From assembly GCA_038087875.1 (NCBI GenBank), contig CM075993.1, forward strand, positions 12,154,001 through 12,218,000: 64,000 bases of DNA, read 5' to 3'. Of this stretch, positions 1 through 64,000 are shown one piece after another; within the stretch, counting starts at the first letter, position 1; the number at the start of each line of letters is the position of its first letter. The notes beneath the pieces are model-generated. The model made no database searches. It worked only from the letters and a program-made list of their open reading frames with translations, and was not told where the DNA came from. Position numbers and translations under genes: made by a program. The DNA is from Malacoraja senta (Eukaryota).

Positions 1-1158
1 TTGACTATTTTTTAGCTTTGAAAAACCCCTTTGTTGCTTTAGCAGTATGTTTGGGATAATTGTCTTGCTGTAGAATGAACCGTCGGCCAATGAGTTTTGA
101 GGCATTTGTTTGAACTTGAGCAGATAGGAGGTGTCTATACACTTCAGAATTCATTATGCTACTACCATCAGCAGTTGTATCATCAATGAAGATAAGTGAG
201 CCAGTACCTTCAGCAGCCATACATGCCCAGGCCATAACACCTCCACCACCGTGTTTCACAGATGAGGTGGTATGCTTTGGATCTTGGGCAGTTCCTTCTC
301 TCCTCCATATTTTGCTCTTGCCATCACTCTGATATAAGTTAATCTTCGTCTCATCTGTCCACAAGACCTTTTTCCAGAACTGTGGTTGCTCTTTTAAGTA
401 CTTCTTGGCAAACTGTAACCTGGCCATCCTATTTTTGCAGCTAACCAGTGGTTTGCATCTTGCAGTGTATCCTCTGTATTTCTGTTCATGAAGTCTTCTG
501 CAGACAATGGTCATTGACAAATCCACTCTTGACTCCTGAAGAATGTTTCTGATCTGTCGGACAGGTGTTTGGGGATTTTTCTTTATTATAGAGAGAATTC
601 TTCTGTCATCAGCTGTGGAGGTCTTCCTTGGCCTGCCAGTCCCTTTGTGATTAGTAAGCTCACCAGTGCTCTCTTTCTTCTTAATGATGTTCCAAAGTTG
701 ATTTTGGTAAACCTAAAGTTTGGTTGATGTCTCCAACAGTTGTATTCTTGTTTCTCAGTCTCATAATGGCTTTTTTGACTTTCATTGGCACAACTTTGGT
801 CCTCATGTTGATAAACAGCAATAAAAGTTTCCAAAGGTGATGGAAAGACTGGAAGAAAGACTAGGTGCTGAGAGCTCCCTTATATCTGTATTAAGGAGGC
901 AATTAAACACACCTGAGCAATTACAAACACCTGTGAAGCATTTGTGTCCCAAACATTATGGTGCCCTGAAATGGGGGGGGACTATGTATAAACACAGCTG
1001 TAATTTCTACATGGTGAAACCAAAATATATAAAAATGGCCTTTAATAAAATCTGACAATGTGCACTTTAACCACATATGATTTTTTCTATTACAAATCTC
1101 AAATTGTGGAGTACAGAGGCAAATAAATAAATGAGGGTCTTTGTCCCAAACATTATGG
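1..1158 (-). mobile_element. Tc1/mariner DNA transposon (IR/DR type): left end plus most of the transposase gene, running off the window start
   Basis: Transposase remnant on the minus strand. A long terminal region carries the direct repeat TGTCCCAAACATTATGG at 945-961 and 1142-1158. The extreme terminus is replaced by a CR1 tail. Confidence 0.9.
5..806 (-). pseudogene. Tc1-family DDE transposase pseudogene
   Basis: ATG at 806 gives MRTKVVPMKVKKAIMRL..., with a frameshift near 700, then the GRPRK motif, WTDETK (first catalytic D), KHGGGGVMAW and QQDNYPKH (second D). There is a premature TAG at 5-7 where Trp is typical. Confidence 0.9.
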
Positions 1159-1900
1159 AAACAGGCCCTTCGGCCCAACTCGCCCACACTGACCAACATG
1201 CCCCAGCTACACTAGTCCCACCTGCATTTGGTCCACATCCCTCCAAACTTGTCCTATCCATGTACCTGTCTAACTGTTCCTTAAACGTTGGAATAGTCCC
1301 AGCCTCAACTACCTCCTCTGGCAGCTTGTTCCATACACCCACCACCCTTTGTGTGAAAAAGTTACCCCTTAGGTTCGTATTAAATCTTTTCCCCTTCACT
1401 TTGAACCTATGTCCCCTGGTCCTTGATTCCCCTACTCTGGGCAAGAGAATAAGCTCTGACCGCCGGCCCTGCAGCCCGGTGCTTCTTGCTGCGGCTCGGC
1501 GGGGACTTTAGGTCTTCGACCACCGGCCTGCGGCCTACACCAACTTGAAGCCGTGGTCTCCGGTGGGGAGGCACCGATTCAGGACTTACTTGGGACTTAC
1601 CTTGTCTGAACATCTGGACGCCCGCAGTGATGACTGCGGAGGGTTGAGGTCCCGACCACGGGGGGAAATGGAGGAGGACTGGCCAAATTGTGTGCCTTCC
1701 ACCACAGTGATGAATGCTGTGGTGGATGTTTGTGTTAAATTTTTATTGTGTATTGTGTGTTCTTTTTTTTATTGTACCGCTGCTGGCAAATTCAGTTCAC
1801 TTGCACTTTATGTGCAAGTGAGGAATAAAACTTGACGACTTGACTTGAGATTCTGTGCTACCCGATCTATTCCTTTCATGATTTTATACACCTCTATAAG
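1158..1900 (-). mobile_element. CR1-type LINE 3' fragment, split by an insertion at 1449-1850
   Basis: ORF 1067..1444 encodes the CR1 ORF2 C-terminus (SRTRGHRFK..FFTQRVVGVWNKLP). The sequence resumes at 1851 (ttctgtgc..cgatctattcc); compare the uninterrupted copy at 45121-45165. Confidence 0.85.
1449..1850 (+). mobile_element. 5'-truncated GC-rich non-coding retroposon (family X) inserted in CR1
   Basis: Stem-loop 1699-1725, terminal hairpin 1797-1821, AATAAA, (CTTGA)n tail. GAGA occurs at both junctions (1445-1448 and 1847-1850). Confidence 0.7.
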
Positions 1901-2164
1901 ATCAATATACTTCACCAATATACTTTATCTAAACTTTTCTCATTTGCCTTCCTTTGGCCCATATCCCTCTAAACCTTTCATATCCATATACTTGTCCAAG
2001 TGTTTTTCAAGTACCTGCCTCAACTACCTCCTCTGGCAGCTTACTCAACGTATCTGCCATCCACTGTGTGAAAAGGTTATCCCTCAGGTTCCTCTTAAAT
2101 CTTTCCCTTCTCGCCCCTTATACTTGATTCACTGACCCTGGGGAAAAGACTGCATTACGAAAGA

Positions 2165-2645
2165 TGCTATAAGTAGGATGTCATTAAGCTGGAAAGAATG
2201 CAGAGATGATATATGAGGGCTGCCAGGACTCAGAGGCCTGAGCTGTAAGAAGAGATTGGTCATGTTGAGACTTCATAGGTTGGAGTGCAGGAAGTTATGC
2301 GGGGATCTTATAGAGGTGTATAAAATCATGAGGGGAAGTTATGGGGTCAGTTATCCAGAGTAGGGAATCAGGAATCAGACGACATAGGTTTAAGGTGAAG
2401 TGGGGATAGATTGAATAGAAACCTGAGAGGCAACTTTTTCCCACAGAGGGTGGTAGGTATATTAAATGAGCTGCTAGAGGAGGCAGTTGAGGTGGGTAAT
2501 CTAACAGTATTTAAAATACACTTGGACAGATAGGAAAGGTTTAGAGGGAAATGGACGGAATGAGGGCAAATGGGACTAAGTTAGATGGCATCTTGGACTT
2601 GGGCCGAACGGTCTGTTTATGTGCTGTATGACTCTGTGACTCTAT
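2165..2645 (+). mobile_element. Degenerate CR1 LINE 3' end
   Basis: Decayed RT C-terminal coding signature and a gggccgaa..ctgt..tgactct tail. Confidence 0.75.
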
Positions 2646-3099
2646 TCACCTCTTCAATTCCCTTCATGATCTTATACACCGCTATAAGATCACCCCTCAT
2701 CCTCCTGAGCTGCAAGGAATAATGTCCTAGCCCGCCCAACCTCTCCCTGCAGTTCAGGCCCTGAGCCTTCCACAAACGTACTGATTATGCCCCCCTACAT
2801 TCTCAACCAGGACACTCAACTCACATAAAAGACAAGCCTCACATGTCCCAGCACTAATGTTTAGGGTACACCACTGATTACAGGCTGAAGACGAGTCCCC
2901 ACCCAAAACATCCCCCATTCCTTCCCTCCAGAGATGCTGCCTGTCCCGCTGAGTTACTCCAGCGTTTGTGTCGATCTTACTGATCGTGGGCTTGAAGTCG
3001 GAAACCCCCATCCACCGTGATCCTCTGCCTCCGAACACCAAGCCCATTTTACATCCACTTTGCAACCCTGCATCAAATCCTTCTTGGGATGTGGCACCT

Positions 3100-3403
3100 T
3101 GTTTAGTTTAGATTAGTTGAGAGATACAGCGCAGAAACAGGCCCTTCGGCCCGCCAAGTCCGCTCTGACCGACCGACACTAACACTATCCTACACACACT
3201 AGGGACAATTTACAATTTTTACCAAGCCACTTGATCTACAAAACTGTACGTCTTTAGAGTGTTGGGGGGAACCAGAGGACCCGGAGAAAACCCATGTGGT
3301 CAGAGGGAGAATGTAAAAACTCCGTACAGACAGCACCAATAGTCAGGATCGAACCTGGGTTTCTGGCGCTACGAGGAAGCAACTCTACTGTTACGCCACC
3401 GTG
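3100..3403 (-). mobile_element. tRNA-derived V-SINE (HE1-like)
   Basis: The reverse complement has a tRNA-like head, the V-domain core (gagttt..ttctc..tgggttttctccggg..ggttcccccaac), a CR1-shared tail gggccgaagggcctgtttc and (ctaaa)n. Confidence 0.85.
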
Positions 3404-3707
3404 TTGACCGAAAAAGCCTAACTGAAGAACATATAGACAACATCTAATGGTCAGGTCCATTTTTTAATTTATCTCATCATAAAACTCAATTAAATGTGAG
3501 TCATCTGCACAAAATCACACTGCCTTCTTCGAGTCAGTCCCCCCTGCCTTTCATAAATCCTGTCTCTCACACTCTATCCGACAACCTCCCTGCCACTGAT
3601 AGGATCACTGTTCTGCCATTTGACCGCTGCCCTTTCTGTGCAAGGGGACAATATTAATTACCTCACCTCACCCTTGACAGTGAAGATGTATATCATATAT
3701 AACCATA

Positions 3708-4150
3708 TATGCTGAGAGAATGGAGCAGCTGGGCTTGTATACTCTGGTGTTTAGAAGGATGAGAGGGGATCTCATTGAAACATATAAGATTGTTAAGGGT
3801 TTGGACACGCTAGAGGCAGGAAACATGTTCCCGATGTTGGGGGAGTCCAGAACCAGGGGCCACAGTTTAAGAATAAATAGTAAGCCATTTAGAATGGAGA
3901 TGAGGAAACACTTTTTCACACAGAGAGTTGTGAGTCTGTGGAATTCTCTGCCTCAGAGGGCGATGGAGGCCGGTTCACTGGGTGCTTTCAAGAAAGAGCT
4001 AGATAGGGCTCTTAAAGATAGCGGAGTCAGGGGATATGGGGAGAAGGCAGGAACGGGGTACTGATTGGGGATAATCAGCCATGATCACATTGAATGGCGG
4101 TGCTGGCTCGAAGGGCCGAATGGCCTAACCCTATTGTCTATTGTCTATTG
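3708..4150 (+). mobile_element. CR1 LINE 3' end
   Basis: ORF 3720..4064 ends ..GYGEKAGTGY*, followed by the 3' UTR and a (ttgtcta)n tail. Confidence 0.9.
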
Positions 4151-4354
4151 CCATTCAATCATGGCTGATCTATCTTTCCCTCTCAACCCCATTCTCCTGC
4201 CTTCTCCCCGTAACCACTGACACCCGTACTAATCAAGAATTTAGCAATCTCCAACTTTAAAATATCCATTGACCTGGTCTGCACAGCCGTCTGTGGCAAT
4301 GAATTCCGCAGATTCACCACCCAGTAATCTCATCCCTTGCTTCCCTTGGTATCC

Positions 4355-4625
4355 CAGGCCCTTCGGCCCACCGAATCTGCACCAACCAGCAATCCGCCAC
4401 ATTAACGCTATCCTACACACACTAAGGACAATTTACATTTAAACCAAGCCAATTAACCTACAGACCTGTACGTCTTTGGAGTGTGGGAGGAAACTGAAGT
4501 TCTCGGAGAAAACCCATCACGGGTCACGGGTACAAACTCCGTACAGACCCAAACAAGCACCGGTAGTTAGGATCGAACCCGGGTCTCCGGTGCTTTAGGG
4601 CAGCAACTCTACCGCTGCGCAACCA
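4355..4625 (-). mobile_element. V-SINE (HE1-like)
   Basis: Same head/core/tail organisation as the other copies. Confidence 0.8.
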
Positions 4626-4724
4626 GTTGTGTTGATGTCGCTGTGTAGTTTGTGGATCCCCATCCATTCCACACCGCTACTATTGCCGTCTGGAAAACAT
4701 TGGGGGGTTTTGGTGCTGCACAAC

Positions 4725-5675
4725 ATAACCATATAACCATATAACAATTACAGCACTGAAACAGGCCATCTCGGCACTTCTAGTCCGTGCCGAACACTTA
4801 TTCTCACCTTGCCCCATCTACCTGTACTCAGACCATAACCCTCCATTCCTTTCCCGTCCATATACCTATCCAATTTATTTTTAAATGATAAAATCGAACC
4901 TGCCATCCACTTCCACTGGAAGCTCATTCCACACAGCTACCACTCTGAATAAAGAAGTTCCCCCTCATGTTACCCCTAAACTTCTGTCCCTTAATTCTCA
5001 AATCATGTCCCCTTGTTTGAATCTTCCCTACTCTCAATGGGAAAAGCTTATCCACGTCAACTCTGTCTATCCCTCTCATAATTTTAAAGACCTCTATCAA
5101 GTCCCCCCTGAACCTTCTGCGCTCCAAAGAATAAAGACCTAACTTGTTCAACCTTTCTCTGTAACTTAGGTGCTGAAACCCAGGCAACATTTTAGTAAAT
5201 CTCCTCTGTACTCTCTCTATTTTGTTGATATCTTTCCTATAATTTGGCGACCAAAATTGTACACCATACTCCAGAATTGGCCTCACCAATGCCTTGTACA
5301 ATTTTAACATTATATCCCAACTTCTATACTCAATGCTCTGGTTTATAAAGGCCAGCACACAAAAAGCTTTCTTTACCACCCTATCTACATGAGATTCCAC
5401 CTTCAGGGAACTATGCACAGTTATTCCGAGATCCCTCTGTTCAACTGCATTCCTCAATTCGCTACCATTTACCGGCCTCCAACCTGACAAACAGCCATCC
5501 ACCATTACTCTCTGGCATCTCCCATTCAGCCACTGTTGAATCCATCTTGCTACTCCACCATTAATACCCAACAATTGAACCTTCCACGTGGAACCTTGTC
5601 AAAGGCCTTACTGAAGTCCATATAGACAACATCCACCGCTTTACCCTCATCAATTTCCCTAGTAACCTCTTAAAA
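4725..5675 (-). mobile_element. CR1 LINE 3' portion with an internal deletion; distinct subfamily
   Basis: ORF 4924..5574 jumps from RT (..GWRPV) directly to NGSELRNAVEQRDLG. Its (ttatatgg)n tail differs from those of other CR1 copies. Confidence 0.85.
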
Positions 5676-5763
5676 AAATGGATGAATTTGTGACTCTGTG
5701 ATCAGTCGCAGTATTAGTAACGTCAGATGTAACATCTCCAACAATGGAAGCAACAGGTACCAA

Positions 5764-7570
5764 GTCCCTTGAAGGCAGACACGGGTGAAATTATTATGGG
5801 CAACAAGGAAATGGCAGAAGAGTTGAATAGGTACTTCGGATCTGTCTTCACTAAGGAAGACACAAACAATCTCCCAGATGTACTGGAGGACAGAGGATCT
5901 AAGGGGGTAGAGGAACTGAAAGAAATTTTCATTAGGCGAGAAATAGTGTTGGGTAGGCTAATGGGACTGAAGGATGATAAATCCCCTGGGCCTGATGGTC
6001 TGCATCCCAGGGTCCTCAGGGAGGTGGCTCTAGAAATAGTGGACGCATTGGTGATCATTTTCCAATGTTCAATAGATTCAGGATCAGTTCCTGTGGATTG
6101 GAGGATAGCTAATGTTATCCCACTTTTCAAGAAAGGAACGAGAGAGAAAACGAGGAATTACAGACCAGTTAGCCTGACTTCGGTGGTGGGAAAGATGCTG
6201 GAGTCAATTATTAATGAGGTAATAATGGGGCATTTGGATAGCGGTAAAAGGATTAGTCCAAGTCAACATGGATTTATGAAAGGGAAATCATGCTTGACTA
6301 ATCTTCTGGAATTTTTTGAGGATGTGACAAGTCAAATGGATGAAGGGGAGTCAGTGGATGTAGTGTATCTAGACTTTCAGAAAGCCTTTGATAAGGTCCC
6401 GCACGGGAGACTGGTGACTAAAATTAGAGCACATGGTATTGGGGGTAGGGTGTTGACATGGATAGAAAATTGGTTGGCAGACCGGAAGCAAAGAGTAGGA
6501 GTGAACGGGTCCTTTTCAGAATGGCAGGCAGTGGCGAGTGGAGTGCCGCAAGGCTCGGTGTTGAGGCTGCAACTGTTTACCATATATATTAATGATTTGG
6601 AAGAGAGAATTAGGAGCAACACTAGCAAGTTTGCAGATGACACATAGCTGGGTGGCAGTGTGAACTGTGAAGAGGATGTTAGGAGGTTGCAGGGTGACCT
6701 GGACAGGTTGAGTGAGTGGGCAGATGCGTGGCAGATGCAGTATAATATAGATAAATGTGAGGTTATCCACTTTGGCGGCAAAAACAAGGGGGCAGATTAT
6801 TATCTCAATGGGGTTAGGTTAGGTAAGGGGAGGTGCAGCGAGACCTGGGCGTCCTTGTACACCGGTCACTGAAAGTTGGCTTACAGGTACAGGAGGCAGT
6901 GAAGAAAGCTAATGGAATGTTGGCCTTCATAACAAGAGGATTTCAGTATAGGAGTAAAGAGGTTCTTCTGCAGTTGTATAGGGTTCTGGTGAGACCACAT
7001 CTGGAGTATTGTGCACAGTTTTGGTCTCCTAATTTGAGGAAGGACATCCTTGTGTTTGAGGCAGTGCAGCGTAGGTTCACGAGATTGATCCCTGGGATGG
7101 TGGGACTGTCATATGAGGAAAGATTGAAAAGGCTAGGCTTGTATTCACTGGAGTTTAGAAGGATGAGGGGGAATCTTATAGAAACATATAAAATTATAAA
7201 AGGACTGGACAAGCTGGATGCATGAAAAATGTCCCCAATGTTGGGGGAGTCCAGAACCAGGGGCCACAGTCTTAGAATAAAGGGGAGGTCATTTAAGACG
7301 GAGGTGAGAAAAAACGTTTTCACTCAGAGAGTTGTGAATTTATGGAATTCCCTGCCACAGAGGGCAGTGGAGACCAAGTCACTGGATGGATTTACGAGAG
7401 AGTTAGATAGAGCTCTAGGGGCTAGTGGAGTCAAGGGATATGGGGAGAAGGCAGGCACGGGTTATTGATAGGGGACGATGAGCCATGATCACAATGAATG
7501 GCGGTGCTGGTTCGAAGGGCCGAATGGCCTCTTCCTGCACCTATTTTCTATGTTTCTATGTTTCTATGTT
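5764..7570 (+). mobile_element. 5'-truncated CR1 LINE, RT domain and 3' end, pseudogenised
   Basis: ORFs 5769..6647 ([39 protein letters not shown]), 6660.., 6833.. and 7229.. are broken by stops and frameshifts. (tttctatg)n tail. Confidence 0.95.
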
Positions 7571-8082
7571 TATAAGTCACCAACACAACCTACCAAACAC
7601 AACTAATCTCAAAGAGCAAAGACACAAATTGCTGGAGTAACTCAGTGGGTCAGGCAGGCATCCTTGGAGGACATGAATAGGTGTCGTTTTGAGTCAGGAA
7701 CCCTCTTCAGACTGATTGCAGGAGTTTGAAGTTGATTGGAGGCAGAAGAAGGGTCCTGAAACGTCAGGGATGTTCACACTGAAGATAGACACCAAATCCT
7801 GGAGTAACACAGTGACACATCTCTGAATGGAAGGAATGGGTGACGTTTCGGGTCAAGACCCTTCTTCAGAGATGTCACTTAACTCGCTGAGTCACACTAA
7901 TTACACTGTCTTTCCTTGCTTCTAAATCTCGATGAGGATGGCTTATTGTTGGCCATAACTGGAACGCATCTGTGTCTAAAGAAACTGTGCTGTGAATTCA
8001 AGCTTCTCTGATACACTTGTTATTTATACAGGGGGTGTGGGCTTCCAGACTGAGCCAGCATTTCATTGCCTGTTCCCAATGG

Positions 8083-8378
8083 ACGGCAAAGTGGTGCAGC
8101 GGTAGAGTTGCTGCCTTACAGCGCCAGATACTGGGTTCCATCCTGACTCTTTACGCAGTTGTATGTTCTCCCTGTGACTGCCTGGGTTTTTTCCTGAGTG
8201 CTCCGGTTTCCTCCCACACTCCAAAGACATACAGATTTGTAGGTTAATTAGTTTTGGTAAAATTGTAAATTACCCCTAGTGTGTAGGGTAGTGCTAATGT
8301 GTGGGGATTGCTGGTCGGTGTGGACTTGATGGGCCGAAGGGCCTGTTTCTGTGCTGTATCTCAATGTTTAAAGTCTAA
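8083..8378 (+). mobile_element. V-SINE (HE1-like)
   Basis: gtggtgcagcggtagagttgctgccttacagc head, V-domain core, CR1-like tail. Confidence 0.85.
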
Positions 8379-8409
8379 AGGGCTTGGAGAAGGTGGTGGG
8401 AAGTGCTGC

Positions 8410-10190
8410 TTCTTTAGGTATGTGAAGAGGAAAAAAATAGTTAACACCAAAGTTGGACCCTTGAAGACTGAAAATGGTGAATTTATTATGGGAACAAGGA
8501 AATGACAGATGAGTTGAACAGGTACTTTTGATCCGTCATCACTATGGAGGGCACAAACAATCTTCCTGATGTACTAGTGGCCGGAGGATCTGGGGTGATG
8601 AAGGAACTGAAGGGAAATCCACATTAGGCAGGAAATGGTGTTTGGATAGACTGATGGGACTGAAGGCTGATAAATCCCCAGGGCCTGATGGTCTGCATCC
8701 CAGGGTACTTAAGGAAGTGGCTCTAGAAATCGTGGATGTATTGGTGAACATTTTCCAATGTTCTATAGATTCAGGATCAGTTCCTGTGGATTGGAGGGTA
8801 ACTAATGTTATCCCACTTTTTAAGAAAGGTGGGAGAGAGAAAACGGGGAATTATAGACCAGTTAGCCTGACATCGGTGGTGGGGAAGATGCTGGAGTCAA
8901 TTATAAAAGATGAAATAGCCGCACATTTGGATAGCAGAAACAGGATCGGTCCGAGTCAGCATGGATTTACGAAGGGGAAATCATGCATGACTAATCTTCT
9001 GGAACTTTTTGAGAATATAACTAGGAAAATGGACAAGGGAGAGCCAGTGGATGTAGTGTACCTGGACTCTCAAAAGCATTCGATAACGTAGGAGATTAAT
9101 GGGCAAAATGAGGCCACATGGTATTGGGGGTAGAGTGCTGACATGGATATAAAATTGGTTGGCATACAGGAAACAAAGAGTAGGGATTAACGGGTCCCTT
9201 TCAGAATGGCAGGCAGTGACTAGTGGGGTACCGCAAGGCTCGGTGCTGGGATCGCAGCTATTTACAATATACATCAATGATTTGGATGAAGGGATTCAAA
9301 GTAACATTAGCAAATTTGCAGATGACACAAAGCTGGGTGGCAGTGTGAACTGTGTGGAGGGATGAGAATGTAGGGTGACTTGGACAGGTTGGGTGACTTG
9401 GTACAAAGTTATCCACTTTGGTAGCAAAAATAAGAGGGCAGATTATTATCTAAATGGTGTCAAGTTGGGAAAAGGGGAAGTACAGCGGGATCTGGGGGTC
9501 CTTGTTCATCAGTCACTGCATCAGTAAGCATGCAGGTACAGCAGAAAGCGAATGGCATGTTGGCCTTCATAACAAGTGGAGTTGAGTATAGGCGCAATGA
9601 GGTCCTTCTGCAGTTGTACAGGGCCCTAGTGAGACCACACCTGGAGTATTGTGTGCAGTTTTGGTCCCCTAATTTGAGGAAGGACATTCTTGCTATTGAG
9701 GGAGTGCGGCATATGTTTACAAGGTTAATTCCCGAAATGGCGGGACTGTCAAATGCTGAGAGAATGGAGTGGCTGGGCTTGTATACTGGAATTTAGAAGG
9801 ATGAGAGGATATCTTATTGAAACATATAAGATGATTAAGGGTTTGGACACGCTAGAGGCAGGAAACATGTTCCCGATGTTGGGGGAGTCCAGAACCAGGG
9901 GCCACAGTTTAAGAATAAGGAGTAAGCCATTTAGAACGGAGATGAGGAAACACTTTTTCTCACAGAGAGTGGTGAGTCTGTGGAATTCTCTGCCTCAGAG
10001 GCAGGTTCTCTGGATACTTTCAAGAGAGAGCTCGATAGGGCTCTTCAAGATAGCGGAGTCAGGAGATATGGGGAGAAGGCAGGAACGGGGGTACTGATTG
10101 GGGATGATCAGCCATGATCACATTGAATGGCGGTGCTGGCTCGAAGGGCCGAATGGCCTACTCCTGCACCTATTGTCTATTGTCTGTTGT
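8410..10190 (+). mobile_element. 5'-truncated CR1 LINE, RT domain and 3' end, pseudogenised
   Basis: ORFs 8642..9091, 9159..9365 ([13 protein letters not shown]), 9530.. and 9753..; (ttgtcta)n tail. Confidence 0.95.
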
Positions 10191-10829
10191 CCTGGAGATG
10201 TGAATATGCTCAGTGGTGTTATGGAGGGAGCTCCAGCTCTTTGATTCAGTGAGAGTGAAGGAAATGCGATATACATCTAGGTTAGGATGGTGAGTGGCTT
10301 AGAGGACAACTTCCAGGTGGTAGCGTCCCCATGCTGCCCCTGCCCCTGCCCCCCGAGCTGCTGGAGGTGTAGGAAGGAACTGGAGATGCTGGTTTAAACT
10401 GAAGATAGACACAAAAAGCTGGTGTAACTCAGCGGGCCAGACAGCATCTCTGGAGAAAAGGAATAGGTGACGTCTTGGGTCGAGACCCTTCTTCAGTAGA
10501 GGTGATGGACGTAGAAGGTGCTGGGTAAGATGTTTTTGCCGAGTTGTTGCAGTGCATCTTGTGGATGGTACAAACTGCAGTGCAGTGGGTTAGTGGTGGA
10601 GTGAGCAAATGGTGGTGAATGGGGTGACAATTGAACCAGTTGCTGTGTCCTGAGCTACAGGAACTCTGTTGAAGACAAATACATTCTATTACACGCCTGC
10701 ATCAAGCCCTGTCAATGGTGGATTGACTTTGGTGAGTTACAACCCACGGTTTTAGGATATTTCCCCAGGAGGTCTCAGTCTGAGTTACCGAGGCATCCAG
10801 GTTATGGATTGCTCACATCTATATTTAGA

Positions 10830-11660
10830 TATGAATTCACCACTTACACCTCAGACTTCAGATATATCTCGGACTCCTGCCACCTGCAGAGGTTTACGGA
10901 GGACTCTGCAATTGTGGGCTGCATCAGTGAGGGGAGGGAAGCTGAATACAGTGGTGTTGTCAACGACTTTGTTGAGTGATGTGGGCTGAATCACCTGCAG
11001 CTCAACACCAACAAGACTAAGGAGTTAGTGGTGGACGTTAGGAGGAGAGGAACACCCCTGTCCCCTGTCTCCATCAATGGTGTGGATGTGCAGTTTACCA
11101 GGGAGTACAAATACCTTGGAGTGTACCTGGACAGTAAACTGGACTGGTCCAGGAACGCTGAGGCCCTGTACAAGAAGGGACAGGGCCGGCTGTACATTTT
11201 GAGAAGGCTCCTCTTCTTCAACATCTGCAGTAAGATGCTACAGATGTTCTACCAATCAGTGGTAGCCAGTGCCATCTTCTTCACTGCCGTGTGCTGGGGC
11301 AGCAGGGCGAAGTCCGCGGACGCCAATAGGATCAACAAACTCATCAGGAAAGCTGGCTCCATCCTGGGGGTGGAGTTGGATTCATGGGAGGTTGGTCTTG
11401 GAGGGGAGGATGCTCCTCAAACTGCGGAGCATCCTGGACAATACAGCTCACCCCCTCCATGACACACTGGTCAACCTATAGCAATCAAACCCCTCCCCCT
11501 ACGGTCATGGGGTAGGCTGGCTCACCCCCCCCCCCCTCCCCATCCTTTCCACTCATCACTTTAATTTCATGATTAATGTATCTTGTGTTTTATAACCGTT
11601 GGCAGATCAAATTCCCTCTTGGATAAATAAAGTTCGACTGTATCATATCGTATTGAATTG
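10830..11660 (+). mobile_element. Rex1/Babar-type LINE 3' fragment
   Basis: LQLNTNKTKELVVD..YKYLGVYLDSKLDW..KKGQGRLYILRRL..FYQSVVASAIFF..VCWG, then a 3' end tccctcttggataaataaag with a short tandem tail. Confidence 0.8.
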
Positions 11661-11734
11661 CCACATATACAGGGACAATTCAGATGTGAAAAAGCTGAAG
11701 GCTCCCACCAAAAGCTTTGTAGAAACTGGTAGTA

Positions 11735-12355
11735 AAACCTTCCGCTGCAACCGCAGGAGATGCTACACCTGTCACTGTACCTCCTCCCTCGACTCTGTCT
11801 GCGGACCCCGACAGTCCCTTCAGGTCAGGCAGAGGTTCACTTGCACCTCCTCCAACCTCATCTACTGTATTCATTGTTCAAGATGTGGACTCTTATATAT
11901 CGGTGAGACCAAACGTAAACTGGGCGATCGTTTCACTGAACACCTTCGTTCAGTCCACATGGACCTTCCTGATCTCCCGGTTGCCAAACCCTTTAATTCC
12001 CCTTCCCATTCCCACACTGACCTTTCTGTCCTAGGCTTCCATTGTCGGAGTGAGGCCAAACGCAAATTGGCGGAACAGTATTGCATATTTTGCTTGGGCT
12101 GCTTACAACCCAGTGGTATGAATATTAATTTCTCTCACTTCAAGTTGAGTCATTATCTGTACTCGTTGTAACCTAACAGCTAATCTTTCATTCATTTATT
12201 CTATATCTCTCTACATCACCATCTATATCTCTTGTTTCCATTATCCCCTAACTCTCAGTCTGAAGAAGGGTCTCCACCCAAAACGTCACCTATTCCATTT
12301 CTCCACAGATGCTGTCTGACCCGCTGAGTTACTCCAGCTTTTTGTGTCTATCTTG
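11735..12355 (+). mobile_element. Penelope-like element 3' part: GIY-YIG endonuclease plus terminal repeat
   Basis: ORF 11599..12171 contains FTCTSSNLIYCIHCSRCGLLYIGETKRKLGDRFTEH (GIY-YIG). It is followed by the ctgaagaagggtc..aaacgtcacc terminal motif. Confidence 0.9.
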
Positions 12356-13070
12356 GAGTATTTGAGCTAGACAGCTTGGAAACATGCCCTAACCGAGCTC
12401 GACCCACTTCCCTGCATCTGGCCCTTATTCACTTCCCTATCTGTGCACTGGCATCCTCGGAAATCCTCGTAAATCTATTTTTGCACCCTCTCCAGTTTAA
12501 TGACATCTTTCCAATAGCGGAGTGAACAGATCTGGACACCATATTCCTAATCTTGCCTTCCCAACATCTAGTACAGCTGTAACATGATGTCCTGAGCCCT
12601 GCACTCAATACACTGACAGTTGAAGCCAAGCGTGCCAAATGTCTTCATCACCACCATGTACCTCGTTGCCACTTTCATGGAATTATATACATCACGCCTA
12701 GATCTCTCTGTTCTACAACATCCCCCAGGGCCCGACCTATTACGCTGTGAGTCCTGCCTTGGTGTGTCTTACCACATCGCAACATCACGCCATTTATCTG
12801 AAGTACATCTCATCTGTTATTGCTCTGCCCCTTGGCCCACTTTATCAAGTTGTATCAAATAAATCCTGTAGTAATTACAGATAACTTTTCTTCACGGCCT
12901 AGCGTACCACCATGTTACCCACAAACCTGCCAACCTTGCCACCTACACTCACATATGATTGAAGGGTCGAGACGGCAAGTTAAGAAGGAAATCAGAAGGA
13001 CAAACAAGGGCAGGAGGGAGGACAGGCAGGTAATATTTACGGAAATCCAATGTATTATAAGTACATTTTA

Positions 13071-13914
13071 GAGAGAGATTTAGAGATTCCTTTATTTGTC
13101 ATTCAGACCTTTCGGTCTGAACGAAATTTTGTTGCCTGCAGTCATACATATAATAATAAATGACAAAACACACAATAAACACAAATTAACATCCACCACA
13201 GTGAGTTCACCAGGCACCTCCTCACTGTGATGGAGGCAAAAGTCTTAAAGTCTCTGTCTCTTCCCGCTTTCTTCTCCCTCTGCGCTGAGGCGATCCAGGC
13301 TTCTGATGCTGTGGCCCCGCCGGGCGACGGTAAGCCAGTCCAGCGGCCGAATCCGTGCTCCGCGACGGGCCGGCTCAAACTCCGCGGCCCGGGGTGGTCG
13401 AAGCTGCCGCCCTCCAGTCCAGCGGACGCAGCTGTAGTTGCGGGAGCCCCAGAAAAACAGGTCACCAACCTGTGACCTGCGAGCTCCCGACGATGTCGTC
13501 CACCGGGCCCGCGGCCGAGCCTCCGGATTCAGGTCGCCACCAGTGTCCTCGGTCGCCACCGCCGGAACGCCATCGCAGACCCGAAGTCGGCCAGCCTCGC
13601 GCTGGTAAGTCCTGGCTCTGCCTCCGGAGCCTCGAGGTCGGTCGGTCGCTCGCAGTTGGAGTTGGAGGCCGGCAGCTCTGCCATTTTGGCCTCAGCGCAG
13701 ACGGAGGCAGAGAAGGGGGATACGACAAGAAAAAGTCGCATTCCCCCGAAGGAAGAGACAAAAGTCATGTTTCACCCCCCCACCCCCCCACCCCACACAT
13801 ACACAACCCAATAAACTAAAATTTAACTGAAACAGGACAAAAGAAAACAACAACAAAAGTAAAAACAGACGGACTGCAGGAGAGCCGCTGCTGTACGACA
13901 GCGCCGCCACTTCC
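13071..13914 (-). mobile_element. GC-rich non-coding retroposon (family X), apparently full length
   Basis: Starts GGAAGTGGCGGCGCTG on the minus strand. T-rich and G-run leader, stem-loop 13193-13233, terminal hairpin 13102-13121, AATAAA and a short repeat tail. Confidence 0.7.
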
Positions 13915-14029
13915 ATTAAGGGAAAGAGAGTGATGAGAGAGAGAGAGAGGGAGAGAGAGAACAGGGCCGTCAGTAACCAAAATGGTCATCTCTGTGTGGA
14001 GTTGCAGGAGATGGGCAAGGTCCACAATG

Positions 14030-14945
14030 AACAATTCTCCTCTGTTCTTACTGACATGAAGACAAGGATCTTGGGACAGTTAATGGCAGTGTCTTGAGGA
14101 CAGACAGTATTACGGACAAGGAGGTACTGACCGTACTAAAGCCTATCTCATGGGCCTGATTAGATATATGCGAGGACATGGTGGAAAGCTAGAGAAGCCC
14201 CGGCTGAGATGTATGAATCAGCATTAGATGTGGGTGAGGTGCCAGAAGTCTGGAGGGTGGCTAATGTTCGGCCTCTATTTACGAAGGGTTGCAAAAACCT
14301 GGAACTTTAGTTCAGTGAGTGTAACATCTCTAGCAGGCAGGTCACTGGAGACTACTCTGCTGGATATATACACTTGGATGGATGGGAGTTGGTCTGGTTT
14401 TGTACAAATCATCTCACGAATCTGATAGAAGATGTAACCTAAAAGGTTGATGAGGACAGAGCTATAGCCATAGGTGTTTTGGACTTCAGCAAAGCATTTG
14501 ATAAGGTTCCACATGGTAGGCTGCTCTGGAAGGTTAGATCGCAGGGGATCTAGGGAGAGTGAGCTGACTGGATGAAAAATTGGCATCGCGGAAAGACGCA
14601 GAGGGTGATGGTGGAGGGGTACTGTTTGGAATGGAGGCCTGTGACTAGTGGTGTGCCTCAGGGTTTGGTACTGAGCCCATTGCAGTTTGTGGTTTATATT
14701 AATCATTGCATGAGAATGTACAAGACATGATTAGTATGTTTGCAGATGACACTAAAGTACTATTGTAGATGGTGAAGATGGTTATCAAAAATGACAGCAG
14801 GATCTTGATCAGTTGGACAAGTGGGCTGAGCAATGGTGAATGGAGTTGATACAGATAAGTGCAAGGTGCTGCATTTTGGGAAGTCACCTTGACAGTGAGC
14901 GGCAGGGCCCTGGGGAGAGTTGTCGAGTTGAAGGATCTCGAGTGC
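14030..14945 (+). mobile_element. Old, degenerate CR1 LINE (RT region); continues at about 15680-15940
   Basis: Recognisable gacttcagcaaagcatttgataaggttcc (DFSKAFDKV), gtgcctcaggg (VPQG) and tttgcagatgac (FADD). Confidence 0.8.
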
Positions 14946-14990
14946 AGGTGGCATCACAGGGTGGGCAAGAAGTGTCCTTCATTACCACCA

Positions 14991-15660
14991 GGGGGCGCCG
15001 CACTACGGCAGCCTCGCCAACAGTCTGTCTTTTTGTTGTTATTTTCAGTGTGTTTTTAAAGTGTGTGTTAATGTTCTCTGGTTTGTTTTATGTGGGGGGC
15101 GGGGGAGGGGGTCGGGGTAAACGTTTTTCAATCTCTTACCTTGCCAGAGATGCGATTATTTTCCACATCGTATCTCCGGTCGCTCTGTAGCCTAACATCA
15201 TGGAGCTGGAGACCTTGCTCAGGACTGACTTTGAGCCCCACCGCGGGGGCCGTGGACTTACCATCGGAGCCGATCCCTGCCTGGGATCGACGCTCCAATC
15301 GCCACCTGCGGATTTCACCATGGAGGAGCTCACAGTCTCAGGTAGAAACCGATGTCGGGAAGCTCCAACGACGCAGAATGTTCGACCAGCCCCGACCCGG
15401 GGTCAATCGTTCGGCGCGGGGGAGTTGAGACCCCCCTCCCCAAATGCGGAGCTTGATCACCCCAATGCGGAGGGCCCGACCGCCAGCTACAGGAGCCAAG
15501 ATCACCCCGTCAACGGAGGGCTCGCGACCCCCGACCACGGGGGAACAAGAAGGGAAGAGATTTGAACTTTTTTTCAACTTCCATCACAATGAGGAATGTG
15601 GAGGAGTCACTGTGGTGGATGTTTATGTTAAAATGTATTTTATGTGTCTTGTTGCTATTT
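14991..15660 (+). mobile_element. GC-rich non-coding retroposon (family X)
   Basis: Leader ggcagcctcgccaacagtctgtc is shared with the copies at 53274 and 59314. Stem-loop 15581-15618. Confidence 0.7.
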
Positions 15661-18100
15661 ATGATGATGATGATGATTAGAGTGAGTATTACAAGCAGAC
15701 ATTGGGATGTTATGTTACAGTTATACATTGGTGAGGCCAGATTTGGAGTCTTGTGTTCAGTTGTGGTCACCCTCTTATAGGAAAGCTGGAAAGAGTACAA
15801 AGGATATTTATAAGGATGCTGACAGGACTTAAGGGCCTGAGCTTAGAGAGGTTGAGCACGTTATTCCTTGGAGCGTAGGATGATGAGAGGTGATATAGGA
15901 TCATGAGGGAATAGATAGAGTCTTTTATTCACAGTAAAAGGGGCGGCAGGATGGCACCATGGTAGAGCTGCTGCTTACAGCGCCAGAGACAGGTTCCATC
16001 CTGACTTAGGGCTAGCGGAATCAAGGGTTATTGGGAGAAGGCAGGAATGGGATACTGATTGTGGCTGGTCAGCCATGATCACTACTCCTGCACCTATTGC
16101 CTATTGTCTATTCCAATATTAGACCCTATCTCTCAGAATGTCCTACAATCACTTCCCACCACTGATGTATCACCGGACTGTAGTTCCCTGACCTACCCTG
16201 ATCACCGGACATGTTTGGAGGGATATGGACCAAAGGTGGGCAGGTGGGACTAGTGGTAGCTGGGACATGTTGGGCCGAATGGTCTGTTTCCACGCTGTAT
16301 CACTCTACTGGATGACTATGACCTTTTTTTGAAGCCTTCCTGTAATCAAGGCACATCAGGAGCCTCCCTCCAGACTTCTGGCACTTCACCCGTGGCTAAC
16401 CGTGATACAACTATCTCCACCACGCTCTTTCCCACCATGTCCAATTGATCAGGTCCGGGGCATTTATCTACTTTGATCTATTTTATGACCTCTTCTTCTG
16501 CCGTGTGGACATCACCATTAACTTCCCCGAGTTCTGTAACATCCATGTCTTTCTCCAGGGTAAATACAGGCAAGAAATATTCATTTTGCACCTCACCGTC
16601 TCCTGTGGCTCCACACGTCGACGATCTCCTTGAGTTTAAGACTCCCTATTCTCTCCCTAGTTCCTGTTTTGCCATGAATACACTTTAGTTTGGGTTTAGT
16701 TCGAGATCCAACGTGGATACAGGCCCTTCTACCCACTGAGTCCATACTGTCCATTGCTCACACATACATTTGTTCTATGTTATTCCACTTTTGCATCCTG
16801 CACACTGGGGGCATTTTTTTACGGAAGTCAATTAACCAACACGTCTGGGATGTGGGGAAAATTGGAGCACTTGAAGGAAACCCACGTGGTCACAGGGAGA
16901 GCGTACAAACTCTGCACAGACAGCACCTGAGGTCAGGATCGAACCTGATCTACCCACTGTGCCACGCAGAATCCATTTGCGTTCTCCTTTATCTTTTTAG
17001 CCAAAGGTATTTCCCGATTTGTTCTTGCCTCCTGATTTCCTCTTATGTGTGCTACAACCCTGTGTTATGAAAGGGATTCATTTGATCCCAGCTGCCGGTA
17101 CCGGACAGTATCTTGATCAGAGCCTCAGTGTCCTGTCATCTCAGGTTCCTTCTCCTGCCAGCCTTGCCCATTATTTTACCATGGAGATGCTGGCCATGAA
17201 TGCTCCCTGTATAACTTTTAAAATCCTCCCACTTGGCAGATGCCCCTTTATCTGCAAACAGTCTCTCCCCATTCAACCTTTCACTAATGTCACAGAGACT
17301 GGCCTTGCCTCAATTAGAACCATTCCAGTCCTGGTCCCAACCTTCTCCCCTATTCACACACCTGCAATACTCACCTCCAAACTAAACTAACATTCAACTA
17401 TCTACATTAACCTCCATTTGCCATTCCTCAGCCCACTTGGTCAGCTGATCAAGTTCCTGCTGCAATTTTTGATAACCATCTTCACTGTCTGAAGAGGAGG
17501 AAGAAGGTAAAAGTGATTTGCCTTCCATCACAGTGGGGAAGGTGAGGTGGCCGAAACACAAGATGGATGCTGGTGGGGACTGGGAGGGAGTGGCGTGAGT
17601 GCGGTGATCTCGGTGTTTAGCAGGGACATGGCTCCATGAGGACATCATGGAGTCTGGTGCGAGTGTGGACGCCTTTCTGACTGTTCGGGCGGACAGGGAC
17701 TGCAGAGAGAGTGGTAGCGGTCAGTACAACTGGTCACATGACGACAGGGCTGCCAACTCTCACGCTTTGAGCGTGAGAATCACGCATTTGAATAAGCTCT
17801 CACGTCCTCACGCTGATCAGAAATTTCTCACGCTCTGTGGTGAGAAATTCTGTGATCAACGAAAATGTCAAAACTCAGATAAACTGCACGGTCCGCGGGT
17901 GTTGGAGAGCCGGGGTTGAGGGAGGGATGGAAGCAGCGGGCGGATACAGATGCAGGGAGTCGGGGCTGGCGAGTATTTGCCGGGCTGGCGAGTCGCTCGC
18001 TGCAGTTCCGGCCATGGAGCAGCCCCAGTGCAAGAGTCCCAGGCCGTCGGAGGCGTCGGAAGCGTTGCGAGCTTCGGAGCCTTCGGCACAGAGACTCTCA

Positions 18101-19198
18101 AAGGGAGGTGGTGAGAGAGAGAGGGGAAGGAGACAGGGAGACAGGGGGACAGGGGGGAGAGAGAGAGAGGAGTGAGAGGAGAGAGAGGGAGAGACAGAGG
18201 GGGAGTGAATGGAGAGAGAGAAGAGGAGAGAGGGGGGGGGAAAGAGGGGAGAGAGAGGGGGGAGAGTGAGGTGGGAGAGGGGGGAAGAGAGAGAGGGGTG
18301 AGAGGGAAGAAAGAGGGAAGAGAGAGAGGGGGTGGAGAGGGAGGAGAGGGTAGGAGAGAATGGGAGAGAGAGGGGGAAGAGAGGGGTGGTGAAAGAGAGA
18401 GGGGGAAGAGGGAGAGAGGGGGGAAGAGAAATGGAAAGAGAGAGAGATGGTGGGGAAAAGAAAAAAAGGAGATAGACGAGAGAGGGGAGAGAGAGCAAGG
18501 GGGAGAGGGGTGGGAGGGAGAAATGGGGTAGAGAGGGAGAGAGAGGAGAGATAGATGAGAGAGAGAGGGGGGGAGAGAGAGAGGGGGAGTGTGTGGAGAG
18601 AGAGGGGAGATAGAGAGGGAGGGAGTAAGAGAGAGAGAGGGGGGAGAGAGAGTTAGGGAAAAGAGAGGGGAAAGAGAGGGGAGAGAGAGGGAGAGAGAGG
18701 AGAGGGGACGAGAGAGGGGGAGAGTGAGGTGGGTGGGAGAGAGGGGGAAGAGAGAGAGAGGGGGCGAGAGAGGGGAGAGAGAGGGGAACAGAGGAGAGAG
18801 AGAGAGAGGGGGGGAGAGAGAGAGGGGGAGAGAGAAGAGGGAGGGAAGGGGAGAGAGTGAGAGGGGGGAGAGAGGAGAGAGAGGGGGTGAGGAGAGACAG
18901 AGAGGGAGAGAGAGGAGAGAGAGAGGGACAAGAGAGGGGGAGGGGAGAGATAGATTGGGGGAGAGAGAGGGGGGTTGAGAGGAGAGAGAGCGGAAGAGAG
19001 GGGGAGACAGAGAGAGAGAGGGGAGAGAGAAAGGGATGAGAGTGAGGTGGGAGGGAGAGAGAGAGGGGAGAGAAAGAGAGGTGGAGCGAGAGAATGGGAG
19101 AGAGAGGGGGACAGAGAGAGGAGAGAGAGGTGGAGAGAGAGAGGGGGAGAGAGAGGAGTGGGGGAGGGGGAGAGGGGGGGGAGAGGGGGATAGATAGG
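18101..19198 (+). repeat. About 1.1-kb polypurine (GA/G-rich) low-complexity tract
   Basis: Almost exclusively G and A on the plus strand. Confidence 0.95.
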
Positions 19199-19674
19199 CA
19201 GGGCTGCCAACTCCCATGCATTGAGCGTGAGAATCACGCATTTCGCCGAATTCTCACGCTGATCACAAATTTATCTCGCTCTGTTGTGAGAAATTCTGTG
19301 ATCAACGAAAATTTCAAAACTCATATCAACTGCATGGGCAATGGGTGTTGGAAGCAGTGGCGGGGGCAGATGCGGATGGGGAGCGGGGCTGGCGAGTGTT
19401 TGCCGGGCTGGCGAGTTGCTCACTGCAGCTCCGACCATGGAGCAACCTCAGTGCAAGGCGTCGGAAGCGTTGCGCCGCTGCCGTGAGAGTCTCTGTGCCA
19501 AATTCGCCCAGGTGACCGGCATGGATCAGGCTGCGGCTCGGTGCATCCAGGACAACCAGTGGCTGCTGGAAGTAAATACCAAGCACTGGGTAGAAACGGT
19601 AGAAGATATTGGACTTCAAATGGGGGTGGTTGGAGAAAGCATCCTGCTTGCCTGCTAGATTTTCACTTACTGTA

Positions 19675-20330
19675 ACTGCAGGAAAAATGTTCCCGATGTT
19701 GGGGGAGTTCAGAACCAGGGGTCACAGTTTAAGAATAAAGGGGGGGGGGGCAGTTAGGACTGAGATGAGGACATACTTTCTTCACACAGAGAGTTGTGAA
19801 TCTGTGGAAATCTCTGCCACAGAAGGCAGTGGAGGCCAATTCACTGGATGTTTTCAAGAGAGAGTTACATTTAGTTCTTGGGGCTAACGACATCAAGGGA
19901 TATGGGGAAAAAGCAGGAAAGGTACTGATTTTAGATGAATAGCCATGATCATATTGAATGGCAGTGCTGGCTCGAAGGGCCGATGGCCTATTCCTGCACC
20001 TATTTTCTATGTTTCTATGCTTGAGTATATGGCAATAAAACTCGATCACTTGATTTTGAAGCATTCATGCATGGTGGAGGTATAATGTAGTCATAGAGTG
20101 ATACAATGTGAAAATAGATCCTTCGGCCCAACTTGCCCACACCCGCCAACATGTCCCAGCTACGCTACCTGCTTTTGGTCCATACCTCCAAACCTGTCCT
20201 ATCCATGTATCAGTCTACTTTTTCTTAAATGTTGGGATGGTCCCTGCCTCAACTACCTCCTCTGGCAGCTTGTTCCATACACCCATCACCCTTTGTGTGG
20301 ATAAAGTTACCCCTTAAAAAGTTACCTCTT
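19675..20330. mobile_element. Two CR1 3' fragments in opposite orientation nested inside the hAT-like element
   Basis: Plus-strand fragment 19675-20020 (..GKMFPMLGEFRTRGHSLRI) and minus-strand fragment of about 20090-20330. Confidence 0.8.
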
Positions 20331-21224
20331 AAAAATACTTCATACAAAACACATTGAAGTCATACTTCTACAGTGCACTAAAACATGATTTCAGTACATC
20401 AAATTTCAAAAAGTTCCTACGCTGGGAGGGGGGACACCCTCCTTCCACACCCTCTCCCCACTCGGTTTCTCCACTCACTCACCGGGTACCCCCAAGGCCA
20501 GTGATCAGTGATCGCTCAGCCTCCTCCCTTTCCAAAACGCTCCAATCCAATTTAAAGCATATATATTGCATTCAAGTGTAAGTTAAAAGGCTCGCTACAG
20601 TATGCACCTATTGCACAATTTCAAGCTGAAAAATGCAAAAGTTCCATACCAATGGGAGGGGGGACACCCCCTCCCAACCCCCCTCCCAACCCCCCCCCCC
20701 CCCCCCCCCCGGTCGCTACGCTCCCTCGGGCTTGGTCTCTCGCAGTTTCTCACTCCCAACTCTCACCCAATGTTGGCAGCCCTGCATCACGGTGAAGGAG
20801 TGTGTGTGTGTGTGTGTGTGGCCCGGACATTGAACTGATGGCTGTGGCTCTCCGCTTATGCTGTGTGCCCTGGGGATTCTCACATGCCGCTTTCAGCTAA
20901 AGTGTAACCCTTGATTCCTCCCCCTCTCAGTCCCACTCCCATCTAATCATCCTCTAGTTTCACTGTCATCCTGCTTAGTTTCACTGTTTGTATCCATTCA
21001 TTAACACCTTTTCCACAGCCAACAATGGACCATTGTGGGCTCCACCTTTCCTTGATCATCTGGCTGGCTTTGATTTGTTCTTTTCATACCTTTCATTCAT
21101 TCATTCGTTGTACCTTTCATACCTCATGATGGAGTAGATTTGATGGGCCGAATGGCCTAATTCTGCTCCTATGACGTATGAATTTATGAACACTAGTTTC
21201 CCTCTCCCCCGACTCTCAGTCTGA

Positions 21225-22040
21225 TACATAGATACATAGACAATAGGTGCGGGAGTAGGCCATTCGGCCCTTCGCCCCAGCACTACCATTCAATGTGATC
21301 ATGGCTGATCATCCCCAATCAGTACCCCCATTCCTGCCTTCTCCTAATACCCCTTGATTCCACTAGCCCTAAGAGCTCTATCTAACTCTCTTTTGAATGC
21401 ATCCAGTTAATTGGCCTCCACTGCCTTCTAAGGGCCAGAATTTCACAAATTCACAACTCTGTGTGAAAAAGTTTTTCCTCATCTCAGTTCTAAATGGCCT
21501 ACCCCTTATTCTTAAACTGTGGCCCCTTGTTCTGGACTCCCCCAACATCGGGAACATATTTTCTGCCTCTAGCGTGTCCAATCCCTTAATAATTGTATAT
21601 GTTTCTATAAGATCCCCTCTCATCCTTCCAAATTCCAGTGAATACAAGCCCAGTCGCTCCATTCTTTCATCATATGACAGTCCCGCCATCCCGGGAATTA
21701 ACTTTGTGAACCTACGCTGCACTCCCTCAATAGCAAGAATGTCCTTCCTCAAATTATGAGACCAAAACTGCACACATTACTCCAGATGTGGTCTCACTAG
21801 GGCCCTGTACAACTGCAGAAGGACCTCTTTGCTCCTATACTCAACTCCTCTCCTTATGAAGGCCAATCTGCCATTGGCTTTCTTCACTGCCTGTTGTACC
21901 TGCATACTTACTTTCAGTGACTGATGTACAAAGACACCCAGGTCTCGTTGTACTTCCCCTTTTCCTAACCTGACACCATTCAGATAATAATCTGCCTTCC
22001 CGTTCTTGCCACCAAAGTGGATAACCTCACATTTATCCAC
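21225..22040 (-). mobile_element. CR1 LINE 3' portion
   Basis: ORFs 21777..22040 and 21378..21773 (DKCEVIHFGGKN..LVRPHLE*..QFWS..SRTRGHSLRI). A second fragment follows at about 22055-22355. Confidence 0.9.
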
Positions 22041-23639
22041 ATTTATTCACATCCAGAATCAGTACCCCGTTCCTGCTTTTTCCCTTGATCCCTTGATTCC
22101 TTTAGCCCTAAGAGCTAAATCTAACTCTCTCAGGTGAATTGGCCTCCACTGCCTTCTGTGGCAGCGAATTCCACAGATTCACAACTCTCTGGGTGAAAAT
22201 GATTTTCCTCCTCTCTGTTCTCAATGGCCTACCCCTTATTCTTAAACTGTGAACCCTGGTTCTGGACTCCCCGAACATCGGGAATGCTTTTCCTGCATGT
22301 AACCTTCCATTCCTTTAAGAATTGTATATGTTTCTATAAGATCCACTCTCATCCTCTACATCACCTATTCCTTTTCTCCAGAGATGCTGCCTGACCCGCT
22401 GAGTTACTCCAACATTTTGTGTCTATCTTAAGTCAAGGACCATCAGATCTACTTGCTGTGGATTCAGTGGGTTGTGTGAGGGCTCCTGTGAGCATTGGAG
22501 GGGAGGGGAGTTTTGTATCATCTCAGTCTGTCTGACTTCATTCCAGTACAGTTTGCTCTTCCAACCTTGCTTCCCAATCCCACAATTTGTCAAAGCAGAA
22601 GTGTATCTGATTAAATGACACGCTTGTTGGGAGGTTTCACCCAGTGGAGTTCCAGAGAACTGCAGATAATTGTAACTGAATAAACCTTGCACCAGAGAGT
22701 CAGAGTCTTGCAGCTCAGAAACAGGCCCTTCAGCCCAACTCGTCCATGCTGACCCATCTAAGCTGTTCACATTTGCTAGCCTTTGGCCCATATCCTTCTA
22801 AACCTTTCCTATACATATCTGGCCAAGCATCTTTTAAGTGTTGTATTTGTACCTGCTTCAACTACCTCATCTAGCAGCAATCATCCTCTGATGAAAAAGT
22901 TGCCCCTCAAGGTACCTATTAAATCTTCCCCCCTCTCATCTTAAACCTATGTCCTCTGATTCGTGATTCCCCTACCCTGGGTGAAAGACTGTACATTCAC
23001 CTTATCTATACCTTACCTCTATAAGATCACCCCTCAGCACCCTGCACTCCAAGGAATAAAGTCCGAGCCTGCCCAACCTCTCCCTGTAGCTCAGGCCTGG
23101 AGGATTGAACCAAGCTGCCCTCCATTATTGGTAATGTTTCTTAAACAGAGGTTGGCAGAGCAAGAAGAATTTTAACAGAAAAACAACTTAAGCGTGCTAA
23201 CCTTGGTCTGATTCTGAAAGTTGTGGCTCAAAAACAAAATCTAGGACCAGAGACCACAGCCTCAGCATTATAGGACGTACCTTTAGAATGGAGATGAGGA
23301 GGAATTCCTTTAACTAGAGGGTGGTGAATCTGTGCAATTCATTGCCACAGACAGCTGTGAGGCCAAGTCGTTGGGTATTTTTAAGGCGGAGATTGACAGA
23401 TTCTTGATTAGTTCGGTTGTCAAGGGTTATGGGGAGAAGGCGGGAGAATGGGGTTGAGAGGGAAAGATAGATCAGCCATGATTGAATGTCAGAGTGGACT
23501 TGATGGGCCGAGTAGCCAAATGCTGCTCCTATAATAACCACAGCTGCTGGAATTAAAAGCAGTAAATGCAGGACTCACTGCGCAGATGGGGGTGTGCTGG
23601 GGAGGGTAAAGCAGAGCTAACATGTCAGATTGTTGACTC

Positions 23640-23870
23640 ATGATCTAGATTCAGAGTCCAAGTCCCACATGGGATGTGAGCTCAAAGCCTCTGCCGAGAG
23701 TTAATGAGGAGTTGAGGGAGAAGCACCTTGCATAGGGATCCGTGTATAAACAAGAGGCCCTTTGTTCTCTCCAGCAGTCAGCAATACTCCCACTGCACTC
23801 GTAGGAAGTAAACATTTACCTCAGGGATAATACACAAGAATTAAAGGGATTATAATCATATTCTTCAGAT
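23640..23870 (+). mobile_element. Possible ancient Deu-domain SINE remnant
   Basis: Ordered, degenerate blocks (caagtcccac..gagggag..gcac..taaacaagaggccc..atttacctcag..gattat) resemble my recollection of the DeuSINE/SacSINE1 consensus. Not verified by alignment. Confidence 0.4.
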
Positions 23871-24781
23871 GATGCTTTAGAATCTTAGAGTCAAAGTCAT
23901 ACAGGGCAGAAACAGGCCCTTCAATCCAACTGCCCATCCCGCCCAAAATGCCTCCTCTGCACTGATCTGACCTGTTTGTGTTTGGCCCAAATCCTTCTCA
24001 ACCATTCCTGTCCATGTCAGACACAAAACGTTGGAGTAACCCAGCCTGACAGGCAGCATCACTGGAGAAACGGAACAGGTCGCGACCCTTCTTCAGACTG
24101 AGAGTCAGGGGAGAGGGAGTCTCGAGGTATCGAAGGGTAAGGTGTGAAAACGAAAGATCATTGCTGGTCGCTGCGGACTCGGTGGGCTGAAGGGCCTGTT
24201 TCCTCGCTGTAGCTCTAAACTAAACTAAACAAAGCAAGTCAATAAACAACAGTTTAATTGGGCAATCATGTAATTCGTTAGTCATAATCAGCATAAGAGT
24301 TGGGGAGGGGGAGGCTGGATCCCAAAGGGATTAGCGGAGGGATAATGATTAATAGGGTTAGGGTTAGGGCAGGGCACTAGATCTGGGAGTGACTGGTTAA
24401 CAGAGAAACCGTCATCGGTGGAAAGTGGTGATCTGATGTGAAGAAGCCAGTTTCAGAGACTTTAGGATATTGAAAGCAACACATCATAACACATTAATGG
24501 AAGATTGGGCAAAATGACAAGAGGCAGAGAGTAGAGAGAGAGCAAACCTCAGTTCACTTTCCACCAACATGTGGCACCCTTACTCATCATGAAACCATCC
24601 AAACCTGCCTTAAAACTAAAGACCGACAACCACCTGAGAGAAAAGATTCAGTCTCTTAAATGGGAAGCCCCGGAGTTTCAAACAGAGATCTGTAGTTCTC
24701 AATCCCCTTCTCAAGAGGAAATTTCCTCTCCTCGCCCATCCTGTTAACATGCCTGAGGGCTTTTTATGTTTCATTCCAGTC

Positions 24782-25065
24782 AGGCGGCATGGTGGCGCAG
24801 CGGTAGAGTTGCTGCCTTACAGCGAATGCAGTGACGGAGGCCCGGGTTCGATCCCGACTATGGGTGCTGTCTGTACGGAGTTTGTACGTTCTCCCCGTGA
24901 CCTGCGTGGGTTTTCTCCGAGATCTTCAGTTTCCTCCCACACTCCAAAGACGTGCAGGTTTGTAGGTTAATTGGCTTGGTAAATGTAAATGCGGGATCGC
25001 TGGTCGGCGCGGACCCCGTGGGCCGAAGGGCCTGTTTCCGCGCTGTATCTCTAAACTAAACTAAA
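24782..25065 (+). mobile_element. Well-preserved V-SINE (HE1-like) with Pol III A and B boxes
   Basis: A box TGGCGCAGCGG 24793-24803, B box GGTTCGATCCC 24845-24855, V-domain core, tail gggccgaagggcctgtttcc..(ctaaa)n. Confidence 0.9.
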
Positions 25066-25804
25066 AGTCCCTCTCAGTCTTTAGGAGATACAAATCCAAC
25101 ATGTCCAACTATCACGCATTAGTCTGGTAAATATTCTCTGGATCGCTTCCAATCTATCCGTAAAATAACAAGACCAATAACATCCATGATATTCCCCAGA
25201 TGCCTTGGAATATATTCCCTCTCTACCTTGGAATTAAATTCTCCAGCCAATATATGATGCCATTGTGTAAGTGTTCCTGATGACATGTTGCACAGACTAT
25301 GCTAAGTGTTTGTGAAACAAGCACGTGGACACCTGGACCCCGCTGCAGTTTGAGTAAAACACAAAGTGCTGGAGTATTGGCCTCTGTGGAGGACACGGAG
25401 AGGAGACCTTTCGTGTTGGGACCCTTATTCTACTTTGAGGAAATCCTCATTCCGTGTAGAATCCAGCAAAAAGGACGGAAACAGGCCCACTGGCTCAACT
25501 TGTCCATACAGACCAAGATGCTCTGTGAAAGCTAGTCCTATTTGTCCATATCTGGCTCTGGAAAGTGTTATTGTACAGAGGGACAACGTTCTCTGAAAGT
25601 GGTAAAGAACAAGTGGTGTTTAGCCCATATCCCTCTAAACCTTTTCAATCCACATACAAGTCTTTCCAATGTTGTACCTGCCTCAACTTCCTCTTCTGGC
25701 AGCTCCTTCCATATATGTTGCTCTTCAGCTTCAGAAATCTTTCCCCTCTCCCTTTAAACCGATGTCCTTGGGTTCTTGATTTCCCTCCTCTGGGTAAAAG
25801 CTGG

Positions 25805-26097
25805 ATGGCACACTGACACAGCGGTAGAGTTGCTGCCTCACAGCGCCAGAGACCCGGGTTCAATCTTGACCATGAGTCCTGTTTGTACGGACTTTGAACG
25901 TTCTTCCTATGGCTGCGTGGGTTTTCTCCTGGTGCTCCAGTTTCCTCCCACATTCTAAAGATGTACAGGTTTGTCAGTAAAAATTGTAAATTGTTCCTAT
26001 TGTGTAGGATAGTTTTAGTATACGGGATGAACGCTGGTCGGCGCGGACTCGGTGAGCTATTGGATCTGTTTCTGTGCTACATCTCTAACGTCTAAAG
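25805..26097 (+). mobile_element. V-SINE inserted in a minus-strand CR1 remnant (about 25470-26390)
   Basis: SINE head/core/tail, with CR1 3' sequence on both sides. Confidence 0.8.
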
Positions 26098-26559
26098 ACT
26101 TTGTGCAGCTATTCACCTCTAGAAGATCATCTCTCAGGCTCCTGCGCTCCTAGCCTGCCCAACCTCTCCCTACAGCTCAGACCCTCGAGTCCTGGCAACA
26201 TCCTCGTAAATCTTTTCTGCACCCTTTCCAACTTAATGACATCTTTCCTACAGCAGTGAACAAAACTGAACACAATATTCCAAATGAGGCCTCACTAATA
26301 TCTTGTACAAATGTAACAACATGTTCCAACTTCTACCCTGACTGATGAAGCCTTGCATGCCAAAGCTTTCTTTACCACTCTATCTACCTGTTATTGAAAA
26401 TGGGGGGGATATCACCAGGCTTTAGACACTGAAATGTGGATATATTCCACAAAGAATACAATCTAGGATTATAGTGGGGAGCTGCCAAAAGAGAATTTCA
26501 TATAAATATTTATCCATTTTCCCTACATTTTGAAATATAAATATTTTAACATTCAACTT

Positions 26560-26850
26560 TTAGATTTAGATTTGAGAGGAACAGGCCCTTTGGTTCACCG
26601 AGTCCATGCCAACCAGCAATCGGCGTACACTAGCACTATCCTCCACACGGGGGAATTTTACTGAGGCCAATTAGCCTACAAACTGGCACGTCTTTGGAAT
26701 GTAGGAGGAAACCAGAGCAACCGGTGAAAACCCACGTGGTCGCAGGCTGAACATACAATCTCCGTGCAGACAGGACCTGTAGGTAAGATTGAACCCGGAT
26801 CTCTTGCGCTGTGAGGCAGCAACTCTACCACTGCGCCACCGTGCCACCGC
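26560..26850 (-). mobile_element. V-SINE (HE1-like)
   Basis: Reverse complement ggcacggtggcgcagtggtagagttgctgcctcacagc.. with core and tail. Confidence 0.85.
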
Positions 26851-27134
26851 AAACCGTTCAGAAACTGGACACTGCACCTCATTTAAAGAAGAATGCACTT
26901 AACACTAAGTGCAAGCTAAGAAGCAAAGATATGTTGAACAAGAGGTGGGGGTGAGGGGGTGAGTGAAGGCTGATTCTGGCTGGTATTTCGTGAAGAAGTA
27001 GTTGCACCTTTAAATGAGTGTGTGATGGAACAGAGCAACACAGGAACAGGCCTTTTGGCCCACAATATCTGTGCCCAGCATGATCCATATCCCTGCATAT
27101 CGATGTGCCTAACCAAAAGCATCTGAAGTGCCAT

Positions 27135-27334
27135 NNNNNNNNNNNNNNNNNNNNNNNNNNNNNNNNNNNNNNNNNNNNNNNNNNNNNNNNNNNNNNNNNN
27201 NNNNNNNNNNNNNNNNNNNNNNNNNNNNNNNNNNNNNNNNNNNNNNNNNNNNNNNNNNNNNNNNNNNNNNNNNNNNNNNNNNNNNNNNNNNNNNNNNNNN
27301 NNNNNNNNNNNNNNNNNNNNNNNNNNNNNNNNNN
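27135..27334. other. Assembly gap (200 N)
   Basis: Run of N. Confidence 1.
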
Positions 27335-27386
27335 CGCCCCCACCTCATCTCCCCTCCACCCCCCGCTCCCTTTCCCCAGTCCTCAC

Positions 27387-27517
27387 CAGCTCCCGGTTCT
27401 GCCGCTCGTCTCCACATCCCGCTGCAGCCTGTTCGCTTTCTCCTCCGCCACATCTGCCTGGTCCTGCAGGCTCCTGATCTTCCTCCTGACCGCATCCACC
27501 GGCATGGCGTTGGCCAT
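27387..27517 (-). CDS. TPM1: Alpha-tropomyosin exon 1b (first coding exon of the short, low-molecular-weight isoforms), with an apparent 1-nt deletion
   Basis: MANAMPVDAVRRKIRSLQDQADVAEEKANRLQRDVET.. resembles vertebrate TPM1 exon 1b (AVRRKIRSLQ.QAD). GT donor (GTGAGG) at 27386-27385. Length is 131 nt; adding one base restores ..ETERQNREL, 44 codons. Confidence 0.88.
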
Positions 27518-27720
27518 GCCCCTCCCTCCCTCGCTCCCGCTCCCGCTCCCGCTCCTGCTCCTGCTCCCGACCCCTGCTCTCGGCACCGGCACCGCCACCC
27601 ACCCGCACTCGGGACAACCTTCAGCAGGTTCCCAGCTCGGGCCTCCCCGCTGCACAGGCACTCCCGCCGGAAGTCACCCGGCGTTAACCTGCACTGTTTA
27701 ACCCTCTGCCGGCCGCGAGA
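27518..27720 (-). promoter_or_regulatory. CpG-rich 5' UTR and internal promoter region of exon 1b
   Basis: GC/CpG-rich, repeat-free segment upstream of the 1b ATG. It contains (GGGAGC)n repeats, an ETS-like CCGGAAGT and a TAAACA motif. Confidence 0.6.
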
Positions 27721-30009
27721 AGGAGGGAGGGAAGGAAAGAGAGAGAGATGGAGGGAAGGAAAGAGTGAGGGAGCGAGGAGGGAAGGATGGGAGAGAGGGT
27801 GGAAGGGGGTGAGGAAGGGAGGGGAAGAGGAAGGAGGGGGCGAGGGAAGAAGGGAGGAGGCGAGGGAAGATGGATGGTACCATGAAGGAGGGAGAAAAAG
27901 GAGAGCTGAGAGAGATGGAGGCAAATGAGAGAGGGAGGGAGGGGCAAGGAGTGTTGTGTCATTCTGGTCTCCACATCATGGGAGGGATGAGATTGGAGAG
28001 GGTGCAGAGGAGATTCAGCTGGGTGTTGCCAGGAAGGAGTATCTCGGTTATCTCTCGGAGGGAGGAACGGCTGGGTTCGATTTCCTTGGAGCGGACATAG
28101 TTGAGGGTAGATGGTAGACAAAAATGCTGGAGAAACTCAGCGGGTGAGGTACTCCAGCATCTATGGAGCGAAGGGAAATAGGCAACGTTTCGGGTCGAAA
28201 CCCTTCTTCAGACTTTCCAGCATCCGCAGTTTCTTCTTAAACATAGTTGATGGCGGTCCTAATTCAGATGCAAAGTTAAGGGGTCCAGAGAGGTAGATGG
28301 TAAGAAACATTTCCCCAGAAGGCCAGACGTTTAGGGGAATGTGTAAGGGGTTTGGATGGGATCTGAGGAGGATTTTTCCCCAGAACATGGTTGGAATCTG
28401 GAGATCACTGTGGTGAGAGTCGTAGAGGCAGATATTAGCACAAGATTTAAGAAATATCCAGGCAAAACAGAACTGCCAAGATATGGAGGTCCATGGAGCA
28501 TTGGTTTGGATGTGGGTTGGTACGGAAGGGGGATGGAGTGATGAGGGGAGAGAGATAGAGTGTTGGAGTGGGGAGAAAGAGAGATGGCGAGATGTGGGGT
28601 AGGGTGGGGAGAGAGGGATTGGGGGAGGGAAGAAGGTGAGGGGGGGTGGGCGATGGAATGGGGAGAGAGGAAGGAGATGCAGTGGGGATGGAGGGAGGGA
28701 ATGGAGTAGGGTGGGTGGGAGGGAGGGCAGAAGACCCTGTTTCTTATACAACCCCATGACCAAGAGCTGGGCTGGAGAGGACTTGTGCAGAATGTGTGCA
28801 TGCCATCCTCTGATTTATCATCGTCCATTAAAAAAAAATGTCACTTTACAACCACACCTTAGAACCTAGTACAGACTTCTTCCCACTCCATGGTCAATGG
28901 ATCTTCTAGCCTCACAAAACTATCCATAATTACTGCTGATAAAATAACCCATGTTCAGTTCTGATAATTGGTGGTGAAGAAATTATCTAAGGTTACAACA
29001 GGATACAAGAACTGGATCAACATGACAAGCAGTCCGGAATGGCAGCTGGAATTTAACTAGGATAGGCGGCATATGTTGCATCTTAGTGACTTAAACTAGG
29101 ATAGGAATTACAGTGGTATATAGTTCCCTGAGGGTGGCGACACAGACAGAGAGGTAAATGTGTTTGCTTCATTGGCTGCGATACTGAGTATGTGACTCCT
29201 GTATTGTTCAGGGGGCAGAGGGTTGCTTTCCATTGTAATGTGAAGCCACATCACCTGCAAAGGTGAGTTGAAAAAATGATTTCTGGTTCTTCTTTACTTT
29301 TAGCTAGGTTTAGAGATACAGCGCAGAAACAGGCCCTTCAGCCCATCGAGACTGCGTCGACCAGCGATCCCTGTACACCAGCACTACTCTACATACTGGG
29401 GACAATTTAAAAATGTACGAAAGCAAATTAACATACAATCCTGTACGTCTGTGGAACATAGGACTGTTTTCAATCTATTGTACCTTTGTCAGCACCAGAT
29501 ACATGACAACGCTTGTGTCCGATCTAGGTGTGGTCTGCTGCATGATTTTAACAAAACATTTCACTGTACATGTGACAATAAAATATTGTTAAATTGAATT
29601 GGATCACCCATCAGGTCGCTGGGGGGTGGGGGGGGGAATAATAGGGGACTACAAATCCACATGGACATGGGAGGAAACCAGAGCACCCGGGGAAACCCAC
29701 CACACCTGGTGAACATGAAAACTCCACACTCACAGACAGCAGCAGAGGTCAGGACTGAACCAGATCACTGGAGCCGTCAGACAGCGGATCCACCAGTTCA
29801 GGCCTCAGCTGCTCTCCCCTTCCGAGGGATGTTTAGAGAGTCTGCAACAACTAAATCAAAATTATATGGATAGGACAGGTTTAGAGGATATGGGCCAAAT
29901 GCAAGCAGGTGAGAAAGTGTGGATGGACATGTTGGCTGGTGTGGGCAAGTTGGGCCGAAGGGCCTCTTTACTCGCTGTAATATTCTGTGAGTATGATTCT
30001 AAAAGTTGC

Positions 30010-30200
30010 AGGGCTGCATGGTGGTGCAGAGGGTAGAGCTGCTGCCTCACAGTGCCAGAGACCAGGGTTTGATTCTGACCATGGTGGAGTGGTGTTTGCA
30101 CGTTCTCCCTGTGACCGTGTGGGGGTTTTTCCAGGTGCTCCGGTTTCCTCCCACCTCCTAAAGACGTGCGAGTTGGCTCTGTAAATTGTCCCTAGTGTTC
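30010..30200 (+). mobile_element. V-SINE, 3'-truncated
   Basis: Head and V-domain core. Confidence 0.75.
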
Positions 30201-30204
30201 GGCC

Positions 30205-30590
30205 TCAGAGGACAGACTGTGACCTCTGCCCAAGGACCTCAGTGGTCAGACTCACCTCTCTGTGCCAAAGCCCAGAGTCAGATTGTAACTGGGGAGGGTG
30301 ACCTCTGTTCAGGAGCACCAGAGGTCAGACTGTGACCCCTGTCCATGGATCCCAGAGGTCACGCCATGACTATGCATCGGCACCATGGGTCACCGTACTG
30401 TCAACTCAGTCCAGGAGCTGTGACATCTGTTCCAGTTTGTAGGGGTCAAACCATGATCTCTGTCCAGAGTGCAAGGGTCAAACCATGACCTCTGTCCAGG
30501 GGTCAGATGGTGCCCATCAGCACCATGGGTCATGCTGTGACCTCTGTCCAGGAGCATCAATGGTCAGACCATGACCTCTGTCCAGGTGAG
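30205..30590 (+). repeat. Degenerate minisatellite, unit about 30-35 bp (ggtcagaccatgacctctgtccagg...)
   Basis: Roughly ten imperfect recurrences of GGTCA..TGACCTCTGTCC. Confidence 0.75.
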
Positions 30591-32033
30591 ACCACCCTGG
30601 CCCACCCACTGGGCAGTGTGGGACAGCCAGACCTACCCCTGAGCAGAATGGGCAATGCTTGTGGCCAGTGGAGAGCTGTCCAACCCCAGGCTTGTCTCAC
30701 TGTGTGGGTGGGGGAGGGGGGGGTGGGAGTGCTCACAGGGCGGCAGGGTGGTCGGCGAGCTGCTGGTCAGCTTGTGTTGGGCAGCTTATCATTGATAAAA
30801 AACTATTCGTGTGGGAAAGTCCCCAGTACTAACTAGATTTTGGAGCAGGAACAGGCCTTCAGCCCACAATGTCCACAGCGAACATGATGCCAAGCTAACT
30901 AATCTCCTGTGTCTGCACCTGATCCATATTCCGCCATTCCCTGCATATTCATGTACCTGTCTCATATACCTCTTCATCGCCACTGTCCTACCTACCTTCA
31001 CCAGAGCAGTGCATTCCAAGCACACCACGCTCTGTGTAAAAAACTTGCACTACACAACTTTTTTTTAAAGTTTCCCCTCTCACTTTAATGTTCTGCCGTC
31101 GAGTGTTGGCCGTTTCCACCCTGGGGTATCTGACCATCTACCCAATATCTGCCTCACATCGCTTCAATCAGGTCTCCCCTCAACCCCGCCGCTCCAGAGA
31201 ATCAATCCATGTTTGTCCAAACTCTCCTTGGAGCGAATTCCCTCCAATCCAGGCGACATTCTTGTAACCGTTTAACGGTGTGTGTTTGCACTACAGACCC
31301 CACGGTGCCCACTCTCAGTGACAGCGTGTGGCCGGGAGCGGGGCCCAGAGAGCTGCAAACTGAATTATTTGGAATTTTCTCTGAAAACATTGAAACCAAG
31401 TATTGCCTCAGGGATTGTCCCTCTATCTGGGGGGGCGCAGATTCACTCTCCCTGGATACAGATTCACTCTCCCCCGGAAAAGATTCACTCTCCCCTGGGA
31501 CACGGGATCTCTCTCCCCCTGGGACACGGATTGTGTCAGTGTGGCCGGTCAGGATGTGAACGCTGTCGCAGCCAGGCAGGGGCCGGGGAGCGGGGCAGGG
31601 GGCGCGGTGCCCGGGTGCGGAGCTGGCCGGGCCTGGGTGTAAAGACCCTGGCAGTTAGCGGGGATTTACACCGAGCGGGCTGGGAGCCGTGCCTAGCCCG
31701 AGGCGGTCCCCCTCATCCCTGTGTCCAGCGCGGACTCCACTTGCTCCGGATGCCAAGGACGTAAGCGGTGAGCCGAATACTCCACATACTTTTCCTTTTA
31801 AGGAGTGTGAACGGCAACGTGATCTTCCGCTCACATTGCACGCCGATGGCCCTGGGGGGGACACGCCCGTGGGGGGTGGGGACGCCAGTGTCCCGGGGGT
31901 GGGGTGGGGGACGCCTCTGTCCCACATCAGTCCCTCCCCTGGGTCGCCAGCCAGAGGCTTGTCAAACATGGGGCAACCTTGTCCCACAACCGGGCAACGA
32001 GTTCTCACCTCTGCCGCGAAAGACACAATTAGC

Positions 32034-32126
32034 CCAGCGCCTTATAAAGCGCTGGCTCTATAATTACACCGCCTCTCTCTCGCTGTTTACTCTGCCCGTT
32101 TTTAACCCTTGCGCGGTTATTTTTAG
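32034..32126. promoter_or_regulatory. Candidate intronic muscle enhancer motif cluster
   Basis: CArG-like CCTTATAAAG 32040-32049, forkhead TGTTTAC 32084-32090, MEF2 consensus CTAAAAATAA (minus strand) 32117-32126. Confidence 0.5.
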
Positions 32127-32273
32127 GCTCCGGCGGGGGGCATTGGAGGTGGGTGTAAGGAGATTCTTCAGGCAAGGGAGGGGAGGTGAGAGAAGATGTG
32201 ACGGCGCTGCCCATGCAGAGTGAGTGAGTGTGAGAGAGTGAGGGTGTGTGTGGCTGCAAGCGGGGGGGTCTCA

Positions 32274-32719
<446 letters not shown>

Positions 32720-33121
32720 CTACACACAATCAATCGTGCACAGATTAAAAGCGCGTTGGTCACACGCTCCCTGGTTACCGTTAGTCCCCGGAGTTTGGAG
32801 ACAGTTTTAACATCGTTCCATCCCATCCCAATGTAGTGAATCGCAACTTACAGATAAAGTAACCCGCCAGAACCTGCTTCAACCTGACAGTAACACGGCT
32901 CCACTGATTCTAAACCCAACACTCTTCCATTTCAACAGTCTACGCGTTCACTTTTGCCCCATATAACATTAACGGGGCTGCGGACCTCTGGACACCGCGC
33001 TCCGGACAATCCTACACCCCAGAACCCGCACCGCGGACAAGTCCACACCCCTGGATTCTGCGCTTCGGACAGTCTAGACCCCGGACCCCGCGTTACCGAT
33101 ACCCAGACCCGGACCCCGCTA

Positions 33122-33640
<519 letters not shown>

Positions 33641-33749
33641 GTCAACTCCACCCACCCACCCACCCACCGGGACAGACACGGGAGACTCTCGGGCAGGAGG
33701 ACGCGCAATCTGCCTTGGGCAACGTGAATAGGGAGTCTGCCATCACACA

Positions 33750-33980
33750 GACTGGGATGAGGAAAAACGTTTTCACCAGAGACGTGTGAATCTGTGGAAT
33801 TCTCTGCCCAGAGGTCGGTTTTCTGGATGCTTTCAAGAGAGAGCTAGATAGGGCTCTTAAAGATAGCGGAGTCAGGGGATATGGGGAGAAGGCAGGAACG
33901 GGGTACTGATTGGGGATGATCACATTGAATGGCGGTGCTGGCTCGAAGGGCCTGGGCACTCCTGCACCGATTGTCTATGT
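33750..33980 (+). mobile_element. CR1 3' fragment immediately upstream of the promoter
   Basis: gatgaggaaaaac..gtgaatctgtggaattctctgcc..ggagaaggcaggaacggggtactga. Confidence 0.85.
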
Positions 33981-34050
33981 TGCCATGTTTCACACATCCC
34001 GGCAGCGGCCACGGAGTGGGACATCGCTCTCTTAGTTTAGTTTAGACAGA

Positions 34051-34350
34051 TAGACACAGAAAAGCTGGAGTAACTCAGCGGGTCTGGAGAGAAGGAATGG
34101 GTAACGTTTTGGGTCGAGACCCTTCTTCAGACACAGATTCAGGGGCTGAGTTACTCCAGCAATTTGTGTCTACCTTCGGTTTAAACCAGCATCTGCAGTT
34201 CCTTCCTACACATACTTAGTTTCGTTTAGGAAGGAATTGCAGATGCTGGTTTAAACCGAAGACACATAATGTTGGAGTAACTCAGCGGGACAGGCGGCAT
34301 CTCTGGAGAGAAGGAATGGGTGACGTTTCGGGTCGAGACCCTTCTTCAGA
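34051..34350. mobile_element. Cluster of Penelope terminal-repeat fragments in alternating orientation
   Basis: Three pieces of the gctggagtaactcagcggg..gaaggaatgggtgacgtttcgggtcgagacccttcttcag unit. Intact hammerhead-like core on the minus strand at 34322-34349. Confidence 0.8.
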
Positions 34351-35547
34351 TTAGGGACAATTTACAATTATACCAAGCCAATTAATCTACAACCCGACAC
34401 GTCTTTGGAGTGTGGGGGGAAACTGGAGCACCCGAGCACTACGCATGTCACGGAGAGAAGGTGCAAACTCCGCACAGACAGCATCCGTAGGCAGGATGGA
34501 GCACGGGTGTCTGCCGCTGTGAGGCAGCAACTCTACCGCTGCGCTATCCTGCCCACTGTTACCGGGTAGAAAGCACTGGGTCTCCCCCACAGACAGGGGC
34601 TGAGGGTCGGACACAAAAAGCTGGAGCGATTCAGCGGGCCAGGCAGCATATGTGGAGGGAATGGTAGCCGGAGTTTAGTGAAGGAAAGGGAGTCAGACAG
34701 GGAGAGGAGTCAGGAGTCCGGGCACTGGGCATTGGGCACAGACACAGGGACTCTCACAGAAACTGGGGCAGGGGATGGGAAAGCGGAGTTAGGAAAGGGT
34801 GACGCCATCCATTTCCCCAGAAGAACAGGAAAGCATATATTGCAATAGCAGGAGTTTGAAGAACGTTGATATTCGGAGGGAAATGTTCCTCGGGCAGGAA
34901 CCTTGAATCCGTCGGCAGGTCCGTGAAGGGGATCAATGTATGTTGGAGTTGATCTGAGGGACGGTCCCACCCCGAAAGGGTCACCTATCCATGTTCTAGC
35001 TGCGTTACTCCAGCAAAGAAAGACGCAGATTGCTGGAGTAACTCAGTGGGTTAGGCAGCATCTCTGGAGGTGATGTTTCGGGTCGAGACCCTTCATCAGA
35101 CTAGAGTTACTCAGTCATGGACATGGCGGGGAGGTACAGGACCTTTGACTGGTTGTGAGTGGGCCAGGCACCGTCTGTGGAGGACATGGGGAGGCGGCGT
35201 CTTGGGGCGCGACCCTCGGGTGGCGCTGGATGCCTCCTTCTCTTCCATTTCTTGTGCTCTCATCACATAAACTGGGGTAGGGATGGGTCATCTCCAAGTC
35301 GGGTCAATAATAAATTGCTTTCCAATAAAAAAGATAGAATTTCTTAATGCATTAGTAAACTTGTCTCCAAATGTGGAATGGGACTTGACTTACCTTAAGT
35401 CAAGTGATCTTAATTATCTAAACGATCTATACATGGAGGGAGGGAGAGAGGGGGGATGATGGATGTGGGGAGCCCCTCGTTAAGGCAAGAGCTCGGGAAA
35501 GATAGAAACAGTACCAGGAGAGCACTTGGAATCCCAGCAACCAATCT

Positions 35548-36045
35548 GATGTGCTGGCGTTGGAGAGGGTCCTGAGGAAATTTACTAGAATGATCGCAGA
35601 GATGATTGGGTTAACATATGATGAGCGTTTGATGGCACTGGGCCTCTACTCGCTAGAGTTTAGAAAGATAAGAGGGAACCTCATTGAAACTTACAGAATC
35701 GTGAAAGGCCTGGATAGAGTGGATGTGGAGAGGATGTTTCCACTCACGGGAGAGTCTCGGATCAGAGGCCATAGCCCCAGAATAAAAGGATGGTCCTTTA
35801 GGAAGGAGATGAAGAGGAATTTCTTTAGTCAGAGGGTGGTGAATTTGTGGAATAAATTGTCACAGACGGCTGTGGATATTTTTAAGGCAGAGATTGATAG
35901 ATTCTTGATTAGTACGGGTGTCAGTGGTTATAGGGAGAAGGCAGGAAAATGGGGTTGAGATGGAAAGATAGATCAGCTATGATCAAATGGCGGAGTAGAC
36001 TTGATGGGCCGAATGGCCTAATTCTGCTCCTAGAACTTATGAACA
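35548..36045 (+). mobile_element. CR1 LINE 3' end
   Basis: ORF 35551..35958, CR1 ORF2 C-terminus. Confidence 0.9.
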
Positions 36046-36579
36046 TGAGTTGGGTCAGAAAACATGCAGCAGGATGGAACACTGAAGGAAGGATCAGCAG
36101 CAACCTGCACCTGGGCTGGGAACCAGGGCTGGGATATGGAGCTTCCCAATGGACAGGGCCAGGCTGTGGGCAGAGGACAGACAGGCCGGATGGGGAGGGG
36201 CAGTCTCTCAGCAAAAAGGACACCGTTAGAGGCACTGGAGGGTGGGCAGTGGGTGAGGAATGAGGACCGGCTTCAGAAGAAACTCCCAGCACCACAGTGC
36301 TCCAGGGCTGGTCATGAGGTCCTCCTCACAGGGAATTCTAAAGGACCCGCGTGAAGGAGATACTCCTCATCTCAGCACTAAACGGCACACACATACTTAG
36401 AAAATATTTTTAAAAAATTAAACTTTAAAACAACTGCAGATGCTGGAAATCTGAAATAAATGCAGAAAATGCCAGGTAAACCTAGAAGATCAGGCAGCAT
36501 CTGTGGAGAGAGAAACAGTTAATGTTTCAGGTCTGGGATCGTTCATCGGAACTGAGCAAGAGAGGGACAAGAATCAACC

Positions 36580-36915
36580 TCCTCCACCCATTGCTTGCCA
36601 TCCTTACCCCCCTCCACAACACTGCCTCCCCTACCCTCTCCATCCTCCTCCCCCACCCAGCCCCATCTACCCTCTCATCCCCACCCACCAATCTCACCCA
36701 GACCCCACCCTCCCCCCAACCCTCCTGCCCCACCCCACTCTGCCCTTATCCCACCCACCCGTCCTGCCCCACCCCATCCTGCCACACCCTACTCTGCCCC
36801 TACTCCCACCCTCCCCCACCTCCCTGACCTGCCCCACCCCACCCTGCCACACCCTACTCTGCCCCTACTCCCACCCTCCCCCACCTCCCGACCTGCCCAC
36901 CCTCATGCCTCCTCC
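36580..36915 (+). repeat. C-rich low-complexity tract with an internal duplication
   Basis: (ccccaccc)-type repeats; gccacaccctactctgcccctactcccaccctcccccacctccc occurs twice. Confidence 0.85.
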
Positions 36916-37909
36916 GCTTAATATTGACGTTCTAGGATTTCACCATCTCCCGTGCTGAATTCCCCAGTTACAATATCAGCTTCAGTCATGAAATCGGATG
37001 CCATGTAGTCACTTAAGGTGCAAAAAGGGAAGGTCAAAGCAGAGGTGGAACTGCAAAAGTGGTTGAGATGTGCTTTACTGCTGTAATGAATGAGGATACT
37101 CTTGGAAGGTGCAGGTGGAGCATAAAGAAGGGTCTCGACCCGAAACATCACCCATTCCTTCTCTCCAGAGATGCTGCCTGTCCCGCTGAGTTGCTCCAGC
37201 ATTTTGTGTCTGTTTCTATGGCTTGTGGACATGAAAATTAACAACTCTATTCTGTTAGCTTCATTTGTTACTAGTATTGCAGACTTTTAAAAGAAGACCC
37301 AGGGCCCTGTGCATGTCACTGCTCTGTGATCTCTCACATATTAAATAACGGGCTTGCTCTTGGCAAAATGAACGACCTCACATTTCCCTAGATTATATTC
37401 CATTGCTAGATTGTTGCCCGCCCACTTAACCCACCTCCTATAGTCCTCACAAATCCTCTCTACAACTCACTCTCCTATCTATCAGCAACCAATTAAACAA
37501 CCATACCTTCACCAAACCATCGATATAAATTCTAAAATGCTGAGGCCAGGTAACAATTTCCATAGAATGAGTTACATTTGTTAACCAGTAAATGACCCAT
37601 TCACACCAAGTAAAAGACAAAGGGTTGGAGGAACTCGACGGGTCAGGCAGCATTTGTGGAGAGAAATGAACACTCAATGTTTTGGGTCAGGACTCTTCAA
37701 TGGTTCGATCGTGCGTTTCTTGGCACACGTGCACATGCACAGTGGAATTATTTTCTCACATACAGTCCAGTACAGTATTCCCATACCCAAGCACATCCTC
37801 GATTAGCACATTTACAGAAATAGTCTACTGAGCCCACATGCAAGAGGTGCCATGTTTTCGTGCCATTTTATGACATATTTTTCTGACTTGATATGAATGG
37901 GCTCTGACC

Positions 37910-38330
37910 CCATCGGCTCTGACCTCCCTTCCATCGAGGGGATCTATCGCAGTCGCTGCCTCAAAAATGCTGGCAGTATCATCAAGGACCCACACCATCC
38001 TGGCCACACACTCATCTCCCTGCTAGCTTCAGGTAGAAGGTACAGGAGCCTGAAGACTGCAACGACCAGGTTCAGGAATAGCTACTTCCCCACAGCCATC
38101 AGGCTATTAAACTTGGCTCGGACAAAATTCTGAACTTTTTAATAGCCAATTATCTGTTATTTGCACTTTATCAGTTTATTTATTCATGTGTGTATATATT
38201 TATATAATGGTATATGGACACACTGATCTGTTTTGTAGTCAATGCCTACTATGTTCTGTTGTGCTGAAGCAAAGCAAGAATTTCATTGTCCTATCAGGGA
38301 CACATGACAATAAAGTCTTGAACTGGAATG
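37910..38330 (+). mobile_element. Rex1/Babar-type LINE 3' end
   Basis: DLPSIEGIYRSRCLKNAGSIIKDPHHPGH..SGRRYRSLKTATTRFRNSYFPTAIRLLN, then 3' UTR, hairpin 38287-38302 and AATAAA. Confidence 0.85.
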
Positions 38331-39087
38331 GGTCTTTGCAGTTTGTACTGTTCTACTTGGAATAGGTCGATCAGTTGAATATCTATGAATACCCATCAGT
38401 TTGTTTTTGCTCCAGCATCCAGCAGCCTCTTGTGTCTCCACGTACACAAAGTGTTTCTTCCCTGATCTGTACATTACCTCTCCTACCACCACGCTTACTT
38501 TGCACAATGCCCCTTGATGCATCACCATGTCAAATCCCTGTGGAAAACCTGCATTACTCCGGATCATCCAACTTATTCCATCGTTACGTCAACTCTATCA
38601 GAACAATCTTCCACCATCATCCAGCTTTATCTGTGATGTTCAAGAATTATTGCAGTTTTATCCAAAGTGACCTGAAATTATGAGACGTGACTCCTGAATT
38701 AGAGTCCGAAGGTGTAGCAGCACAGAACCAGGCCCTTCAGCCCATTGTGTCAATGCTGACCGTCAGCACCCTATCCCACTTACCAGCACTTGGTCTGTAA
38801 CTCACTGTGCTTTGATCTTTCAAGTGCTTGTCCCAGCTTAAACATTGTGAGCATTTCTGCCTCCACCATTGTTCCAGATTGCTGTCACTCTCTGGGTGAC
38901 AGAATTCTTCCTCAGATCCTTCCAAATCTCTCACTCCTCACATTAAACCTATTCCCTCTGGTTTTAGACAGCTCTGCCATGGGCGTTATCTTCCTGTCTA
39001 CTGTTTCGTACAATTCTAACATGTCTCTCTCTTTCTCTGCTCCAAGGAAAACATACCCAGCCCGTCCAGTCTCTCCCTAGAACTATG

Positions 39088-39395
39088 ATGACACAGTGGC
39101 GCAGGGGTAGAGTTGCTGCCTTACAGCCAGAGACCCAGGTTCAATCCTGACTTCGGGTGCTGAATGTCTGGAGTTTGTATGTTCTCCCTGTGACTGCATG
39201 GGTTTTCTCCGGGTGCTCCGGTTTCCTCCCATGCTCCAAAGACAAACAGGTTTGTAGGTTAATTGGCTTTGCATAATTGTAAATTGTCCCTGGTGTGTTG
39301 GATAATTCTAGTGCACAGGATGATCGTTAGTTGGCGTGGTCTCCGTGGGCCGAAGGGCCTGTTTCCACACTGTATCTCTAAACGTCTGAAGTGAA
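39088..39395 (+). mobile_element. V-SINE (HE1-like)
   Basis: Head, core and tail present. Further copies lie at about 16685-16965(-), 34352-34545(-), 40268-40565, 45445-45710, 50615-50910, 57355-57613, 58795-58975 and 62256-62630. Confidence 0.85.
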
Positions 39396-41738
39396 ACGTC
39401 GCATCCCAGGCAATATCCTAACAAATCTGCTCTGCACCTTCTCTCAGATAATCGCAACATTTTTGTATCAGCAGACAAGATGCTACAATATAACCTTTAC
39501 CTTTGTCTATTTTGTGAACAGAAACAGTTGAGGCTTCAGCAGGGATCACTGTGATTCCATATTAGTTACTGATATCCAATCCAAAATTGTTCCTTTGCTG
39601 TGATTTTCTGTTAGTTGGTTGCTCAGCCAATATATTGCATGTCCCTATCTTGTGTCATATTCTTTTATATGGCAGCTTATCAAACAGCATTTGGAAATCC
39701 CAATGCACTCATCTACTCCCAATTAATCATACTATTTGTAATATCCTGAAACAACAGAAGCAAATCTGCCAAATACAATCTTCCCTCCTTCGAGCTGCAA
39801 CCATGTTGACTCATTGTCATTGTTTTATAATCTATGTTAATATCACAGTGTATTAGGCTCTTCAGCCCAACTTGTCCATGCTGACCAAGATGCCCTATCT
39901 ACACTTGTCTCACCTGCCTGTGTTTGGCCCATATCCCTCTTAAATGTTGCAATAGTTTCTGCCTCAACTACCTCCTCTGCCAGTTTGTTCCATACACCCA
40001 CCACCTCCTGTGGGAAAAAGGTGCCCTTCACATTCCTATTAAATCTTTTCCATCTCACCTTAAACCTGACCCTTGGTTGTTGATTCCCCAGATAAAGTAT
40101 CTGTGCATTTACCCTATCTATCCTCCCAATTATTTTATACGCCTCTATTTTATACCCCTCACCTTTCTGTGCTCCAAGTCCTAGCCTGCACAACATCTCC
40201 CTATTGCTCAGGCCCTCACGTCCTGGCAACATCCTTGTAAATCATTGCTAGGTCCATTTTCTTACAAGGGTGGCACAGTGGTGCAGCTGGTAGAGGTGCT
40301 ATTTCACAGCACCAGAAGCGTACAATTGATCCTGACCTCGAGTGCTGTCCCTGTGGGGTTTGAACGTTTTCCCTGTGACTGTGTGGGATTCCTTTGGGTG
40401 CTCTAGCTTCCTCCTACATCCCAAAGACCTGCAGGCTAATTGGATGTGAAAGTGGGATAGCATAAAACCCGTGTGAATGGATGATCGATGATCCAATGTG
40501 TGAATGGGTGATCGATGGACTTGATGGGCCAAAGGCCCAGTTTCCATGCTGTATTTCTAAACAAAATTGGTTTATATCAAGATCCAGGGATTTCCAATCA
40601 AGTGGAATTGAAATGTAAAGATTTGCACAATTGATCCTCAATGTCCTGTTCTCACAAGTGAAAGTGGAGATTGAGATTACACGCTGCTGAATAGACAGGA
40701 ACCAGTGACTGGGTTACACCGGGCTGTGGTGGGATTGGATCATCTCTGTGAGAGCTGCAGTCTTCTGCTTCAACATGACAGTACGTCACACAGCATCAGC
40801 AGGAACCCAGGGAAGCAACGTTCTCTTTGCTCTTCATCCCTGGAATTCAGGAGGCATTGCAGTCAGCTGCTGGTCAACCTACCATGTGGGGAAAACGTGT
40901 AGGAAGGAACTGCAGATGCTGGTTTAAACCAAAGATAGACGCAAAATGGTGGAGTAACTCAGCGGGACAGGCAGCATCTCGGGAGAGGAATGGGTGACGT
41001 TTCGGGTCAAGACCTTTCTTCAGACTGCTTTAAGGGTGGGATTAGAATAGGTAAGGGGAGTTGAAAAGTTGAGATGGTTGATGTCACTTTCTTTTTAGGG
41101 GTGAGGTTAGAGTAGTCTGAAGAAGGGTCTCGACCCAAAACATCACCCATTCCTTCTCTCCAGAGATGCTGCCTGTCCCGCTGAGTTACTCCAGCATTTT
41201 GTGTCTATGTGGGGAAAACAGATGAGAGAAGGCCAGGGGCGCTGTCCACTGTGGGAGTGGAGAAGTCCAAAGAGGAGAATTACTCCTTTCACACCACACC
41301 TGAGTTGGCCAGGCCCATGTGCAGATTCTCCCTTTATTCCCAATGGCTCCATTCTTCCTCTGGGGGCTGTCTTGCTGTTCATTTACTCATCTCATCCCCA
41401 CAATTGTTCTTAATCTGATCTCCAGTGATGTTTTATGTATTCCATTGCCCCTCTGCCCTCGTTCTTCCTGCTTGAAGCACCTCTCCAATACTATAATCCT
41501 GACAACCTACTCCTCTTTTCAGTATCTGTACCTACTATTCACATCCCTTGTGCAGAAAGGAACTGCAGATTCTGGTATAACCGAAGGTAGACACAAAGTG
41601 CTGGGGTAGCTCGGCGGGTCAGGCAGCATCTTTGGAGAAAAAGAATGGGTGACTTTTCAGCATCCTTTCGGGATGCATCTCCTTTTGTCTTGATTGAACC
41701 CCTCAATATTACTTGCCTTCCAGGAATTTGCCACCCTA

Positions 41739-42051
41739 ATGGGCCTGTCTCACTTAGGCAACTCTTTAGGCGACTGCCAGGGACTAGTTTTAATGGAATT
41801 CACCTACGACACCTGGCGACAACCTACGACAGCACCTACGACATCTGGCGACAACCTACGACAGCACCTACGACACCTGGCGACAACCTACGACAGCATC
41901 TACGACACCTGGCGACAACCTACGACAGCATCTACGACAACCTGCATCTAACAAATGTCGCCACTATCACCCAAAAATTGTCAACATGTTGAACATTTTA
42001 CGGCAGTCGCCTATAGTCGCCCAAAAAAACGCCTAAGTGGGACAGGGCCAT
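41739..42051. mobile_element. MITE with PIF/Harbinger-like TIRs and an internal 32-bp tandem array
   Basis: Left end GGGCCTGTCTCACTTAGGC (41741) versus right end, reverse-complemented, GGCCCTGTCCCACTTAGGC (42031-42049). Flanks CTA / TTA. Confidence 0.7.
41801..41938 (+). repeat. Tandem repeat, 32-bp unit x about 4.3
   Basis: cacctacgacacctggcgacaacctacgacag repeated head to tail with 1-nt variants. Confidence 0.95.
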
Positions 42052-42169
42052 TTACCCTTCACCCTCACAGGGTGGCAATGGCAGGAATGCTCACTATTTC
42101 ACTTTGAAAGGAATCCCACTTCCCCAACCTAAGTTGACCAACCTCTCAGTCTCCAGCTCTACTTTCACC

Positions 42170-42580
42170 ATCTTTAAATTCACCAATAATCCCACCATTG
42201 TTGGACGTAGAACAATAATAGTACAGGAGGGAGAGTGATAATCTGGTTGAGTGGTAACACAACACCAATCCCGCTCTCAACTTCCCACTGATGGTTGGCA
42301 TCAGGAAAAGAAATTCAAGAGTCCATGAACCTAAATTCATCGATGGGACAGTGATGGAGACAGTGAACAGATTGAAGTTCCTTGGTGTGTATATCTCTGA
42401 TCATGTCCTGGGTCCAGCACATTGATCCAAGCTGAAAGAAAGCTCATCGATGCCTCCTTAGAAGTTCAGCATATCGCTGAATACTTTATTGAATTTCTAC
42501 AGGTGTAAAACGCAGTGCGTACTGACGGGTTGGTCTGGTTTTGTGGCTCAAACACCCAGGAACAAATGAGGCTGCAATAT
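42170..42580 (+). mobile_element. Degenerate Rex1/L2-like LINE fragment
   Basis: Decayed ..LVEW..N..LN.., FLGV.IS and KKAH..L motifs. Confidence 0.55.
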
Positions 42581-43079
42581 GTGATATACATCACAAACAT
42601 AATTCTTCATTTACAACCCAATGATATGAATATTGATTTCTCTAACTTCCTTGCATTCCCTCTCTCTGTGTCCCTCATCCACCCTAGTTGTCCAACAAGC
42701 TTCACAATCATCCTGCTTAGTTTCACTGTTTGTATCCACTCATTATCACCTTCCCCACAGCCAACAATAGACCAATGTGGGCTCCACATTTCCTTCATCA
42801 TCATTGCTGGCTGTGATTTATCCTATTGCATACCTTTCATTTATTTGTTCTTTGAACCTTTTCATATCTCTTGTTTCCCTTTCCCCTGACTCTCAGTTTG
42901 AAGAAGGGTCTCGACCTGAAACATCACCTATTCCTTTTCTCCAGAGATGCTGCCTGACCCGCTGAGTTACTCCAGCATTTTGTGTCTATCTTCATTATCT
43001 TGTGTTACTTTGCCAATATCAAGCATCACACAGCAATGTCCAGCATGTCAAGCAGTATTCAGCCCGATCCAGTATTATA

Positions 43080-43165
43080 CAGTAATATTTAGCATTATTC
43101 AGCATTATTCAGCATTATTCAGTAATATTCAGCATTATTCAGTAATATTCAGCATTATTCAGCAT
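43080..43165 (+). repeat. 10-bp tandem repeat (agcattattc / agtaatattc)
   Basis: About 8 units read directly. Confidence 0.9.
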
Positions 43166-45749
43166 CCTGCAGAATTACATCAGTTGGTCAAATCAGTTGC
43201 CAGTTGAGACACAAACTCAGTGAGCTGGTTGTAGTTGAGATACTTGCCACTGCCCCATCTACACTACTCGGATGTGGACAGGTTTTGCCCATTGAATGGC
43301 ACTAATAACTCAGCAGCAGTTCAGGCTGATGCCTCATCACTACCTTCATCGAGGACAACTAAGGATGGACAAGACATGCTCTCCATCCAACCTCTGCCCC
43401 CAGCGATATACAGCTGTCTGAATGGACATTGATAATACCACAGTACAACCGTTAAAAGACATTTGGAAAGATATCTAGATAGGAAGGGGTCAGAAAGATA
43501 TGGGCTAAACAAAGGCAAGTGCTATCAGGCCAGTACAGCAACTTGGTTGGCCTGAGGAAGGTGGGCCAAACAGTCGGTTTCTGTGCAGTACAGCCCCATG
43601 AGTCTATAACTCTATCTATGACTTCTCCACACTTGTGTTAAACCACTGAATTACAATCTAACTCAGTTCCTCATTATCAGGTCAGACATGTACATGTGAG
43701 GATCTGGGTTATATGCAGGCAGATAGGAGATGGTCTTGGCATCATGTATGGCACAGACACTGTGGGTTGAAGGGCCTGTCCCGGTGCCTATGTTCCATCA
43801 GTAGGTTTTGAAGTGAATTACTGAAGAGCCAATGGGCCAGCACCCAATGTCCGATTTGGGTTTTGGCATCGGTTAATTTGCTTCATAGAATCGTGGACTG
43901 GCAGCCAGGAAGTGCCATGCCTCTGCCAGCACCACCTTCACTGGTCAGGCCAGCATTTCCTCAATCGCACTGAGAATTTCCCCTTTTTCATATCTAATTC
44001 TGCTTTGAAAGCTGCTGTGCAATTTGCTTCCCCAATCCAGGTAGTGACCACTCACTGCGAAAGGAATTCTCCCTTCTGGAGGGCTTCCCCACTCCCACAG
44101 CGGACAGCGCTCCTGGCCTTGTCTCCTCTTGTTCCCCACACTCTGCTCCTGGACAGAGCACAAGCATGTTCCCCTCAACCTCCCCAGTGCCTCTTGCCGT
44201 TACACCAAGCTCCAGGAAACACACCTCATGTTACATCTGGGCACAGCCCTCTCTCCTAGTTGACAGAGACATTTAAAAGGCAATTAGATAGGCACATGCA
44301 GGGAATAGAGGGATATGGATCCCATGCACTTAGAGGGGATTAGAGTCATTGAATCATTCAGCACTGAAACAAGGCCAAAATCTACCCGGCCCATCTGCCT
44401 GCACACATCGTTCTAGACCTTTCCTTCTACGTACCTGTCCAAATGTATTTTAAATGTTGTTTTAGTGTCTGCCGCACCTACCTCCTCTGGTAGCTCAATC
44501 CATATACCAACTACCTTCTATGTGAAAAATGCTGCCCCTCATTTTCCTATTAAACCTTTCCCCTTTCACCTTCATCCTACAATATGTCCTCTGGTTCTTA
44601 ATTCCCACACTCTGGGTAAAATACTCTGTTTAGTTCGACTTGGTGTCATGTTTGGCGCAGATATTGTGGGTTAAAAGGCTGTACTGTTGCTGTATTGTAC
44701 TGTACTGTTCAATGTGTAGCAAGGAACAGTAGATGGTGGTTTATACTGAAGATAGACATAAATGCTGGAGTAACTCAGTAGGTCAGGCAGCATCTCTGAG
44801 AAAAAGGATGGGTGAGTCTGAAGAAGGGTTCCGACCTAAAACATCACCCATCCTTTCTGGAAACAGGCCCTTTGGCCCAACCTGCCCACACTGGCCAACA
44901 TGTCGCAGCTACACTAGTCCCAACTGCCTGCTCTTGGTCCATATCTCTCCAAACCTGTCCTAACTGTTTCTTAAATGTTGGGATAGTCCCAGCCTCAACT
45001 ACCTTCTCTGGCAGCTTGTTCCATACACCCACCACCATTTGCGTGATAAAGTTACCCCTCAGATTCCTGGTAAATAATTTCCCCTTCACCTTGAACCCAT
45101 GTCATCGGGTCCTCGATTCCCCTACTCTGGGCAAGAGATTCTGTGCATCTGCCCGATCTATTCCTCTATTCCTCTTTGTACATTCTGACTTGATGGGCAC
45201 TTGCCAGACTGCACAACATCATCCAGAGACACGTAACACATAACATGTTTGACTGCTCCATCATTTCACCCTATTACATATACTGCACCCTGTACCCTCC
45301 CCAACCTTCTCTGCTAACTAGAGATGCATTCAAAGATATTTTTTGAAGCATCTGCAGGGATTCTTACGAGGGACGAGAGTGGGCATATGATAGATGTGCC
45401 CACGTGAGAGCCCTTTGGGAACAGTGACCATAGATCAGTGAATCTCACAGCTCCAGAGACCTTGGTTTGATCCTGACCTCGGGTGCTGCCTGTGTGAAGT
45501 TTGAACCTTCTCGCTGTGACTGTGTGTGTTTCAACTGGGTGCTTCAATTTCCACCCACATCTCAAAACCTTGCAGGTTTGTAGGTTCATTTGCTCTGTAA
45601 ATTGCTGCTCGTATGTAGGGAGTGGATGCAAAAGTGGGTTAACATAGAACTAGTGTGAAAATGGGTGATCTATGGTCTGTGTGGATTCAATGGGTCAAAT
45701 GGCATGTTTCGAGTAACAAAGAACTGCAGATGCTGGTTTACACCAAAGA

Positions 45750-45923
45750 TAGACACAAAGTGCTGGAGTAACTCAGCGGGACAGGCAGCATCTCTGCAGA
45801 GAAGGAATGGGTGACATTTCAGGTTGCGAAGTCTGAAGAAGGGTCTGGACCCGAAACGTCACCCATTCCTTCTCTCTGGAGATGCTGCCTGTCCCGCTGA
45901 GTTACTCCAGCATTTTGTGTCTA
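45750..45923. mobile_element. Inverted (fold-back) pair of Penelope terminal repeats
   Basis: Left arm 45750-45823 is the near reverse complement of about 45849-45923. Hammerhead-like core at 45833-45860. Confidence 0.85.
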
Positions 45924-46147
45924 ACTATGGACACATTTCCATGGACTATCTTTGATCAGACTGAAATGGAGGCTTATAATACTATAATACTGGAACTAGA
46001 GGACGGAGGTGAGAGGAGAAATTTAAAGAAGTTCTGAGGTATAGGGTTTTACCACTGTGAGTGGCAGTCATCTGGAATAAGCTGCCAGTTACAATTCTAA
46101 CAGTCAAAGGCATTTGAATAGGACTAGAGTAGAGGGATACTGGCCTA

Positions 46148-46830
46148 TGGTTTCAATGGTTTCAATGGTCTTTTATTATCACGTGTACCAACTAAGGGAC
46201 AGTGATATGCAAATTACCATACAGCCATACGAAAAACAAGCAACAAGACACACAACTACATAAAAGTGAACATAAACATCCACCACAGTGGATTCCCCAC
46301 ATTCCTCACTGTGATGGAAGGCAACAAAGTCCAATCTTCTTCCCCTTTATTCTCCCGTGGTCGGGGAAGTCGAACCATCCGTCGGGACGATCGAAGCTCC
46401 TGCAGCTGTCGGTCGAAGCCCCCGCGTTGGGGCGATCGGAACTCCCGCATCAGGGCGGTCGAAACCCCCGCATCAGGGCGGTCGAAGCTCCAGCGGCTTG
46501 GAGTTCCCAAAGTCGTTCTCTGACCAGTGACCGCAGGCTCCGTGATGTTAAATTCTGCAAGCACCAACAGTTGGAGCTCCGAGGTTGATCCCTGGCAAAG
46601 GGGTTGCGAGCTCCGTGATGTTCCGTTGGATTCCCACGGCGAAGTTCTCAAAATCGGTCTCCAGCAAAGGCCGCCAACTTCTCAATGTTAACCCACAGTG
46701 CGGATGGACATACCATAGGGGGGAAAATTACATCCCTGTCGAGGTAAGAGTTTAGAAAAAGTTCCCCCCAGCCCCCCTCCCCCCCCACCCCCACCCCCAC
46801 ATAAAACAAGCTAAAGAACACTGAAAACAT
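46148..46830 (-). mobile_element. GC-rich non-coding retroposon (family X)
   Basis: Stem-loop 46280-46317, AATAAA and (attgaaacc)n tail on the minus strand; internal short duplications. Confidence 0.7.
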
Positions 46831-46899
46831 GACCCCAGAATTAATGGGAAAGAAAGCTCACAAAGGGATAGGAGAGTATGGCCAAGTGTAGTAGGGATC

Positions 46900-49832
46900 G
46901 ATGTGAATGGTGAGATGCGTAAGGAATTAAAAGTATTGTATATGAATGCGCGAAGTATAAGAAGTAAAGTAGATGAGCTTGAGGCTCAGTTAGAGGTTGG
47001 TAGATATGACATTGTGGGGATTACCGACACGTGGCTGCAGGAGGATCGGGTCTGGAAACTTAATATTCAGGGTTATACATCCTATAGAAAGGACAGGCAT
47101 GTGGGCAGAGGAGGGGGGGTAGCTCTTCTGGTGAGGAATGGAATTCAGTCCCTTGTGAGGGAAGACATAGGGACTGACGAGGTAGAGTCTCTGTGGATTG
47201 AGTTGAGGAATTACAAAGGCAAGAAGACACTAATTGGTGTTATCTACAGACCCCCAAATATTAGCCCGGATGTAGGGTGTAAGTTGCAGCAGGAGTTAAA
47301 ACTGGCATGTAACAAAGGTAATGCCACTGTGGTGATGGGGGAATTCAATATGCAGGTAGACTGGGAAAATCAGGTTGGTTCAGGACCCCAAGAAAGAGAG
47401 TTTGTAGAATGCCTCCGAGATGGATTCTTAGAGCAGCTTGTAATGGAGCCGACCAGAGAAAAGGCAATTCTGGATTTAGTGTTGTCCAATGAACCAAATT
47501 TAATAAGAGAACTCGAGGTAAAGGAACCGCTTGGATGCAGTGATCGTATTATGATTAGTTTTAATCTGCAATTTGAGAAGGAGAAGGTTAAATTGGAAGT
47601 GGCAGTGATGCAGTTGAACAAAGGGGATTATGAAGGCATGAGAGGGGAGCTGGCCAAGGTAGACTAGAAGGGACACTGGCAGGAATGACTGTGGAACAGC
47701 AATGGCAAGAATTTCTGGGCATAATCCGGAAGAAACAGGATCATTTAATTCCAAAAAGGAAGAAAGATTCTAAGGGGAGTAGGAGGCAACCGTGGCTGAC
47801 AAGAGAAGTTAGGGATAGAATTAAAAGAAAAGATGTATAACACAGCAAAGAGTAGCCGGAAGCCAGATGATTGGGAAACATTCATAGGGCAACAGAAGGA
47901 AAAAAAACGGGCAATATGGCTGAAAAGATGAAGTACAAAGGGAAGCAGGCCAGGAGTATAAAGGACAGAAAAAGCTTCTTTAGATATGTTAATGGAAAAA
48001 GAGCAGCAAAGTCAAATGTGGGTCCCTTGAAGGCAGACACGGGTGAGATTATTATGGGGAACAAGGAAATGGCAGAAAAGTTGAACAGGTACTTCGGATC
48101 TGTCTTCACTAAGGAAGACACAAACAATCTCCCTGAAGTACTGGAGGACAGAGGATCTAAGGGGGTCGACGAACTAAAATAAATGTTCATTAGGTGAGAA
48201 ATAGTATTGGGTAGGCTAATGGGACTGAAGGATGATAAATCCCCAGGGCCTGATGGTCTGCATCCCAGGGTCCTCAGGGAGGTGGCTCTAGAAATAGTGG
48301 ACGCATTGGTGATCATTTTCCAATGTTCAATAGATTCAGGATCAGTTCCTGTGGACTGGAGGATAGCTAATGTTATCCCACTTTTCAAGAAAGGAGCGAG
48401 AGAGAAAACGGGGAATTACAGACCAGTTAGCCTGACTTCGGTGGTGGGAAAGATGCTGGAGTCAATTATTAAAGAGGTAATAATGGGGCATTTGGATAGC
48501 GGTAAAAGGATTAGTCTAAGTCAACATGGATTTATGAAAGGGAAATCATGCTTGACTAATCTTCTGGAACTTTTTGAGGATGTGACAAGTAAAATGGATG
48601 AAGGGGTGCCAGTGGATGTAGTGTATCTAGACTTTCAGAAAGCCTTTGATAAGGTCCCGCACGGGAGACTGGTGACTAAAATTAGAGCACATGGTATTGG
48701 GGTGTTGACGTGGATAGAAAATTGGGTGGCAGACAGGAAGAAAAGAGTAGGAGTGAACGGGTCCTTTTCAGAATGGCAGGCAGTGGCGCAAGGCTCGGTA
48801 TTAGGGCCGCAACTGTTTACCATATATATTAATGATTTGGAAGAGGGAATTAGGAGCAACACTAGCAAGTTTGCGGATGACACAAAGCTGGGTGGCAGTG
48901 CGAAATCTGAAAAGGATGTTAGGAGGTTGCAGGGTGACCTGGACAGGTTGAGTGAGTGGGCAGATGCGTGGCAGATGCAGTATAATATAGATAAATGTGA
49001 GGTTATCCACTTTGGTGGCAAAAACAAGGGGGCAGATTATTATCTTATTATGTCCTTGTACACCAGTAACTGAAAGTTGGCGTGCAGGTACAGCAGGCAG
49101 TGAAGAAAGCTAATGGAATGTTAGACAATAGACAACAGACAATAGGTACAGGAGTAGGCCATTTGGCCTACATTCAATATGATGTTGGCCTTCATAACAA
49201 GAGGATTTCAGTATAGGAGTAGAGAGGTTCTTCTGCAGTTGTATAGGGCTCTGTTAAGACCACATCTGGAGTATTGCGTTCAGTTTTGGTCTCCTAATTT
49301 GAGGAAGGACATCCTTGTGATTGAGGCAGTGCAGCGTAGGTTCACAAGATTGATCCCTGGGATGGCGGGAGTGTCATATGAGGAAAGATTGAAAAGTCTA
49401 GGCTTGTATTCACTGGAGTTTAGAAGGATGAGGGGTTATCTTATAGAAACATATAAAATTATAAAAGGACTGGACAAGCTAAATGCAGGAAAAATGTTCC
49501 CAATGTTGGACGAGTCCAGGACCAGGGGCCACAGTCTTAAAATAAAGGGGAGGCCATTTAATACTGAGGTGAGAAAAAACTTGTTTACCCAGAGAGTTGT
49601 GAATTTGTGGAATTCCCTGCCACAGAGGGCAGTGGAGGCCAAATCACTGGATGGATTTAAGAGAGAGTTAGATAGAGCTCTAGGGACTGGTGGAATCAAG
49701 GGATATGGGGAGAAGGCAGGCACGGGTTATTGATTGGGGACGATCAGCCATGATCACAATGAATGGCGGTGCTGGCTCGAAGGGCCGAATGGCCTCCTTC
49801 TGCACCTATTTTCTATGTCTATGTCTATGTCT
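46900..49832 (+). mobile_element. CR1 LINE with near-complete but disrupted ORF2 (APE endonuclease plus RT)
   Basis: ORF 46903..47667 is APE (YMNARSIRSK, GITDTWL, GGGVALLV, GVIYRPP, PTREKAILDLVL). ORF 48207..49073 is RT and 49179..49733 is the C-terminus. Several stops and frameshifts; (tctatg)n tail. Confidence 0.97.
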
Positions 49833-52800
49833 CTACATTTAACACATACTATTAAACACAATAGAAAGAAAGGACAGACAGACTGTTGGCGAGGCAGCCT
49901 AATTCAGGCTAATGGGTGTCGTGTAGATAGGCATTGTGGACTTATGTACAAGGTTGTATCATGGACTTGCTTCTGTACTGTACAATCCCTGGACAAACCT
50001 GTTTCCTCATTTTCTCAGTTCTGCTGAAGAGTCCCAGACTTGAAAGGTCATCTGTTTCTCTTTCCACAGATGCTACCTGCATTGCAGAATTTTCCAGCAT
50101 TTTCTGTTTCTGTCTCCTTTCTATTGTCTGTCCTTCTGACCATCTCAGCTGCAGCCTTTCCACTATTCTATCACAACTCCTACGGCATTCGGCAATCCAC
50201 ACGAGCAGTAGATAAGTCTAAAGAAAGGTTCCGATCCGAAACGCCCCCTATTCCTTTTCTATTAAGATGCTGTCGGACCCGCTGAGTTACTCCAGCATTT
50301 AGTGTCTATCTTGGGTATAAACCAGCATCTACAGTTCCTTCCTGCAGAATGGATAGGTTTCTCTGGAATGTGTTGCTTGTAGGTGGGACAGTTTGGAATT
50401 ACTCCCTTGTAGTCTGGAAACATCTCAACAGGTCAATAACTTGTCTGGAATGGCTCACCTGAAGGATGCAGTGGCTGACTGCAAAGCCTTCTGAGTTCCA
50501 GGGGTGAGGAGCAATGAGAAATTTGCTTCCCTGGGCTCCTGTTTACACTATGTGACGTGCTGTCATGTTGAAGCAGAAGACTGACGCTCTCACAGAGCAA
50601 GGGATAAGCGGCAAGGAGCAGCGGGAGAGTCGCTGCCTTACAGTGTCAGGTACCCGGGTTCGATCCTGATGATGGGTGCTTGTCTGTATGGAGTTTGTAC
50701 GTTCTCCATGTGATCTGCGTGGGGTTTTCCCGGATGCTCCGGTTTCCTCCCACACTCCAAAGACACACAGGTTTGTAGGTTAGTTGGCTTCAGTAAAGAG
50801 TGGAAATTGTCCCTTGTGTGTAGGATGGTGCTAGTGTACGGGGATCGCTGTTTGGCACGGAGTCGGCGGGTCTAAAGGCCTGTTTCCGCGCTGTGTCAAA
50901 CTAAACTAAGTTGAGCTAATCCCACCACAGCCCAGTCACTGCCTGCCTCTGGCTCCTGTCTATTCTGCAGCATATAACCTCAATCTCCACTTTCACCTGT
51001 GAGAATGGGGCACTGAGAATCAACTGTGCAGAATTTTACATTTCATTTCCACCTGATTGGAAACCCCTGAAGCTAAAGATAAAAGCACTTGAGGAGTTTT
51101 GCCAAGCATTGATTCAGGATATAAAGAAAAATCATAAAATAATGAAACTAAGTCAACATGGTTGTAGCCAGGAGCGGAGATGGTATTTGGCAGATTTGCC
51201 CGTGTTGTTTCAAGATATTACAAATAATATGAATGATTGGCAAGGGAGCAGACAAGTGCATCGGGGTTTCCAAATGTTATTTAATATGCTGCCGCATAAA
51301 AGAATATTACTCAAGGTGGGGATAGTGTAATATGTTGGCACGGATAGCGAAGCTAATTAACTGAAATGAAAGGGTCATTTTTGGATTGGACATCAGTAAC
51401 TGGCATGGAGTCACAGTGATCCATGCTGAAACCTCAACTGTTTATATTCACAAGATATAAGATGACACAGCGTGTACCATTATCATGTCTTTGCTGGTAC
51501 AAAAATGGTGGGTTGGCAAGTCACGAGGAATTCAGGGAACCAGCAAAGTGACATACTACAGTGGGATCTAGGGGTCCAAGTCCATAACTCCCTGAAAGAG
51601 GCAACACAAATAGACAGAGTGGTAAAGATTTCACATGCCCTTTGTCTATTTAATGACTTCCGCTTTCCGAGCCCCCACTCCCTCATCTTTACTATGGATG
51701 TTCAGTCACTCTGCACCTCCATCCCCCACCAGGAAGGCCTTAAAGCCCTCCGTTTCTTCCTCGACCGCAGAACCATCCCATTTCCCCCCACTAACACTCT
51801 ACTCCACCTAGCAGAGCTGGTCCTCACCCTCAACATCTTCTCCTCTGACTCCTCCCACTTCCTCCAAGTCCAAGGCGTAGCTATGGGCACCCGCATGGGC
51901 CCCAGCTATGCCTGCCTCTTTGTAGGGTACGTTGAAAAATCAGTGTTCCAGGCGTACACTGGCCCTATCCCCGAACTCTATCTCCATTACATTGATGACT
52001 GCATGGGTGCTCCCTCCTGCACCCATGCAGAACTCATGGACTTCATCAACTTCACCACCAATTTTCATCCTGCACTCAAATTTACTTGGACCATCTCCGA
52101 CACCTCCCTCCCCTTTCTTGATCTCACCGTCTCCATCACAAGAAATAGATTATTGATTGACGTCTATTACAAACCCACTGACTCCCACAACTATCTCGAC
52201 TACACTTCTTCCCACCCTGCTTCCTGCAAAGACTATCCCCTTCTCCCAATTCCTCCGTCTATGCCGCAACTGCCTCACTCGTGCCTCCTCAGTACGCCGC
52301 AGCTTCGCCCTTGCTCCCCCTTCCCCTAGTTGCAACAGAGACAGAGTCCCCCTAGTCAATAGACAATAGACAATAGGTGCAAAAGTAGGCCATTTGGCCC
52401 TTCGAGCCATCACCGCCATTCAATGTGATCATTCCCAATCAGTACACCGTTCCTGCCTTCTCCCCATATCCCCTGACTCCGCTATCTTTAAGAGCCCTAT
52501 CTAGTTCTCTCTTGAAAGCATCCAGAGAATCTGCCTTCACCACCCTCTGAGGCAGAGAATTCCACAGACCTTATCTTCCACCCCATCAGCCGTCGCATAC
52601 AACACATAATCCACCGAAGTTTTTGCCACCTCCAGCGGGATTCCACCATTAGCCACATTTTCCCATCTCCACCCCTTTCCATCTTCCGCAGAGACTGTTC
52701 CCTCGGCAACTCCCTGGTTAACATCCCTTCCCACCCAAACCACGCCCTCCCCTGGTACCTTTCACCTGCAATCGCAGAAGATGCAACACCTGTCGCTATA

Positions 52801-53273
52801 CCTGCTCCGTCGACCCTGTCCAGGGACCCTGACAGTCCTTTCAGGTTAGGCAGAGGTTCACTTGCACCTCCTCCAACCTCATCTACAGTATCCATTGTTC
52901 AAGATGTGGACTCTTATACATCGGCGAGACCAAACGCAGACTGGGCGATCGTTTCGCGGAACACCTTCGCTCAGCCCGCCTGAACCAACCTGATCTCCCG
53001 GTTGCTAAACACTTTAATTCTCCTTCCCATTCGTACACAGACCTTTCTGTCCTCGGTCTCCTCCATTGTCAGAGTGAGGCTAAATGCAAATTGGAGGAAC
53101 AGCATCTCATATTTCTCTTCCAGCTTCCAGATGGTATGAATATTGATTTCTCTCACTTCAGGTAACCCCGGCATTCCCTCTCTCTCCATCCCTCCCCCAC
53201 CCAAGTCGCACCAGCTTCTCATTTTCACCCTACAAACAGCTTACAATGGCCTGTTTCCTTTATCATCGTTACT

Positions 53274-54158
53274 GTTGCCTCGCCAACAGTCTGTCTGTCC
53301 TTTCTTTCCTTTGTGTTTATTAGAATGTTAAATGTATGTTTTTATTTTTCTTTAGTTTGCTTTATGTGGGGAGTGGGGGAAACTATTTCTAATCTTTTAC
53401 CTCAACGGAGATGTGATTCTTTCCCTATCATATCTCCGTCCGCACTGTTGTGTATTTGGATGCTTGGAACAGACTTCAATAAGGCTCAGACACGGGAGTA
53501 ATCTTACACACGTCTTTATTCCAGAACGCCACCTTGAGTCTCTCCATGCACATGTGTACTTGCACAAGACATCACAAGACACTAATTACATATGCTAATT
53601 ATCACATACCTAACACTCCTCCCCCTTTAACTTGGAGGCATGTAACACCATTTCTATTACATACCTAACACGCACTGTGGCCTAACATTGAGCAGTTGGT
53701 GGCGTTTGCTGGAGGCCGACTTCGAGAAGCTCCACTGCGGAGCTTGCAGACTTACCATCGTGGAGCTCGCAATCCCTTAGCCAGGGATCCACCTCGGAGC
53801 TCCAACCGTGGGAGCCTGTGGACTTAATATCACAAAGTCCGCGGTCTCTGATCAGAGACGAATGTCAGGGACTCCGAGCCGTGGGAGTTTTGATCACCCC
53901 GATGCTGAGGCTTCGATCGCCCCGACGGATGGTCTGACTGCCCCAACCGCGGGAGAATAAAGAGGAAGATGATGGGACATTATTGCCTTCCATCACAGTG
54001 AGGAATGTGGGGAATCCACTGTGGTGGATGTTTATGTTAACTTTGATGTATTGTTGCTTTTTTTCCCCGTATGGCTGTATGGTAATTTGCATATCACTGT
54101 ACCTTAATTGGTACACGAGACAATAAAACACCTTTGAAACCTTTGAAACTTTTGAAAC
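53274..54158 (+). mobile_element. GC-rich non-coding retroposon (family X) inserted in the Penelope 3' region
   Basis: Stem-loop 53990-54027, terminal hairpin 54098-54115, AATAAA and (tttgaaacc)n tail. Confidence 0.75.
53446..53670 (-). mobile_element. Internally deleted LTR retrotransposon (one 170-bp LTR, PPT and a stub of the other LTR)
   Basis: Perfect 5-bp TSD CGCAC (53441-53445 and 53671-53675). TG..CA LTR 53446-53615 with AATAAA. PPT TTAAAGGGGGAGGAG 53630-53616. LTR start TGTTAGGTATGT repeated at 53670-53659. Confidence 0.85.
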
Positions 54159-54240
54159 ATTTTTGTATTTCTTTCGATCATTGTTCTTTATCTCTCCACA
54201 TCACCATCTATATCTTTCATTTCCCTTGTCCCTAACCAGT

Positions 54241-54268
54241 CTGAAGAAGGGTCTCGACCCGAAACGTC
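54241..54268 (+). ncRNA. Minimal hammerhead-ribozyme-like motif in a Penelope terminal repeat
   Basis: CTGAAGA-A-GGGTC-TC-GACCC-GAAAC-GTC: CUGANGA and GAAA core boxes, stem II and a GUC cleavage triplet. Stem I is only about 2 bp. Confidence 0.65.
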
Positions 54269-54789
54269 ACCCATTCCTTCTCTACAGAGATGCTCCCTGT
54301 CCCGCTGAGTTACTCCAGCATTTTGTACCTATCTTAGGCAAATGGAATGTATGTAGCCTTCATTGGTCGGGGCATAGAGTATAAGAGTCAGGAAGTCATG
54401 ATGCAGCTTGATAGCAATTTAGATAGGTCGTGTTTGGAGTAATGCGTGCAGATCTGGTCGCCCCATTCCAGGAAGGATCTAGTGGCTTTGGAGAGGGTGC
54501 AGAGGAGGTTTACCAGAATGATGCCTGGATGAGGAGATATTAACTATGGGGGTAGGTTTGACAGATTTCGATTGTTTTCTCTAGAACATTCGAGATTAAG
54601 AGGAGACGATAGAAGCATCCAAAAATTATGAGAGGCATTGAACTTCATAACTTGTTCCCCATATGTAGAAAAGGGGTGGTGCTTCACCGCACTAGAGACC
54701 TGGATTCAGCCCTGACCTACGGTGCTGTCTATGTGTAGTTTGCACGTTCTCCCTGTGACCATGTGGGTTTCCTCCCACACCACAGAGGC

Positions 54790-55390
54790 GGATAGAAGTT
54801 GGGAGGTCATGTTGCAGTTGTACAAGACGTTGGTGAGACCACATTTAGAATATTGTGTTCAGTTCTGGGCACCATGTTATAGGAAAGATTTGTCAAGCTT
54901 GAAAGGGTTCAGAAAAGATTTACAAGGATGTTGCCAGGACTAGAGGGTGTGAGCTTCAGTGAGAGGTTGAGTTGGCTGGGTCTCTATTCCATGGACCGTT
55001 GGAGGATGAGGGAAGATCTTATAGCGTGATCAAAATCATGAGAGGAATAGATCGGGTAGATGCACAGAATCTTTTGCCCAGAGTAGGGAAATCGAGGACC
55101 ACAGCCCATAGGTTCAAGGTGAAGGGGAAACGATTTAATAGAAATCCGAGGGGTAACCTTTTCACATAAAGGTTGGTGGGTGTATGGAACAAGCTGCCAG
55201 AGGTGGTAGTTGAGGCTGGGATTATCCCAAAGTTTAAGAAACGGTTAGACAGGTACATGGATAGGACGTTTGGAGGGATATGGACCAAGCGCAGGCAGGT
55301 GGGACTAGTGTAGCTGGGACATAGTTAGCCGGTGTGGGCAAGGTGGGCCGAAGGGCCTGTTTCCACACTCTATCACTATATGACTCTATG
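54790..55390 (+). mobile_element. CR1 LINE 3' end
   Basis: [19 protein letters not shown]..; tail gggccgaagggcctgtttcc is shared with the V-SINEs. Confidence 0.9.
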
Positions 55391-55464
55391 ACGTGCGGGT
55401 TTGTGGATTAATTTCCCTCTGTAAATTGTCCCTGAGAAAGTGGGATAACAGGGAACTTGTGTGA

Positions 55465-55983
55465 ATAGAAACATAGAAAGATAGAAAATAGGTGCAGGAG
55501 TAGGCCATTCGGCCCATCGAGCCTGCACCGCCATTCAATATGATCATGGCTGATCATCCAACAGTCTCCTGTACCTGCCTTCTCTCCATACCCCCTGATC
55601 CCTTTAGCCACAAGGGCCACATCTAACTCCCTCTTAAATATAGCCAATGAACTGGCCTCAACTACCTTCTCTGGCAGAGAATTCCACAGATTCACCACTC
55701 TCTGTGTGAAAAATGATTTTCTCATCTTGGTCCAAAAAGACTTCCCCCTTATCCTTAAACTGTGACCCCTTGTTCTGGACTTCCCCAACAGCAGGAACAA
55801 TCTTGCTGCATCTAGCCTGTCCAACCCCTTAAGAATTTTGTAAGTTTCTATAAGATCCCCCCTCAATCTTCTAAATTCTAGCGAGTACAAGCCGAGTCTA
55901 TCCAGTCTTTCTTCATATGAAAGTCCTGCCATCCCAGGAATCAGTCTGGTGAACCTTCTCTGTACTCCCTCTATGGCAAGAAT
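55465..55983 (-). mobile_element. CR1 LINE 3' end (young subfamily); near-identical pieces at about 56870-57145 and 57888-58487
   Basis: ORFs 55408..55932, 56955..57173, 57985..58248 and 58264..58479. Confidence 0.9.
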
Positions 55984-58900
55984 GGGAGAACAATGGTCGG
56001 TGTGGTCTCGGTGCGCAGAAGGGCCTGTTTCCGTGCTGTTCCTCTAAACTAGTGGGAAGTAGTGAGTTGGGCCGAGGGTTGGTTGAGGCACAGTGATGGG
56101 GCATCAGTGCTATAATTGCGCTGGTGAGAACTCGCTGACTGAGCGGGGTCCCTCTGCAGGGGTTGTGGAGCTTCGACTAAGAGGAAGCAGCTGGAGTTTG
56201 TTTTCAGTGAATTCTTTGCTATCTGAGAGAAATTCCAGCTTTGCAGTTCAGCCTGTAGGGCAAAGTGGGAATTGTTTGAATGCTTTCCAAGGGAAAGGGC
56301 AGGTCAGTAAGTCTGTGGATGAGGGAGCTGGGACTGACAGAGAGGCAGCAGGGAACTGGAACTTCTGCACTGGTCATGAACTGTGAATCATCGCAGACTG
56401 ATCACTGCCCGGCTGTACAAGGTCACGTCACAGTGAAACCCCTCCATTGCCGTGTTAACGTTGGCTGGAGATAGACACAGAGTGCTGGAGTAACTTAATG
56501 GCTCAGGCAGTATCTCTGGGGACAAGGAACAGGTGACGTTTCGGTTCGAAACCCTTCATTGGATAACATTTGCTGGACTTGGCTCCGGATTAGACAAATG
56601 CCGTGGATTAATGTCTCAACTGAAATGTACCATTTTTCACAAAGATTCACACCTGGTCACGGGCTCAAACCTCTTAAGTGGTTTTGAACCCAGGAACATT
56701 GTCACAATGAGGTGTCACTTGGTCACCATGAAGGACTATGTGAACCCGGTCATCAAAGAGCTTGGGCCCTCAAGCCCAGGCTGATCATAGTTACAGCATT
56801 AAATCACATCATTTCTGTCATTATCTCATGACTGTTTATTGCTATGAATTGCTTTGGGACTTGTCTCATCATAGAAACATAGAAACATAAATAGGAAATA
56901 GGTGCAGGAGTAGGCCATTCGGCCCTTCAATATGATCATGGCTGATCATCCAACTCAGTATCCTGTACCTGCCTTCTCTCCATACCCCCTGATCCCTTTA
57001 GCCACAAGGGCCACACCTAACTCCCTCTTAAATATAGCCAATGAACTGGCCTCGACTACCTTCTGTGGCAGAGAGTTCCACAGATTCACCACTCTCTGTG
57101 TGAAAAATGATTTTCTCATCTCGGTCCTAAAAGACTTCCCCTTTATCATGAGCCTATTTGGACAGGAACACATCTCACTTTCTCACTTTCTCACTTTCTG
57201 TCTGCTAACGATCGCCTCCAGTTCAAGGGAACAACACCAGGAAGCCCGTCAAATTACACAGCGGGATATAGCGGGATTACCTACAGAAATGGATGGAGGT
57301 TAATTCAAGCATGTGTGAGGTGTTGCAATTTGGAAGGTCTAACATAAGGATGTGTGGCACGGACCCAGAGCACCGGGTTCAATCCTGACTATGGGTGCTG
57401 TCTGTCCGGAGTTTGTACGTTCTCCTCATGACCTGCGTGGTTTTCTCGATGAAGCTCTGGTTTCCTCCCATAATTCAAAGACGTACAAGTTTGTAGGCTA
57501 ATTGGTTTGGTATAAATGTAAAAGTGTCCCTCATGTGTGTATAGTGTTAGTATGCAGGGATCGCTGACCTAGGTGGGCCGAAGGGCCTGTTTCTAAACTA
57601 AACTAAACTAAACAAAAAGAAAATATATAATTAATGGCATGATACTTAACACCGTGGATGTCCGTCCAAAACTCGCTGACACTGACAACCAAGGTAGATA
57701 GAGAGGTAAGGAAGGCAGATATGATGTATTTGACTTTATTTGTCTGGATATTGAGTATAAGAGTCAAGAAGTTAGGATAGATCTTTATAGGACTTTGGTT
57801 AGACTACATTTGGAGTACTGCATGCATTTCTGGTTGCCCCAGATGTGGAGGCTCTGTAAAGGATGCAGAAGGGGTTTACCAGAATGATAGAAAAATAGAA
57901 ACATAGAAAATAGGTGCAGGAGTAGGCCATTCAGCCCTTCGAGCCTGCACCGCCATTTGATATGACCATGGCTGATCATCCAACTCAGTGTCCCATCCCT
58001 GCCTTCTCTCCATACCCCCTGATTCCTTTAGCCACAAGGGCCACATCTAACTCCCTCTTAAATATAGCCAATGAACTGGCCTCAACTACCCTCTGTGGCA
58101 GAGAATTCCACAGATTCACCACTCTCTGTGTGAAAAATGATTTCCTCATCTCAGTCCTAAAATACTTCCCCCTTATCCTTAAACTGTGACCCCTTGTTCT
58201 GGACTTCCCCAACATCAGGAACAATCTTCCTGCATCTAGCCTGTCCAACCCCTTAAGAAATTTCTATGTTTCTATTAGATCCCCCCTCAATCTTCTAAAT
58301 TCTAGCGAGTACAAGTCGAGTCTATCCAGTCTTTCTTCATATGAAAGTCCTGCCATCCCAGGAATCAGTCTGGTGAACCTTCTCTGTACTCCCTCTATGG
58401 CAAGAATGTCTTTCCTCAGATTAGGAGACCAAAACTGTACGCAATACTCCAGGTGTGGTCTCACCAAGACCCTGTACAACTGCAGTAGTGGTAATTGATG
58501 CCTTGATTCCGAGGTATTATCTACAGGGAGAGGTCAGACAGACTTGGATTGGTTTTTTTTAATGCTGAAGGTTACTGGGAGACCTAATGGAAGTATATGA
58601 AATTATAAAGAGGCAAAGGTAGGTAGCCAGTCAGAATCTTTACCCTTGGATAGAAAAATCAAAGACCAGAGGGCATAGCTTTAAGGTGAGAGGGCAAAGT
58701 TTAAAGGAAATGTGCAGGACATGTTTCTTTACACAGATAGTGATGAGTGCCCAGAGCGTGGTAATTGAAGCAGGTACGTTTGTGGCATTGAAAACGGTAG
58801 CGCAGCGGTGGAGTTGCTGCCTTATTTTTAGTTATGAACCCAGAGATCCGGGTTCAAACCTGACTATCTATGAGTGCTGTCCGTATGGAACTGGTATGCT

Positions 58901-59313
58901 CTCCCCGTGACCTGCATGAGTTTTCTCTGGGATCTCCGGTTCCTCCCCACACTCCAAAGATGTACAGGTTTGTACTGAAGAGCCCGTGTTGTGCTGTACT
59001 GTTCTATGTTCTATGGACGTTTAGACCTTCCCTTTGGTTAATTTAAAGGATTCCAATTCGATAATATTTTTTCAAAGGTCATTCAAAACAGTGACATTTT
59101 CTGATCTCAATACATGAGGAAATTACCTAATTTATTTATTTTGCAGACTGAATCTCTGCTTCTTTATCCCAATATCCTGTCATCCTATAAGATGGGCATT
59201 CTCCTGGGGAGTTAGTTGTGCAAAGTTACGTCAAAACTGAGAGGCACACTGGCTGCCAGGAGCTCTGCCCCGACCACAAAAATGGAGTGTGTTTGCACCT
59301 TGTATCCGACCAC

Positions 59314-60023
59314 CAGGGGCACTGCATGATTGGCAGCCCTGCCAACATTCTGTTTTTTCGTCTTTTTTATAATTTTTAGTTTGTGTTAAAAGTTTGTGTA
59401 AATATTCTCTGGTTTGTTTATGTGGGGGGAGGGGGAAACTTTTTTTTCAGTTGCTTACCTTGCCGGTGATGTGATTATTTTCCAGATCGCAGCTCTGGTC
59501 GTTCTGCGGCCTACCATCGATGGAGCTGGAGGCCTCCTTGGACTGACTTGAACCCCACTGCGGGGCGTGGACTTAGCATCGGAGTCAATCCCTTGCCTGC
59601 GGACTGTACATCGGGACCTCGCAGTCTTGAGAGAGTCAGGAGCTCCAATGACGCGGAAGGTTCGACCCCAGCCCTGACCCAGAGTCTGATCACCAGCGCG
59701 GTGGAGCTGACATCCCCCCGATGCAGGAGCTGATCACCCCGATGTGGAGGGCCCAAACACCGCCGGCTATGGGAATCAAGATTGTGCCATCAACAGAGGG
59801 CTCGAGGCCCCCCACCGCGGGAGAGCTAAGGGAAGAGATTTGAACTTTTTTTCGCCTTCCATCACAGTGAGGAATGTGGAGTAGTCACTGTGGTGGATGT
59901 TTATGTTCAAATGTGTTTTGTGTATTCCGTTGCCTTTTATTTGTATGACTGACTCGGCAAATAAAATTCCTGCTATGTTGCAAAACATACTTGGCCAATA
60001 AATTAGTATTGTGATTGTGATTG
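59314..60023 (+). mobile_element. GC-rich non-coding retroposon (family X)
   Basis: Shared leader, stem-loop 59859-59896, terminal hairpin 59974-59989, AATAAA and (attgtg)n tail. Confidence 0.75.
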
Positions 60024-60724
60024 AAGATACAAGATACAGATCCAGGAACTTGAGTTCAATCCTGACCTCTGGTACTGCCTGTGTGGAGTTTGCATGTTCT
60101 CCCCGTGACCGTGTGGGTTTTCGTCGGATGCTGTGGTTTCCTCCCACATCCCATCTGTGTAGTTGTGAATGGCTTGATTGTACTCATTTGTAGTATGATT
60201 TGATTAGACTGAGTAGCACGCAAACAAAAGGTTTTACGACACGATACGATATGATACGATAGAACTTTATTTATCCCAGGAGGGAAATTAATCTACCAAG
60301 TGTCATAAGAAACACAAATCTCAGTATCTCGGTACACGTGACAATAATACACTAATATCTAAGACCTGCAGGTTGGTGGGTTAATTGTGGGCGTAGTGGA
60401 ATCTGGGAAAGTTATCGAGAATGTGGGGAGAATATTCAAGGGCTTGAGCTATAGGGGAAGAATGAGCAAGCTGGTGCTCTACTCCCTGGAGCACAGGAGG
60501 ATGAGGTGTATAAAATCATGAGGAATACGTAGATCGGGCAGACGCACAGAGTCTCTTGCCCAGAGTAGGGGAATCGAGACCCAGAGTGCATAGGTTTAAG
60601 ATGAAGGGATAAGAATTCTTATAAGAATTTGAAGGTTAACTTTTTCATGCAAAGGGTGGTGGGTGTATGGAATGAGCTGCCAGAGGAGGTAATTGAGGCA
60701 AGGACAATTGAAACATTTAAGAAG

Positions 60725-61976
60725 TATATGAGTATTGAGGCCAGGCAACAACTCTCACATACCCCCTCCTACTTATGCTTGGACCATGATCCCACAGATG
60801 AGCACTGGCCCATAATCTCTCAGGCCATTTCAGATGTGATCACTTCTGGCTTTCTGCCCTCCACAGTCTCCAAGCTTATCATTTCCCAGCCAACCTCCCA
60901 GAAGGTTTTACCTTCTCCCCAAAAGCCATAAACACAACTGCCCTGGCAGACCCATGACTTCTGCCTGCTCCTGTCCCACTGAAATGATTTCCACGTACCT
61001 CGACTCCATCCTATCCCCCTTGGTCCAATCTCTCCCGACCTATGTCCAAGATACTTCACACGCCCTTCGTCTCTTTAATGACTTCCGCAATCCGAGCCCC
61101 CACTCCCTCATCTTTACTATGGACGTTCAGTCACTCTACACCTCCATCCCCACGAGGAAGGCCTTAAAGCCCTCCCTTTCTTCCTCGACCGCAGAACCAC
61201 CCAATTTCTCTCTACTAACACTCTACTCTGCCTAGCGGTGCTGGTCCTCACCCTCAACAACTTCTCTTTGACTCCTCCAACTTCCTCCAAGTCCAAGGCA
61301 TAGCTATGGGCACCCGCATGGGCCCCAGCTATGCCTGCCTCTTTGTAGGGTACGTTGAACAATCCCTGTTCCAGGCTGCACTGGCCCTATCCCCAGACTC
61401 TATCTCCATTACATTGATGACTGCACCCCCGAGCAGAACTCATGGACTTCATCAACTTCACCACCAATTTCCATCCAGCACTCAAATTTACTTGGACCAT
61501 CTCCGACACCTCCCTCCCCTTTCTTGATCTCACAGAATCCATCACAGGAAATAGACTACCCACTGACTCCCATAACTATCTCGACTACACTTCTTCTCAC
61601 CCTGCTTTGTGCAAAGACTCTATCCCCTACACCCAATTCCTCCACCTATGCCGCATCTGCGCCCAAGATGAGGTGTTCTTTCCAGGACATCCGAGATGTC
61701 ATCATTGTTTAGGGAACGGGGGTTCCGCTCCCATCAGAGATGAGGCCCTCACTTGTGTCTCATCGATACCCCATATCTCCCCCTCGCCCTTGTCACAACC
61801 GAGACAGAGTCCCCCTAGTCCTTACCTTTTACCCCATCAGCCGTCGCATACAACACATAATCCTCCAAAATTTTGCCACCTCCAACGGGATCTCAACACT
61901 AGTCATATCTTCCCATCTCCATCCCTTTCCGCATTCTGCAGAGACCGTTCCCTCCGCAACTGCCTGGTCACATTTG
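60725..61976 (+). mobile_element. Penelope-like RT fragment inserted in a CR1 3' end
   Basis: TYLDSILSPLVQSLPTYVQDT..LIFTMDVQSLYTSIP, MGTRMGPSYACLFVG, LPFLD. CR1 sequence lies on both sides (about 60435-60724 and 61977-62120). Confidence 0.88.
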
Positions 61977-63048
61977 TTTAAGAAGCATTTGGACAGATAC
62001 ATGGATATGACATGTTGAGAGGTCTATGGGCCAAATGCAGGCAGATGGGACTAGTGTAGATGGGACATGTTGGCCGTCATGGGGATGTTGGGCCTGTTTC
62101 CACACTGTATGAGTCAGTGACACCCTAGGGCACTCTGGGGCCAGTCCTGTACCCACAACCGCCTAACTCAGTGGGCTCGTCACCACTGTCATGGCTAACA
62201 CCATTAGTTCTCCCATGATGCTTGCCATCCAGTCAATCCACAACCTAACACGAGAGGCGACACGGTGGTGCAGTGTTAGAGTTGCTGCCTTACAGCACCG
62301 GAGACCTGGGTTCGATCCTGACTATGGGAGCTCTTTGCACAGAGTTTGAACATTCTCCCCGTGACCACCTGGGTTTTCTCTGGGTTCTCCGGTTTCCTCC
62401 CACATTCCAACGATTTACAGGTTTGTCGGTTATTTATCTTCTGTAAATGTGGGCGGAGCACCAAGGCAAATTCCTTGTATGTGAATACCTGGCCAATAAA
62501 CGTACTTACTTACTTGTCCCTAGAGTGTAGGATAGAACAAATGTACGGAGTGATCGATGATTGGAGCGGACTTGGTGGGCCAGAGGGCCTGTTTCCACAC
62601 TGTATCTCCAAAGAAATTTAAACTTCAACTAAACATTTGGCAGTCAGAGGTGTCTAGCACAGAAACAGGCCCTTCAGCCCAATTAGTTGATACTGCCCAA
62701 AATTGTGAGATTGAGACAAGTTTGTGATCGAATGAAAGCTCCAAGCGATCAAATGTATTCATAATGCTTCCTTTGTGCCAGAAGTCTCCCAATCTCCTAC
62801 CCCCGCCCCCCCTCACCCTGCGACAAGTCATACACTCTTTATCACCACCTGTTCACCACAGAAGGTCAGAATCTTGTCCCCAGCTGACATTTTCTGACAA
62901 CTGCACCTGACATAAGCCAGTGGAGACACAAGGAACTGCAGGCTCTGGAACCTTGAACAAAACACAAAGTGCTGGAGGAACTGTGCGGGTCTGGCAGCAT
63001 CTGTGGAGGAAATGGACAGACGACGTTTCGGGTCTGGACCCTTCTTCA

Positions 63049-63248
63049 NNNNNNNNNNNNNNNNNNNNNNNNNNNNNNNNNNNNNNNNNNNNNNNNNNNN
63101 NNNNNNNNNNNNNNNNNNNNNNNNNNNNNNNNNNNNNNNNNNNNNNNNNNNNNNNNNNNNNNNNNNNNNNNNNNNNNNNNNNNNNNNNNNNNNNNNNNNN
63201 NNNNNNNNNNNNNNNNNNNNNNNNNNNNNNNNNNNNNNNNNNNNNNNN
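63049..63248. other. Assembly gap (200 N)
   Basis: Run of N. Confidence 1.
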
Positions 63249-64000
63249 GGCTTGGCAGTGTCGATGCCGCAGTGTGGAATCGAGGAGAATGTGTTAATAC
63301 GGGGAACAAATGGCTACACAATTCTCCACAAGGTGATTCTACTTCACTGAGCCAGTCAGTCGCCTGGAGGTGCGGGCTGTGTGACGGCCCAGGCCGGGGA
63401 AGGGGAAGGAGGCGGGGGTGTGTACCCGGGTTCAGGATGCAGCCTGACCTTGCTCCAAGGACACTCGCTCACTTTAATCATTGGTGAATCTTTAAAAAAA
63501 AATCAAGCGAATCCAAAGCTAAATTGTTTCTTATCGCTACACGATAGTGCCGTGGTTGATCCTGTCCTGTCCTGCCCCTCCCACCTCTTGTCTCCCAGCT
63601 TGCTCTCTCCACCACCACCCCCCAATCAGTCTGAAGAAGGGTCCCAACCCGAAATGTGCCTATCCCGAAATGTTTCCCCCAGAGATGCTGCCTGACCAGC
63701 GGAGTTACTCCAGAACTCTGTGTGTGTGTGTGTGTGTTGAAGCTAACTGGTTGCCTGCTGAATGTTGAGGCCAGGTTTTCATGTCATCCACGTTTCCCCT
63801 GACGAAGGTGATTTAGTGACCCCCTGCTCTGGGGCCTATCCCACCTGACCCACTGCCCGACACATCTCCCTGTCATCTCTTCTCTCTAGATGTCCTTCTG
63901 CAGCTTTGACCTAAGCAGAATGTTACAAAGTCGTACATGACTTCTTGCCCTAGTATTCTGTGCCCCGGCTGAGGGTAGGTATCCCATACTGCCTTGGCCA

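Follow-up and report, generated by a model that had tools for sequence, protein, structure and literature searches.

A minimal hammerhead motif, probably carried by the terminal repeat of a Neptune-type Penelope-like element in the skate Malacoraja senta

The window, i.e. the whole stretch of 64 000 nucleotides analysed from contig CM075993.1 of Malacoraja senta, contains the 5′ part of a tropomyosin gene on the minus strand (Table 1). Exons 3-9 were not found in the 27 kb remaining beyond exon 1b, in which there is one assembly gap. The hammerhead motif under study lies outside this gene, 21 kb upstream. Two other copies of the motif, at 28184 and 7842, had been placed in sense orientation within the TPM1 pre-mRNA. 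Tropomyosin exons were indeed recognized on the minus strand, and copy 28184 is in sense between exons 2b and 1b. Copy 7842 is also sense to tropomyosin and is located downstream of exon 1b, exon 3 not being found in the window. The other dominant repeat consists of long LINE remnants with endonuclease and reverse transcriptase (RT) frames (5024-7602, 8408-10191 and 46825-49896; RVT_1 tested), which we take to be CR1-like. A Tc1/mariner-type transposase remnant (5-712, minus strand; Pfam HTH_Tnp_Tc3_2) and two minisatellites (41801-41944, 32-base period; 43051-43165, 10-base period) were also detected.

The focal hammerhead is not a solo copy. It ends a 2.7-kb broken Penelope-like element, in which an RT remnant, a GIY-YIG endonuclease remnant, a spacer and the hammerhead follow one another in collinear order. 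The bases bordering the insertion that splits the spacer, 53273 and 54160, were joined directly in contigs of three of four public runs (contigs, probably DNA, from two organisms), which indicates that elsewhere the endonuclease end leads straight into the hammerhead. The Penelope origin proposed in a preliminary description of this DNA was borne out in the window, where three hammerhead copies sit behind the ORF end of the element; a fourth ORF-end-linked copy, at 21218, is cut just past the first core bases. All ORF-bearing copies in the window are 5′-truncated; a full-length one that opens with a direct repeat is missing there. A protein labelled Amblyraja radiata shares 78% identity with the RT, whose other closest named relatives are from Mobula and Chiloscyllium; relatives of about 890 amino acids carry both RT and GIY-YIG. 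The same order, RT then C-terminal GIY-YIG endonuclease, was found here, with both Pfam hits on the remnants below the curated cut-off. A C-x4-C-x2-C linker is present in the endonuclease remnants of the focal and second copies. A CX2-5CxxC linker before the endonuclease is described as a marker of the Neptune clade (PMC8557442), and the element fits the Neptune type by this motif, which Nematis shares. In several copies (54238-54337 and tailed copies, the divergent copy at 63048 included), one frame is open throughout unit and tail, which may be fortuitous or may mark where the ORF of the element begins. Three proteins annotated as isoforms of ordinary genes of skates and rays contain the RT sequence of the element, suggesting exonisation or mis-annotation.

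Table 1. Coordinates of the features described in the window
Feature	Position	Strand	Remarks
Minimal type I hammerhead motif (focal)	54241..54268	+	Fits the consensus in the supplement of PMC4209133
Core box 1	54241-54247	+	Within focal hammerhead
Extra A	54248	+	Within focal hammerhead
Helix II	54249-54260	+	Within focal hammerhead
GAAA box	54261-54264	+	Followed by palindromic CG, U16.1, C17
Predicted hammerhead cut	between 54268 and 54269	+	After C17
Helix I of focal copy	54239-54240 paired with 54269-54270	+	2 bp only
Terminal unit, short (tail-less) form	54238..54335	+	Headed by focal motif
RT remnant, 5′-truncated	51619..52356	+	Followed by the unrelated insert below
Unrelated repeat insert	52357-52569		Between RT and thumb/linker remnants
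Broken thumb/linker and GIY-YIG endonuclease coding remnant	52570..53165	+	C-x4-C-x2-C linker; stop at 53165
Spacer, left part	53166..53273	+	Between ORF stop and insert
Later insertion of unrelated repeats	53274..54159	.	886 bases; splits spacer; not in other copies
Spacer, right part	54160..54237	+	Pyrimidine-rich; ends at CAG/T (slash at the edge), splice-acceptor-like and initiator-like
Second copy: decayed hammerhead unit behind a GIY-YIG remnant and a short spacer	11719..12354	+	Unit at 12257-12354
Third copy: decayed hammerhead unit behind an ORF end and an unbroken spacer	42621..42992	+	Unit at 42895-42992
Further RT/thumb remnant of same family	60719..61978	+	No terminal unit attached
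Old divergent copy	36462..36553	-	28% from majority sequence; flanks can form 5-bp helix I (pairing by eye)
Tailed solo copy, example	10366..10496	-	Profile search
Further solo copies	2882, 7782-7870, 22358, 35015-35102, 37123, 41549-41660, 50215, 56469		Profile search
Head-to-head pair with its tail on the - arm and a tail-less + arm	40884..41219	.	87-base spacer; perfect 13-base target-site duplication
Head-to-head unit, tail-less arm on -, tail fragment on +	28095..28250	.	10-base duplication; tropomyosin intron
Head-to-head pair in microsatellite	34031..34222	.	8-base duplication
Tailed solo copy adjoining pair 34031-34222	34219-34350	-	
Head-to-head pair, + arm cut short by another repeat	44711..44858	.	
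Head-to-head pair	45712..45926	.	No duplication found
Tropomyosin 5′ part	33283-27395	-	Exons 1a ~33283, 2a ~32650, 2b ~32387, 1b ~27514
Assembly gap	27135-27334		In the 27 kb past exon 1b

Positions in the terminal unit were numbered from the A of AGTCTG (54238), taken as +1; C3 of the hammerhead is then +4 and the predicted cut falls after +31. The core boxes CUGANGA, GAAA and UH are present in the focal copy and in the majority sequence, with the extra nucleotide lying after position 9 and before 10.1, G10.1-C11.1 and the palindromic 15.2-16.2. Assignment to the minimal hammerhead class was upheld, the majority sequence having every feature of the published consensus (PMC4209133). The helix I of about 2 bp described previously was also recovered (Table 1). 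Helix II had been drawn with a 2-nt loop. A 2-nt RNA loop cannot close, and helix II was therefore corrected to 4 bp with a 4-nt loop. The motif is not a free-standing 28-mer, as had been supposed, and heads a unit of 98 or about 133 nt. We consider it probable that it is a minimal hammerhead in the pseudo-LTR (pLTR, the terminal repeat) of an endonuclease-bearing, Neptune-type Penelope-like element of cartilaginous fish, the copies of which decay neutrally.

All eight motif coordinates listed previously were correct when checked against the sequence. Two of these eight copies are not near-intact and have lesions at conserved positions: G16.2>A in 35072-35099, by which the palindrome is broken, and G10.1>A in 40996-41023. 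The copy at 63022 abuts an assembly gap, and its C3 is unseen. At three mismatches or fewer, 15 matches were obtained in the window and none in 100 shuffles. A profile built from five copies gave 31 hits, 13 on the plus strand and 18 on the minus strand, decayed and partial copies included. Variation confined to the stem II loop holds for the selected best copies only; across 22 aligned copies, G12 is A in seven, a loss due to CpG decay, and G16.2 is A in seven, both positions being CpG sites. Six of 23 aligned copies passed a strict consensus test, one of them via a wobble. Older subfamilies of the unit, with differing loops and helix I flanks, are found at 36462-36553 (minus), 50018-50108 (plus), 37607-37698 (minus), 62958-63048 (minus) and 28115-28214 (minus). 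An Rfam scan of the window gave no hammerhead family at E≤1, which is unsurprising because the motif has no helix III. Rfam miRNA hits at 34171-34264 were rejected, being two facing tails that form a hairpin and scoring below gathering scores. Exact-pattern scans for the motif in viral and metagenome contigs gave no hits.

The 3′ ends of 30 anchored copies fall into two groups. Nineteen end at +89 to +108 and ten at +122 or beyond, none ends at +109 to +121, and the remaining one is cut by another repeat. The two ends, about 35 nt apart, correspond to an optional tail of the unit; a 30-40 bp tail and two RT start sites are described for Penelope-like elements (PMC8557442, PMC11167929). Head-to-head pairs, of which five units were found, are single insertions. 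Three of the units lie between duplicated flanks, 13, 10 and 8 bases long (chance 0.3% for at least 12 bases, 1.3% for at least 9, 6% for at least 7). The tail is restricted to the upstream inverted arm in 5/5 units. The tail-less arm starts at +1 in four of the five, and the tailed arms are cut at -1, +20, +30, +67 and about +113. Head-to-head joints at 54237 also occur in the public runs. The 87-base spacer of one pair (41027-41113) is possibly captured DNA; its sole close match in the window is to 27 bases (85%) of the LINE remnant at 6809-6835. At 44770-44860 (plus), a single case, the inverted arm stops at about +30, beside the predicted cut site. For plain solos, searches for exact and one-mismatch duplications gave no convincing target duplication. 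Two hits on solos were explained by neighbouring copies and lay near the 5% chance rate.

At the 5′ side, starts were counted on 19 of the 30 copies, leaving out nine that have an upstream spacer of their own, one of excessive divergence and one at a gap. Eleven, two of them called by eye, start at -1 to +4, at the CAG/T just before the core; none starts at the cut site (+31 to +33). This clustering has P = 5e-11 under a crude uniform null, a generous value because upstream-extended copies were dropped. In the four public runs, the main 5′ break falls at the same place: among the 24 loose-end rows listed out of 3908, all 14 of the 5′ kind were at 54237-54240. The flanks are unrelated for those at 54238-54240 (agreement 0.31-0.34), and the break is ragged over +1 to +3. 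The CAGT at the unit start reads as an initiator or, just as well, as a splice acceptor.

By analogy with the anole element PAc, the protein of the element would nick the target, and reverse transcription would start at two internal sites, at about +98 and +133 of the unit. Extension of both target strands would give head-to-head pairs with a tail on one arm only. The RNA of the element would begin at the CAG/T just before the core, a step to which, jointly with run-off, we give roughly an even chance. Initiation in the 5′-most repeat would then run off at the RNA end after about 100-135 nt and yield short copies, while initiation in the 3′ repeat would yield longer 5′-truncated copies such as the focal one. 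The template would be uncut RNA; the hammerhead would be folded off in naked RNA and at best cut as a dimer or with the element's protein. Inserted copies would then decay neutrally, with no role in the host. Transcription start with RT run-off is the favoured origin of the common 5′ edge, our confidence being evenly balanced, because the AG is retained in most short copies and exon-1 sequence is absent from all of them. The solos devoid of duplication count against this explanation, as simple target-primed insertion would predict one; so do the want of a full-length copy in the window, the ragged 5′ break, the acceptor-like reading of the CAG/T, the tandem joints in the runs and the somewhat better-kept non-CpG core. 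The short copies look like decaying by-products of the element's copying, neither a separate element nor a host regulator. More specifically, and tentatively, they may be strong-stop-like products, RT starting in the 5′ repeat and running off the start three bases before the core. If so, the genome would be a very large fossil map of the RNA start and of the two sites where RT begins, pair asymmetry would record template use by a two-headed complex, and the palindrome might pair two RNA templates rather than cut them.

A possible, less probable origin of the 5′ edge is RNA processing or DNA cutting. In the former case, the spacer would be a GT-AG intron left in place, of the kind seen in D. 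virilis Penelope, with RT stopping, or the template ending, at the acceptor. This fits with the spacer varying in length between copies with fixed ends, with a donor-like CAG/GTAAC that overlaps the stop codon (GT at 53162-53163; donor-like site in 2/4 copies), and with an acceptor-like end, CAGT being at the hammerhead edge in 8/8 spacer-bearing copies behind a stretch that is 72-82% pyrimidine in 6/8. The D. virilis intron, too, stops where helix I begins on its 5′ side (PMC4209133). However, exon 2 would lack the AG that most short copies keep, none of them carries exon-1 sequence, and no donor-to-acceptor joint is present among 15 of the 877 joints in the runs, which are probably DNA. In the latter case, the endonuclease would cut its own pLTR at that edge; PAc is able to nick its own pLTR (PMC11167929). 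A start site and an acceptor can overlap, so that start and processing are not exclusive.

Competence of the ribozyme was assessed with nearest-neighbour energies, tertiary contacts being omitted. In the focal monomer, the predicted probability is below 0.005 for helix II and about 0.0001 for helix I. Helix II (-3.9 kcal/mol) is disfavoured relative to a competing hairpin (-8.9 kcal/mol) because GGGU prefers the ACCC past the cut site. The dimer fold was predicted at -6.1 vs -21.1, two other copies were predicted to favour helix II (0.7-0.8), and folding z-scores of the unit were not significant. Core mismatches (26/269) did not differ significantly from those downstream (171/1319; P=0.16). 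Outside CpG sites they were 19/247 (7.7%) vs 162/1273 (12.7%) (P=0.024; main family alone P=0.058), and this better-kept core may reflect constraint between subfamily masters. It is unlikely, in our estimation, that the hammerhead is vestigial in the young family and its sequence kept as a core promoter, a splice site or the start of a reading frame. The 2-bp helix I, where the old copy 36462-36553 could form 5 bp, would agree with such a loss, as would the frame open through the unit, the ACGT lying across the site of a downstream promoter element (RGACGTGY in D. virilis) and the lack of significant helix covariation among the 23 window copies (score 0.115, matched in 138/500 shuffles; low power). 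Yet covariation is not expected, because the copies stem from one master, and the majority sequence retains the consensus in every feature. Examples from Drosophila and Culex likewise include a helix I of 2 bp (PMC4209133), and in a weak search the open-frame peptide matched only three unnamed proteins of 104-161 amino acids, none of them fused to an RT.

The repeat had been suggested to spread on its own like a SINE, a claim not sustained by the focal copy, which forms the 3′ terminus of a broken 2.7-kb element. An independent non-autonomous family, SINE-like or retrozyme-like, transcribed from master copies of its own and mobilised in trans by the Penelope protein, is rather improbable. Short copies do far outnumber ORF-linked ones (three among 31 hits), their common start is sharp and both RT start sites lie within the unit. 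Moreover, a cis action of pLTRs on foreign sequence is on record (PMC3846280), and retrozymes are proposed to derive from pLTRs (bioRxiv 10.64898/2026.07.22.740005). Tandem joints of the unit in the public runs (35 and 41 contigs) indicate that tandem multiplication of some copies may occur. On the unit, summed word depth exceeded that of the endonuclease bins about 10-50 times, but contig depth cannot rank the parts. Against independence, the C/C and T/T types (+35/+43) each include ORF-linked and short copies, which are intermixed in a tree with weak support values; in this small sample, no SINE-type lineage apart from an autonomous partner was distinguished. The tRNA-derived Pol III head of a SINE (boxes A and B) was looked for, and no tRNA gene or box B was found in the window. 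The unit forms no tandem array there, and short copies share no 5′ flank.

Finally, self-cleavage of host pre-mRNAs such as the tropomyosin transcript by intact sense copies is very improbable and a host-regulatory reading is not supported: copies 28184 and 7842 keep all core positions in sense to the gene, and head-to-head junctions can add a long distal helix (at 44770-44860 the inverted arm is predicted to pair with sequence 3′ of the hammerhead, z=-3.1), but the monomers have no helix III, helix II has a predicted probability of 0.00 in both copies, published minimal-hammerhead monomers were uncleaved and dimers slow (PMC4209133), the PAc hammerhead required protein and could be dispensed with for in vitro insertion (PMC11167929), CpG decay is neutral, and the sense-strand depletion check previously proposed, run on the window, showed none (of nine copies left of exon 1a, six are in sense; P=0.51, low power).

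A hammerhead in a Penelope pLTR is a known arrangement. The common CAG/T start of short copies was not found described: the open-access literature searched holds no report of this family or of such a start, and the Neptune descriptions consulted (PMC8557442) mention no prevalence of copies that begin at a single point ahead of the core. A very common repeat would be re-annotated as the pLTR of a Penelope-like element in place of a SINE. In a family with so many short insertions and a sharp 5′ edge, the role of the hammerhead in the Penelope cycle and the formation of tail and inverted repeats would become testable from genome sequence alone.

The optional 30-40 bp 3′ tail, inverted pLTRs and target duplication (on 3/5 inverted units) of Penelope-like elements were all found. 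As in PAc, the Poseidon element of Anolis carolinensis (PMC11167929), the hammerhead is in the pLTR and two 3′ ends bracket a tail. PAc extends both strands and uses an uncut RNA template, as assumed here. PAc belongs to the Penelope/Poseidon clade and its ORF starts in stem II (PMC11167929), whereas the zinc-finger linker of the skate element is of the Neptune/Nematis kind and no start of an ORF was located in its unit. D. virilis Penelope (PMC2377424) likewise has a 2-bp helix I and a possible intron ending at helix I, with an internal promoter in the pLTR and a start site upstream of the intron; unlike in D. virilis, intron and start site are here deduced from sequence only. Non-LTR retrozymes (PMC7229834; bioRxiv 10.64898/2026.07.22.740005) are also short pLTR-related hammerhead repeats with dispersed monomers, and are reported in one chondrichthyan (bioRxiv 10.64898/2026.07.22.740005). 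They form circular RNA and tandem arrays in which the hammerheads are mostly canonical, whereas the copies here are dispersed or head-to-head with a minimal motif, and arrays with a hammerhead per unit were not seen in the window. The closest likeness in motif is to the metazoan minimal hammerheads, reported in 2014 as a class with dispersed single motifs and opposite-strand pairs 100-700 bp apart (PMC4209133). They share CUGANGA and the extra nucleotide, G10.1-C11.1, GAAA, the 2-nt palindrome, UH and U-rich sequence upstream, and lie in the pLTR 3′ of RT-EN, mostly as single motifs from truncated elements. Helix I is here at the short extreme (2 bp) and helix II is short (4 bp). No cartilaginous fish stands among the examples consulted in the supplement of PMC4209133, and the present family would extend the class to this group.
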